A stretch of DNA of 62,766 nt, counting the filler, from Collodictyon triciliatum (taxonomy: Eukaryota), in the NCBI GenBank assembly GCA_043381765.1. It is 7 parts of 7 records of this genome, joined end to end, with 100 filler letters (N's around TTAATTAATTAA, not from the genome) between each part and the next. Parts side by side here need not be neighbours in the genome. Positions count along the whole stretch, not along the records: positions 19,262 to 29,441 come from JBHJMP010002767.1; 6 more parts are not named here. The stretch is one strand, 5' to 3'. The notes below the pieces were generated by a model. It did not search any database. It had not been told where the DNA came from and worked only from the letters and a program-made list of their open reading frames with translations. How positions within the stretch are numbered: the first letter of the stretch is position 1; each line of letters opens with the position of its first letter. Position numbers and translations under genes: made by a program. Below, one piece after another: positions 1 through 62,766 of this stretch.

Positions 1-137
1 CCAAGAAACTCTGCGACGCACTGCCACCAGGTGCGAGGCAGGGCAAGAAAGAAGCGGCGGACGGTGCGGACAGGCGCGATGCTGCCCAGGCCGGAGTCGT
101 GGGTTTCGACATTGTCTGAGCCGGCGAGTGTGGCCAT
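1..137 (-). CDS. Aquaporin/MIP channel, 5' part (runs off window start)
   Basis: ATG at 137 gives MATLAGSDNVETHDSGLGSIAPVRTVRRFFLALPRTWWQCVAEFLG; AEFLG is the MIP helix-1 motif. GC-rich coding-like sequence. Confidence 0.75.
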   Translation of the reverse strand, partial: MATLAGSDNVETHDSGLGSIAPVRTVRRFFLALPRTWWQCVAEFL

Positions 138-295
138 CGAGCGCGTGTTTTTTCCTCTGTGGTTTTGAAAGTGGGAAGTGAAGGGTCGATCGCTCTGGAT
201 TATGGGGTAGACAAGGATACCCTCGTCTTCAACCTCTTTTTTCTACTTTTTTTATTTTTATACTCTTTGCGCTTTTTTTTAAAAAAAATTGCATT

Positions 296-385
296 TTTCT
301 TTTCTTTTCTTTTCTTTTCTTTTCTTTTCTTTTCTTTTCTTTTCTTTTCTTTTCTTTTCTTTTCTTTTCTTTTCTTTTCTTTTTT
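296..385. repeat. (TTTTC)n microsatellite
   Basis: Direct reading; source of spurious K/F-rich ORFs. Confidence 0.95.
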
Positions 386-669
386 TTTTACTCTTATACT
401 TTTCATTTTTCACTTTTTCACCGTTTTGATTGGGAAAGTTGATCGTACCGAAACATCCAGATTCCGAGGTACTTTGAGTGTTTGACCCACAGCCCTTTTC
501 ATTCTGCCCTCGAAATAAATGAGTACGTGATGTTTGCGAAAATACCTCAAGTCCTAATCATACCACGCTTGGATGATTTTTTTTTCAATCCTTTTATGCA
601 CCGGATGCAAACTGTGGCGTGTTGGCAGAGTTGCAAGTTTATTCTGCCTTTTATCATGCCTGCCGAGCT

Positions 670-694
670 CTTTGAATCGAATAAAGGAAAAAAA
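670..694 (+). mobile_element. Ultra-short LINE family-B 3' tip
   Basis: CTTTGAATCGAATAAAGG(A)7 flanked by a 17-bp TSD at 653-669/695-711 (2 mismatches). Confidence 0.8.
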
Positions 695-1202
695 ATCATG
701 CATGCCAAGCTTTATCGCACGCTATTGAAGTTGAACCAGGAAGCAGCGATATGTGTACATGCGATTGGTTTATGTTGTATTTATTGTAGACCTTTTGGCA
801 CAAAATTAATTTATCATCTGAAGACTCGTTGTATTTTTCATTCCTACATATAAGGATTTTCAATGCTGCGCGCGGGAAACCAGAAGATGCTTGGCAAAAA
901 AATGGCATATAAGCCAAAGTGGTTTGCTGGGGGATAGTATCAACATAAATAAATCTGCAGTACTTTTAGCCCCTCAGGTGGGCAACCATGTGAATTGGGC
1001 GATTTCAAGGGACTAATATATCAATCTTATTCGGAAGATGATTTGTGACATCCCACCACGGCTTCCTTCTCTCATATTCGCAGAAGGAAATGACGCGGCT
1101 AATATCCATGGATGTATTCGGGAACCGGAATTGCAAAAGATTTTCTTGTCTGTATCTAGTACTCATCATGGTTTAATCGTATTTGTAACTATATCCTAGT
1201 AA

Positions 1203-1950
1203 ATGCCCTACAAAAAATCAAAACATCAACGGTGGGGAGAAACATTAGGCACCACCCACACCCCGCTCACCGCGAGTTGGAGACAAGCACAAACCCCGCA
1301 AGTCCTTCCAAATCACCGCTCTCTAATGCTTGATATCACCAATAGGGAGCTATGGATAGGCACACGCACGGCAAAAGCTGGCAAAGTCTTCCAACAATGC
1401 ACACTTTGCAGCAACGGTGATGTATCCATCGAGCACACATTTGTGCAATGTCCCTTCGCTCAAAAACTGCGGGAAACAGCCGGCGAGATTCTTCGACTGA
1501 CACTCAAGAAGGCTGCGGCTGTTTGTCCAATCCAGGCGATATTTGGGCCTCTGCAACAGCTGCGTCCAGAGGCAAAAACATTCTGGGCAGTGACGCGAGG
1601 CCATTTACTATGGACTATGTGGATAGCACGCACATACTCACGCAAAGCAAGACTCAACAACCAGCCACCCAATTTCCTGATAATATACTGGATGACATCA
1701 TACAAATCTCTTTCCTCAATAGCTTTCTTCGCCACCTGCACGTTCTCTACTACTCAGACGCCGTGAGAAGAGACATGTGGAAAGAGGCTGAGAAAGATAT
1801 TAACCTCGCCTTGTATCTCTCATGCAAGCACAAGACCCTAGCTACAGGCCAAACCGCAGGATGCAGTTGCTGATTACCGACTACTCCGCCAATCACATTT
1901 CATACAGAGCCCATGCGAACGATGGCTAGCGAGTCGCCATCACATCTTCT
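1203..1950 (+). mobile_element. 5'-truncated L1/Tx1-like LINE (family A): ORF2 C-terminal zinc finger plus 3' UTR, frameshifted
   Basis: CTLCSNGDVSIEHTFVQCPFA (zf-RVT-type CxxC..H..C) followed by LLWTMWIAR; close copy at ~46335-46810. Confidence 0.85.
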
Positions 1951-3529
1951 AACGGCGTGTAATGTTTTTAAGAGAACAACTTGAACAGGCTAACAATTCA
2001 ACTTATTAATTGATTGTGTGGATAGCAGGGACTGCATTTGAGAAGAATATGTATCTTTTGGTACTTTCTCATCGTTCATTTGTATGCTCCTGCTAAGTAA
2101 GGATAAGCGAAGGCCATGGCCATTAATCTTGGTCGAACTTTCGCTTGGACTTGGGTCTGCATTGTAACTAATCCCCAAAAGGCCCCCACCTGTAGTAGGC
2201 TTTTGCAGGACACACAAATCAAGCACCGACCCTCGCTTGTGCCATTCTGTCGACAAATACACGCAAGCAATACCGAGAATGCTCGCTCATAACATATGGG
2301 CTCACAGAGGACCAGTGCAAACCGAATCCCTCATCAACCACCCAACACCGCAGGACAAATAAAGCTGCATCCAAAGCATGCATCCAAAGGCTTTGCCCTG
2401 TAGATACCTTTGCAACCTGTCAAACTTGCTCGAGAAATGACATCTTGTATTCCACGCAAGCGAACGTTTGAAATCCATAAGCGATAGAAAGGTCAACTAC
2501 TGTCCACCATAAGCAAAAACTCCTTTGTGTCGCGGTAGTATCTCCAAGTTTATATATATACACATTTGCAAACCATTGATTTATGCCCGTATTTGTCCAT
2601 TTCTAACTGAATTGGGCCCGTGGCTGGCACATGCCAGCGCGTGGTGTGCTCAACGCACCCGTTTAGACAACCACAGATGTCCAAAGCTCTGGCAAAGGAG
2701 ATAGATCCGCAAAATTGATATAGTCTGTTTCTTATTGGCCACCCGCTCTCTGATCCAAACCGAATAGATCATTCGAAACATCAACCTGCGGAAAATGAAA
2801 AGCCTTGGAAGACGCCCGATCACCTACGTGCATATCCTGTCATCTGTCACTTTTCGTGTCTGTGAATATGTATATATATCCCCTCTGTCTTTTTTTTTTT
2901 TTTTTAGATTGGTGTTTATATTTTTATTTTTACAAACTTTCCACGCAAACACCACTATTCCCACGAAGCAACCTACTAGGCCTTTGGGAATCAATCCTTG
3001 CCAGGGTTGGTGAAGTCTTGATCCCAAGCTCCTTGCTCTCCTGGAGGGTTGTTTTTAATATTGCTCGTTGAATTTCTTTTTGTGCTAGTCTATATTGTGT
3101 AATGATTTTCTAAATAGTAATAATAATAATAATAATAAAAAAAAAAAGCAAGTGGGTCAAACAAGACAACGATATTTTAAGTATCCACCCCATGGTTCTT
3201 GTCAGCAATGAGGACGAGAAAAATATCAAGGAGGGCTAAGGTCAATATGACTGCCCCTGACAATCATTAGGGTGTGTATTTAGAGAGTGGCAATGATCCC
3301 TTAATTACCTTTAGTATTATCCGTTGAAGGCGACCCGACCAAAGTTTGGGAATAAAGCGAGAAAACCAGAAAACAAGACCTGCGGTGACCGATCAAAACT
3401 TAATGACCTACGAATCACGCCCCCTGAGTGATCCTGGCCCGGCCCCATACGAATTTAAGCCAGTCGGTAAGCTAGCTTTTACTTTCTTTTCTTTTCTTTT
3501 CTTTTCTTTTACTATATTTTCCTTTGTTT

Positions 3530-3599
3530 TCTTTCTCTTTCTCTTTCTCTTTCTCTTTCTCTTTCTCTTTCTCTTTCTCTTTCTCTTTCTCTTTCTCTT

Positions 3600-3630
<31 letters not shown>

Positions 3631-3875
3631 TTCTCTCTTTCTCTCTTTCTCATTCTCTTTCTCTTTCTCTTTCTCTTTCTCTTTCTCTTTCTCATTCTCT
3701 TTTTCTTTCTCTTTTTCTTTCTCTTTCTCTTTCTCTTATAATTGCGAGTTTTTTATTTTCTTTTCTATTTTCTCTTTTCTTTTCTCTTTCTCTTTTATAT
3801 CTTATTCATTTTTCTTTTTCTGTTTCTGTTTCTGTTTCTGTTTCTGCTTCTGTTTCTGCTTCTGTTTCTGTTTCT
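3530..3875. repeat. (TTTCTC)n / (TTTCTG)n microsatellites
   Basis: Direct reading. Confidence 0.95.
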
Positions 3876-4020
3876 GTTATCTCTTCATCTCTTCAATATC
3901 CCTACCATCATACCAGAAGCCAAACAAACCAAAACACTGCATTAAATAACAAAGAGCATCTATCACACAGGCCGCAGCCGACTCTATGCCCTGCGCTCAG
4001 ACAGCGCGACCTCCGGCGAC

Positions 4021-5345
4021 ATGGCACCCACCCGCTTCCTCGGAAGCTTCTCAGACGTAAGCAGCGGCAGCCCAAGCAACACGGGCAGCCACTCGTCAGG
4101 CATCGGGACAGGGACAGGGGCAGGGGCAGGGGCAGGAATAGCAACAGCAGCATCTGTGGGTGTTGGGCGCAGGCGACGCAGCTGGACGCGCGAGGAGGAC
4201 GAGCGACTGACGCACGCAGTGCAGACGCTGGGCAGCGACAGTTGGCAGCGGATTGCGGATGCGATGGGGCGCACGCGGACACGGGACCAATGCTACCAAC
4301 GCTGGGTGCGGGCGCTGCGGCCGGGCATCCGCAAAGGCGCGTGGACCGAAGAGGAAGATGCGATTCTGCGGGCCCGTGTGGAGATCTATGGGGTCGGATG
4401 CTGGCGTGAAATCGCAAAGGGCCTCGACGGCCGGACGGACCAGCAGTGTCGCCGCCATTGGTCTCTCGTCCGCGACAAGAGCCGCACGCAGCATCGCATG
4501 CAGGGCGACAGTCCGACCCATCTGCATCACTCCGACGAGAGTGATGGCGATGCTGATGCTGATGCTGATGGTGAGGAACATCATGATGCCGCCAATGACA
4601 TGGACCTCTGCGTGGACCAGGACGAAGGTGATGCAGCTGCGGTCACCCCGGGTGTTGAGCCGTGTCTGCCTCTCTTTGCCTTTCGCAGCGCGAGTAGGGG
4701 TTCTCGTGTCTGGGCCCTTGATGGTGTGTTTGTTTGTTTGCTTATTTTCGGTGGAAATCGGCATATCTCCTCTCACAGCATATCGACCCCAATGACATTT
4801 GTATTTGATGGCGATGTTGATTTGTTGTTTCTTTTTTCTTTCGTTAGACATGTGTATCTATATGCGTGGAATCACATCTGGTGTGGTAGATTCATATCTT
4901 TATTGCCCGCTCTGTCTCATATGCTCTATCTGATGTATGTGTGATTGTAGACGAATATGATGAGGTCCAAGGAAACCCGATGCTCTCCCTGGGGGTTACA
5001 GGCAGCAGGAAGGCTACAACCGTCCAGAACTCGCTTGTCGATTTGGCAAATATTGCTGCCCGCTTTTCTACTATAGGGCCAGAAAGGGACTCATATTTGC
5101 CCTCCTACCAAGAAGACATCCAACTCCAGTCTGAAGTCCAATCAGCGCCCATCCGCCCTCATCCGATTCACCCACATGCAGTCCCTTTGCCATATGCTAC
5201 AGGGATTCCACACCAGTATTCCTCCCGAATACAAAAACACCACTCTGCACAGGGACAAAGTCAACCCTCAGAGCAGCGCCAGAGTCGAGACTCAAATTCT
5301 GGGGGAACGGGATGGCGTATTTCGATTAGCTCATTGCTCAATTAA
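4021..5345 (+). CDS. Two-repeat (R2R3-type) Myb transcription factor; exons 4021-4651 and 4951-5345
   Basis: SWTREEDERL..W..IA..MGRTRTRDQCYQRW and KGAWTEEEDAIL..W..IA..GRTDQQCRRHW; a phase-1 GT-AG intron joins this to the DEYDE...ISSLLN* exon. Confidence 0.9.
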
Positions 5346-6060
5346 GACTCCAATATATACACTCACTCACTCACTCACTCGCCCATTCTCACTCTATATC
5401 AATATGTTTTTCTCTCTTTGGAATCTCCCCACTTGACTATTTTTGAATTGCCTTTCTCGGGCTGTCACAGACAACCGAGCGCTGAAATACGTTGCCTCTT
5501 TATAATTAGTCTCACCGCACCGTTTATACACTACCCCCTCCTCTTTGCTGCTCTCCCGCATACTCTTACCTTATGACTTTGTGCCCAAGGAGAAGCGCTT
5601 TGCAACGAGGGAGAAATCATCACTATTAAAAATATATTTGTTATCGCATTATTGGTTTGTGGTTTTGTTAATAACTATGATAACGGCTTTTGTGCATTTT
5701 TTTCCCCTCTTAATATGGCGTGCGTATTTTTTTTTCCCTCGAGGCCCAAACAGATGAACATTCCTTTATGAATCCAAGATAGGAACAGAGTGGGAAAAAA
5801 AGGAGGGTTTATTCCAATCGCAGCACGATAATGATGGAAGCTTATGGAGAAATATTGTTACGCCACAAACGAAAAACATATATAATGAAAAGAAAGACAA
5901 GTGTGGATAATGAAGCAGATTGTAGAATTTTCATTTTCAATCAAACCTCTTTCCTGATTATTTGTTTGGTGTATTTCGTTGGTTGGTTTTGTTGTTGGTA
6001 AGTAGGAATAAGAAAGCGAATAAACTCGATGGAAGAACTTTGTGATATGTGTTTTTGTTT

Positions 6061-6091
<31 letters not shown>

Positions 6092-6134
6092 GACTTGTGA
6101 AGGATTCTCTCAAACAGAGGAAAACATCAAGTAA

Positions 6135-6276
6135 TCAGTATCCCTCGTTACTGAAAGAAATATCTGAATAGTTTGCGAAATGTCTCTTCAGTATCTCGAC
6201 GGCCTCTGCGTGGTTGGCCTGTCCATATGCGACTGAATACCCGTATACCAGTATCTTTTTCGAGTTTGGACTGTAT

Positions 6277-6308
<32 letters not shown>

Positions 6309-7012
6309 TTTTCATTTTAGAGAACTCTTTAAATTCACTAACAAACTATCAGACATTCAACTAAATTCGTCGATCGGAAGGATGAGTAAGTAAAAAAATA
6401 TTAAAAAAATTGATAAATTGTTCGCAGTGTGGAAGATGAAATGGATCAAGAAAAAAAAAACGTATTAAGCTACAGACTCATGATTAATTCTTCCACCGCC
6501 ATTGACATCTACTTTGAGACCTATTTGTGAGAGCTCAGCTTTCACCTCCTGAAAGATATCATCGTGGTATTCGGCACGGCTCCATCCACGTACAAGACTC
6601 TTTGAAGAGCCAGTCCTGTCCGATGCTGTTAGCATTACATACTTGAAAACTCCTGCGTATTTTTCCAGTGGTAATCATTTCTTTAGATAGTGGCTATAGT
6701 TATCTTCACTATATGGTTTTGCGTGATGTGAAAGAAATTGAAGCGGGGTATGAGGGGATAAATTAATATATGCGTTTATATCAGCTAGCGAGGGGCATAA
6801 AAAAACAACAACATTTAATTGAAGATTGAAATATGCAGTATAATCACACATGAAAACATTCCCATTTCGTTAATACTGAAAAGAAATTAATGAATAGTTA
6901 AACAAAAAGGAATAAATAGTAGGAAAATCTTGCGAAAGATAAATGTAAGAATGGAAAATATATGATATTAAAGTATATATCTCTACTCTAAACACAGAAA
7001 AGACGACAAAAA

Positions 7013-7043
<31 letters not shown>

Positions 7044-7089
7044 AATACAAACCTCTGGCATCGATGACAACTTCTGGAACCGATTCCAT
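6135..7089 (-). CDS. PHPT1: 14-kDa phosphohistidine phosphatase (Janus/Ocnus family), 3 exons
   Basis: Spliced product MESVPEVVIDARGVFKYV...VRGWSRAEYHDDI...GGGRINHD...VYGYSVAYGQANH...FSNEGY*; all family motifs present. Confidence 0.95.
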
Positions 7090-7147
7090 CGTTCTTTTAT
7101 GCCTTTTTTTTTTCTGGTTTTTATTATTGTGGTACGCTGATGGTGGC

Positions 7148-7228
<81 letters not shown>

Positions 7229-7953
7229 AACCTGTCCAGGTACCATTATGAATTAGAACCATGATTACGCTTCTTTAAAAAAACACACAATAATAGACGA
7301 ATAAACTCCACCAAGGAGGCGAAATACTGGTCGCGCAATCAACTATATTAATGTATTAAGCCTTGAGAAAAAAATATAGAGAAAAATATGATAAGAGAGA
7401 CGAAATTAAATAAATATTAGAAAGAAAAGAGAGCAGGGGTAAATGAAAGTAAAGAAAGCATCGGTATGAATGAAGCGGAAAAAAGAGAGAAGGAAAAGAA
7501 TTCAAGTTAAATGAAGTAATTCTCCACGCCCAGGCAACATAGACCCGATCAAATAATCCAATCAGCCCTGATCAAACCCGCCAAAGCCATTTTTGAGCAA
7601 ACGGACACACCGCCCAAAAACAAATTTAGTGCGGCAGAATAAGAGGGAAGGAAAAAGGGAACAGACAAAGGCAACAATCGGCGGTGGGTTTTGCTATGTG
7701 TTGAAACTGTGTCTAACAGAAAAAAAAAAAGAAAAAAAAAACACCTGGATTGCTCTTAATTCCAACCACTGTTCTCTTTGCATCCGACATCATAGAGTCA
7801 TTCACTCTCCACAAATCACAAATCCACCATAAGCCTAACCCCTCCTGCAACCACAACATTGTTCTCAGGCAGGAAGGAGCATAGGGTTGTTGCATCCAAC
7901 ACACAGTTTATTCAACCGGATTCGCATTGTGATTTTCGCTACGATGCATGCGT

Positions 7954-9250
7954 CTACTCTGCTCGGGGCTGCTGGATGAGCTCGATCCAATAACCATCGG
8001 GGTCGGCAACGAAGGCGATTTCGCCCGTTTCGCCAAAGGGCCCCGGCTGGCGCACAATCTTGAACCCGGCTTCCTCAAACTTCTTGGCGGCGCCATAAAT
8101 GTCCGACGAGGTGTATCCAATATGACCTGCGCAGGATAGCGATTTAGAGTGCTAAACTACTGTTCTTATTTAAAAAAAAAAAAAGAAGGAACCTCCTCAT
8201 TTCTCTTTTGTTAAACAGATGAAAAAAAAAAAAAGATATATGTCAAAGAACAGGCAGCTAATGGCATAATGTTATCGCTAATTGCAACTTTTATTTGAGG
8301 TCGCTGTTATTTCCATAATTTTTTTTAAAAAAAAAAAAAAGAAAAAGAAAAAAAGAGGGATTAAATCCAAACCAAATCCGCGGGGCTCCGAGTTTCCATT
8401 GTGGTAGGCGAACGACTCGTTCGACTCAGTGCCATAGTTGTGAGTGAGTTCCAGAGTCTAGGGGGAAATCAAAGGCTTTTTCAAAACGCGCGCAGGACAT
8501 GCAAAACATGAACGTCCATCAAGTAGTCAACAATATCTGGATGCCTTTTGTTGCTGCGCTAAGCTCTGAGTTACCATGTATTTGCGGGACCACAACCAGC
8601 GTGCCTTCTCGGACTGGGGAGCGTCCTCTGCTGGGGGCTGATCATCGGTGTAGGCCAAAAAGTAGAGGCTGAAGGCCTTCTCGGGGAAGTCAAGCTGTGG
8701 TGATATTCGATGAAGCAAGATGAGATATAGGTATGAGACTCGGGTGATAAGCAACCTATCTTCTATACTATAATGTGGCATGATATTCGCCCTGGGTGCC
8801 TGGCTGCCAAACTTGTGAATAAACATGATAGAGTTTGGGGAATAGACAGGATTCATTCTTGGATAACAGGTGCGGATCTTCACCTTGAGAAGGAACTTCA
8901 TTCCGCATAGGCGCTCGTAGAAGTCCACGCTCTTTTTGGGATCCTTGACACGCAACATGACTGGGTGGGTTTGACGAGTTTTTATCATGAGGACAGGGAA
9001 AGCTTTGCTTCATGAAAAAGCGAGGTGGTCTCTATATCGGAGACAATGGTGATGTTTGACATGTTGGGATTATACGGAGAGGTGTGAGTAAGTTCTGTAT
9101 CAGAGGACTCCTGGGACGAACCTTGCGCAAAGACAGGGTTGGAAATGGCTGGTCCGGACATTAGCGATGCAGACAGTGACGCTTGGCTAAATGGAGTGGA
9201 CATTAGATGGAGAAAGAGAATTCCCGACCTTCCTCAGGGACAGGCGCCAT
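7954..9250 (-). CDS. GLO1: Glyoxalase I (lactoylglutathione lyase), 6 coding exons
   Basis: [54 protein letters not shown] motifs, joined by GT-AG introns. Confidence 0.95.
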
Positions 9251-10187
9251 AGGCTGGTTTTGATGAACCTGCTCAGTCCGTCCTATTTCATTATTGGCAG
9301 GTCTTCCTGTCGTCGGCTTGTTTTCCAGAACAAACGGCTGCTCTGGCTGAAGCCGCTTAAAAGCCAATTGAACCGGACACCCTGCCTTTAAAGCCCCGAC
9401 CACGCTCCAGATTTCACCGCAAGTTTTGTAGAACCTTCGATCGTGGGCTGCGCACACACAACTTCAGAGCGCCCATCCTATGTGTCATGCAAGCGAAGCG
9501 GGATAAGACAGCACCGAAAGGTGTGGGAACATGAAAAAAACCCCCATGCGTTCAAAAGCGGAATTTATAAGTAAATATATAATATTTGTGATAATTATCA
9601 TCAATTTTGATTATGTATATTCAATTACCTCCAGTATATTGTATAAATAATGCATACATTGAATTATGTAGTGACGGGTGATGTTTAATTTTAAACCGAT
9701 GCATCTCAACGGAATCAGCTTTTCTGGAATAAGCACATATATGGAACAGAGCCGCGCACATCTCGCACAAATCTCCGTTGATGACGTGGTCTGTTGTAGC
9801 CGTAAAATTACAACTTTCCAACAAGCAGGACGCATACTCATTCTCTGTTTGGAAAGCAACGGACTACTCTTATTTTCTGCGATAGTTTACGTGAGGATAT
9901 CCGACTTGTGTTTGCTCAGCTTTATTACTGCTTTATTTTTTTTTTCCTGTTACTCTATTTTCACTCATTATTATCGGCCGTCTCTGAGGTGTAGCCAGCC
10001 ATGTTTCCTTCCTCTCTGTTCCTCTCTTTATCCGCCCGAGTGGTTGATCGATTCGCTTGAGAAGTATTTCCTATCCGCCTTTCCGTTTTTTATCTCCTTT
10101 TCTCATTGATTTATGTAGCGAATGATGGTCCAGTTTTTCTTTTTTTTTCTTTTTTTTTTGTTTCATCTATATTTTTTTTTTCCGATT

Positions 10188-10287
10188 NNNNNNNNNNNNN
10201 NNNNNNNNNNNNNNNNNNNNNNNNNNNNNNNTTAATTAATTAANNNNNNNNNNNNNNNNNNNNNNNNNNNNNNNNNNNNNNNNNNNN
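10188..10287. other. Artificial 100-bp scaffold linker N44-TTAATTAATTAA-N44 (also 19162-19261, 29442-29541, 39715-39814, 49989-50088, 60257-60356)
   Basis: Identical structure six times; the core carries stop codons in all frames. Confidence 0.97.
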
Positions 10288-10448
10288 TCAAACACAAAAC
10301 AAAGAAAGTAAAACAAAAAAAAACCCCCCCCACCCCAAAAAAAAAAAAAAAAAAATCCCTGAAAAAACCGGAACCCCTATTTCTTGCGACGAGGAAGATT
10401 TATCTAAAATAACTGCCAAACCAGAAATCAGGCCCGCTCCGATGATAG

Positions 10449-11803
10449 ATGGTTTGCTTTTGTGTTGCTTTGCATCGCTGAATGCATTCTTCGATGCATT
10501 GAAAGAGCGATTGAGATCTTCAATTACTTCGCATATATCCAGGTATGTTTTGCTTGTCTTATTTAACCCTCTCTTATGTAAATACGGATATGCGAAAGCA
10601 TAGCTTCTCTTAAATTGAGTGTAACTAGATCGCCATTTATGGATCGTCCTTCATTCAAGCTGGAAAAGATTCATGGAACTTATTCAAGACTAGTGGTGTT
10701 GGTCTGTAACTTTTATAAGCAAATTCCTGTATAATAAAACATCACCAGTTTTCAATATATACACATCCATCACATTAGTCAGAAAATGCAGTATTCAAGG
10801 TGGCTGATTACCTATTTCTTGATCAATTGTTATCTACTTAGTGTAGTGTGACTGATTTTTTTTCGTCTTGCTACTTTGTGTTTATTCATCATGTTAACAT
10901 ATGTGCTACTCACATTCCCCCAGATGTCATGGTAAACGATTGTTTGGTTGACGGTGTCATATCCCTTCTATGTGCTGTCGGTGGATTGTTCACTGCACTG
11001 GCCACTGGTGTTTGGTATGCGACCACCATCGGGGGCGATGCTTGGTAAATAATGATGAAAACTTTTTATTTGGGTTATCTATTTTTATCGTTAGTATAAC
11101 CCAATATGGCCCTGTAAGGAATTTCTATAAGAAGGGAAATATACTATCGAAAAGTGTAAAATATATCTGATCCAGAGAAACGGTCTGCTAATCTCAATTA
11201 TCTTATATTTAAACGGCGAAAAAGGTTACTTGTGTCTCTCCTTGGATTCGTCGTTGGCTTTGTGGTCAGTACTTTCAGAACTGATATAGACAGTCTCTTA
11301 CAAGTTTCCTCTCTTTATAAAATCTGTATTTTGAAATTTTAATAAATTGTGAGCATTCGCTATATGGTGTAGACCTTTACCTCAGCCCGGCTCTTAAAAC
11401 AAACAAACAAACAAACAAACAAACAAACAAACAAACAAACAAACAAACAAACAAACAAACAAACAAACAAAATAGAATATCACCGCACTCGTGATGGGAC
11501 ATATATATTCGTACTGAATGGATATTAAATAATAGTAATAAAAAACATTTAAATATCCCTATCCTTTTCAGATTCTCACCCTTGTGATGAGTGTTGTGGA
11601 TTGTGGAGTCAACACCATTTTCGTTTGCTATGCAGAGGTTAGTTGGAATAGCCTCTTGTGTAGACACGTTATGCAAAATTTTCTGTCTTGTTTGGCTCAT
11701 CCTCGCTCAACGCCCTACATCCTTGTTTATTTAGGACCCCAACGCACTCGTCCAAAGCAATCCGAAGTTGGCTGACCACTTCCGCTCTGTGCAGCACCAC
11801 TAA
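10449..11803 (+). CDS. Choline transporter-like (SLC44/PNS1) protein, 3' part
   Basis: Spliced: ..CILRCIERAIEIFNYFAYIQIAIYGSSFIQAGKDSWNLF..VNDCLV..MSVVDCGVNTIFVCYAEDP..HH*. Confidence 0.9.
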
Positions 11804-12239
11804 GCCCTCACTTGCCTTTGTCAGATGCACAGAGTCAACTCTAAATCTGAATACAGCAAATACTTTTCACCTACAACCAGTGAGCTTAATTCCAGAATAA
11901 ATGGAATGAAATATGAAGTACGGTCTTTTTCTATTCGAAATTTCTGCGATGCTCCTACCAGCGGTCGCTTTTTGCCTCAAAGCGCCGCATTGTTTAATTC
12001 CCTCCTCTGGGTGTGGGTACACACAAAGGCATCCCCTAAGCGAGGATTGATATGAACTCACTTATCTTCTGAAAACTTTTTATTTAAATCATGTGTACTC
12101 GTGATCACAATGTGCCGATAAGGACTCCTCCTCCACCTCCGCCTCCGCCACCGCCGCCACTCGATTATAGCGAGCTGCCGTTATCTCTAACTTTTTTGTG
12201 TTGTTTTCCAATCGATTGAATCGCCACATTGGCCGATAC

Positions 12240-12766
12240 AAGCCTTTGTTACACATATACCTGTCTTCTTTTAACTCAGCACGTCTGACATCCTGTTTGG
12301 CGCACAATACCAAATGACCCACGACTCTAGAATACTCTGGGCAGTCACAAGGGGACATATGCTGTGGTCCTTATGGAGTGTGCGTGCATTCTCTCGCTCT
12401 AATGATTCATCCGAACGAGAAATCAATGTATACAGGCTTTAAGGACTCGTGAAATACAGCTTCCTGGACAGCCTGCTGAAACACGCCCGCATTCTTCGCT
12501 ACTCTGACCGCAAGCGAAGAGAGATGTGGGAATGTGTCGTGCGATATCTCCCACAGCATATCCAACCCCTTCTACCCACGCAGCCAATCAACCAGTTGGG
12601 TCGCCCACCTGACCAACTCGCTATCACTGATTTCTTTCCAGCGCTAGCCCCTCCACGGTAGTGTCTTCTCTTACTCGCGTTTGCTCTCTACCATGCGCAC
12701 CCATCCCGCCCCTTTGTATGGCATAACCTCGCTGCACTTTGAACAGCAACAGCAACAGCAACGAAT
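12240..12766 (+). mobile_element. Degenerate 3' end of LINE family B
   Basis: ILWAVTRGHMLWSLW..SFLDSLLKH..YSDRKRREMW aligns with the family-A protein; ends in TGTATGGCATAACCTCGCTGCACTTTGAA, the motif of the short tips. Confidence 0.75.
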
Positions 12767-13149
12767 ATATATATCGCTTCCTTCTACAGTGTCATAAATT
12801 TCTCAGCGATTGCCAGTCGGTGAAGGCGTGTAGAGCTCTCTTCTTCATATTCCCTGGTGCAGCCCTAACCCTAACGCTTTAAATCATGTTTTCATGGGCA
12901 TGGGACGCTATGTTTGTTAGGGTAGGCCTATACAAAAAGCAAGCTCAGGGAATCCCTTCCATTTCCCGTACTTTACTTTGTTCAAGCGATCATAATATCT
13001 GCTTATCTATTTCAGTCAGAAGAGGAGAGCCTGTTTATTTCCTCGTATCATAACCGCCTTTTCATATATTACCCTTTCATCCAGCAGTGCAGTGAAAGTC
13101 GGAAATAAGAGCTCAGGCGCGGTGTAATCACGACCTTTCTATTCTTTGC

Positions 13150-15698
13150 TTAAGATGGAAGAAAGAAGAGAAACGAACTTGGCGCCCACCCCATCACATC
13201 ATTAATTCCACGGACTAAAGCCCAGCCACTGCAATAAATAAAGTGATTTCCTTGAGATGGAATGTCATCCATACTTCAGTAACTTCTTTTCATGTCATGG
13301 TTCTAAAAATAAACCTTATGTGTGGTTGTATAGGCCATAAATATTGATATGAAAAAAAGGTAAACACACCTTTCGTCTACGTAAAGGAGTTCGACGTACT
13401 CTCCTCTTGTAAGGGGCATCATATTATTTTCTGTTTCTGTGTGATTTTAACAAAATTAGATATTTTAACTGTGCCAAATATCCAGTGGCTTGATAATACT
13501 AACGCAAATGATTTCATTAAGATTGGCATATGTATGTTGCAGCTAGTAGTTTCTCTCTTAAATTATTTTATAAAGAAATTGATGTTACCAAAAAAAAAAT
13601 TTATGTAGATGTTAAGCAGCAGCATAAAAACATACCAATATTCGAATATCATAATGTTACAATGTAAAATATTTATACGTGTCTGTTGATATCGAGCTCT
13701 AGCTAACCCAATCGAGACTGGTCTAGCCGGTGTATTTAGTTGAGCTGATTGGGCAGTCCAAGCTGATTGGGTAGTTTGAGCCGATTGGGCAGTCCAACCC
13801 GGTGTATTTAGTTGAGCTGATTGGGCAGTCCAAGCTGATTGGGTAGTTTGAGCCTATTATTGCATGATTTTGATTCCTAAATCCAAGAATACCGCATATT
13901 TTCCCTTGCAATTCAAAGCATATATATACTACACGTTTTCTCTTCAGCTTATAAAATGAGAGCAACACAAACTATATCTCCAAGTATTTGAATGATTAAA
14001 AGAAGCAAAGAAATGAATGAGTTCTTTTCTAAACAATAAATCTATCATCACCTTCGACACCTCCTTTTCAGCTTGGGGTTGTTTGTCTATAGATAAAATA
14101 ATTAATTAATTATGATGGATATACTTGAAGTCTTTTCAAGAAAGGATAATAAACTTCCCGACTGCAAAAATGCAAGTAGCAATAATAATAGTACATGCTC
14201 TTTTAATTCCAAAACAAACCAAAAATAAAAACAACGTAACAAACAAAAAAAGAAAAAAGAAAATTTTATCAACTATATGATGACCATATAAGTAATACTG
14301 AAGTAATTACCCCTCCAGGATTCAGCAGAACCGGTTTGATATTCACGCGGACACCTGATTCTAGCTTGAATTAAAGCACGCGCCCTGAAATTCGGAACTT
14401 TGTAAATACTAACAAGTTCACTTTCGGATAATCGCATGAGCCTTCGGTAGGAAAACTTGTGCTTTTCGAGGATCTCAATAATCGGTTGTTGAGATTGTTG
14501 TAGACTCTTGAAGTAAGAAACAACCCCTTCTGGACTAGTTAATTTGTCGACCTCTTGAAAGAGTGCAATATCCTGCACAATGTTTTCTTGAAAGATCACC
14601 CATTCTTCATGAACTGACTTATCCTGAGTGTTTAATAGTCTTTCCAATTTAGAAATGGGTTGGCCTTGAAATTTTTCTTTTATGATCACCGCACGGATTT
14701 CAATAAGCTTGTACATGCGACATAAATCTGCAAGATCTTCGGTGGATATCAGTGAAAAACCACCACTATAGATGTCTTCGTCGTAGAGTGTAAGATTGGT
14801 ATGCTTAGCTTTTAAGCTGTTGAACCAAAGAAGATTTTGACATGTGGTTGGCACGTAAATAGCCTGTAGATTTGAATGACATTTGGGAATAGGTTTATAA
14901 GATAGCATAATTTCTAGCAGGAAATTATGTTAGTAATCATGATGGTTATGCTACGTATAAATCATGATAGATTATGTTGTAAACCCCACGTTTGATTGTT
15001 CGAGAGAGAATGTCGATAGGTTTGTCAAGTATTCAATCCAAAATGGAACGTGAGATATCTGCGCATATTTACAATAAAGAGCGATAGAATGGATGATCGT
15101 TACAACATTGAATATGTCCTTACACACCATGATAATTAGCAAATATATTCCAAAGTATTTATATCCTACATCATTCTTTGAAAATTGCAAGGTCTCAAGA
15201 GATATCAGATGCCGTAGCACACGAGGAATGCATCGAAACTAATCCCGTGAGGACAGACCATAATGAATGGAAATTTGTTGCACATTTAAATAAATATATT
15301 TGATTTTTATTAAAACATTGATTTTCTTTCGTATGTTAGTCCAAGCAATCTTCAAACTGAAAACGAAAGTAAGCATATATGCATTAAGAACCGTGTATAG
15401 TTCAGAAGAACATCCAGAGGATTATTGACCATAATGACTTTCTTTAACACCTTCAAATTCGAAGAGTGTTTTATGCATGTCTATCCATGGTGAATTTATA
15501 ATTTTCAGACTTACTCGGTTGCCAGTCAAGTCGAGAGTCTTGACCTTTGATAAATATGAGAAGGATGCTGGAAGGCTGGATAGCTGGATAATATATGATT
15601 GATTTCTGTATCAGTGGTAGTACATTTTTGATGCTTCAAGTATGAGTGTAATTGGCCCCACCAACCAGATTGTGGCAATGTGAGAAACTATATGTTAC
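13150..15698 (-). CDS. LRR / SAM-like / SH3 domain protein (5' end lost in gap)
   Basis: LRR exons LSSLPASFSYLSKVKTLDLTGN and IPRVLRHLISLETLQFSKN; SAM-like segment near 14370-14520; terminal SH3 ARARYQQTQTENNMMPLTRGEYVELLYVDESGWALVRGINDVMGWAPSSFL. Confidence 0.7.
13727..13854. repeat. 72-bp tandem duplication built from 18-bp subunits (coding on - strand)
   Basis: CCGGTGTATTTAGTTGAGCTGATTGGG.. at 13727 and 13799; reads AQTTQSAWTAQSAQLNTP twice. Confidence 0.9.
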
Positions 15699-16803
15699 NN
15701 NNNNNNNNNNNNNNNNNNNNNNNNNNNNNNNNNNNNNNNNNNNNNNNNNNNNNNNNNNNNNNNNNNNNNNNNNNNNNNNNNNNNNNNNNNNNNNNNNNNN
15801 NNNNNNNNNNNNNNNNNNNNNNNNNNNNNNNNNNNNNNNNNNNNNNNNNNNNNNNNNNNNNNNNNNNNNNNNNNNNNNNNNNNNNNNNNNNNNNNNNNNN
15901 NNNNNNNNNNNNNNNNNNNNNNNNNNNNNNNNNNNNNNNNNNNNNNNNNNNNNNNNNNNNNNNNNNNNNNNNNNNNNNNNNNNNNNNNNNNNNNNNNNNN
16001 NNNNNNNNNNNNNNNNNNNNNNNNNNNNNNNNNNNNNNNNNNNNNNNAAAAAAAGATCATCAAGCTATATTTATTGAGAAGAGGATGCAAAATTGTCGCA
16101 GTGTGGTTCTTCACACTTTTTTTTTCCTGGCTGACTCTCGCTCCTCTTCCCAAGAATATTGTTTGGGGTCTAGTATTTTCCAAGATCTTAGAGCTCTCGA
16201 AAAGTTAAAGAATCACCTCTTGAAGGAAGGAGCCGGCTGTGTCTATACACAACGAGCGCGCCGTGCTGGGATCTCCCTGGTGCGGAAGAAGATACTTTCG
16301 GAGTTTCTCCATCGTCTGTGTAGTCGGCAAAGTCTTATGAGTCTTGCACAGGCCCACAACTTAGTTCTTAAGTGACAATCTGACCCTGGAGTCCTCTCTT
16401 GCGATCACTCTCTTTCCCACTGTTAGCCCGGACATCCCCATTGGTGGCTCGCAACAAACACAGGGCCAAACTCAATTTGGCTATGGCTGAAACACACGAA
16501 CATCAGGCGTTGTTGGTTCGCCAGAAGCAGAATAGAATACCGGTATATTTATACGGTATATTAGACCACATTATGTGCCGGCGAATCCGATAGTGGAAAA
16601 TATAAATATATTCATTTTACTCGCGATTGATTTCTTTCCGTTTTGCATGTATGAATGAAATCTTTACATATGATACGCCAAAGATATACGCTACGATATC
16701 CTCTTAGAGTTAATGAGGTATTCGAGCATGTCCAGATTCGCCGCCATCTTGACTGTGAGCGAAATGAGTTTTGTGGAAGAGATTTGGAAGATGAGTGGCA
16801 TCT

Positions 16804-16935
16804 CACATTCAACCCCTGTTACCCACTCAACCAACCAACCAACCGGGTTTGGTTGTCCACCCGACCAGCTCGCTATCGCTGACTTCTTCCCAGCGGTAGC
16901 CCCTTCACACTAACCTATTACTCGTGTCTGCTCTA
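16804..16935 (+). mobile_element. LINE family-B fragment (ORF2 end)
   Basis: PPDQLAIADFFPAVAP matches PPDQLAITDFFPALAP at ~12605-12655. Confidence 0.8.
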
Positions 16936-17032
16936 GGCGACACCTTGCACAAAATATAAGGATTAATTATGTTAAGGGATTATTCGGTATAAAGGTCAAA
17001 GTGAAATAGCGCGTTGTATACCCACTTCCAGT

Positions 17033-17137
17033 TTTTTTTTTTATTCTTCCTTTCAATTATGGAATAAAGGAAAAAAAATTCTTCCTTTCAATTCTGTGCG
17101 GGATGGTGGAGATGTTGGCTTTGGTTCGCTAGCCATC
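17033..17137 (-). mobile_element. Short LINE family-A 3' tip containing a nested family-B tip (17059-17077, +)
   Basis: Outer TSD 17016-17032/17138-17154; inner perfect TSD 17043-17058/17078-17093; GATGGCTAGCGA is shared with the family-A 3' UTR at ~1921. Confidence 0.85.
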
Positions 17138-17231
17138 GTATACCCACTCCCAGTGGGAAAAATATTTGAGGTCTATTTATTATTATTATTTCTTCATTTT
17201 TTGCTTTATTTTTATTGCTGATGCTTGGCGA

Positions 17232-18959
17232 TTATGACTTTCTTGTTAAAATGAAGTTAAGAAGTGTCGCGAGACCATCCCGGGCGGGTGACTCTGGGAG
17301 TTTTTCTAGCTGCTCGAGGGCAAGGTCATGATGTTTCTTTGCTAAGTTGAACGTATCGTTGAGAGAGCCAGTCTTTCGAACACTATCGATGACCTAGGGA
17401 TATTCCCAATGTAATTATTTCGAAAACGCTTTTAAAATAATAGCAAAGCCCATACGATTCGTAGCTTCCACAAAATAACATACACATGCATATTACCATA
17501 TCTAAATCTTGTGTGCTATGGAATGCGCCTTCTACAGCTTTTCTTAGTGTAGAATCTTTCGCAAGCGCAAACAATACAGGTGCAGTCACGATTCCTCTGT
17601 TGACAAATGCCAACGAGGCTTTCCCAAACGGAGTTGATGGAGGCGTGTGGTCCAGCATTTCTTCAATAATCTGCAATCGCATTGTATTGTTACAACTGTT
17701 ATGATAAAAAAAATTGCCAGCATATATATTCTCTTTTCTTAAGTTGATGTTAGGAAGGAAGTAGGGGAATCTATCCTCATGATAATACCGCAGCAGGAAA
17801 ATTTCATTTGAGAGTCTCTGTTGATAATTAAAAAAAGCGAAACAAATAAAGAAAAAGAGATTTTTATACCTGATACGTCAACCCGAATTGTTTCCCGAAT
17901 TCATGGGCTATACCAATGAGTTCTTCAGATAAATTCTCGATATGGGCGACAGAGGAGCAAGCGTGCGCCATAAGTGATGCAGTGCGCAAATAAGTTCTCT
18001 TCATGTAATGCTCCATAGAAATAGAGTCTTCCAATGATGACTTTGTTTGAAGGACAGATCCCTCAACAAGGTCAGCGATACCGGTGGAGATAGACTCTGT
18101 GGCCGAGTGAGACTCAATACGCGAAAGCAAAAGCGATGCATGAGTAAGAAGGAAATCCCCAGCAAGGACTGAAAATTTGTTCCCGGGTAATTTATTAGCT
18201 ACATGCGATTTGGTTGAGAATAGAATTATAAATATGCCAAGAACAAAAAAAAAAAAAAAAGTACCTTAGAAATATATTATCACTTACACGTACTTAATTA
18301 CATTGAAAAATGCACACAAGGTTATAACTTTATTTGATTAAGAGTTACATCTTCGATGCTTCTTGGCCTCATGATCGTCCATTATATCCTCATGAAGTAA
18401 AGAAGCTGTATGTATCATCTCTACGATGGGTGCGATTGACCTCTGCCGATGAGTTATTCCAGATTCTGGTATGGATAATTTGCCATTGTTGATAGTGCGG
18501 GACATCAACAAACTCAAGACAGGGCGCACCTTCATAGGAAAATGTCGACTTTGATTTTAAAATATAATAGCAGAAAGTATTATTATTATTATTTTAAAAA
18601 ATCAAGTTAAAGAAGCCGTAAGCATTTTTAACACATTTTCTATATGTTTCTCGTAACTATGAAGTAATATAATGCAAATGAACCCTGTATTGATTATTCT
18701 TAAATTAAAAAAAATACGAGATGTGACAGTTACATTAAATAATAATTCCTATAACCTGCTTCCCTTTCACGGTGAAGTAATATTCTACCGCCTGGGCAAG
18801 AGAAGGGTGCTCTGAAACCACCTCACTTCGAACCTCTTCGACGGCTGCCTCCAATTCATTCCGCACCAACTCAAAGGGATCAAGCCGTAAGCTTTGTTTC
18901 GACCCCAAAGATGCAGATAAGAATGCGCGGTGGAATGAAACATGACGGTTGAGAATTTG
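17232..18959 (-). CDS. Trans-polyprenyl diphosphate synthase-like protein (COQ1/PDSS family) with degenerate DDxxD motifs; start not resolved
   Basis: GKQVRP, EMIHTASLLHEDIMD, GNKFSVLAGDFLL, TYLRTASL, FGLTYQIIEEMLD, TAPVLFA, ..LTRKS* over 5 exons. Confidence 0.9.
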
Positions 18960-19051
18960 CTAATATTAATGAGTTAGTTTCATGATATAAAAAAAAATTA
19001 TGTGCATCAGCCCATAGGATGGTTTAATTCATACATGTCAATTTTTGAAAT

Positions 19052-19161
<110 letters not shown>

Positions 19162-19261
19162 NNNNNNNNNNNNNNNNNNNNNNNNNNNNNNNNNNNNNNN
19201 NNNNNTTAATTAATTAANNNNNNNNNNNNNNNNNNNNNNNNNNNNNNNNNNNNNNNNNNNN

Positions 19262-22200
19262 CAAGCCCGCCTCGAGGAGCTGCTGAATACCAAGCCTGAT
19301 GCTTCCATGAAGGATGTTTCTGTGGAATGGCGCAGTGAAACGAATAGCCGCTTCCCATTCATCGGTGGAATGCCTGGGCTGAGTGTGACTGAATACGAGG
19401 TGAAGTGAATCTCTACATTTTACTATTTATCATTCTTATTAATTACAATTGAAAAATCAACAAATCATTCTCTAAATCATATATTCATATTCAGATTCAG
19501 TACGCCTGTCTGATTGACAAACCAGCGTGCAGCCGCGCCTTCTTCTACCTCCGCGATGAGCAATATGCTGTCGAACATGCCAAGAACGAGGAAGAAAGAA
19601 AGCTATTCCAAGCTGAAAGCGAAGAGGCGGTAAAAATTGATAAAAAGTCTTGTGTTTTGTTTTCGAGTAATATGTTATGTTTATTTAATTATTTAATTTT
19701 TTGACATATATTGTAATGTATTTTTTTTTAGCGTAAGAGGCAGGACGAGCTCAAAGGGAAAGTCAAGGCCAAGTTCGGGCATGTTGTCTACAAGGGAGCG
19801 AAGGAGTATTCTGACTTTGTGACTTACCATCTCACCTACGCCATCAAGCGTGACTTTGGGAAGCAAACTGTATTTTTTTTTGTTTTTTTTATTTTTTAAT
19901 GGATATCAGTATTGATTGGTGATATATATATCATTTATATTTTGTTGACATAACTATATCATAGGTGAGAGACCCTGAAGACCAAGCGCAGCACCAGTTC
20001 AAGATGCATCGACTGGCTGGGTTTGGTGGAAGAAAGGAGCTTCTCAAGACAATCACGGAGCAAGTAAGATAAAGAGCAATTAATTAAAAATGACAATAAT
20101 ATCGTTTGCTATTCTTTTCTTATCTATAATTTATTTTATCAGGCCATGAATCAGCTGAACACCGAGAAGTCCAAAATCATCGTTCTTGCTGCGGAGTCTG
20201 GGATTGGAAAGTCGTCGCTGATGGCTGCTACAGCGAGAGACCTCGAAGGGCTGACGCATCCTGGGCTGCATGTCTTTTTCCATTTTGTCGGATGCACCAA
20301 TCTCAGCAACTACGTGGAAAGGTTATTTTACATTTCTTTTTCTTTTTATAGATATAAATATATTATATAGTTTTTTCTAAAAATATTTGTTTTATATTAG
20401 TGTTTCGATTCGCTTCTGGACTTTGGTCGCAAACTCTGCCAACTTTGTCGAACAAAAGAAGCAAGAAGCTGGTATTACATTATTGTATTTTATTTTTTTA
20501 TTTTTATTCAAATGTCGTATACTTCATGCATTTATTTTATTTTGCCGCTAGAATACGAAAAAGAGGGACTCCAGGGCTTGCTGAAAATAATTCAGGAGAA
20601 AAACAAGTAATACTTCAATTTTTATGTATTTAAATTATAAAATCAAAATTAAAATAATTTGAATCGAATTAAAAATAATTGATATAAAATTATGTTTTAT
20701 AGAGACGAGAAGTTTGTCTTCCTCATCGATGCCATCAACCAAATCCACCCATCGCAAGGAACGCCAGCTCCGCATCTGCTGACCTGGTTGCCCAAGGAAA
20801 CGCCAGCTAATGTTGCCATTGTTGTGTCGACCATTCATACTCATGAATCTTGCGCGGTATTCACCATTTAATATTATTTTTTGTATATGTTTGTATTTTC
20901 TGCATAAAAAATGAATTGAGTAGAACTTTACTAAATGTATCTTTTATAAGTCTGCCAAGCAAAGTGGACTGGAGCCGATTCCTGTCGCCAAGTTGACTGA
21001 GGGCGAAATTAAGGATGGTGTCGAATCCTTCCTCATTCGCTATGACAAGACCCTGAATGAAAAGCAAGTTGGAATGATTCTGGATGACTTTGAAGATACC
21101 GGTGAGACATTTTTTTAAAAGAGTATATATGTTGATAAAAAAAATTTCCAAGCAAAGATTTAGTTATTCTTATGTGATATTTTTTTATAGGCCATCCGCT
21201 CTATCTCCGCATCATTCTGGATGAAGTCAGGGTCTTTGGCGTCTATGAGAAGCTTGATGAAGAACTAAATACTCTGCTTTCAACCAAAGGTGTCATTGAG
21301 CTTTACACTCTTATTATCAAGCGCTGGCAATTGAAGTTTGACAGGAAAGGTGAGTATTGGTTTCATATTTCACAAAAAAAAATGCAAATTATAATTGAAA
21401 TTTTTGTTGAATACTTTTTTTTATTGTACAGTCTCCTCTTCTGATGTAAAAGATACAATGAATATCGAGTATGTCTCCCTCTCGATGAAGGTTCTCTTTG
21501 TCTCCCGCATCGGCCTGAGTGAAGGTGACCTGGACAATTACATGAAAGACGCGATTGGCACAGGATTCGAGCTTGCTGAATGGTTTACTTAGTATTGAAT
21601 TTTAATAGAATGAATAGGCTAACTCTTTCTCTTTTCTCATTTTTTATTTAACTTATCTTTTATCCATTCAAATAGGAAATCCTTCTTCTTTACCCTCATC
21701 GAGTCGCTTTTCGTCCGCAATGGAAGGTTAGTGTTATTTCTCAGTTCTTTTCTTTCGTTAATATGTGTTTTTGGTATTATTTTATTTGGATATAAAACTA
21801 ACTATTGTCTATCATAGATACATGTACTTCCACCAGCTGCTACTGGAGACCACCGAAAAGGTCTACTTCTCCGAAAACCAGGAGATGGAAAAAACGCACG
21901 AAAAATACGGAAAATGGCTGTTTGGCCAGTATTCTGAGGCTGCTGACGCGGATGAGGAGCTTGCTGCTGAAATATGCTACCAGCTTCTGAAGGGCAGTTC
22001 GTTTGACTTGCTTGTCGAATACATGAAGCAAAAACATGTAATTTCTATTTTTATTTTGAGTCATAATGAGACGATTTTCACTGATTAATTTAAATATTTT
22101 ATAGGTTATCAGCATCATGCTTGGTGGTCGCTATCGCTACGAGTTCTTTACGTGCTGGAGAGCAATCAACGCAAGTGGAGCGGCGAACTACAAAGAAGCC

Positions 22201-25200
22201 TATGGAAGCTTGGCTAAGGTATTTTACTATTTATTTTAATTTTTTGAAGGTTACTACTCACAATTTTAATTATTAATCATGATTTATCTATTAATTATTG
22301 TTTTTTTCAGTCTTTGGATAATGTGGGAGACCTGCTTGTTGGATTTTTCTTGGAGTCTTTTGAGAACTCGTTCTTGTTGTCTGTTCTGAATGTGCGTCTT
22401 GGAAAGCATCAAACAGAAGGTATGCAATTTATTGTTAATTTTTGAAGAATTTATGTCATGAATATGAGTTTATATATAGATATGTTCAATAATCTATTAA
22501 ATCATAGATGCGAAGGCTGCTGATTACCTAAATCTCGGTCGTGTCTACAAGAACCTCCAAAAGTAAAAAAAATTAAAAAAATCAATGATATAATTAAGAA
22601 ATGACATGATGTGTATTATGCAAACTTTTCTAAAGTAAAAATCAATTAAACAGCTGGGCTGAATCCATAGTCTACTACAAGAAATGTCTCAATTCAGTCG
22701 AGAAAAATGCTGATGATTCCCTGCGTATTGCCACCATTCATGAAGAGATGGGAATCGTCTACCAGCAACAGGATAAGTAAGGCTCGCCTTCAACTGTAAA
22801 ATATATTATGAATAATGTTTCAAAAAGGAATTATTCTGATTTTTTTATGAAATAGAATTGATGAGGCTCTCGATGAATACAAGAAATCACTGGACTTGAG
22901 AATCAAACAACTGGGCGAGAATGACTTGCAAGTGGCCCAATCACATGACCGCTTCGGAGACATATATGTGAAACAGTCAAAGTAATAATTGAATCATTTA
23001 TATTCACTAATATTCTGCTTTTTTTTGTAAAAACAAATAAACGTTGATCAATTTTTTATGATAGGAATGAGCAAGCTCTGGTTGAATATGAAAAAGCCAT
23101 GGAAATCCGCCAAAAGAAAGTCGGAAACGAGCATCCTCTTGTCGCAACATCGTACCAGAACTATGGTCATGTCTCTCTGGCTGCGAAAAAGTGGCATATT
23201 TGTCCATAAAAGGCAGTTTTAAATACAGCTATGATAATTTTGAGAAATATTAATATGATTGAATCACCAAGGTATGAAGATTCTATTGTTAACTACGAAA
23301 AGGCAAAATCAATCCTTGATAAATCACTGGGAGCTAAGCATGCATCTGTTGCCTCGACAATCCAGTTTATTGCGAGTGTTCATCTTGCCAGTGGAAAGTT
23401 CGAATTTTATTATTTTTTTTTAGATATTTTCATATAATAATTATTTCTTTCAATCAATTTTTGCAAGATAGTTTGGATTCATATATTTCATTCGTGTGGA
23501 CTCTATTTAGGGTTAAAATTATGCATAAGATAATTTTAACAGATGTATTAAATATCAAAACTATCGCGTTTTATAGGAAAACTGAGGCCTTATCGTCATT
23601 AAAGCAATCGCTGGATATTTTCATGTCTGCCCTGGGTGAAAATCATCCGAATGTTGTGGCCTGCTATGAGATGATTGGAGACATCAGCCATGATTTGAAG
23701 GAGTATCTCTTTTTATCAATTATATTATTTTTTATTTTGAATTGAAAACAATAATTTATTTACCCATATTATCATCCTAGCTTCAAGGATGCTTTGGAGG
23801 CCTATACAAAGACGCTGGATATTCGCTTGAGAACACTGGGCGAAAAGCATGCTGATTATGCTACTGCCCTTGAGAATGTTGGCCGAACAAACTTTGAGCT
23901 TCAAAGGTTTATTTCTCTTTATATTGAAAAATCGAATATTTTGATTAACACTAGTAAAAAAACATCAATAATAACTAATCAGCATGCATTTAGTTCTGCT
24001 CAATGTGTTGATTGCTTTCAGAAGGCAGCTGCTATCAGAAAGGAGACAAAGACTGCCATATCATTGAAAGAAGGTTCACAATGTACAAGAATTGCGAAAA
24101 TTATGGGAGACAAAAAAGAGCATGAAGCTGTCACTCAGCTTTACAAAACAGCTGCTGTTAGAAATGGTGAAAAGTCATCCTATGAAAACTGGGACTGCTG
24201 GGTGGCTTGTGAGAATGCAGACAAGATTTACAAGGAACTGAAGCAGCATAACGAAGCTGTGGCATTCTGGGGTGACATGAGAGACAGATTTTCTGATAAA
24301 CTCGCATGGATTCACCCCAGAACATTGAACGCATGCGAATACTTGTCCGTCCATTCAAAAGAAATCAGAATCAATAAAGAGCCCGCCGAGTATACAAGAG
24401 TCAAGGATTTCATCAGTGAAGCTCTTGATGGTGTCAAACTGGATGAGAAATGGAATCGTGAGCAAATCATCGCGTCATTATTCAGAATTGTCTACATGTC
24501 AAAGACTGATGAGAGCAAGTCAAAGGCTGCATCTGATGCAATTACGCTTTTGAATTTCATGAATGTTTCGTTTGGTGGGATGGATTTATCAAACATCAAA
24601 ATTCCAAATGCAAATCTCAGTAACTCAATCCTTGATGGTGCAAACTTTGCTGGTGCCGACTTGGATGGTGTTGATTTCACGAATTCGATGCTTGGTGATA
24701 GTGTTTTTGATAATGCGAATATGAATAATGTGAAATTCGGAATTCCTCATGATAAATTGGAAGGTCATAAATTTACTGTCACCAGTGTTTGCAGTTTTCT
24801 AGGACCGAATGGTGAAAACTGGTTGGCTTCTGGAAGTAGGGATAATACAATACGCATTTGGGATGTAGCCACAGGAAACCAAATCAAAACATTAAATGGG
24901 CATACAGGTGTTGTCTTGAGTGTTTGCAGTATTCAAGGACCGAATGGTGAAAAGTGGTTGGCTTCTGGAAGTCGGGATAAAACAATACGTGTTTGGGATG
25001 TAACCACAGGAAAACGAATCAAAACATTAGAAGGACATACAAGTTATGTCAATAGTATTTGCAGTATCCAAGGACCGAATGGTGAAAATTGGTTGGCTTC
25101 TGGAAGTGATGATAAATCAATACGTATTTGGGATGTAAACACAGGAAACCAAATCAAAACATTAAAAGGTCATACAGATCGTGTCAGAAGTGTTTGCAGT

Positions 25201-26748
25201 ATTCAAGGACTGAATGGTGAAAAATGGTTGGCTTCTGGAAGTGATGATAAATCAATACGTATTTGGGATGTAAACACAGGAAACCAAATCAAAACATTAG
25301 AAGGTCATACAAGGGATGTCTATAGTGTTTGCAGCATTCAAGGACCGAATGGAGAAAAGTGGCTGGCTTCTGGAAGTGATGATAGAACAATACGTGTTTG
25401 GGATGCAGCCGCAGGAAACCAAATCAAAACATTAGAAGGTCTTAAAAATTATGTCAGGACTGTTTGCAATATCCAAGGACGGAATGGTGAAAATTGGTTG
25501 GCCATTGCTAGAAGTAAAGATAAAACTATACTTATTTGTGATGTAGCCACAGGAAACCAAACACACAGCCTGCAAAAGTCAAAGGTGACCTACACCCAAG
25601 GAAAATACCTTGTCAAGAAAGAAAAGCCAGACGAAGTCATCGCAGTATTCAACAGAACAAGTGATGCGATGAACAAGATTGACACCAACAAAATCCAAGA
25701 TGCAAAGACAGTCCAGATTATCGGCCCAAGAAAGCTGCAAGGTGGAAGCATCCAAATTAGAAATGTCACAAGATTGAGTCAATTCAACAAATCCCTCCTA
25801 CTTTCTGTTGGTGCTGCTTCCTTTGATGCGGACTTTGTTGCCTATTGTGAGCAGAGTAAGTTCACAAAGTTCCTGGCTCAAATGAAGGCTGAATGGTACG
25901 AGAATGGATCGAGTGTGGAGATGGACTCTGAGAAAGAAGCCGAATGGTTCAAGAGGGCTGAAAACTATGATAATGATTATGATGATGAAGACGAAGATGA
26001 CAAAGACGGAAATGAAGTTGAAAATGAGGAAGAAGAAGACGGAAATGAGGATGAAAATGATGAAGAAGACGGAAATGAGGTTGAAAATGAGAAAGAAGAC
26101 GGAAATGAGGATCAAAAAGAGGAAGAAGACGAAAATGAGGATCAAAATGAGGAAGAAGACGGAAATGAGGATGAAAATGATGAAGAAGACGGAAATGAGG
26201 TTGAAAATGAGAAAGAAGACGGAAATGAGGATCAAAAAGAGGAAGAAGAAGACGAAAATGAGGATGAAAATGAGGAAGAAGACGGAAATGAAGTTGAAAA
26301 TGATGAAGAAGACGGAAATGAAGTTGAAAATGAGAAAGAAGACGGAAATGAGGATCAAAAAGAGGAAGAAGAAGATGGAAATGAGGATCAAAATGAGGAA
26401 GAAGAAGACGGAAATGAGGATGAAAATGAGAAAGAAGACGGAAATGAGGATGAAAATGAGGAAGAAGAAGACGGAAATGAGGATGAAAATGAGGAAGAAG
26501 ATGAAGATGAGGATGAAAATGAGGAAGAAGAAGACGAAAATGAGGATGAAAATGAGGAAGAAGGCGGAAATGAGGATGAAAATGAGGAAGAAGACAGAAA
26601 TGAGGTTGAAAATGAGGAAGAAGACGAAAATGAGGATCAAAATGAGGAAGAAGACGAAGATATGGATGAAAATGAGGAAGAAGACGAATATAAAGAAAAC
26701 GAGGATGAGGAAGAGGGGGAATGGGAAGACGAAGAATATCGCAGTTGA
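19262..26748 (+). CDS. NLR-like STAND protein: DUF4062 - NACHT - TPR array - pentapeptide repeats - WD40 x6 - Sel1-like repeat - acidic tail (5' truncated, 23 exons visible)
   Basis: SVTEYEIQYA..FFYLRD; Walker A AESGIGKS; FFHFVG; Walker B FVFLIDAINQ; WLP; HPLYL; 42-aa TPRs; ANLSNSILDGANFAGADL; GH..V.SV..LASGS.D..IRIWD. All 22 introns are GT-AG and keep frame. Confidence 0.92.
24755..25560 (+). repeat. Six 135-bp near-identical WD40-coding tandem repeats
   Basis: GG(T/A)GAAAA.TGG.TGGC motif at 24811, 24946, 25081, 25216, 25351, 25486. Confidence 0.95.
25965..26735 (+). repeat. 30/33-bp coding minisatellite (DGNEDENEEE-type acidic tail)
   Basis: GACGGAAATGAGGATGAAAATGAGGAAGAA variants in tandem. 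Confidence 0.95.
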
Positions 26749-29359
26749 GCGGAGACAGAAAGTCTCAGCTAAACATGGTAAGCAATGTAAACAAAAGAAT
26801 ATCAATATACATTCTTTAACTATAATCATCTTAGATAAGGAGATTCCCAAGGGGTTTTAAAGTAGACCTCTGCTTTTTTCCAGAAGGATATCCCATAAAA
26901 ACAGAATAAAACAATAAAAATAAAAGCAAAGCTATCTGATATTTATTGAAATTCTTCTTTTCTCTTTTCTCTTTTCTCTTTTCTCTTTTCTCTTTTCTCT
27001 TTTCTCTTNNNNNNNNNNNNNNNNNNNNNNNNNNNNNNNNNNNNNNNNNNNNNNNNNNNNNNNNNNNNNNNNNNNNNNNNNNNNNNNNNNNNNNNNNNNN
27101 NNNNNNNNNNNNNNNNNNNNNNNNNNNNNNNNNNNNNNNNNNNNNNNNNNNNNNNNNNNNNNNNNNNNNNNNNNNNNNNNNNNNNNNNNNNNNNNNNNNN
27201 NNNNNNNNNNNNNNNNNNNNNNNNNNNNNNNNNNNNNNNNNNNNNNNNNNNNNTTTCAGCGTTCTGATGTTTTGCCGTGACAGCTGCCCTTCACTCAACC
27301 ATCCTTCATCCGCCGTCCTTCTCAATCTTTTCTTTTTGTCCTGAAGGACACTCAACACTAGCCGCCGATCGACTTGCTTGTGCATTTATTGGTCTTTCTT
27401 GGCAACCACAAGGCATATTTTCAGCCGATCACCAGTCGATTCTCTCACACGCTCGACCCAAGGTTCATTCCCTCTCTTATTCCCACAATCAACGAGAAGT
27501 TAATAAGAAAGCCTTTGATGGAACAGCAATTATGGTTGTCTGAATCAATACTCATCATTTATCTTTTTGTTTTCATATGATGAACTGCATACACATTGCC
27601 GATCAAACATATAGCTATATTTTTTTAATATTATTTTCTCTATTTTGTTCTTATTACTTTTTTTCTTCTTGGAATAACGCCACGAGGATCGAAAGCGCTG
27701 GCTCGAAGCAAACACACAACCGAACGCAAGAACGGAGCCCTCCGCTCGACCAAAGGTTCCTAGCCACACCTAATCGCCCACAAAGAGCGCCCGGAAGCAG
27801 AACCTGTACGGAGCCGGCTGCCACGTCCGCCTTCGAGGTAAGCACAAACTGCCCAGAACTACCACGCCCACATACAGGTAAGGAAAGAATAAGCCCAGTC
27901 CTGAAAGATCTTGAGTGCCATAATGAGATGACTATGAACCAGCTATTCGATCAACTTCAGGAATACACAGCAACCTTTCCAAAACAAATAATTGCAGAGA
28001 CGAGAGTAAAATAATACTTAACTGCTTTTTTTTATGTCTCCATAACGAGAGAGGCCAGCTCTTTTGCTACCCATTATCAGCCGCATTCCTCCGAGCTTCA
28101 TCAAGGGCGACACTGAAGGTACGTGAAAAACAACAAACAACTCATCTTCACAGTATTCTCCAAGGGTCAAAATGTGTTTTTGATGAATGAAGCGCTGAAC
28201 AAGAATACAACATCAGAACTACCCAAAGTATAAAAAAAATTATATGTAAAGTTTCCCTTCTCTATTTCGTGCTCTGTCCCAGAACACAAGGGAAAAGTCA
28301 AAAGAAAATATCATGGTAAACACCGCCACAAATACTAACAGAACGAGCTGTCAATCATAGGAAGACAATGTCATCCCTTTTAAACCCAACCACCCGGAGC
28401 TATGGAAGAATAAGCATCGCTCAAGCAAGAAGCAACTCATACAAGAGCTTTCCAAAAAGAGCGGGCGGATTCTTCGAGACGCGCCTCACACTAAAACAGT
28501 CTGGACAAGCAATTCAAGGTACAATAGTATGTAGCCAAAATTATTTTCATTTTCATGCTAAATGAAAGTTTACTTTTTCACTCGAATAGTATTAGTATAC
28601 AAGGATAATTCCTAACGAAGATTATCTTTCATGATTTGTCTGTTAATGCAAGGCACTTTTGGAAAAAAACGCTTCCGTTGAATGAAAGGCAAGCACCTAA
28701 GCCTGCAAAACTTAAGCGGTGGTGGTTTGGTTTTTTTTTATCCCACGTTAAGCCTTCACGATGAAAATCTCAGGCTTTAATTAACGGAGAGTAGTCCACG
28801 AGTATCGGTATTACAATTTTATTTTGTTTGTGAATTTGTCATTCTGTGGGAATATACTAACCATCACATATAATTTGGGACATTTGCACAATTTCGATTA
28901 GATTCAAAGGAATTATATAAGTCGACCTGGAAGAATATCAATCTATTATGCAGACTTTCATACATCACATTTGTTATATTATACGAAATATTTAGCATTA
29001 AGAGAATGTTTAGTGGCTGTATGATACATAAGCAAATCACATCCATATTATTTACAAAAAAGCAACTAAAAAAGCATAGAATTAATTTCAACTTGATATA
29101 TATTTGTATTCACGAATAGTTTATTTCATAATAAATAAAAATATTAAGAGTTGTAATATTGAGCTATGAGCTTTAATACAATATAATCTTATTAGCCTAT
29201 CGAAATTATCTAAAAAGCATTCAAAATATGAATCGATAAATCAAACAATATCTATTCATGAAAAAGTAGGATAACTTGGTTGATAATTGGCGCATATTAT
29301 AACCCATGAATACGAATTTTTTTATACAACACACAGAAAGAAATAGGAAGATTCAAAAC

Positions 29360-29416
29360 ATGTCTGCAACCGAAACAAGCACCGAGGCCAACGTCAGCCT
29401 TGTCACCATTGACGAA
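29360..29416 (+). CDS. Possible first exon of an unidentified gene cut by the scaffold end
   Basis: AAAACATG context, MSATETSTEANVSLVTIDE, then GT; coding-like composition. Confidence 0.35.
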
Positions 29417-29849
29417 GTCTGTACAAATGCATACATTATCTNNNNNNNNNNNNNNNNNNNNNNNNNNNNNNNNNNNNNNNNNNNNTTAATTAATTAANNN
29501 NNNNNNNNNNNNNNNNNNNNNNNNNNNNNNNNNNNNNNNNNTTTTCTTTTTTTGTTTCTTTTTTTGTTTCTTTTTTTGTTTCTTTTTTTGTTTCTTTTTT
29601 TGTTTCTTTTTTTTGTTTCTTTTTTTTGTTTCTTTTTTTGTTTCTTTTTTTGTTTCTTGCTTTTTGTTTCTTGCTTTTTGTTTCTTGCTTTTTGTTTCTT
29701 GCTTTTTGTTTTCTGGTTTATCGTGCTCTGTGTGTGTTTATCAGTCACGCAATTAGTTTGTGGGTAAAGGCACAACTCATGCCCATATTCTCACGCCACT
29801 TTATATACCTGTTACCTACTTTTACTAAAGAATAATAATCTATTGCCAG

Positions 29850-31943
29850 AAACTTGGAGCAAAGAAGACTTACTGAAGGAAGTTCAGCGTTTGCAGACTG
29901 AAGTCGCTGCTGAGAAACATAAGGTCGAAAGCCTCAATCGTGAGAACCGGAAATTACGAGAAACAGCGATCAACATCGTATGGGAAAAAAAATTCTGGCA
30001 CAGAATAAAGCCCTGTTTATTTATTTGACCCTTTTTTTTTTTTTTGATAGTGTATTTTTTTCTTAACTACCTACCTCAGTCATTTCTCTACCACATAAAA
30101 ATCGTCGCAATAATTTTCAACTTACTTTACTGATTGATTCCCTGAATAGCAACAACAAACAGAATGTGAGGAGGAATTCATAGTCAGTAACTTTATTCAA
30201 TAGCATTTCGTTATTCTCCTTCCAATATAAAAGAATAAAAAGACCCCTCAATTTTCCTCATAAACAAAACAGTCCACAATACTAATAGAGTGATTAATCA
30301 ACCTTCATGGAGGGTAGGTCAACAGCCTTGTTAAGCGTGTTTCAGCTCTCAAACAAGAGAAAGAACAGCTCCTTGTTGAAGTTGAGCAAGAAGAAGAATA
30401 CCTGACCAACACGCTTCAGAGGCGATTGGATACTGTAAGTACTCCTTTTTTTTTTCTTTTTTTTTTTTGGAGAACTGGAATAGTTTTGCTTGAAATAAAC
30501 CAAAATATCTCGAATACAAAAGCTGAAGAAAGAAAAAAAAACCATCTATCACTTCAACTTTTGAGTTTCATGGTTCAGACTCTGACCCCTCGCAGGTTCG
30601 AAACGAAAAAATTGAACTGGAGAGGCGACTAGAAACGGAACAAGATTTCATCGTCAATCGCCTTCAGAAGCAACTTGCTGTTGTCATCGACGAGAAAGTG
30701 TAAGTCCTATGGGCAAGACAAAATAGAAAAATGAAGTTCTTCTGGGCTCATTATTCGTTCTTTGGTAGAGCGAAATTCTTTTCCTTTTCTTTTTTTCACC
30801 ATGCGATTTATAAGATGAAGCTAATTCTATAATTGTTTTTGGGCGATTGCTTTAGGCGTTTGCAAAAGAAACTGAACAAGGAGACAAGCTTAGAAAGAGC
30901 CGAACGTGCTGCTCAATCGGCCTCTGAATCGGAGAGCGAAAAAGAAGACACTCGCGACCGCTCACTCAGGTAAATGAACTATGCTTTAAATAATTCAAAA
31001 TAACCTCTTGGTGCAGTCATGCATTCTTACTCTGTCAGGAATTTGTCCGATAGCAATTAATTCGAATTGTAATCTAATATGAAATATAATCCAGTGGCGA
31101 TCTGATGGGTGTGGGAGATAACATCGAAAAGCAAAATCTAATTTTCGAGCACCTGCGACGCACGATCGACTCGCTGAGAAGGGATTTGAAAAAATGTTTG
31201 TGTTAAAAAAAATAATGGTTACCCACGCTTGTGTGCTCCCGTGTATGACCCTCATACTTTAATTAAAACCTGCTTTTCAATATTTGTCTCAGCGCGCCAC
31301 GAGCTTGATACTCAGAAAGAAGCCCTGCAGAAATCTAATGATGAGAAAGTGATAATGGCCATTAAACTGCGTCGCTTTTTGCACCAGAAGGATGGAGAGA
31401 CTGTGTCTTCTGGAGGACATCACGTCGATACCAGTCTTGACCAAGAGATCGAAAAGTATGAACCTGGAAATTAAATTCCAGACAATTTACATCCAAACCA
31501 ATACATTTTATATGTAAAAATATTTAAGGTATGCAACTTTTTATCATTTTGGTGACAAAAAAATCATTATACTTATCATTGTAATATGCCTGGTGTGGTA
31601 TCGTTTCAGAATTCTATCATCTATCGGAACTCGCTCGCGCCCGAGCTCTTTCTCTCGTTCTGCTCCGATTGCAATTCGCAGTCTCTCAGTATTTCTTTCA
31701 CAGAATTCTCTGACCAAATATTGATTTGCATTTTGCTGGCTTTTTTTTTCGATATATAAACACCCAGACGCACTCACATTCATCAGATATATCATTAATA
31801 GCGAATTAAATATAAGCATTGAAGTTGAATAAAAAAAAATAAAAAGAATGAAAAAATTCTCGTAGCAGAGTAGCGAGAACCGAAGCAGCCCTGCAAGCAG
31901 CCTGGACAAGTCCCTCACCAGCCCTGTTGGGTCTTTGAACTAG
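29850..31943 (+). CDS. CCDC6-like (DUF2046) coiled-coil protein, 5' truncated
   Basis: ECEEEFIVNSLVKRV..KQEKEQL..EQEEEYLTNTLQRRL..EKIELERRLETEQDFIVNRLQKQL. Confidence 0.85.
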
Positions 31944-32446
31944 GTTAGCCTTCTTTTTTTCTTTCTTTTTCTTTCTTTTTCTTTCTTTTTCTTTCTTTTT
32001 CTTTCTTTTTCTTTCTTTTTCTTTCTTTCTTTTTCTTTCTTTCTTTTTCTTTCTTTCTTTTTCTTTCTTTCTTTTTCTTTCTTTTTCTTTCTTTTTCTTT
32101 CTTTTTCTTTTGAGTTAAATTGATCTAGAATCATTAGGCAAAGGCTTTGGTGGACAGAGGAAAACATGATGACCAAAATCCGAATGGAACCCATACTTTC
32201 CTCGGCCCTTTATCTGCAAGCTCATAACGAAACGGCTGCTATAATAAATTCTTCACTCGAAAGGGGGGGGATTTACTAAAGCAGTCCCACCCAAGCAAAC
32301 TGGTCATTCCCTGTTGATTTCGAGCCGGCTGCCCGCAACAGTTCGTCCCTTCTTTTTCTTTTTTCTTCTTTTTTCTTCTTTTTTCTTCTTTTTTCTTCTT
32401 TTTTCTTCTTTTTTCTTCTTTTTTCTTCTTTTTTCTTCTTTTTTTT

Positions 32447-32534
<88 letters not shown>

Positions 32535-33157
32535 CTTCTTTTTTCTTCTTTTTTCTTCTTTTTTCTTCTTTTTTCTTCTTTTTTCTTCTTTTTTCTTCTT
32601 TTTTCTTCTTTTTTTCTTCTTTTTTTCTATTACGCCTTTCCCTAATACAAACATATAGTGGAACCATATGAAGCGGATAGGTCGCGTATCTCATAAAGCA
32701 CACACCGAGCGCGCTGGCGATGGAGGTGCAAATGGTTAAAAATAAATATATTTTCCACTTTTGAATGAGACCACACCCGCATCCGCCCATTTTGGAAACC
32801 CGGTTGGGAATGTGATCGGCTTGCAATCTGGTCACCCGAGATCCGATCGCGTGCGTAGATTAAATCATTGTGAGACGAAGAAGGCAATGACCACGTGAAA
32901 AAAGAAAAAAACCTGCGAAAAGGGTCGCCCCATAAAACGCAGAAAGGAAGAAGCAGTCAAGTATTCTCGCGAAAGAGAGTCTTCCGAAACAGTGAAACAA
33001 ACGAACAAAAACCTCCGACAAGTTTAACCCCACCCAGAGACTCCGTTGTTTAGGTGAACCCTATCCAACCAGCCTTTGTTTCTTGATTACTTAAAATCAA
33101 ATAAAGAAAAAAAAACATTTCTCCCATGATTAGAAGCAGGCCACACCCAGAAAAGTG

Positions 33158-33320
33158 ATGTCGTCTCCCACTGTTCTTACTCGTGAGCAACTCATCGTCA
33201 AGCTCTTTGACATCGAGGTATCTTCTAATACCTTCATCAAAAGCACTTTGCTCTTCAGATTGCTTCAGTTGCAACAAAAAAAAAAGTGTACTTGCCCCAA
33301 AAAAAATAATTTCCTCTCTA

Positions 33321-33415
<95 letters not shown>

Positions 33416-36380
33416 GCAATCGCATTCATGACAAAATAGCACAAAAAACAAAGCAAATAATTCAAACCACACTCAAACATCTGCTAATCATCCTGCTCAG
33501 GCCGTCAAGTTTGGGCAGTTCAAACTCAAGAGCGGAATTATGTCTCCTCTCTATGTGGATCTCCGCGTGACTGTCTCGTACCCGGACGTTCTCGCAGCTG
33601 TTGCCGAGGCCATGTGGCAAGAGGTTCACAAGTCTTTTTTTTTTCCTTCATTTTCATTTGTTCGTGCATAAACACGCCTATAAGTAGCTTTGAATCCAGC
33701 AACACCGACACGTTTTTTTTTATCTGCAATCAGGTCAAAAGCCAATCTTTTGACATCATCTGCGGCGTTCCCTACACTGCTCTACCCATAGCCAGCTATG
33801 TGAGTCTGATGCACAATGTCCCCATGGTTGTTCGTCGCAAGGAGGCCAAAGACTACGGGCTGCGCAAAATCATTGAAGGTAGCTGCATATTATACATTCT
33901 AAGCGGTATATTGCTCCCAACATAATATTTTTGAACGCATTGGAGGAATTCCCCAGCACAAACCCACAACATTAAGCAACAGGCTTATCTTTAAGGTGTT
34001 TTCAAGCCCGGACAAACCTGCCTCGTTGTTGAGGACCTTGTCACGTCTGGCGCCAGTGTTTTTGAAACCATCGGCCCACTTGAGGCAGACGGCCTTATAG
34101 TCAAGGATGTGATTGTTCTACTCGACCGCCAGCAAGGTGCCCGCCAACACATTTCATCCAAGGGATACAATCTTCACTCCGTCTTCACCATCACTCAGAT
34201 GCTCGATGTTCTTCTCCAGGCTGGCAAGATTGAAAAGGTTTAGCCATTCCATACCAGCACACTTTTTTTGTATCTTTCTGTTGCATGGATAACCTGTTTC
34301 TCTCATCGACATGATGTGAATAGAAAGTTAACTTTATTTAGGCTATGTTCGACAGCATCACCGAGTTCATCGCCTCCAACCAAACTCAGGCTCCAACAAA
34401 TGCCGTTCAGTCGAAGCCCGAGGAGCCCAAAAAGAAGCCATCTCTCTCGTACGCAGACCGTGCAAAGCTTATCACAAATCCTGCAGCATCGCGTCTGCTT
34501 CAGGTGTAGAAAGGCTCAAATGAATTATATTATATTTGAATGGATAAGCCTGATATCAAAATAACATTAACAACTGGCAAATCTAACACAAAAGTCCAGA
34601 GGATTTTTTTTATTTATCGGGGAATTGTAGAGAAGACTTTAAAGATGGATATCTTTTACAGATTATGGAAGAGAAAAAGACCAACGTCTGTGTTGCCGCT
34701 GATGTCACCACCACAGCAGAGCTTCTCAAGATTGCCGATGACCTTGGAGCAGATATTTGCCTTCTGAAAACGCACGTCGACATCCTGACTGATTTTGACC
34801 AAAACACAATTACACAGCTCACTGTAATTCTTCTATTCATACCACTTATACCACAAAAAAAAAAATATTAAAGGAATAGAATGTGAGCGCAAAAAAGGCC
34901 AAGTGTGAAAAAAAAAATTAGCCATTAACACTGTGATGATTAATGAATCCAGTCTTAACAACAAAATATCAATATATGTTTTAATCAATTAGTTCCTCCT
35001 CCTTTTTTTCTACATATGCGTTCGCGTCATGCATACATCGAAATATCATCTATTTTCCATTCCCGCTGACCTCACACGCTCACCCCAGGCCATTGCTGAG
35101 AAGCACAATTTCCTTCTCTTCGAGGACAGGAAGTTTGCAGATATTGGCAACACTGTCCAGCACCAGTATCGCGACGGTGTGTACCATATCTCAAGCTGGT
35201 CTCACATTACTAACGCACACGTTGTTCCTGGACCTGGAATCATACAAGGCAATATTTTTCAAGCAATGCAACAAAATGAAAAGAAAAGGAATAGGAAGGC
35301 TCTCGCCTTCTGCATGTGTTTCGATTTACTATCACATATTTAACATCGTGTAAGGTTATTAACATGTGTTGAAATATGCAGGACTGAAAGAGGTGGGACT
35401 TCCGCTTGGACGCGGTCTGCTTATCCTTGCTGAAATGAGCTCCAAAGGGAATCTCGCCACTGGAGAGTACACAACAAAGGCTATTCAGATGGCCAAAGAG
35501 AACAAGGACTTTGTTGTCGGGTTTATCTCGATGGGGCAGCTGAGCGCATTGGCCGATGATCCCACCTTCGTTTATATGGTACTTTGAATTTTGTATGGCA
35601 TAGCCTCGCTACACTTTGAATCGAACAAAGGGGAAAAAAATATGGTACCTTGAATGAAAAAGGAAAGAATAGATAGAAAGGACATCATATGAATAATGAA
35701 CCCCCTCTATTTAACGTTTATCTATGATGTTATCGTATTTTTCGTCTCAATACATATCCCTTGTTGTATTATTTGTATTTACCAGTTCTATGTATATACC
35801 ACGTGCCATAGACTCCAGGAGTCAGTCTGTCGTCCACGGGTGATGCCTTGGGGCAGCAGGTTTTATTTATTTATTTTATTTACCATGTATCCTATATTGC
35901 CTCTATATTTACATTTATACATAGATAATTTGTTTGTTTGTTTGTTCTTTTGGAAAAGTTAATCATATATAATGTGTGTAACTGATTATTGAAGCAGCAA
36001 ACAATGACCTGATATATGCTATCACCCTCATTAGTACAACACACCCGAATCTGTCATCTTTGAGCGTAAATCCGATGTCATAATTGTGGGACGCGGAGTA
36101 TACACCGCTGCCGACCCGAAGGTTTAAATCGCGACACTTTCCTTCTACAATACCAGACATGTTACCATTTGTTTGATGAAGTTGACTGGGGTTTCTTCAA
36201 CAAATGAAGAAGAAGAAAAGAAATAGAGACAATGTTGGAGATGGAGACTATGCTGGTTGTAATATATTTAGTGTATATCGCCTTACATTGCTCACAATGA
36301 AATTATCTCTTGTACAGGCTGAAGTGAAGCGCTATCGTGAGGCTGGGTGGGCTGCTTACGAGAAACGTCTCTCTCAATGA
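33158..36380 (+). CDS. UMPS: Bifunctional UMP synthase (OPRT-OMPDC), 11 exons
   Basis: [72 protein letters not shown]. Confidence 0.98.
35590..35639 (+). mobile_element. LINE family-B 3' tip (50 bp) at a UMPS exon/intron boundary
   Basis: 16-bp TSD 35574-35589/35640-35655 (1 mismatch). Confidence 0.85.
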
Positions 36381-37083
36381 AACAAAAAATAAATCAAGCA
36401 CGCATAACCACACGCGATATACCAGGCTTTTCTTTTTTACTTGACCACAACAGAAGCATATCTCGAAAGAAGCCACTCTGTGAACAGACAATCATGCAGT
36501 TGGTCTCCCAACAAAGGAATATTGGGTGATGGATAAGAGAAAGGGAAATATGATATTAATGGAATGCATCGAATATGGGAAGTCATGGTTATATCGGACT
36601 TTTTTGATTTTTTATTTGCATGAACGCCGTCACTGTTTTCTCCAAAACAAAAGACAGGCAACAATCTTTCGACCGCGCTTGTTTTTTCAAGAAAAGGCCG
36701 CCTTCGTTGTCTGTCAAGACCTGGGAAGTTTGGTGTGGGGTTTTGGGGTGGATGGGTTATATTTCTTTGACAAGAAAAACTATGTTCGATTCCCAGCGAG
36801 ACGCAGCCATTTCTTTTTAAGATGGCGCGCCGCGAATTTCGGTACTGTTTCCGTATGTGGAACACACAGAAATTCCTGCAATTTGTCTGACACGTTGGGG
36901 GAGGCCAAATTTGTCCATAAACGGGAGAGGATGACAGCTGGAGGCTACTGTCATGTTCGCTGGGCACAGAGTCGCGACGGGGCTTTTGCGGGGGCATGGG
37001 ACAGGGAAAAAGGGAGTGGGTCTGCAGCGCGTTTATCAGCCGGGCGGAAGGGGCAGCCTCCAAAGGGAGGAGGGGAGGAGGAT

Positions 37084-37824
37084 TTAGACGTTTGCGCAGG
37101 GCCCGGCCGGGGTGCGGTAGGCCTCCGGGACGCCGAGGAGCCAGTCGCGGGCGTCCCACTGGGCAGCCTCGCCGACAAAGTAGGAGAAGGGCGGCAGGGC
37201 AGCGTAGGGCCAGTCGCGGGGGGCGTCTGGGCAGACGAAGCGGTCGCGGGGGACGGAGCCTGTGATGCGGACGTTTGCGCAGGAGTGGTATGTGGAGAAG
37301 CAGGTGCCGAGGGGCTCCTGGCAGGTGGTGCAGGAGGCATCGTACGTGCAGTTTGTGAGGCCGAGGGCGGGCAGCTTGTCGGTCATGGGGTTGACGAGCT
37401 GCAGGGCGCAGCGGTCGCACTGGACGTCCGGAATCACCACGGTGATGCGCGAGCGCGTGTACGAGGCCTCCACGCCAAAGACGGGCGCGTTGGTGTCGTC
37501 GTGCGGGATGTGGTTGAGCAGCAGGCAGCTCTCGTACGAGTCTGTGCCCTCCAGCGAGAGCGCAATGCGGAACGGCGCCCCCGTGTGCGCAATCGACTCC
37601 TCAAAGACAAGCGTGTTCGGCCCCGGCGCAAGCGTCACGCTCGGCCCGCTGAAGTCTCCCGTCTGCGATCCGCACGGGCCTGTCTTGATCCCCGTGCTGC
37701 TGCTGCGCGGTGCAGGGCACACCCACCGCGAGTGTCCCGCGCACGGCCCTGCCGCGTGCAGCGCAACTGCCACCAGAAGCGCCGTGGCGGCTGCAAGGTA
37801 GGAGCCTCTCTGTCTCTGTAGCAT
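37084..37824 (-). CDS. Secreted, intronless LPMO-like copper histidine-brace protein (SCE4755-family-like), 246 aa
   Basis: Signal peptide ending CAG then His1 (HSRWVCPAPR), KTGPCG, EESIAHTG..RIAL, PDVQCDRCALQL, YHSCANV. Confidence 0.8.
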   Translation of the reverse strand: MLQRQRGSYLAAATALLVAVALHAAGPCAGHSRWVCPAPRSSSTGIKTGPCGSQTGDFSGPSVTLAPGPNTLVFEESIAHTGAPFRIALSLEGTDSYESCLLLNHIPHDDTNAPVFGVEASYTRSRITVVIPDVQCDRCALQLVNPMTDKLPALGLTNCTYDASCTTCQEPLGTCFSTYHSCANVRITGSVPRDRFVCPDAPRDWPYAALPPFSYFVGEAAQWDARDWLLGVPEAYRTPAGPCANV

Positions 37825-38186
37825 GGCTGCCCTCGTGGTTCTGCCTGGTCGGTGCCCTCCCGCGTTAATAAAAACACGCCTTGTTCTTTTATTGCTTTCA
37901 TATTCTGTTTTTTTGTTTTGTTTTGTTTTTTTATGTATTCTATTGGGGAGCTGCATCCCGCTCAAGTTGCCGGCGTAGGCCAGACAGCTCATTGCAGGTT
38001 TGAGGGGTGACTCGCGTATCTTCGTTTTTGTTTGTTTGTTTGTTTGTTTGTTTGTTTGTTTGTTTGTTTGTTTGTTTGTTTGTTTGTTTGTTTGTTTGTT
38101 TTTTTTTTGGTTGGCTGGTTGGTCTGATCAGCAGGTTGCCAAGCGCGGCGTGAAGATGAGCCTCCAAGACCGCGTGGAATGTGTTC

Positions 38187-38608
38187 ATGAGATTGCTAAG
38201 GTTCCTGGCATTAGTACTCTGGTGGTGGGTGTTTCTGCAGTCGGAAGTGGGCACAGATTCCTGGGTTGGAAAGGACGCCCGTTTTGGTTGGGTGCGGCAC
38301 AAAAAGGAAAGATACATCCGTCAGTATATGGTATTACTACTACAGTATTTTTTATGCCGTGGAAATTGAGCTTTTCCGTTTAATCGGAAATTTGTCACCG
38401 TTTGGTACTCCCAGCGCGGATTGCCCTGGCTCTTGGCTATGACGATCCTCTGGGTAAATGTAATTTCATATACATATTGCACATTATAGAATATCACTTA
38501 TATATTTGTGACATCAATTGAGTATATGATTAATTCTCATAATTTCCATGTTTGTCTTACTTTCGGTTATTCAAAGATTTCCCTGCATTTTCTGCGAATT
38601 TTGGTCAG
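38187..38608 (+). CDS. 5' exons of an unidentified, probably secreted protein (continues past LINE/scaffold end)
   Basis: MRLLRFLALVLWWWVFLQSEVG signal-like start; two further small exons splice in frame by GT-AG. Confidence 0.45.
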
Positions 38609-38778
38609 GTAGTATATACGCACATGCCACAAACGCCATCAGCGCGCAAAGCTTTCACAATTTCCGCTCTTCGTTCTATTTTACATGCGCACTGTCGCAT
38701 GGAATCATTTTGAATCAAAAGAAATAATCCTTTCCACCTGTCAAAGCCTGCCAACAAAACCTTATACAATCACGTAGC

Positions 38779-38818
38779 ATGGCATAACCTTGTAGCACTT
38801 TGAATAGAATAAAGGAAA
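38779..38818 (+). mobile_element. Diverged LINE family-B 3' end
   Basis: ATGGCATAACCTTGTAGCACTTTGAATAGAATAAAGGAAA; no clear TSD. Confidence 0.7.
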
Positions 38819-38984
38819 TCATACCCTGCACTGTTACCTCGGGCCGCAACAACGCCACCTAGGACCGCATCGTCGATTCCTTGGGTGGAATGGCGAGATG
38901 GAGACAAACAAAATCGCATCATCGAAGAATCAAACCCCTCATGGTCGATAAATGCTCTCTAGCCACATCAATCTACCACTCAAA

Positions 38985-39714
38985 GGGTGCATCGTCCTGG
39001 AGCAGAATCTCAAACAACCCGGTCGCTACAAAGACAGAGCGGGGTGTATCAAGGCTGCCCACTTGCACCACTGCTCTTCAACTTTGTCGCTGACTGCCTT
39101 GCAAACCACTTCCGAAACGAAAACAAGGTACGCAACCAACTGCTACTTCAATATGCAGACGACACAGCATTCATCTTGCGGTCTCCCGAAGGCGCCACAC
39201 TCGCCAACAAATGCATGCAAGAATACACACGAGCTGTCGGCGGGAAAATCAACTATGACAAGACAGATGGAATTCTTTTTGGGTTTCAGGATGGACTTAT
39301 GTTTCCAGGAAACATTGTGTGGAAGTCACCGTCACATCCACTCAAGTATCTTGGTATCATATTCGGTCCACAATCGGATAGCAAATGGACAAGCCTGGTT
39401 GAGGACATCAAGTCGAAAATATCAGTGTGGAGCAACTTTCATCTCTCGGACGTGGGGAAAGTAAGGTTGTGGAATCAAGTGATGCTGTCGACCCTTATCT
39501 ACAACATGAAAGGCACTTTGCTGAATCCCCAAAGGCTGAAGGAGCTGGAAGACATCTGCCGCAACTTCATCACTACGAATAATCAAAAATATAAAATCAA
39601 GACGCTCTCTAAGCCACCTACGGAGGGAGGACTGGGACTCATAACGCCTGGCATTGCATGGACATCACTCACGATGAGATGGTGGACAGATATGCTTACC
39701 CATCCGAAAGGATT
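38985..39714 (+). mobile_element. L1/Tx1-type LINE reverse transcriptase fragment (cut by scaffold end)
   Basis: GVYQGCPLAPLLF, QYADDT, KINYDKT, KYLGI, PPTEGGLGL. Confidence 0.95.
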
Positions 39715-40020
39715 NNNNNNNNNNNNNNNNNNNNNNNNNNNNNNNNNNNNNNNNNNNNTTAATTAATTAANNNNNNNNNNNNNNNNNNNNNNNNNNNNNN
39801 NNNNNNNNNNNNNNCTTTTCTTTTCTTTTCTTTTCTTTTCTTCTCTTTTCTTCTCTTTTCTTCTCTTTTCTTTTCTTTTCTTTTCTTTTCTTTTCTTTTC
39901 TTTTCTTTTCTTTTCTTTTCTTTTCTTTTCTTTTCTTTTCTTTTCTTTTCTTTTCTTTTCTTTATTCTGGATTTGCACACTATGTTGCGGGTAAGGCTTT
40001 CTTCAAATAAAAATATGTAG

Positions 40021-46141
<6,121 letters not shown>

Positions 46142-46334
46142 TCTGATCGAAACTGAAATGAGTGTCTTGGATTGAGGAAAGAATTCATTTTTTATAAATT
46201 GAGACCAGTGCGCACGATACACAAAGTACCAAAATCATCTCTCAATCTCGATGAAAAGTGTAGAGTCTCGAAATAAAGCAAAAAAATACATCGATTGTCT
46301 TGTTTGAATTTTTATTTTGGGTATTCATTCAAAA

Positions 46335-46810
46335 AACTTGCGCGAAACAGCCGGTGATATTCTTCGACTGACACTCAAGATGACCGCGGCTGTTGGCCCA
46401 ATCCAGGCGATATTTGGGCCTCTGTAACAGCTGCGTCCAGATGCAAAAACATTCTGGGCAGTGACGCGAGGCCATTTGCTGTGGACTGTGTGGATAGCAC
46501 GCATGCACTCACACAAAGCAAGACTCAACAACCAGCCACCCATTCCTGATAACAGGCTGGATGACATCATACAAATCTCTTTTCTCAACAGCTTCCTTCG
46601 CCACCTGCATGTTATCCATTACTCCGACCCCTGTGAAAAGATACATGTGGAAAGAAGCTGAGAAAGGGATTCAACCTCGCCTTCTATCTCTCATGCAAGC
46701 ACAAGACCAGGCTACAGGCCAAACCGCAGGATGCAATTCCTGATTACCAACTACTTCTCCGCCACCCGGCCACCAAGTAGCGTCCATGTAAACGATGGTT
46801 AGCGAGCCAG
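46335..46810 (+). mobile_element. Second 5'-truncated LINE family-A copy
   Basis: Long near-identity with ~1463-1935; in-frame stop and indels. Confidence 0.9.
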
Positions 46811-47137
46811 GGGAATATAAGTCGGTCTTACTCGGTGATAATTTTTTTTAATGAAACTGCGAATTTAATTTGAAATGTGGAAAAATAGTCATCGCAATGC
46901 ATAAGACGTGGAGAGATGATTTATTCGGTTAAAAACTAGTGCAAAATTACTATAATTTCGGACAAACGCGTTTCATGCCCAGCATTTCATTTCTTTTACT
47001 TATATGTCAATTTGCCTCGTGGTAGATATTCCTTAAGAGTAATATTGCAGGGAATGAGATAGGGAGGATGAGCATGTTTATTATTTAATTAAATTCTTTA
47101 ATTTCATAAAAAAAATCAGAAAAACGTGATTGGTGAT

Positions 47138-48942
47138 TCAGATATTTAATGCAGTACCAACACAACAAAGCTCACGAAAGTGTGGACGGCTGACAGGATT
47201 GGCATCCCAACATCGACCCATCATTTTGGCTTTTGTCTCATCAACACCACTGGGTATATCTGGTCGTAGGCCGTCGATCACATTAAATTGCAACAAGAGC
47301 GGGTCTCTTCCTTGGTATGGAGTCTCTCTCGTCTCGATTTCCCACAACAGAACTCCAAAGCTGTACACATCCGCCTTTTCGTCGTATCTTTTCCCTCGCA
47401 AGACCTTTTCAATCGGCACAAGTTAAGTATTGTTCAAATCGGGTTCCATTCCGAATTCGCTTTCGGCGCACACTCATTTCCTTCTCACTGCAATGCAAAT
47501 GTCTACTCAAATACCTCCGGAGCTTGATACGCCATTGTCCCGCATTTTGTCATCGTTCGGTTGCTTTCCTTCATCTTGGCAAATCCAAAGTCGCATATCT
47601 TGCTTTCAAACTTCTCTGTAACCTAGTCACGCAGCCAACCCAAATGAAGCATTAATGATGTACATAAACACTAAACGGTATATCTCGTCTTTGCTGGATT
47701 AAAAATGCTGGCACCACCTATCCAATCAATATAGCTTCCTTATGATATCACTCACCAAAATGTTTGCAGACTTCAAGTCTCTGTGGAGTATCATCGGCTC
47801 AAGTGAGTGAAGATAAGTCATTCCGTTTACGATTCCATCGATGATGCTTTTTCTAGGATAAAACAATTAAAAATTATGAACAAGATATGAACAGTATTGC
47901 CATTCAAATAGTCGCCTTTAAAGCAAAAGCAAAAGCAAAAGCAAAAGCAAAAGCAAAAGCAAAAGCAAAAGCAAAAGCAAAAGCATAGAGTTTAGCAAAC
48001 TCAAAAATCAAATTGAAATTTTTCTCACTTTTCGGTCGCCCCAATCACAATCGCACGGTTTTGCAGAACAGACCGAAGATTGCCAGGCTCAACAAGCTCA
48101 GTGATGATGCCAAGATTTGGTCTTTCAATATTCGCGCCGACAAATGAGACAATATTTCCGTGATTTAGTTTCCTAATAGAAAAAATTATTCAATTCATCA
48201 AATACCTCTACAGATTGATAAGGAATAAGCAACTATCAAAGTTTCACCCAATAGAGAGTTCAAACACCGTCAGAAAAGAGAATCCAAACCTAAGCATGGC
48301 TACTTCGTACAAGAACGATATGTATATCTGGTCAGTCACCGATTTCCCACTCGCAATTTTCTTCACCGCAACTCGTTTTCCCTGCACAAACACATTCACT
48401 CACATGACTAAATATCACATGTAAAGTAAAATAGTCTTCCATTCTTTTCTTTTTTTCTTCACCAATCCAAGTCCTGTGTGCATATGTAAATAAACGTTTC
48501 TGGTGGGAAGTGTACTTTGAACTCCGCCACAAAGACCGCCCCGAACGACCCTGAACCGATGCTCTTGGAGTCCACAACAAGTTCCTCGTAGTCAACCTCC
48601 CAGTCCCTCTTCTCTCTCAGCTTTGGTGATGCAGTCTCAGTCCCTTTCCTGTAGATATCTGCCTTGGGTTGATTATGAAGCCCCCCAAGGGCTGGGAATT
48701 GTAACTTGCTTGAGTCGTTGATGATGTGAAACGATGATGCAGGCGTGTTGAGCTGATGGCTCTCGTTGTCTGATGATACCTGAGACTACACAGATATGAT
48801 TGGGATTTAGGCGGAGAGGAACCGCACACCCTAAAAAACAAATAAACAAACAAATAAATAAATAAATAAACAAACAAGCAAATAAACAAACAAACAAACA
48901 AACAAACAAACAAACAAACAAACAAACAAACAAATAAACAAA

Positions 48943-48981
<39 letters not shown>

Positions 48982-49988
48982 ACAAACAAACAAACAAACA
49001 AACAAATAAAAACAATTAGGGGCAACGAAGTGAAGAACTAAGCAATCAAACAATCAATTTTGGTAAATATAAAAAGAAAAATTATAAACATTCAATCCCA
49101 TGTGCAATATTGCATGCATCACCATTTGGTTCGAAATCATGATGCTGGGCATCTGAGTTTGAATTTGGTGAAAGTAGTCACCACGCTTCGACAGTTTCTT
49201 TGGGATAACCTTGGTTTTAACACCTCGTCATTATATGCAGGAATAGTGCGCGTTCGATTATCACAAAACAGCAATGAAATAAATCAAAGCGAGCAAAAAC
49301 CTCGTGAATGACAACACAATCTTTCCGCTTCGATGATATCTGCCGGATGGTGCTCTCAACCTCAATCACAAGAATACTCTCAATCACTGCCTAATAATCG
49401 CAACAAAAAAGATTAATCCAAATACATATTTAGTAGACTCTCGTTTTTTTTTTAATGCAAAGCAGATAATGCAAAAAGGAATGTGAATGTCAACTTCCAA
49501 TAATCTTTTTTCTGTATTTCTTTTGCGTGTGTATAAATGCCAACCCGATAGACTTCATCGCTCAAGGCAACTTGGCCACCTTGACTTCCTCGGCAGATTT
49601 TCATCGCTTTCGACACGGTCTGTGATAATTGTAAATGATTCGGATTGAAGTGGATTGTTTATGTTTGAATCAAATAAAGTAGAGGTAAAGTGAAGCATAA
49701 ACGTCATGAACATACCATGAAAAATCATAGAAAATGAAATCACTTACCCTCCCTGTATACTGTCGTCGCTTCATTACCTCATCATGAACGAATGTGCAAT
49801 CCCCATAGTCCATTCCCTATTCACAAATATTCCATTCACTACCACACAGCACAAATTGAATAAAAACAGCCTCTTAGTACACAAATCTGTCATCCAGTCA
49901 CACGTTACCATTTGCACACGGAGCCCGCGGAGATGCCCATCCGCAGCCAAACAGCAGCGCTCGTGTTGATGGATTTGGTGAGGCCAAT
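47138..49988 (-). CDS. Class III cyclase-like domain fused to a TKL protein kinase (5' truncated; 3' end approximate)
   Basis: LRGLRVQMGMDYG..YTGRTVSKAMKI..GGQV; then WEVDYEEL, GSGSFGAV, VAVK, HRDLKSAN, DFG, APE, DVYSFG, CWDANPVSRP. Confidence 0.9.
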
Positions 49989-50088
49989 NNNNNNNNNNNN
50001 NNNNNNNNNNNNNNNNNNNNNNNNNNNNNNNNTTAATTAATTAANNNNNNNNNNNNNNNNNNNNNNNNNNNNNNNNNNNNNNNNNNNN

Positions 50089-50119
<31 letters not shown>

Positions 50120-50294
50120 TTTTTTGTTTTTTTGTTTTTTTGTTTTTTTTTGTCGTCCTAAATCAGCCTTGCCTTCTCCCGTAGACTTTGCTCATATTAG
50201 TTCATGCAAACAACATTACTCAATCGCTGTGTTTTTCTCTCCCCTTCCTCTTCTTCCTATATTAATTAATCAGAAGAAACGCCAAGTTGTACAA

Positions 50295-50334
50295 TTTTTT
50301 TTCCTTTATTCGATTCAAAGTGTAGCGAGACACT
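50295..50334 (-). mobile_element. LINE family-B 3' tip upstream of calreticulin
   Basis: Perfect 11-bp TSD AAGTTGTACAA at 50284-50294/50335-50345. Confidence 0.85.
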
Positions 50335-50367
50335 AAGTTGTACAACAATTTCTACAAAGACGGAGCG

Positions 50368-52505
50368 ATGTGCATCCTCATGAGAGTTTCGGTTTGTGCT
50401 CTTTTATTGCTTGCCACAACATCCTCAGCAGACGTTTTTTTCGAGGACGCCTTTACAGATGGAGGTGGAGTCACACATTATGAAAACCAATATACTTATT
50501 CATTTAGCCATAATTCTTTTTTCCTTTCTTTTATCTTTTTTCTTTTTTCTTTCTTTTATTCACGACAGCCTTCGATTACCAAATCATTTATGTTTTCTGA
50601 CTCGTTTATTCTCTCTCAATTCGTTTACTCAGATGGGTGGAAATCCCGATGGATTCAGTCCACTGCAGAGAAAGAAAAGTTTGGTGAGTTTAGGTTGAGT
50701 GCTGGGGAATTCTATGCCAACGAGGAACAGGATAAGGGTACTTGAATAATCTTGATAAACATATTATAAATTAAAAGAGACCGAGAGACTGAGAGACCGA
50801 GAGAGAGAGAAAGGAATGAGGCATTTACTCGCAATACATATTCATTCTTATACGCGAGCTATATTCCGTGGAATCAGATGTACTAATCGAAGACCTGGGT
50901 TAGGTCTCATGCCTGTTGGAAACCACCATCAGTTTGCGATTGCATCGCGATTCACGCCATTCACAAATGAAGGAAAGGAGCTAATTATCCAATATACAGT
51001 CAAGCACCAGCAAAAACTTGACTGTGGTGGAAGGTTTGTACATGATGTGTCCAACTTATACGAATATCAATTTGTTCATTTTATTTATTTATTATCACCT
51101 CCCAATTAATGGGTTGTATATTTTCTTTTCTTTTTATTATTCTTTTTTTTTTTTTTACCCTGATACATCGTTGATATGAGAGTTACGTCATTTTTTATAT
51201 AATTTTTTTTGTACAAAACTTTGCAAATTTGTAAGAAAAACGAGTAATATTCATTTGTGCATAGTTATATCAAGCTGTTCCCGTCAAGCACAGATGTATC
51301 AAAGCTACGCAAAAAGACAAAATTTTCACTCATGTTTGGCCCTGACGTCTGTGGCGAACAAGACCAAAAGATTCACATCATATTCAACTACAAAGGCAAG
51401 GAGGCCAAATGGAAAAAGAAGATGAATTACGATAACGACGAGTACACTCACGTCTATTCCCTTCGGTTATTCCCGAACAACACATACACTGTAAACATCG
51501 ATGGTCGAAACAGAGAACATGGCTCTCTGGAGAAGGACTTTAACTTTACCATTCCACTTACCATTCTAGATCCAAATGCAAAGAAACCTGACGTAAGATA
51601 TGTTTTGACATGCATTCGTACCCTAGACACAACACCTCTTTTTACGCTTTATCTTTTTAGTGGCAATATTTTTCAGCATATCATCCTATATTTTTTTTCC
51701 TTTATTCGATTCAAAGTGTAGCGAGGTTATGCCAGCATATCATCATATATTATTGTTTTTATTTTACAAACCTGTCATTTCCGTATAGGACTGGGATGAT
51801 AGAAAGTATATACCCGACCCGGAAGATAAGAAGCCGGCAAATTGGGACAGCGTCCCTGAGAAAATCCCGAAACCTGACGCCAAAAAGCCTTTTACCTGGG
51901 ACGATGATATTCACGGCACATGGAGAGCACCCATGATTCCGAATCCAAAGTATAAAGGAGAGTGGAAGGTTTATTCTTTACATACTCATTTATCTTTTCA
52001 CAGATACGCAATCAGAATTACAAATACACATTTATAGGCAGCCAAGCTCCCTAATCCAAACTACAGCGGGACATGGGAGCGACCGAGAATCCCTAACCCA
52101 GAGTACCCAGACGAGGCCAAAGACTACTATGTTCTTCGAGACATTGGCGCCATCGGAATAGAGATTTTGCAGGGCCGCGCAGGCTCCGTCTTTGACAACT
52201 TCCTGATTACAGACGAGTGGGCTCTTGCGCAGCGGTTTATCGACAAAGTCTACAAGCCTATGAAAGCCAAGGAGGGAGAAATGCTGGAGTCTATCCGATA
52301 CATGCGCGCTCAGCGAATGCGTGTCGAGGCCTACTTGAGCGGCGAAAGCAGTGAGGATGACTTTGATGAAACAGAGTACGATGATGGTTTTGATGACACC
52401 CTAGATGAGGTCACAGACATCCCCGAGGAAGAGCGCGAGTTTGCCGAGAATCTGGCCAGACAACTGCTTGGAAATCCAGCAAAGCGCAGTCATGACGAGC
52501 TATGA
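50368..52505 (+). CDS. CALR: Calreticulin (divergent), 6 exons
   Basis: Signal peptide, [35 protein letters not shown]-domain KPDDWD/GEWK repeats, FDNFLITD, C-terminal HDEL. Confidence 0.95.
51692..51732 (-). mobile_element. LINE family-B 3' tip in a calreticulin intron
   Basis: 18-bp TSD 51674-51691/51733-51750 (1 mismatch). Confidence 0.87.
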
Positions 52506-53671
52506 TATTTTTTCTTCCTCTTTGAAAAAAGTCTATGGAAGGAAATGCATTCGGTGACATTGCGCCCCGAGACTTTACGCACCATAGCACCCCTGAATAA
52601 ATAATTGAATGGGAAGAGCTGTGTGTGNNNNNNNNNNNNNNNNNNNNNNNNNNNNNNNNNNNNNNNNNNNNNNNNNNNNNNNNNNNNNNNNNNNNNNNNN
52701 NNNNNNNNNNNNNNNNNNNNNNNNNNNNNNNNNNNNNNNNNNNNNNNNNNNNNNNNNNNNNNNNNNNNNNNNNNNNNNNNNNNNNNNNNNNNNNNNNNNN
52801 NNNNNNNNNNNNNNNNNNNNNNNNNNNNNNNNNNNNNNNNNNNNNNNNNNNNNNNNNNNNNNNNNNNNNNNNNNNNNNNNNNNNNGGTGTTCGTGGGTCG
52901 GCTCTGTTCTACCCATTCATACCTTATTTGTTTTCCTAAATCTGGGAATTATATTGAACGACACAATTTCTCTACCTTTTCCAACTGCACGATGCCATTT
53001 ATTTCTTGTTTCTTTTTTAATTGACAGCTTTCATATAGTTAGTGTGTATCTCACTATTCCAAAAAAACCCCTAGTTTCACGAGCAGTACGCATCAGATTC
53101 GCATCTATTGTCGATGCTCCATTTTATATGAATATACTGCTGTCATACCATGCGATACAGCAACGAAGAAAGTTAGGCCAGTAAATGAGTTGCTGCTGAT
53201 ACAAGTAGTTCATCCTTTTAATTTTCCTTTTTTTCTCTTTCTTCTTTTTTTTTTTCTTCTTCTTCCATCGTGCATGGTTGTATTTTTCTTTTCTTCCTAC
53301 ATATCTTCGTATCCCGATTATTGATGACCACGTGCGCTGCTATGAACAGAATAGGTGCGCGATTCTACATGACCTTTTGAGGAATATGTTTACAATACTA
53401 TTTGGCCAAAATGGAGAAAGAAAGAAAGATTGTGTTATTTATGAACGTATGTGTAAAAGTAACATACCCGTGACAGAACCGTTTGTAATGCTTAGTCCGT
53501 TTGTACTATGAAAGGCAAGTACAGATCAGAAAGGGAAGCAGCACATCGAAATCAAGAACAAAAGGAGGGGAGAAGAAAAAAAGAAGAAAGGGTATTAAGG
53601 AAGAAGGAGGCATATCTCCTCTCCTTTTTGAATCTTTTGTGGTTGATAAAGTTACATAACGTATTAGTTTC

Positions 53672-53724
53672 ACCATCCTGCACAAAATTGAAAGGAAGAA
53701 TAAAAATAAAAAAATAAAAAAAAA
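53672..53724 (+). mobile_element. LINE family-A 3' tip
   Basis: ACCATCCTGCACAAAATTGAAAGGAAGAAT plus A-rich tail; 18-bp TSD 53654-53671/53725-53742. Confidence 0.85.
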
Positions 53725-53787
53725 ACATAACGTATTGGTTTCGTCCGTGGTTACATGGACATCTGTTTTGATATGTATATAGAAGTA

Positions 53788-56700
53788 CCCTGGACGATTG
53801 GCGGTTCCGATGTCTCTATTCGGCTCATTTGCCCCAGGTATGACGATTGTGCGGACTCGATTGAAATCAACTCCGTCCAAAAAGCGGGGTGTCCGGAACT
53901 TATTTTTTGTCAGGAATCTGAATCATGATTGTAGCGTGCAAGTAAACTTTGTGATTCACAATTTAATTTTTATTTAAAACATGTACAGCGCAGTTGAGAA
54001 AAAATGTATATCAAAATATTTATTACTCTTGATATGCTTTGGTTGAATATGTCTCTGATAACGTATCGAGGACCTCCTTTCTGGCGGAGGACTTCCTAAA
54101 GGGATAAATTATTTATTTATTTACTTATTTCAAAGGAAAGGGTGCAGTTATTTAGCACCGAAATTATGTCTACTCATTCAACAAGAGGTGTGGTCCATAA
54201 CAACTTTTATTTATTTATTTATTTATTTTTACTATTTACTGATGAACGAGAAATTGTATCTAAAAGGGAGAGGTATACTAATGTACGAAAATATTTGGAT
54301 GTGGAGTGAAATTACTCTCTCAAACGAGGAGCACCATATTTTGAAAGGGATTCCCATTCTTCGGGGTCTGTGTACCATTTCGAGCCGTACTGTATGTCAC
54401 CAAAGTTGTATGGAAATGTTTGATAAGTTGTTTGATCTCTTCTATTATTTTATCATAGAAAGTGGATTCAAGTAGATGAAAATAGATGAATATTAACATG
54501 GACATGATTGTAGCTAAGGACCCATTTTATTGTAACTGAGTAAATATGATGATGTATTATGTGCTTCGTTGCCAGAGACCATTAAAAACAAACATCGTCA
54601 AGAAAAAGTAATAATGGTATAGGAATATACCCTTAGCCTTAAACTCTCATCCATACGATTTGGTCTGGAAGGCAGGGCTACTGACTCATGAGGGCTTCTT
54701 TGTGTCTTTATTTTACTGTCATGTTTTCTTTTCTGCTCAAGAAGATTTTGATATGTCCCTCGTCTTGAAAAGTGATTATTTACGGTGATTTCTGCGTTAA
54801 TTAAGCATGTCACTCAAAGTGCAGTAAGGGTTGTCGACTTCAGAATAAGATTCATCAAGTAAAGAGAGTAAAAGAAGTAGCTGTAAGATAAAAATTCATA
54901 ACATAAAAGATGGAATTACCTTTGTGAACTTTGATCAGCCCATTCTGGATTTCTGAAGATACATTGCTTGTTTCATGGATTGAAACCGTCTAGAAAATTT
55001 TAAGTAGTCTTAAAAAGAAAAGTGCAAAAAATAAGCAAAATAAGATGGTTTTTCTTGTTAAATTTTTTTTGAATTATAGAAAGATAGAGGCTCGAACAGA
55101 AAAAAAATCATACAGCAAATCCTGCTTCTCTAGCACATTTTTCCTCTACAATTTTTATATTCAGCGTTATTCGGGTGGCAGAATTTAACTGGAAATTTAT
55201 TATGAACCATATTTTTTTTTCCTTATTATGAACCATATATTAGTACTCACTTCCTTCATCCGTGATTTCCCAAATCCAGTTTTCATCCAAATCATCTTGA
55301 AATTCTCGAGCGACTGAAGAAAAAAAAAATCAAAAATGCGGACATTAAATGTAATGCTTTGTTTTGTTTTGTTTTTGTTTTTGTTTTTTTTTTGAAATAT
55401 GTGATTTGTTTTTAGACTACATTGTAATATTGGTAACTATTAATCACTATAGCGTCCATTTACCCTAAATTTGTTATTTACCCGACACAATTCTAGTATT
55501 ATAAGTTCAAAGAGCCTTGTCAATAAGGGAAGAAAAAAATACTTGATAAAACTTCTTGAACGTCTTTATGTTTTTGGGTGTCAATGGGGTCTTCTGGCAC
55601 ACTCGTACTCTTGTGTTGGACCGTTCCTCTCTAATGTCCATGATTATCAAAATCGTCAAGATATGTGATTAATCATTTACCCCCGTTTTATTTATTCGAT
55701 TCAAGGGATTAATCATTTAAATTAATTATCACACACAAGTAAAATATCACATTACATATGGGAATATAGATGAGTTTGGTTGAGGAGGCTTCCGGAGAGC
55801 TATAAACGAGGTAACTTGGTTAGCTTTTCTTTTTCACAGAGAAATTTTTCATAGCTTTATCAAAACATACAAACATTGTGTCGGCTCATAGTGTTACCTA
55901 TTTTCATTTTAATTGGTGGCAAAGTAGAATCGTCTGACTTTAATGGGGACGTTTTGTGAGTTTTTGGTATTCTAAATGAGGTTGGCTTTTTATGTAGTCC
56001 AGGGATAAATCTAGAACCCCGGCTAATTTTGGGGAGTTTTTTGCTATCTACAAATGTATTCATGTTAATTGCTAAAAGCGTGACACGTCTAACTATTCAT
56101 GGAGCAATGAATAGACAAGAAATAGACAAGAATAAAATCATCGACATAAAGACCCGACCCTTATAAATTTTGAATATACCTGTAGAAAGAGGGATATACA
56201 ATTGACTTTGCTCGATGACATTATCCTCCTCGTCTGAAAAGGTTTCATATCCAGAGTCTGAGCTTTCATCGCAGTGAGCTGCATAATCATTTAGCTCATT
56301 TTTTGTGACGCTAATGGAGCGGCGATTGTCCAATTTAGTATGCGTGCTTTTTAATATTTGTCATTATTTTATTATCACTAATATTAGTATCAGTGTTACT
56401 AATATATTATAAACATGATTATTTATCATCAAGCCTTAACCAGATATAAATAATGTATAAGCGTTATAAAGGTTGGTGAAAGTACCGCGTGCTAAGCGGT
56501 CCCGTTTCTTTGCGTGGGTATTTTGGGGGAATCGGTTTCATTTGTATTGGTGGTGCATTTTCTGTCGAATAGGATTCCTTTGATCTGGCCATTACTCGCA
56601 TATGCCTTGATTGACCAGAATTTTGTGCAGAAAGTGGATCAAGATCCACCTTAGGAGAAGGGGGCTATATAAAACTATTAGTGCCATGAAGGATTTTCAT

Positions 56701-57560
56701 CCTTTCATTGTCATATGCCCTCACGATTAAGGCCATTAACATCGTAGTGCCAGATAAGAAAATGGAACACTTTGAATTGAAAGAATTACTTTAGGATTGC
56801 GAGCTAATTGGTTGATTTGAGCTATATCCATGTGTTGCACAGAAAGGACTTTTCTGATGAGTGACCTTTCTACTTCATCCAAGGAGTCACATCCATACTA
56901 TAATCATGGAAAATAATGCTTATAGAGACATTCAAGAGCTTTAAAATAGAACTATTGTATATCATAATGAAGCTAGTACGAACCAAGCTTATATCAACAT
57001 CGGTTGCACCATATGGGTGGGTATCTACATCGGTAACAAACGCTGTGTTTTGGTTCTCAGTGACAGACAAACTCATATCATTTTTATTCTACATATATAA
57101 TAAGGTTGAGGTAAATGCTACCGGGGACGACATTATGTTTATTTCAATGATTTTGGGTACAATATACATATTTAAATGTAAATAAAAGTAAGCCTAATTT
57201 ATGATGTTTGTGATTACTTTATTATTCACATATATGCATCAACTTGAATATTATGAGTATTGATTTAGAATTGAACAAAAGAACATCTTGACTACAGAGT
57301 AAATATCACTGGATGCAAATGAATACCTTTGACTGCATCTCGCTGAGCGGCGCCTCCAGTATCATGTCAGCTTTCCGCTCTTTATGTAATCTTCTCATTT
57401 CTGTTAGGATAGGATCGTGGCCACCAAACTGATCCGTCTGGGCAGCCTCAGCTCCTAGCTTCTCTATTGGAAGGCTTTCGGTCGTCCCCTCCTTGACGAA
57501 TTGCCACGTTTGTGTGGAGAGGCTACCACTCAGTCGCGCAGAAGGTACCATCGGTCGCAT
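53788..57560 (-). CDS. Multi-exon hypothetical hydrophilic protein (3' end unresolved)
   Basis: Chain of - strand exons bounded by AG/GT, starting MRPMVPSARL; no recognisable domain. Confidence 0.55.
55680..55706 (-). mobile_element. LINE family-B 3' tip (diverged)
   Basis: TTTATTCGATTCAA core; perfect 13-bp TSD 55667-55679/55707-55719. Confidence 0.75.
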
Positions 57561-57604
57561 CCTTTACTCGGAGTATTTTTTTATTTTATTTTTTACTCGT
57601 CAAA

Positions 57605-57663
<59 letters not shown>

Positions 57664-58703
57664 GTAAATAAATAAATAAATTTGTTAAATGCAAAGGATG
57701 TTTGAGGCGGCCCACTTCTGCCAACCGGGGAGGGTATGTTGTGTAGATCGCTCACTGCTAGAGACGAAGGCTTTTAGCGGTTGGTGTGTAAAACCACGAT
57801 TGCAGCAGATCTGAACAAACCCTTGTCCTAAATGAAGAAATGAGGATAAAAAGGATATATTGAAGAGAAACATTAAAGAATTAAAGGATAAAGAAATAAA
57901 GATAGTTCAGAAAAATGGATGGAGAGAATAGGAAGCCTTTTTTTTTTCGCTTCCTATGTACGAAGGAGGCTTGGCAACATGGGTAGAGCAATGCTATTGC
58001 CCAGCTCCCGTCCAAAAGATCGACCGTTTGCCTCGCATTCCGCATTTGTACGACCAGTCTTGCTAGTGACACCCCCAAAGATGAAAGGGAAACATGTATC
58101 AGGGCGCTTGCCTGCTTGGTTGTCTTTGTTGCTGCTGATAGGGTCGTGGATATAAGGGGTTGATGATATCAGCTAGCGAATCTTTGATGGTGATGAAAAA
58201 GCAGCTCATCGGCTCGTGTCTCGATCAAGAACATCCTCCCTAGGTTATGAAACGCTATAGATACTGTATTTCTTTTCCTTTCCTCTTCTTTTCTTTTCTT
58301 TTCTTTTCTTTTCTTTTCTTTTCTTTTCTTTTCTTTTCTTTTCTTTTCTTTTCTTTTCTTTTCTTTTCTTTTCTTTTCTTTTCTTATCTCGGGCGCATTC
58401 CTGCCCGTCTTTACCGCCCTCTCGACCACATTTTTTCACATCACTAGCCTATTCATCCTAGATTCCTGCCTCCCAGGCACAGCAGCGAGAAATGAAGACC
58501 CAGGAGATGAGTCCTTGAGAAAAGAAATGAAAAAAGGGAGAAGAAACAAATGAAAAAAAAAAAACACTTCACGCACTGATAACTCTTTTTTTTTTTTTTT
58601 CTTTTTTTACTAATAACTTTGTTTTATTCTCCCTGCTTCGATGCCTCAACAAAAGAGCCCCAAAGACTGTGTGTGAAAGAAACGAGACTGCACAAGGAGG
58701 ACG

Positions 58704-60029
58704 ATGTCGCTTGCTACTCTATTCCTGTGGGTTCTCTGCTGCTTCCTGCTTTTCGGCGCTGGCGTCGATGTTGAGGCTGCTCGGTTTAGACTCAACCAAC
58801 AAGAAAAGAAATGCCTTGCAGAGGATATCGGGTCGGGTCAAGAGATGGTGCTTGTGTTTAGCGCAAAGCGGCCAGAGGGAGTGGATCTTGTGATAACAGT
58901 AAGCATAACCTTGGCTTCATTAATGTACGGCCTTATTGTGTCTTTTTACTGTCTATTGAAACTTTTTTTCCCTTTATTCGATTCAAAGTACTGTCTCTTG
59001 AAACATATTCATATTTTCGGTTTTCCTTTTAATGCCGAGGTAAGCTGCATAGCCCTACAAAAAGCATCTTATTCAAGAAATCCAATCCTACCGAGGGGAC
59101 ATATGAATTCACAACAACTGAATTAGGGCTCTATAGCATTTGTGCAGAGAGTGTTGCTTCTCAAAACAGTTTGCAGTCTTCATCCATCGTATTATAATAT
59201 ATTATAATTGCTTTTTGGTTGGCTCGTCGATAGTCATTATAATCCTAGAAAAAAACTGTACCAATCAATACTTGCATTAAAATATTATTTCTATTGATTT
59301 AATAATCGTGCATATAGACTATTTTATTGTCATTTGTGTACGCGCGTTTTTTTATGTTGTTTTTACCGTCCCTCTACTGCAAAATCGAATTTATTTTTAC
59401 GAATATGCGCGAATGCATATTTATATATAGGAAAGGCTCCCGAAGCAGAGGATGTTAAAGTTATGGTATCGCTCGTATCATCCTCACTGCACAATCCCTT
59501 GGAAAAAGTTCCAAATGAATGGGCTATGGAAACTATTGAGGTTGTCTGCTATTTGATTATTTCTGATTTTGCACCCACCTTTAGAGGGCACCTAACTGCA
59601 TGCTATTTTTCTTTATCAATGTATTCAAGAAAGATGTATTTTACCGATATGTCGTATAATATAACCCCAAGCTATAAAGGCTGGACTCTTTTCTTTTCTT
59701 TAATGTGTTCATTTCGCTGTAGAGGGATATTTCTATAATGGAAAGTATGCTATATGAAATTGATGAAAATCTTAAAGAATTGAAGGAGAGCCAAGCAGAA
59801 GACTTTGACTATTCAGGTTTTCATTCTATATCAAGATATTGTGTATTCTTGTATAGGTGGTGTTTCTGGTAATACATCTCCCATCACAAATTTCACTGTA
59901 TCATATGTAGAACATCTCAATTCCAAGCCTGTTTGGATGGGTGCCATCAGTGCTATTTTCATTCTACTTATCGGTGCCTATCAAGCATATCACACGAGGT
60001 CTATTCTGCAAAAACATAAAGCCATATAA
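58704..60029 (+). CDS. p24/emp24 GOLD-domain cargo receptor (delta/TMED10-like), 5 exons
   Basis: Signal peptide, RFRLNQQEKKCLAEDI, YEFTTTELGLYSIC, coiled coil, TM ending GAYQAYH, KxKxx tail KHKAI. Confidence 0.85.
58963..58988 (-). mobile_element. LINE family-B 3' tip in p24 intron 1
   Basis: 16-bp TSD 58947-58962/58989-59004 (1 mismatch). Confidence 0.85.
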
Positions 60030-60356
60030 TAAAACGATATAACTGCAAACTAGAGCTTCTTGCGCTTCACCATTCTTTCTATAATGTAATGTTTCCTCTT
60101 TTCCTCCTTTTTTCCTCCCTTCCTTTCTTCTACGTTATAATGGTCTCTTCTTTCTTTTCTTTTTTTCTTTTCTTTTTTTCTTTTCTTTTTTTCTTTTCTT
60201 TTTTTCTTTTCTTTTTTTCTTTTTTTCTTTTCTTTTTTTCTTTTTTTCTTTTCTTTNNNNNNNNNNNNNNNNNNNNNNNNNNNNNNNNNNNNNNNNNNNN
60301 TTAATTAATTAANNNNNNNNNNNNNNNNNNNNNNNNNNNNNNNNNNNNNNNNNNNN

Positions 60357-60449
<93 letters not shown>

Positions 60450-60570
60450 TTGTCTAGAACCACACAACATAAATTTGTTTTCATTCAAAGGACTTATCGA
60501 TTTATTTCTTTACACAATCTTTTTCAGAGGTAGATTTGACCCACACAATGCACAGCCCGCTTAATCCAAG

Positions 60571-62305
60571 CCAATTGTCAAACTCGTCGCCATGCAGCGT
60601 GGTATGCTTTATCTTGTTTCTATATGTATATGTTTGTATCATTATTATTCCTTGGAGAGGCCATTTCTCTGTTGTTTATTTGCAGGCAAGGATGTGTGGA
60701 AGCCCTCTGTGTGCTTTAGATATATCAATGCAGTAGCCCATGCTACCATTTTATTAGAGTATTTTCATATCGTTGCGGTGATGCTATTGTCTTTCATGAG
60801 GCTGATACTCGTCACTTTCCGTTGATTTTATTCAGATCCTCGCAAAGAATGGAGGCTCTATATTATATCGCCCTCTGTCTCTAATATAATCTGACTTTGA
60901 CACAAAGATTTCTAAATCATTGTAGGTCAGTACTCACATATCTGATATTGGCACTCATGCTACCTTTGGACAAGAAGCTCATAAAGTAAATATGACTTTT
61001 CATATCCTTATTTGTTTTTTGTCGGAGCCTCTTTTTTCTTCTTCTAATACCACTATATTTTTCCTTCTCAAACCATTTACTAATAATGCAAGATATTGTC
61101 TTTCTGAGATAATCAATTTCATGACTTTGTGGAATTTTATCCTTTTCTCTCTCTCTCTTTTTTTCAATACTCATGGAGTAATTCGATTGACTTGCATTCT
61201 GATGTGTTTTAGAGTCACATTCCTCGAACATCCCAGCATTCAGTATCATTTGAAACCATCAGCAAAATGATTTCTGATTGCTCCGATGATAAAGATTGTG
61301 AATCTAAGGTTGCGAATTGTAAGTCATATTTCGGTTAGACTGTGCACATTTTTTATATCAATTATGTGATTATCCCCATGTTTTTCCTCTATGAAATTTT
61401 AAGGAAGAAATGAAAGAGGGAAATGACAAAGAAAACAGACAAATAAAAGTTATCTATTGATTCGAAGCTCCTTTGTATCTTTTATTTGGCTATCTCATTT
61501 TAATATGTCCACAACGAAGATATCCGCGCTCTTAATGGCGAGCAAGTAAGTGGTTTACTTCAATCCATCGAGGAAACGGTTTACTTGTTGTGGGTCAAGG
61601 AAGGTTTGCTTCTATAATGCAAATGTTTTTTTTTTTGTTTTATACTGGAAGAATTCATTGTTGTAATTATTGCCGTCAGTCAATATCAATATTCGGCCAT
61701 TTAAATCGGGTTGGATTAAAAAAAAAAAAAAGAGAATATGATTACTGTGAACAAAATGGTTATATTTGCTGGGTGTCTCAGCTGTTTTACAAAGGATGTT
61801 TACTTTCATTCTTGTAACTTTGTTTACAAAACTAGCGCAAGAAACAGACCGAGCAAAAAGGCTACGGATCTTAGAGTTTGATGAAAGTAACCATGGAAGG
61901 ATTACTCAGGTTTATTTTGCTTCACAATATCACCACCTGCGGAAATCACTCCATCTTGTGTTGTCATATTGTACACCTATCGCTTAGATTCACCATCATT
62001 TTTTGAATAAACAATTAAACTATCAGACAGAAAAAGTATTTGGGTATGTTGAAATGATTTGTGATGCCAATGCATGATTATCATTACTCATACTATATCG
62101 CAAATAGAGAACGGACTCTACCAAGCGAAACCTGGAAATGGATTACGACGAACTCTCTGGAATAACAAACTCTCCTGCAATAGCTTCAGCTCCCCAGAAG
62201 AATGAAAACTACTCGCCCCAAGCAGATTTCAATGAAAATTCAACCTCTCTTGCCACAACAACTTGTCAGAAACGACCAAGACCAATATCAAGTCGAGACG
62301 ACTGA
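60571..62305 (+). CDS. 3' part of a multi-exon hypothetical protein
   Basis: Several AG/GT-bounded coding-like exons ending ..QKRPRPISSRDD*; no domain recognised. Confidence 0.45.
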
Positions 62306-62766
62306 GAACCACGAAAGTACGTGTCTACACGAATCATTTGCCGTTTGTGTCGCTACATTTCTCCATGACCCCATTCTTTCATCCATGTATTGAGACGAAT
62401 CCTTGTGTGTTCCCAGGAATACACCTTCATTTCGTGATTTATTTTCTTTCGTTGTTTTTTCTTCTTCCTCTTCTTCTTTTCCCTTCCCTTTCGTTTTTCC
62501 CATCGTTTTTCTCAATTTCTTTTTTATCTTATTACCTCTCTGATATGTTAGTCTAAGAAGAAAATAGTTCTACAAAAGGATTGATATTCAACTTGTCAAG
62601 TTAATAATTCAAGCCATCGTTGCTCGATTATATTTAGACAAAACTCTCTTACCACTCACCAAGCTCCTCAAAAAAAAAAAAAAAAAAAAAAACAAAAACC
62701 CGACGGATGTGAAATCCCCCCACTCTCCACCCACCAACCCCCCCCCATATAACCCTCTCTCCCCCC

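Follow-up and report, generated by a model that had tools for sequence, protein, structure and literature searches.

Recognition of the DUF4062/TeTIR/NIR domain as an NADase effector of NACHT proteins dates back no further than 2026 (10.64898/2026.09.21.753143, 10.64898/2026.09.04.749371, 10.64898/2026.05.01.722283). The same studies report its NADase activity and its position before NACHT, and describe eukaryotic TeTIR/NIR-NACHT members carrying WD40 or TPR repeats. In TEP1, NWD1 and NWD2, a TIR-like NADase head directly precedes a NACHT-type NTPase and C-terminal WD40 propellers; TTC41 and NPHP3 (TeTIR-NACHT-TPR) have kinesin-light-chain-type TPRs behind head and NTPase. E1008 has been named as the catalytic residue of TEP1 (10.64898/2026.09.21.753143). 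In vitro assays of four full-length human members of the family found activity for TEP1 alone (2026 preprints).

We analysed an intron-rich gene from the freshwater protist Collodictyon triciliatum (assembly GCA_043381765.1) within a 62,766-nucleotide stretch of DNA, hereafter the window. The gene belongs to the family of TEP1, NWD1/2, TTC41 and NPHP3, with which it shares head and NTPase. Compared with TEP1, NWD1 and NWD2, it has TPRs and pentapeptide repeats inserted between NTPase and WD40 repeats, a Sel1-like end, an acidic tail and the Walker B sequence DAINQ, and it lacks TROVE/VWA. Compared with TTC41 and NPHP3, its TPRs continue into pentapeptide and WD40 repeats; NPHP3 is without the catalytic Glu (2026 preprints), whereas the window protein retains it. 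TPR and WD40 in series are new for the TeTIR-NACHT family, but not unprecedented among STANDs.

Gene model and 5′ edge

19162-19261, no strand: scaffold linker N44-TTAATTAATTAA-N44, cutting the 5′ end of the gene
19262-26748, + strand: whole gene, 23 exons, 22 introns, 1828 aa
23907-23993, + strand: intron 22, GT-AG, 87 nt; P0001, a Diphylleia rotans relative, has no insert here

In the spliced model, the reading frame stays open for 1828 aa, beginning at the 5′ edge (19262) and ending with its TGA stop (26746-26748). All 22 introns are GT-AG, with lengths of 67-179 nt and a GC content of 0.20; they lie within the first 4.7 kb, and the last 2.75 kb contain none. GC3 drops to 0.25-0.33 across the pentapeptide block and the WD40 array, compared with 0.43-0.61 before them, and is back to 0.51 afterwards. 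The encoded parts follow in the order TeTIR/NIR half, NTPase, TPRs, helical stretch, pentapeptide block, WD40 array, Sel1-like module and acidic tail. The original prediction of one spliced frame running from a STAND NTPase through TPR, pentapeptide and WD40 repeats is thus borne out by the 23-exon model. The end of the TPR array shares a single ORF (23755-26748, no N, no stop) with helical linker, pentapeptide block and WD40 array. Intron 22 is in frame and stop-free, which leaves this ORF open across it as well. In one X2 contig, a loose end connects the exon 22 end with position 24007 across 13 letters, as many as the model has.

The gene is 5′-truncated at 19262. The same linker also occurs at 10188, 29442, 39715, 49989 and 60257 of the window.

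The C-terminal half of a TIR-like NADase domain

19262-20063, + strand: TeTIR/NIR (extended DUF4062) TIR-like NADase domain, C-terminal half, exons 1-4
19262-19399, 19495-19629, 19732-19869 and 19965-20063, + strand: exons 1-4
19397-19399, + strand: GAG codon, second Glu of SVTEYE, equivalent of the catalytic Glu E1008 of TEP1

Residues 1-170 of the model share 61% identity with residues 470-640 of P0001. Residues 370-643 of that protein match the TEP1 TeTIR crystal chain 11gz_A (E 2.7e-16), as does the relative P0124 (E 3.2e-15). The SVTEYE motif of the window (19385-19399) is identical to that of P0001, which aligns to SVTEME of 11gz_A; the catalytic Glu is assigned by this transitive alignment via P0001 and not by directly aligning the window exon to TEP1. 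The RWG-loop Arg, the Cys (C959), the catalytic Glu and the FxSST start of beta-A were all found in P0001 by alignment to 11gz_A, the Glu, RWG loop and Cys being conserved between P0001 and the TEP1 family. The part of the window gene corresponding to the RWG loop, C959 and FxSST would be on the far side of the scaffold edge (19262), and tblastn with the N-termini of P0001, P0122 and P0124 found no match anywhere in the window.

Of the DUF4062-like head that had been predicted, the window gene thus contains the extended domain's C-terminal half; the core that Pfam models as DUF4062 is located upstream, past the scaffold edge. In P0001, DUF4062 (PF13271) matches residues 379-470 (42.0 bits, cut-off 24.7), and the part aligned to the window gene, residues 470-640, comes after this match. 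Exons 1-3, searched singly against Pfam, gave no matches, as expected of a Pfam model confined to the N-terminal half that is missing here. The head half sits directly upstream of Walker A (aa 190-194), as expected of a NACHT-adjacent domain. We predict that the head is an NADase; the catalytic Glu is kept, yet this does not prove activity; among the four human proteins, TEP1 alone was active.

A NACHT-like NTPase with an altered Walker B

20143-22419, + strand: NACHT-like P-loop NTPase with helical/winged-helix extension, exons 5-15
20200-20214, + strand: Walker A GIGKS (aa 190-194, in ESGIGKS), fitting GxxxxGK[ST]
20719-20742, + strand: Walker B FLIDAINQ
start of exon 10 (21191), + strand: GHPLYL

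The motifs listed in the original prediction (AESGIGKS, FVFLIDAINQ and HPLYL) are all present. Pfam scores were obtained exon by exon and through the homologue P0001, not for the whole spliced protein: exon 5 matched NPHP3_N (E 0.0013) and NACHT (E 0.0095), and exon 8 matched NACHT (E 0.11), the single-exon NACHT (PF05729) scores being 16.2 and 12.8 bits. For the NTPase of P0001, which is 60% identical to that of the window, the scores were 24.4 bits for NACHT (cut-off 26.7), 26.1 for nSTAND1 (27.1) and 22.3 for NPHP3_N (24.8).

The NACHT Walker B signature is D[GAS]hDE (10.1101/2022.07.19.500537). The window protein has DAINQ, and P0001, P0122 and P0124 have DAVNQ; all depart from this signature. 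The Asp, the small and the hydrophobic residue are kept, and NQ takes the place of the acidic pair, both in the window protein and in all three full paralogues. In our reading of the window sequence, the sensor-1 Arg was not seen in STIHTH. DAINQ points to a putative switch with slow or no hydrolysis, and the NTPase module may cycle unlike a normal NACHT.

A TPR arm and a helical linker

22508-23906, + strand: TPR array, six 42-aa kinesin-light-chain-type units, exons 16-22
23994-24561, + strand: all-alpha TPR-like helical stretch linking TPR array and pentapeptide block, at the start of the last exon

Each of the last five TPR units is one 126-nt exon, all in the same phase. TPR_12 (PF13424) was the top Pfam match in all five single-exon units tested (E 7e-7 to 2e-3), each unit alone remaining below the cut-off (18.5-29.7 versus 30.1 bits); in the aligned region of P0001, TPR_12 reached 142 bits and TPR_10 91 bits. 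The six units have a mean mutual identity of only 23% and are conserved between paralogues. These old units, diverged from each other yet kept across paralogues, look like a fixed arm.

A Pfam search of the helical stretch (23994-24561) found no match. The AF2 model of window positions 23995-24591 contains ten helices (pLDDT 88.4, pTM 0.83), and its best Foldseek matches are TPR domains of kinesin light chain, at a weak level (E 2e-3, TM ~0.4).

A pentapeptide block and a homogenised WD40 array

24562-24741, + strand: pentapeptide-repeat beta-helix (PF00805 45.7 bits, cut-off 20.2, E 4.6e-12)
24756-25561, + strand: WD40 array, six 45-aa units (TRF, PF00400, AF2, Foldseek)

The pentapeptide block is also matched by the Pentapeptide_4 and Pentapeptide_3 profiles, and AF2 places single-residue strands at regular intervals along model residues 61-115. 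In the array behind it, TRF detects a 135-nt period repeated 5.9 times (84% matches). The WD40 repeats predicted earlier, six in number, are supported by PF00400 (173.9 bits over five stretches) and by AF2, which yields six clean four-stranded blades and a weak seventh (pLDDT 81); whether the seventh blade would close the propeller is uncertain in this model. Foldseek returned WDR5-type seven-bladed propellers (E 2e-23).

Units 1-5 are 81-91% identical in nucleotides and 71-84% in amino acids, and unit 6 is degenerate. The pN/pS of the units is ~1.04, and their changes cluster at unit columns 5-7, 9, 28, 30-31 and 37-39. Among ten genes compared, the within-gene unit identity was highest here (0.69; others 0.31-0.59). 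The window gene has six units, its paralogues ~7-19. The proposal of two independently diversifiable sensors was overstated: the WD40 units are near-alike with a pN/pS of ~1, and the TPR units are conserved across paralogues. By these sequence comparisons, only the WD40 array looks diversifiable.

A Sel1-like module and an acidic tail

25562-25959, + strand: post-WD40 module, closing with one Sel1-like repeat
25888-25959, + strand: Sel1-like repeat AEWYENGSSVEMDSEKEAEWFKRA
25960-26748, + strand: acidic low-complexity tail, ~260 aa, rich in D/E/N/G, ending at TGA 26746-26748
26003-26686, + strand: 30-nt minisatellite encoding the tail (TRF x22.2, 86% matches)

A phmmer (HMMER) search with the post-WD40 module against 1.84 billion representatives gave 34 matches. 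Those to the whole module were P0126, P0001, P0002, P0129, P0130, P0132 and P0140; those aligning in many stretches on query positions 110-140 were Sel1-repeat proteins with 11-16 Sel1 repeats each. Support for the predicted Sel1-like repeat is therefore mixed: Sel1-repeat proteins were found on exactly that motif, but Pfam Sel1 (PF08238) did not match the module at E<=0.1. The relative P0129 has a weak Sel1 match at the aligned place (20.3 bits).

The acidic tail of ~260 aa is present as described, with its 30-nt unit repeated 22.2 times. All six frames are open there, so that its coding nature rests only on the continuity of the ORF. P0001 and P0132 have no such tail and end ~10-15 aa past the Sel1-like repeat.

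Relatives of the gene and its parts

The nearest database relatives are found in Diphylleia rotans. P0001 (EP00002_..._P032243), P0122, P0123 and P0132, unannotated EukProt proteins, show the same collinear order: an NACHT-like NTPase with DAVNQ, kinesin-light-chain-type TPRs, helical linker, pentapeptide block, WD40 array, post-WD module and Sel1-like end. The full-length P0001 and P0122 carry CH-DUF4062 at the front. Identity to the window protein is 50% for P0001, 40% for P0122, 42% for P0123 and 47% for P0132. The Diphylleia relatives have more WD40 units, which are less uniform (0.31-0.47 versus 0.69 in the window gene), and lack the acidic tail; P0123 has a different C-terminal extension. 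P0001 further shows sub-threshold matches to TPR_NPHP3 and NPHP3_N. Paralogues with differing C-termini, which had been proposed as a check, do exist: P0124 is a TPR-only, TTC41/NPHP3-like form, P0002 lacks the NTPase, and P0130 joins another NACHT to the same pentapeptide-WD40-Sel1 cassette. The paralogues are old (40-53% identity), with no recent burst. The gene is also not a common conserved single-copy gene, its core being common only to Diphylleia proteins.

Parts of this architecture recur elsewhere. NACHT proteins with a pentapeptide block directly before WD40 occur in Reticulomyxa filosa (P0024, P0104, P0113), Mortierella, Mycoavidus/Glomeribacter and cyanobacteria, with 38-41% identity over model residues 1071-1438; the pentapeptide and WD40 pair is present in 28 of the 125 proteins compared. 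These proteins differ in having other NACHT modules, no detected TeTIR head and no TPR arm. STAND proteins had been described as usually carrying one repeat type. This is no rule, since all four prokaryote-type STAND proteins examined (P0044, P0042, P0082, P0097) combine a beta-propeller and a TPR array on one NTPase, albeit in reversed order (NTPase, propeller, TPR), with another TPR type and no pentapeptide block seen between. The fungal HET-E/HNWD NLRs (PMC4986451, PMC2873952), like the window gene, link NACHT to near-identical WD40 units with few differing positions and varying repeat number. Their unit is 42 aa long, compared with 45 in the window gene. Fungal highly internally conserved (HIC) repeats are defined by >85% unit identity (PMC4986451), and the first five window units fall below this value at the amino acid level (71-84%), their nucleotide identity being 81-91%.

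Proposed function and alternative readings

The gene has the effector-NOD-repeat sensor architecture of NLR-like receptors. We consider it probable, at roughly 0.6, that it encodes a TeTIR/NIR(DUF4062)-NACHT STAND protein with a composite C-terminal part that works by an effector-switch-sensor mechanism. The TIR-like NADase nature of the N-terminal domain strengthens this reading. That C-terminal part begins with the TPRs as a fixed arm, continues through the pentapeptide beta-helix into a WD40 propeller whose blades were recently homogenised, and has a Sel1-like end. The architecture, the splicing and the conserved catalytic Glu are observed; APAF-1, TEP1 and bacterial NIR-Avs proteins serve as models for the most likely sequence of events. 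The repeat region would keep the NTPase in an off state until released by a ligand, which most probably binds the WD40 propeller on its variable top face. The NACHT-like module would then oligomerise and bring the TIR-like heads together, and the assembled heads would hydrolyse NAD+, leading to cell death, dormancy or a signal. Ligand, oligomerisation and biological role are predicted by analogy; family resemblance favours a putative role in immunity or non-self recognition.

This reading presupposes a single, intact gene. Two neighbouring genes (NACHT-TPR and pentapeptide-WD40), or two mis-assembled pieces, could mimic one frame, and the abrupt stop of introns, the drop in GC3 and the fragmented, gapped assembly would fit such an artefact. 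It is nevertheless close to refuted. P0001 and the window protein form a single collinear alignment of 1183 columns at 51.3% identity, which can be extended to aa 3-1451 with 50% identity, and P0001, P0122, P0123 and P0132 are independent transcripts, from another organism or at least from a gene other than that of the window, with identical domain order across the TPR-WD40 junction. Spliced contigs, drawn from two metatranscriptomes and two runs guessed to be RNA, have joints or loose ends at 16 of 22 introns (1, 2, 4-8, 10, 12-16, 18, 20 and 22); around the junction they cover 24022-24147, 24343-24500 (0 differences) and 24395-24685, and all X1 depth bins are filled. Because the TPR-to-WD40 ORF is uninterrupted, the four Diphylleia transcripts are collinear and spliced contigs exist, the mis-join near 24300 that had been named as a possible refutation does not apply. 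The contigs are 90-99% alike to the locus, and the best run holds a 0.15 share of the locus words, so no run holds the locus itself. A gene of this kind is probably expressed, the exact copy and its acidic tail lying outside the expression that these contigs show. It is also very improbable that the locus is a decaying, non-functional copy, broken at its 5′ end and with a runaway minisatellite as its tail. In favour of decay, the window contains neither the 5′ half of the head nor any tblastn match to the N-termini of P0001, P0122 and P0124, the relatives lack the tail, and depth is low over 25892-26401. However, the break falls exactly on the scaffold linker and is thus an assembly edge, and 1828 open codons and the splice sites of 22 introns are intact.

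A less probable alternative accepts the same protein and assigns it a housekeeping or structural role: a STAND scaffold with TPR and WD40 repeats as fixed docking platforms and a degenerate NTPase that only binds nucleotide. Such a scaffold would account for the NQ pair in Walker B of all copies, for the good preservation of TPR arm and NTPase across old paralogues (40-62% identity), and for the calponin-homology domain before DUF4062 in P0001 and P0122, which suggests a cytoskeletal address. Mammalian relatives have non-immune or unknown functions (2026 preprints, PMC7186558), the places proposed for them being cilia for NPHP3, vaults for TEP1 and the purinosome for NWD1. This also counts against an immune role, as do the age of the paralogues and a WD40 unit identity under the fungal 85% value. 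A scaffold is harder to reconcile with the retention of the residues of an active NADase (catalytic Glu, RWG Arg and Cys, in P0001), or with homogenised WD40 blades whose differences are equally non-synonymous and synonymous and whose number varies among paralogues. The swapping of C-terminal cassettes between paralogues is more typical of recognition families.

The window gene and its Diphylleia relatives combine WD40 and TPR in a single chain, separated by a pentapeptide block. They are a natural hybrid for comparing what each repeat region does, a fixed arm on one side and a variable ligand face on the other. They open the question of NAD+ depletion as a cell-autonomous response beyond animals and bacteria, and the NQ-for-DE change in Walker B offers a test case for whether such switches require hydrolysis. 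Alone, the gene is a modest addition to the catalogue and introduces no new principle.

A further, rather doubtful reading is that of a two-tier receptor, in which a conserved NADase-NACHT-TPR chassis would bear an exchangeable pentapeptide/WD40/post-WD/Sel1 "head" cassette, transferred among unrelated NACHT chassis inside a single protist lineage. Protists would then have their own form of the sensor swapping seen in fungal and bacterial NLR-like repertoires, armed with a TIR-like NADase; the gene and its relatives open the question of sensor-cassette exchange in protists. Relevant here are P0130, in which this cassette sits on another NACHT, and P0002, with cassette and TPRs on a chain without NTPase. 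The cassette also has a composition of its own, visible in its low GC3, and its WD40 blades appear to turn over by unit duplication and conversion.

One gene, truncated at a scaffold edge

The gene at 19262-26748 (+) encodes, in this order, the second half of a DUF4062-type NADase head, a NACHT-like NTPase, a TPR array followed by a helical linker, pentapeptide repeats, a WD40 array, a post-WD40 module with a Sel1-like end, and an acidic tail. Separate scaffolds, each ~10.2 kb long (one ~8.9 kb), make up the window and are joined by six identical linkers of the form N44-TTAATTAATTAA-N44:

10188-10287, linker
19162-19261, linker
29442-29541, linker
39715-39814, linker
49989-50088, linker
60257-60356, linker

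Adjacent pieces of the window need not be adjacent in the genome. Because the gene starts at the first base of its piece (19262-29441), it is 5′-cut by the assembly; neither the missing 5′ end nor a paralogue was found in the window outside the gene.

The gene model was built manually and checked by script. It comprises 23 exons and 22 introns, all of them GT-AG, 67-179 nt in length and with a GC content of 0.20. The spliced frame of 1828 aa is stop-free until a TGA at 26746-26748. An automatic exon chaining trained on the WD40 exon was dropped, as it put the NACHT exons in the wrong frame. Residues 1-1179 of the model align with residues 470-1641 of P0001, a EukProt transcript of Diphylleia rotans, as a single collinear segment (51.3% identity, 1183 columns), and the alignment continues up to residue 1451 at 50%. 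P0001 also decided two details of the model. Exon 6 was read as SVSIRFW, since P0001 agrees with SISIRFW at this position; an alternative frame (CFDSLL...), which requires non-canonical sites, was ruled out. Likewise, the in-frame intron at 23907-23993 (87 nt) was taken as spliced out.

The original prediction read the domains in one spliced frame. A single ORF without any N (23755-26748) covers everything from the successor of the last clear TPR through the linker and pentapeptide block to the WD40 array, and four independent Diphylleia transcripts (P0001, P0122, P0123 and P0132) run collinearly across these junctions. This confirms the single frame and comes close to excluding a mis-join.

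The gene is uneven along its length. Introns are absent from 23994 onward, compared with 22 in the preceding 4.7 kb. GC3 runs from 0.61 through 0.56 and 0.46 to 0.43 along the first parts, falls, within one exon, to 0.33 in the pentapeptide block and 0.25 in the WD40 array, and rises again to 0.51 after it, with 0.27 in the tail. The pentapeptide-WD40 stretch (24562-25561) may have a separate history.

Splicing in related contigs

The locus itself was present in none of the public sequencing runs, where the best share of sampled words was 0.15. Contigs with 90-99% likeness to the window were compared from four runs, with counts of 505, 411, 196 and 44. Two of these runs are metatranscriptomes from freshwater (X19, X20); the other two (X1, X2) are small and only presumed to be RNA. 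Among the 15 joints listed, of 71, eleven fall on introns 1, 2, 4, 5, 7, 8, 12, 13, 14, 15 and 20. One contig spans intron 10 with the intron skipped, and at introns 5, 6, 7, 16, 18 and 22 loose contig ends run into the following exon. In sum, at least 16 of the 22 introns are supported by contigs. The remaining four of the 15 joints disagree with the gene model; one skips four WD40 units and three are non-canonical, probably deriving from paralogues:

21575 to 21694, non-canonical joint
21743 to 21900, non-canonical joint
22394 to 22527, non-canonical joint

The fourth joint, in an X2 contig, runs from 24769 to 25317. It skips 547 nt and inserts 7 letters, so that 540 nt, the length of four 135-nt units, are missing overall; the contig may represent a shorter relative that lacks four WD40 units, or its repeat may have collapsed. 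The contigs stem from close relatives or paralogues, and they therefore speak for the splicing of this kind of gene, not for expression of the copy in the window. Over 24617-25381 and 25637-25891, the contigs of X1 and X2 reach a summed depth 5-15 times that over the NACHT and TPR regions. The excess could reflect many genes sharing a WD40 and post-WD40 cassette, although the depth of contigs does not measure copy number. The low or missing contig cover of the acidic tail carries no weight as evidence.

The NADase head and the NTPase

Three 2026 preprints show DUF4062 to be a TIR-like NADase, named NIR or TeTIR, which stands directly ahead of NACHT in TEP1, NWD1, NWD2, TTC41 and NPHP3 and acts as effector in defence proteins that include bacterial Avs (10.64898/2026.09.21.753143; 10.64898/2026.09.04.749371; 10.64898/2026.05.01.722283). 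Searched singly, exons 1-3 gave no Pfam match. Exons 1-4 are 61% identical to P0001 470-640, and P0001 itself matches DUF4062 at 379-470 (42 bits), preceded by a CH domain at 191-277 (E 6.5e-11). The DUF4062-like label originally given to this region is thus correct if the extended domain is meant, the first half of which falls past the scaffold edge. P0001 370-643 matched chain 11gz_A, a crystal structure of the TIR-like domain of TEP1 (E 2.7e-16), as did a second Diphylleia transcript, P0124, over 218-356 (E 3.2e-15). The key TEP1 residues are given as R942, C959 and E1008 in the portion of 10.64898/2026.09.21.753143 available; in the alignment, the arginine of RWG, the cysteine and the catalytic glutamate all fall on P0001 residues. 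The glutamate corresponds to the second E of SVTEYE. This motif is kept in the window, where exon 1 closes with the Glu codon (19397-19399). A CH domain also precedes the NADase head at the N-terminus of P0122. This N-terminal address domain belongs to the Diphylleia relatives, whereas the available preprint text does not report one for TEP1 or the NWD proteins.

The nucleotide-binding motifs of the NTPase lie at:

20200-20214 (+), Walker A, GIGKS
20719-20742 (+), Walker B, FLIDAINQ

GHPLYL follows at the start of exon 10. The NTPase exons, searched singly, gave weak NPHP3_N and NACHT matches in Pfam, and the NTPase of P0001 scored narrowly under the cut-off for nSTAND1 (26.1 bits), NACHT (24.4) and NPHP3_N (22.3). 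The NACHT Walker B signature is stated as D[GAS]hDE in the part of 10.1101/2022.07.19.500537 consulted. Only its first three positions are satisfied, and the acidic pair is replaced by N-Q in the window gene, P0001, P0122 and P0124. Owing to the sub-cut-off scores and the partial signature, we name this NTPase NACHT-like. The N-Q change hints at slow or absent hydrolysis.

A TPR arm that looks fixed and a propeller that looks diversifiable

The TPR array consists of six 42-aa units of the kinesin light chain type, five of which are encoded by one 126-nt exon each, in the same phase; TPR_12 was the top Pfam match in all five unit exons. The 190 residues after the array had no Pfam match. Their predicted fold has ten helices (pLDDT 88, pTM 0.83), and the best Foldseek matches, albeit weak, were kinesin light chain TPRs. 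Six units plus a linker of this likeness make the previously proposed 'about 8 TPRs' a fair count. Between units of the gene, mean identity is 23% (5-40%), and between paralogues the array is 40-44% identical, unit for unit.

The pentapeptide block (PF00805, 45.7 bits) is followed by a WD40 array (PF00400, 173.9 bits), detected by TRF as a 135-nt unit in 5.9 copies. In the AF2 model, which resembles WDR5-type propellers, six blades are clean and a seventh is weak. Among units 1-5, identity is 81-91% at the DNA level and 71-84% at the protein level, and non-synonymous differences are as frequent as synonymous ones (mean pN 0.148, pS 0.142). The differences are concentrated at columns 5-7, 9, 28, 30-31 and 37-39, which we take to be mostly top-face loop positions. 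At 0.69, unit identity within the gene was the highest of ten genes compared (others 0.31-0.59), and it is below the 85% of highly conserved fungal repeats in the available text of PMC4986451. Two independently diversifiable sensors had been proposed for this protein. From the sequence comparisons, the WD40 array, with homogeneous units and similar pN and pS, looks diversifiable; the TPR array, with divergent units conserved across paralogues, looks like an old, fixed arm.

The post-WD40 module comprises 130 aa, with AEWYENGSSVEMDSEKEAEWFKRA at its end. Searched against 1.84 billion representatives, it gave 34 matches, seven of which cover the whole module (P0126, P0001, P0002, P0129, P0130, P0132 and P0140). 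Named relatives were all Diphylleia, and two further matches were short unnamed contigs. Most other matches were to residues 110-140 alone, with 4-13 stretches each; the three that were checked carry 11-16 Sel1 repeats. Pfam made no Sel1 call in the gene, for which the original prediction gave one Sel1-like repeat. The acidic tail (260 aa) derives from a 30-nt unit in 22.2 copies (TRF) and is absent in relatives.

Relatives and swapped ends

With the last exon as query against longer proteins, 4807 of 7997 scored candidates reached E <= 0.001. Among the best 120 of these 4807, query cover exceeded 59% only in P0001 (83%) and P0002 (70%). The P0001 core (470-1640) as query passed five proteins among 7036 candidates, namely four Diphylleia rotans EukProt transcripts and one weak TPR match. 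The best match of the gene is from a collodictyonid. Swapped C-termini, as anticipated, are present in the Diphylleia set: P0124 consists only of the head, the NTPase and a long array of TPRs; P0002 has TPRs, linker, pentapeptide repeats and WD40 without an NTPase match; and P0130 carries the same pentapeptide-WD40-post-WD40-Sel1 cassette on a different NACHT (Walker B DDFDD).

The pentapeptide-WD40 pair is widespread (28 of 125 proteins examined, including Reticulomyxa, Mortierella and Mycoavidus). Two repeat kinds on one STAND protein, first considered unusual, are not unique either, as all four prokaryote-type proteins examined (P0044, P0042, P0082 and P0097) have both, in the order NTPase, propeller, TPR. 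Their bacterial TPRs were missed by a custom 42-aa profile and detected by NCBIfam.

Literature searches for NACHT-TPR-WD40 or TPR-WD40 architectures returned only Gemin5 and IFT172 papers, those linking Diphylleia with NACHT returned nothing relevant, and mixed-repeat phrases did not occur in the accessible parts of PMC12258605 and PMC4986451. As nothing relevant to the combination was found, we rate the architecture as new within a known kind. A EukProt v3 search for NIR gave thousands of matches, according to the available part of 10.64898/2026.09.04.749371, and its Table S5 may already include the Diphylleia proteins.

A putative NADase-armed switch

The architecture of the gene product is established, and its best-supported reading is that of an NADase-armed STAND switch under the control of a ligand. 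By analogy with TEP1, APAF-1 and Avs, the repeats would hold the NTPase in a closed state until a ligand binds, most likely at the variable propeller face; this would permit oligomerisation, which in turn would activate the TIR-like heads. A serious rival is that the protein is a non-immune scaffold. The CH domain of the relatives, the degenerate Walker B signature and the age of the paralogues all favour a scaffold, as does the report, in the available text of the 2026 preprints, that TEP1 alone was active among four human proteins tested.

Other features of the window

The following features were also observed:

17867-18265 (-), polyprenyl synthetase exons (PF00348, E 8e-19), the gene probably extending to ~18959
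36437-38127, GC-rich island (GC 0.54), both strands of which carry overlapping ORFs (345-445 aa)
51248-51718 and 52038-52502 (+), calreticulin/calnexin-family exons (PF00262, E 8e-22 and 8e-11)
3946-4941 (+), ORF with two Myb DNA-binding repeats (PF00249, E 5e-30)
1203-1763 (+), zf-RVT domain ORF (E 2e-6)
38963-39712 (+), RVT_1 reverse-transcriptase fragment (E 8e-14), cut by the scaffold end

The polyprenyl synthetase scaffold, which precedes that of the window gene, terminates in an (AAT)n run (~19064-19161). A 347-aa minus-strand ORF of the GC-rich island had no Pfam match, and the second calreticulin/calnexin exon gave one weak match and no close relative in a collection of 5.8 billion proteins. 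The Myb ORF lies in a GC-rich stretch with long CT/TC low-complexity runs at its flanks. The zf-RVT and RVT_1 sequences are retroelement remains on scaffolds other than that of the gene.

Follow-up and report, generated by a model that had tools for sequence, protein, structure and literature searches.

In a gene of Collodictyon triciliatum (GCA_043381765.1), each symmetric exon of a TPR array carries one 42-residue TPR period, and we confirmed that this spliced layout is real and not due to chance. With a probability of roughly 70%, the array is old, conserved, and now fixed, having arisen by exon duplication, and is not a working shuffling system. The sequence-only reading of this locus had proposed shuffle-ready cassettes that give rise to combinatorial sensors. 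The anatomy and the precedent on which this proposal was built stood up to the analysis, whereas the exons proved to be old, their introns unrelated, and the relatives seen collinear, which argues against skipping, duplication, and exchange.

Gene model and domain organization

The window, i.e., the whole stretch of DNA that was analyzed (62.8 kb), consists of seven separate pieces linked by N44-TTAATTAATTAA-N44 spacers, and the TPR-array gene lies on the piece at 19262-29441. This 10.2 kb piece is the only true neighborhood of the gene. Because the window is made of pieces joined by spacers, the other genes found in it (polyprenyl synthase, Myb, calreticulin, and LINE fragments) are not neighbors of the TPR-array gene. 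The sequence around the array was eukaryotic in character, AT-rich, and furnished with short GT-AG introns.

A gene model built purely from coordinates spanned 19262-26748 and comprised 23 exons, all with GT-AG borders; it reads as one open frame of 1826 aa, closed by the only stop at its end. The gene lacks its 5' end, cut off where the piece begins, and the protein is at least 1826 aa long. The domain order was a putative STAND P-loop NTPase, then TPRs, pentapeptide repeats, WD40 units, and an acidic tail (Table 1). The intron density was high, with 22 introns within 7.5 kb. The 15 introns upstream of the array were of mixed phase (7 of phase 0, 4 of phase 1, and 4 of phase 2). Ahead of the array stand 16 exons of 51 to 220 nt. 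The last exon (2755 nt) is intron-less and holds the helical linker, the pentapeptide repeats, six WD40 units, and the acidic tail. Three borders within exons 1-15 were backed by RNA, namely the joints 22218>22311 and 22419>22508 (the latter with a cut of +2) and a loose contig end from 22037 to 22105; the remaining borders were read off the sequence.

In an exon-level scan, the NTPase region matched the Pfam families AAA_16, NPHP3_N, NACHT, and nSTAND, all below the cut-offs, and NB-ARC was not among the matches. The protein thus appears to be STAND- or NLR-like, with the class of the NTPase unsettled, as it rests on these sub-cut-off matches.

Table 1 Features of the TPR-array gene, with positions counted from the first letter of the window.
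Feature	Position	Strand	Remarks
Exons 1-15	19262..22419	+	putative STAND-type NTPase and helical region; truncated 5' where the piece begins; one-frame model
Exon 5, P-loop (Walker A)	20143..20321	+	Pfam AAA_16 19.5 bits, NPHP3_N 18.9, NACHT 15.5 (model 3-50); weak, all under the cut-offs
Exon 8, Walker B	20703..20856	+	NACHT 14 bits (model 77-128), below the cut-off; colinear with the match in exon 5
Exon 16, half unit (helix A of the first TPR)	22508..22562	+	ends in phase 2; weak match within the exon profile's second half (hmm 30-40, E 8.6); joint 22419>22508
Exon 17, TPR cassette 1	22654..22776	+	123 nt, phase 2-2; TPR_12 model 19-58; loose RNA ends at both junctions
Exon 18, TPR cassette 2	22856..22981	+	126 nt, phase 2-2; TPR_12; joint 22981>23065 GT..AG in X1, X2
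Exon 19, TPR cassette 3	23065..23190	+	126 nt, phase 2-2; TPR_12; RNA contigs
Exon 20, TPR cassette 4	23272..23397	+	126 nt, phase 2-2; TPR_12; joint 23397>23577 in X1, X2, X3
Exon 21, TPR cassette 5	23577..23702	+	126 nt, phase 2-2; TPR_12; joint 23702>23781 in X2
Exon 22, TPR cassette 6	23781..23906	+	126 nt, phase 2-2; TPR_12; joint 23906>23994 (cut +2) in X1, X2
Seven phase-2 introns	22563-22653, 22777-22855, 22982-23064, 23191-23271, 23398-23576, 23703-23780, 23907-23993	+	
Head of last exon 23	23994..24558	+	final TPR helix B in the array register, then helical linker
Pentapeptide repeats	24559..24759	+	PF00805 50.8 bits (cut-off 20.2)
Six 135-nt WD40 units, intron-less	24754..25563	+	period 135 with 5.9 copies and 84% matches in tandem repeat finder; PF00400 174.6 bits
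Acidic tail, 30-nt tandem repeat	26003..26686	+	period 30, 22.2 copies; stop codon 26746-26748

Anatomy of the TPR exon array

The coordinates and the lengths of 123 and 126 nt that the sequence-only reading had given for the six cassette exons were exact. AG precedes and GT follows each of the six, the joined exons form one open frame, and RNA junctions agreed with the borders. The same reading had placed all six exons in phase 2-2 with cuts at the same repeat position; the gene model and the TPR_12 register bore this out. The acceptor after 23906 is 23994, which yields seven consecutive phase-2 introns at one repeat position, with lengths from 5' to 3' of 91, 79, 83, 81, 179, 78, and 87 nt and a GC content of 0.18-0.28. 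The 87-nt intron at 23907-23993 keeps the frame and contains no stop, and consequently a plain ORF scan runs from 23755 to 26748. An acceptor at 24022 after exon 22 was rejected, since it breaks the frame, whereas the one at 23994 preserves it and agrees with the repeat register and the RNA joint. Any cassette can be removed or doubled in frame, as had been claimed, because the exons are symmetric (phase 2-2) and their lengths are multiples of three.

All six cassette exons matched Pfam TPR_12 from model position 19 or 20 to 54-59 of 77, that is, in one register. The scores of the single exons (E 7.3e-7 to 9e-3, 16.6-29.7 bits) lie below the cut-off of 30.1 bits because each exon spans only half of the 77-position model. 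Some of the exons additionally matched TPR_10 or TPR_NPHP3. The mean in-register nucleotide identity among the six exons was 44.5%, versus 24.5% (sd 4.3) in circularly shifted controls. The 123-nt exon 17 is shorter by one codon, which is missing from the linker. The array is flanked by half units, with exon 16 carrying the first helix A and the head of exon 23 the last helix B. The latter could be aligned to the starts of the cassette exons without gaps at an identity of 10-17%, and the helical linker behind it looks like degenerate TPR when judged by eye from the sequence.

Under the KLC-type consensus, as we assume it here, an exon would begin with helix B of one repeat, pass through a short linker, and close with helix A of the following one. 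We read the introns as sitting at the helix A/helix B turn, and the assumed consensus has the backing of the Pfam register. Each 126-nt exon would then hold helix B, the linker, and the next helix A, because the introns cut at this turn.

RNA evidence for splicing

Four sequencing runs were matched, with shares of at most 0.12, and contigs of three public runs (X1, X2, and X3) were aligned over 22100-24400; no contigs were aligned from the fourth run (X4). Portions of this region that no contig covered did not serve as evidence. X3 is a freshwater metatranscriptome. The kind of X1 and X2 is our guess, and both also include unspliced or DNA contigs. Within the array, the contigs contained GT..AG joints at 22981>23065, 23397>23577, 23702>23781, and 23906>23994, the last with a cut of +2. 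Furthermore, loose contig ends at 22562, 22776, 23192, and 23702 continued into the start of the next exon, with 27 of 30, 25 of 27, 18 of 22, and 22 of 26 letters agreeing by eye, respectively. The gene is expressed, as are several related copies, as seen in the contigs of the public runs.

Among the joints listed (15 of 27), none skipped an exon; these joints come from contigs, which drop rare isoforms. Joints that did not follow the GT-AG rule (e.g., 22951>23098, 23180>23297, and 23654>23793) were considered as splice variants and rejected, as they fit diverged copies that were aligned piecewise and always fell between consecutive exons.

Age, spare exons, and order in relatives

The cassette exons were strongly diverged from each other, with pairwise identities of 35-52% at the nucleotide level in register and 12-39% at the protein level. 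Their dS was saturated: for 7 of 10 pairs no value was defined, and the remaining three gave 1.1-2.1. No homology was detected between the array introns, which shared only AT-rich words of 19 nt or less.

The search for orphan 126-nt exons that the sequence-only reading had suggested yielded nothing beyond the six. Six-frame hmmsearch, nhmmer, and tblastn recovered only these exons, with no inactivated or orphan TPR exon on either strand of the 62.8 kb, which include the 10.2 kb of true neighborhood; the best nhmmer match beyond the six had an E of 3.4. The long intron 23398-23576 was considered as the site of a decayed exon, and it showed no similarity (domain E 420).

Fragments of relatives were found in the protein collection as short read-through ORFs of genomic contigs. 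One of them, P0049, repeats the order seen here, with a unit like exon 20, then an intron, then a unit like exon 21 (identities of 40/47 and 56/62). Another, P0084, contains the final part of a unit like exon 22, followed by an intron and the head of exon 23, with 73% identity over 355 residues. In the RNA contigs, the exon 22/23 border was crossed by at least three different related sequences, all of them collinear, and diverged contigs linked each exon to the same next exon; the related copies compared here may be orthologues from close relatives instead of paralogues. A collinear order in all copies together with a lack of isoforms had been named beforehand as the pattern that would speak against shuffling. 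The limited data lean toward this pattern, with collinear copies and no skipping joint among the 15 of 27 listed.

In exons 17-22, the differences from relatives that were listed (40 of 90) included 11 synonymous and 7 nonsynonymous ones, the latter mostly conservative; the count is rough, as the contigs mix several related copies. These listed differences, from mixed contigs, gave no sign of diversifying selection on the TPR exons.

A profile of the six exons retrieved 48 proteins from the protein database (E <=0.001; best E 2.3e-98), almost all of them with TPR_12. Besides the short fragments P0049 and P0066 of relatives, the matches were generic TPR_12 or CHAT proteins with identities of 52% or less. 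No full-length relative was found, and a search of longer proteins with the linker gave 24 matches, all of them via the pentapeptide part. The gene's own protein was absent from the protein collection searched. Pattern scans for relatives in metagenome contigs gave 63 and 592 matches, none of which was confirmed. The best scores in the Protein Atlas (0.76-0.82) belonged to generic WD40 or pentapeptide clusters, which are leads only and carry no taxon.

WD40 array and the role of the TPR arm

WD40 units 0-4 shared 81-91% DNA identity and 69-84% protein identity, with a dS of 0.08-0.27 and a dN/dS of 0.6-2.1. At columns 7, 8, and 10 of the 45-residue unit, all five units differed from each other. 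Three such all-different columns were reached in 68 of 100000 random allocations of an equal number of changes, and the same three columns varied again in P0084. If the gene has a fast-changing sensor at all, this would be the intron-less WD40 array and not the exon cassettes. We regard the WD40 array as a more promising lead than the exon cassettes.

These values also bear on what the TPR arm does. A possible, though not favored, interpretation is that the arm is a passive spacer, that ligand sensing resides wholly in the WD40 propeller, and that the exon layout has no present function. The near-identity of the WD40 units, their dN/dS, and the three variable columns agree with this interpretation, as does the conservation of the TPR exons; however, a conserved TPR surface is predicted to fit a fixed partner equally well. 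A spacer of this kind would share its exon origin with the old, fixed array that we prefer and would differ from it only in what the arm does.

Origin of the exon array

The reading of the array as old and fixed draws on the observed anatomy, splicing, and divergence of the exons, on the collinearity in the relatives seen, and on the lack of spare exons in the sequence searched. The gene is large and expressed and looks NLR-like (STAND NTPase), with the array as its TPR arm, in which seven KLC-type 42-residue TPRs appear to be split by seven phase-2 introns at the helix A/helix B turn. We infer that the array originated by exon duplication, in which an exon-plus-intron unit was probably copied in tandem long ago; the copies would then have diverged and the array become fixed. 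At present, the exons are spliced in succession and appear to be kept under purifying selection, which would suit a scaffold or receptor role of the arm. It may be a rigid superhelical scaffold or a fixed binding surface, set between the NTPase on one side and the pentapeptide/WD40 module at the C-terminus on the other.

It is quite unlikely that the array is instead an active cassette system, in which family members would skip, duplicate, or swap their symmetric exons via alternative splicing or intron recombination to form many TPR sensor variants, as proposed for the NB-ARC-TPR genes of Ectocarpus. The seven phase-2 borders and multiple-of-three lengths permit dropping or doubling in frame, the gene is NLR-like, several related copies are expressed, and the available text on Ectocarpus provides a precedent (PMC3341825). 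However, a recently copied exon would be expected to stand out, and the nucleotide identity among the exons reaches 52% at most. The introns are unrelated, and pseudo-exons were not found in the 62.8 kb searched. In addition, no skipping occurred among the joints listed (15 of 27), every related copy seen was collinear, and the differences from relatives were mostly synonymous among those listed.

Parallel gain, in which the TPR array was first intron-less and introns were inserted independently at one favored site per repeat, is very unlikely: the gene is intron-dense (22 introns in 7.5 kb) and does contain intron-less repeats (the WD40 units and, in the last exon, helices that resemble degenerate TPR), but seven independent gains at an identical codon position and phase are improbable, the exon ends (TAA, AAA, AAA, AAA, GGA, and AAG, with AG in the last alone) reveal no common insertion motif, and duplication of exon plus intron accounts for the equal sizes and phases in one step.

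An old and fixed array of this kind is a clean counter-example: exons may be laid out ready for shuffling and yet be old, fixed, and subject to purifying selection. Since the same layout can be old and fixed, the layout alone is no evidence of ongoing shuffling.

Comparison with known systems

The layout of 126-nt TPR exons is itself already known from Ectocarpus NB-ARC-TPR genes, and the present gene is a further case. The Ectocarpus precedent cited by the sequence-only reading is genuine: according to the available text of Zambounis et al. 2012 (PMC3341825), E. siliculosus has 124 TPR exons of 126 nt, encoding 42 aa each, in 13 of 24 NB-ARC-TPR genes. In our literature search, nothing on one TPR per exon outside brown algae or on NLRs of Diphylleia or Collodictyon was found beyond PMC3341825 and PMC11378527.

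As far as the accessible portion of PMC3341825 describes them, the Ectocarpus NB-ARC-TPR genes resemble the present gene in having KLC-type TPRs downstream of a STAND-type NTPase and in giving every 42-residue period a separate 126-nt exon of a multiple-of-three length. The Ectocarpus exon is described there as a 34-residue TPR plus linker. Here, the cut falls between helix A and helix B by our reading, and the likeness to Ectocarpus, on the text available, lies in exon size and repeat. That text reports, as signs of shuffling, inactivated TPR exons in introns of the Ectocarpus loci and paralogues that could not be aligned, whereas in the present gene no inactivated TPR exons were found in the 62.8 kb searched and the relatives seen are collinear. 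The NTPase also differs, with weak NACHT, NPHP3_N, and AAA_16 matches and no NB-ARC match here. Furthermore, the introns measure 78-179 nt and the protein extends into pentapeptide and WD40 repeats, unlike the Ectocarpus genes in the portion seen of PMC3341825.

The ROCO LRR genes of Ectocarpus carry one 24-residue LRR per 72-nt exon, as given in the available parts of PMC3341825 and PMC11378527. They likewise combine one repeat per symmetric exon with a candidate receptor; they differ in repeat type and NTPase, and, as these parts describe, in exon copies on both strands, of which none was found here.

The locus carries the candidate-immune-receptor architecture of brown algae into an unrelated, little-studied protist lineage. 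The same cassette design in NLR-like families of brown algae and of this protist might have arisen twice or might be ancient with a shared cut point and phase; here it would feed a family-level diversification of TPRs that, together with fast WD40 variation, would make a two-tier sensor. We consider this scenario rather unlikely.

At the level of the repeat, the array resembles the TPRs of kinesin light chain and nephrocystin-3, which have the same 42-residue period and consensus, and the P-loop exon weakly matches NPHP3_N. This likeness is one of repeats, and the best database identity to one exon was 52%, apart from fragments of close relatives.

Fungal NLRs of the NWD/HET-E family are described in the accessible text of Dyrka et al. 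2014 (PMC4986451) as having WD40, ANK, or TPR repeats of high internal conservation, with a threshold of >85% protein identity over >=100 residues. The present protein misses this threshold, closely in its WD40 units (69-84%) and widely in its TPR exons (12-39% protein identity). As that text has it, the fungal genes diversify by reshuffling of repeats inside single exons, not by exon cassettes. The present gene shares with them an NLR-like NTPase joined to superstructure-forming repeats, and its WD40 units are near-identical with few hypervariable positions, as in the fungal proteins there described (PMC4986451). Such a focus of variation on a few repeat positions was seen in the WD40 array only and not in the TPR exons. 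If this WD40 pattern holds up, the diversification of repeat-based NLR-like receptors would reach beyond fungi, plants, and animals.

Make-up of the window

The window consists of seven separate pieces linked by spacers of the form N44-TTAATTAATTAA-N44, and genes from different pieces are non-neighbours. The 23-exon STAND/NLR-like gene begins at base 1 of its own piece. LINE-type reverse transcriptase fragments (RVT_1, 52.2 bits; zf-RVT, 28.7 bits) were observed at two sites, both on pieces other than that of this gene. An island rich in GC (0.54) was also observed; it contains a 347-aa open frame, for which no match was found in Pfam.

Coordinates of features in the window
Feature	Window positions	Strand
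Spacers	10188-10287, 19162-19261, 29442-29541, 39715-39814, 49989-50088, 60257-60356	
Last TPR intron (87 nt, in frame, stop-free)	23907-23993	+
WD40 array (six units, 135 nt each, without introns)	24754-25563	+
C-terminal tail (30-nt repeat, ~22 copies)	26003-26686	+
LINE-type reverse transcriptase fragments	38963-39718, 1203-1766	
GC-rich island	37084-38127	-

NTPase and TPR regions of the 23-exon gene

NACHT proteins carry an acidic pair at the site after the Walker B strand. When the exon at 20703-20856 was translated (judged by eye), Ala-Ile-Asn-Gln was found after this strand instead of the acidic pair, and ATP hydrolysis by the NTPase of the gene may, to judge from this sequence, be weak or absent.

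ORF callers run straight across the last TPR intron, whose retention would insert 29 residues with the frame intact. In the RNA contigs, this intron was removed by splicing. Four short database proteins from relatives of this organism (P0049, P0193, P0066, and P0084), publicly listed as "hypothetical proteins" and 86-392 aa long, are exon-intron-exon read-throughs made by ORF callers on the relatives' genomic contigs. Since the intron positions are kept in these proteins, they can be used as indirect evidence of gene structure.

Among the contigs of related copies, one was 42 nt net shorter, in frame, across the exon 15/16 border (22394-22527), and another was 81 nt net shorter, also in frame, within the degenerate TPR-like linker (24099-24183).

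WD40 array and C-terminal tail

The repeats of the tail code for Asp-, Glu-, and Asn-rich stretches. In the WD40 array, units 0-4, the first five of the six, showed 81-91% DNA identity to one another, with dN/dS values of 0.6-2.1. All five units disagreed at unit columns 7, 8, and 10, a result equalled by 68 of 100000 random allocations, and the same columns also vary in P0084, the relative's protein that spans the exon 22/23 border. In this pattern the WD40 array is similar to the hypervariable repeats known from fungal NLRs.
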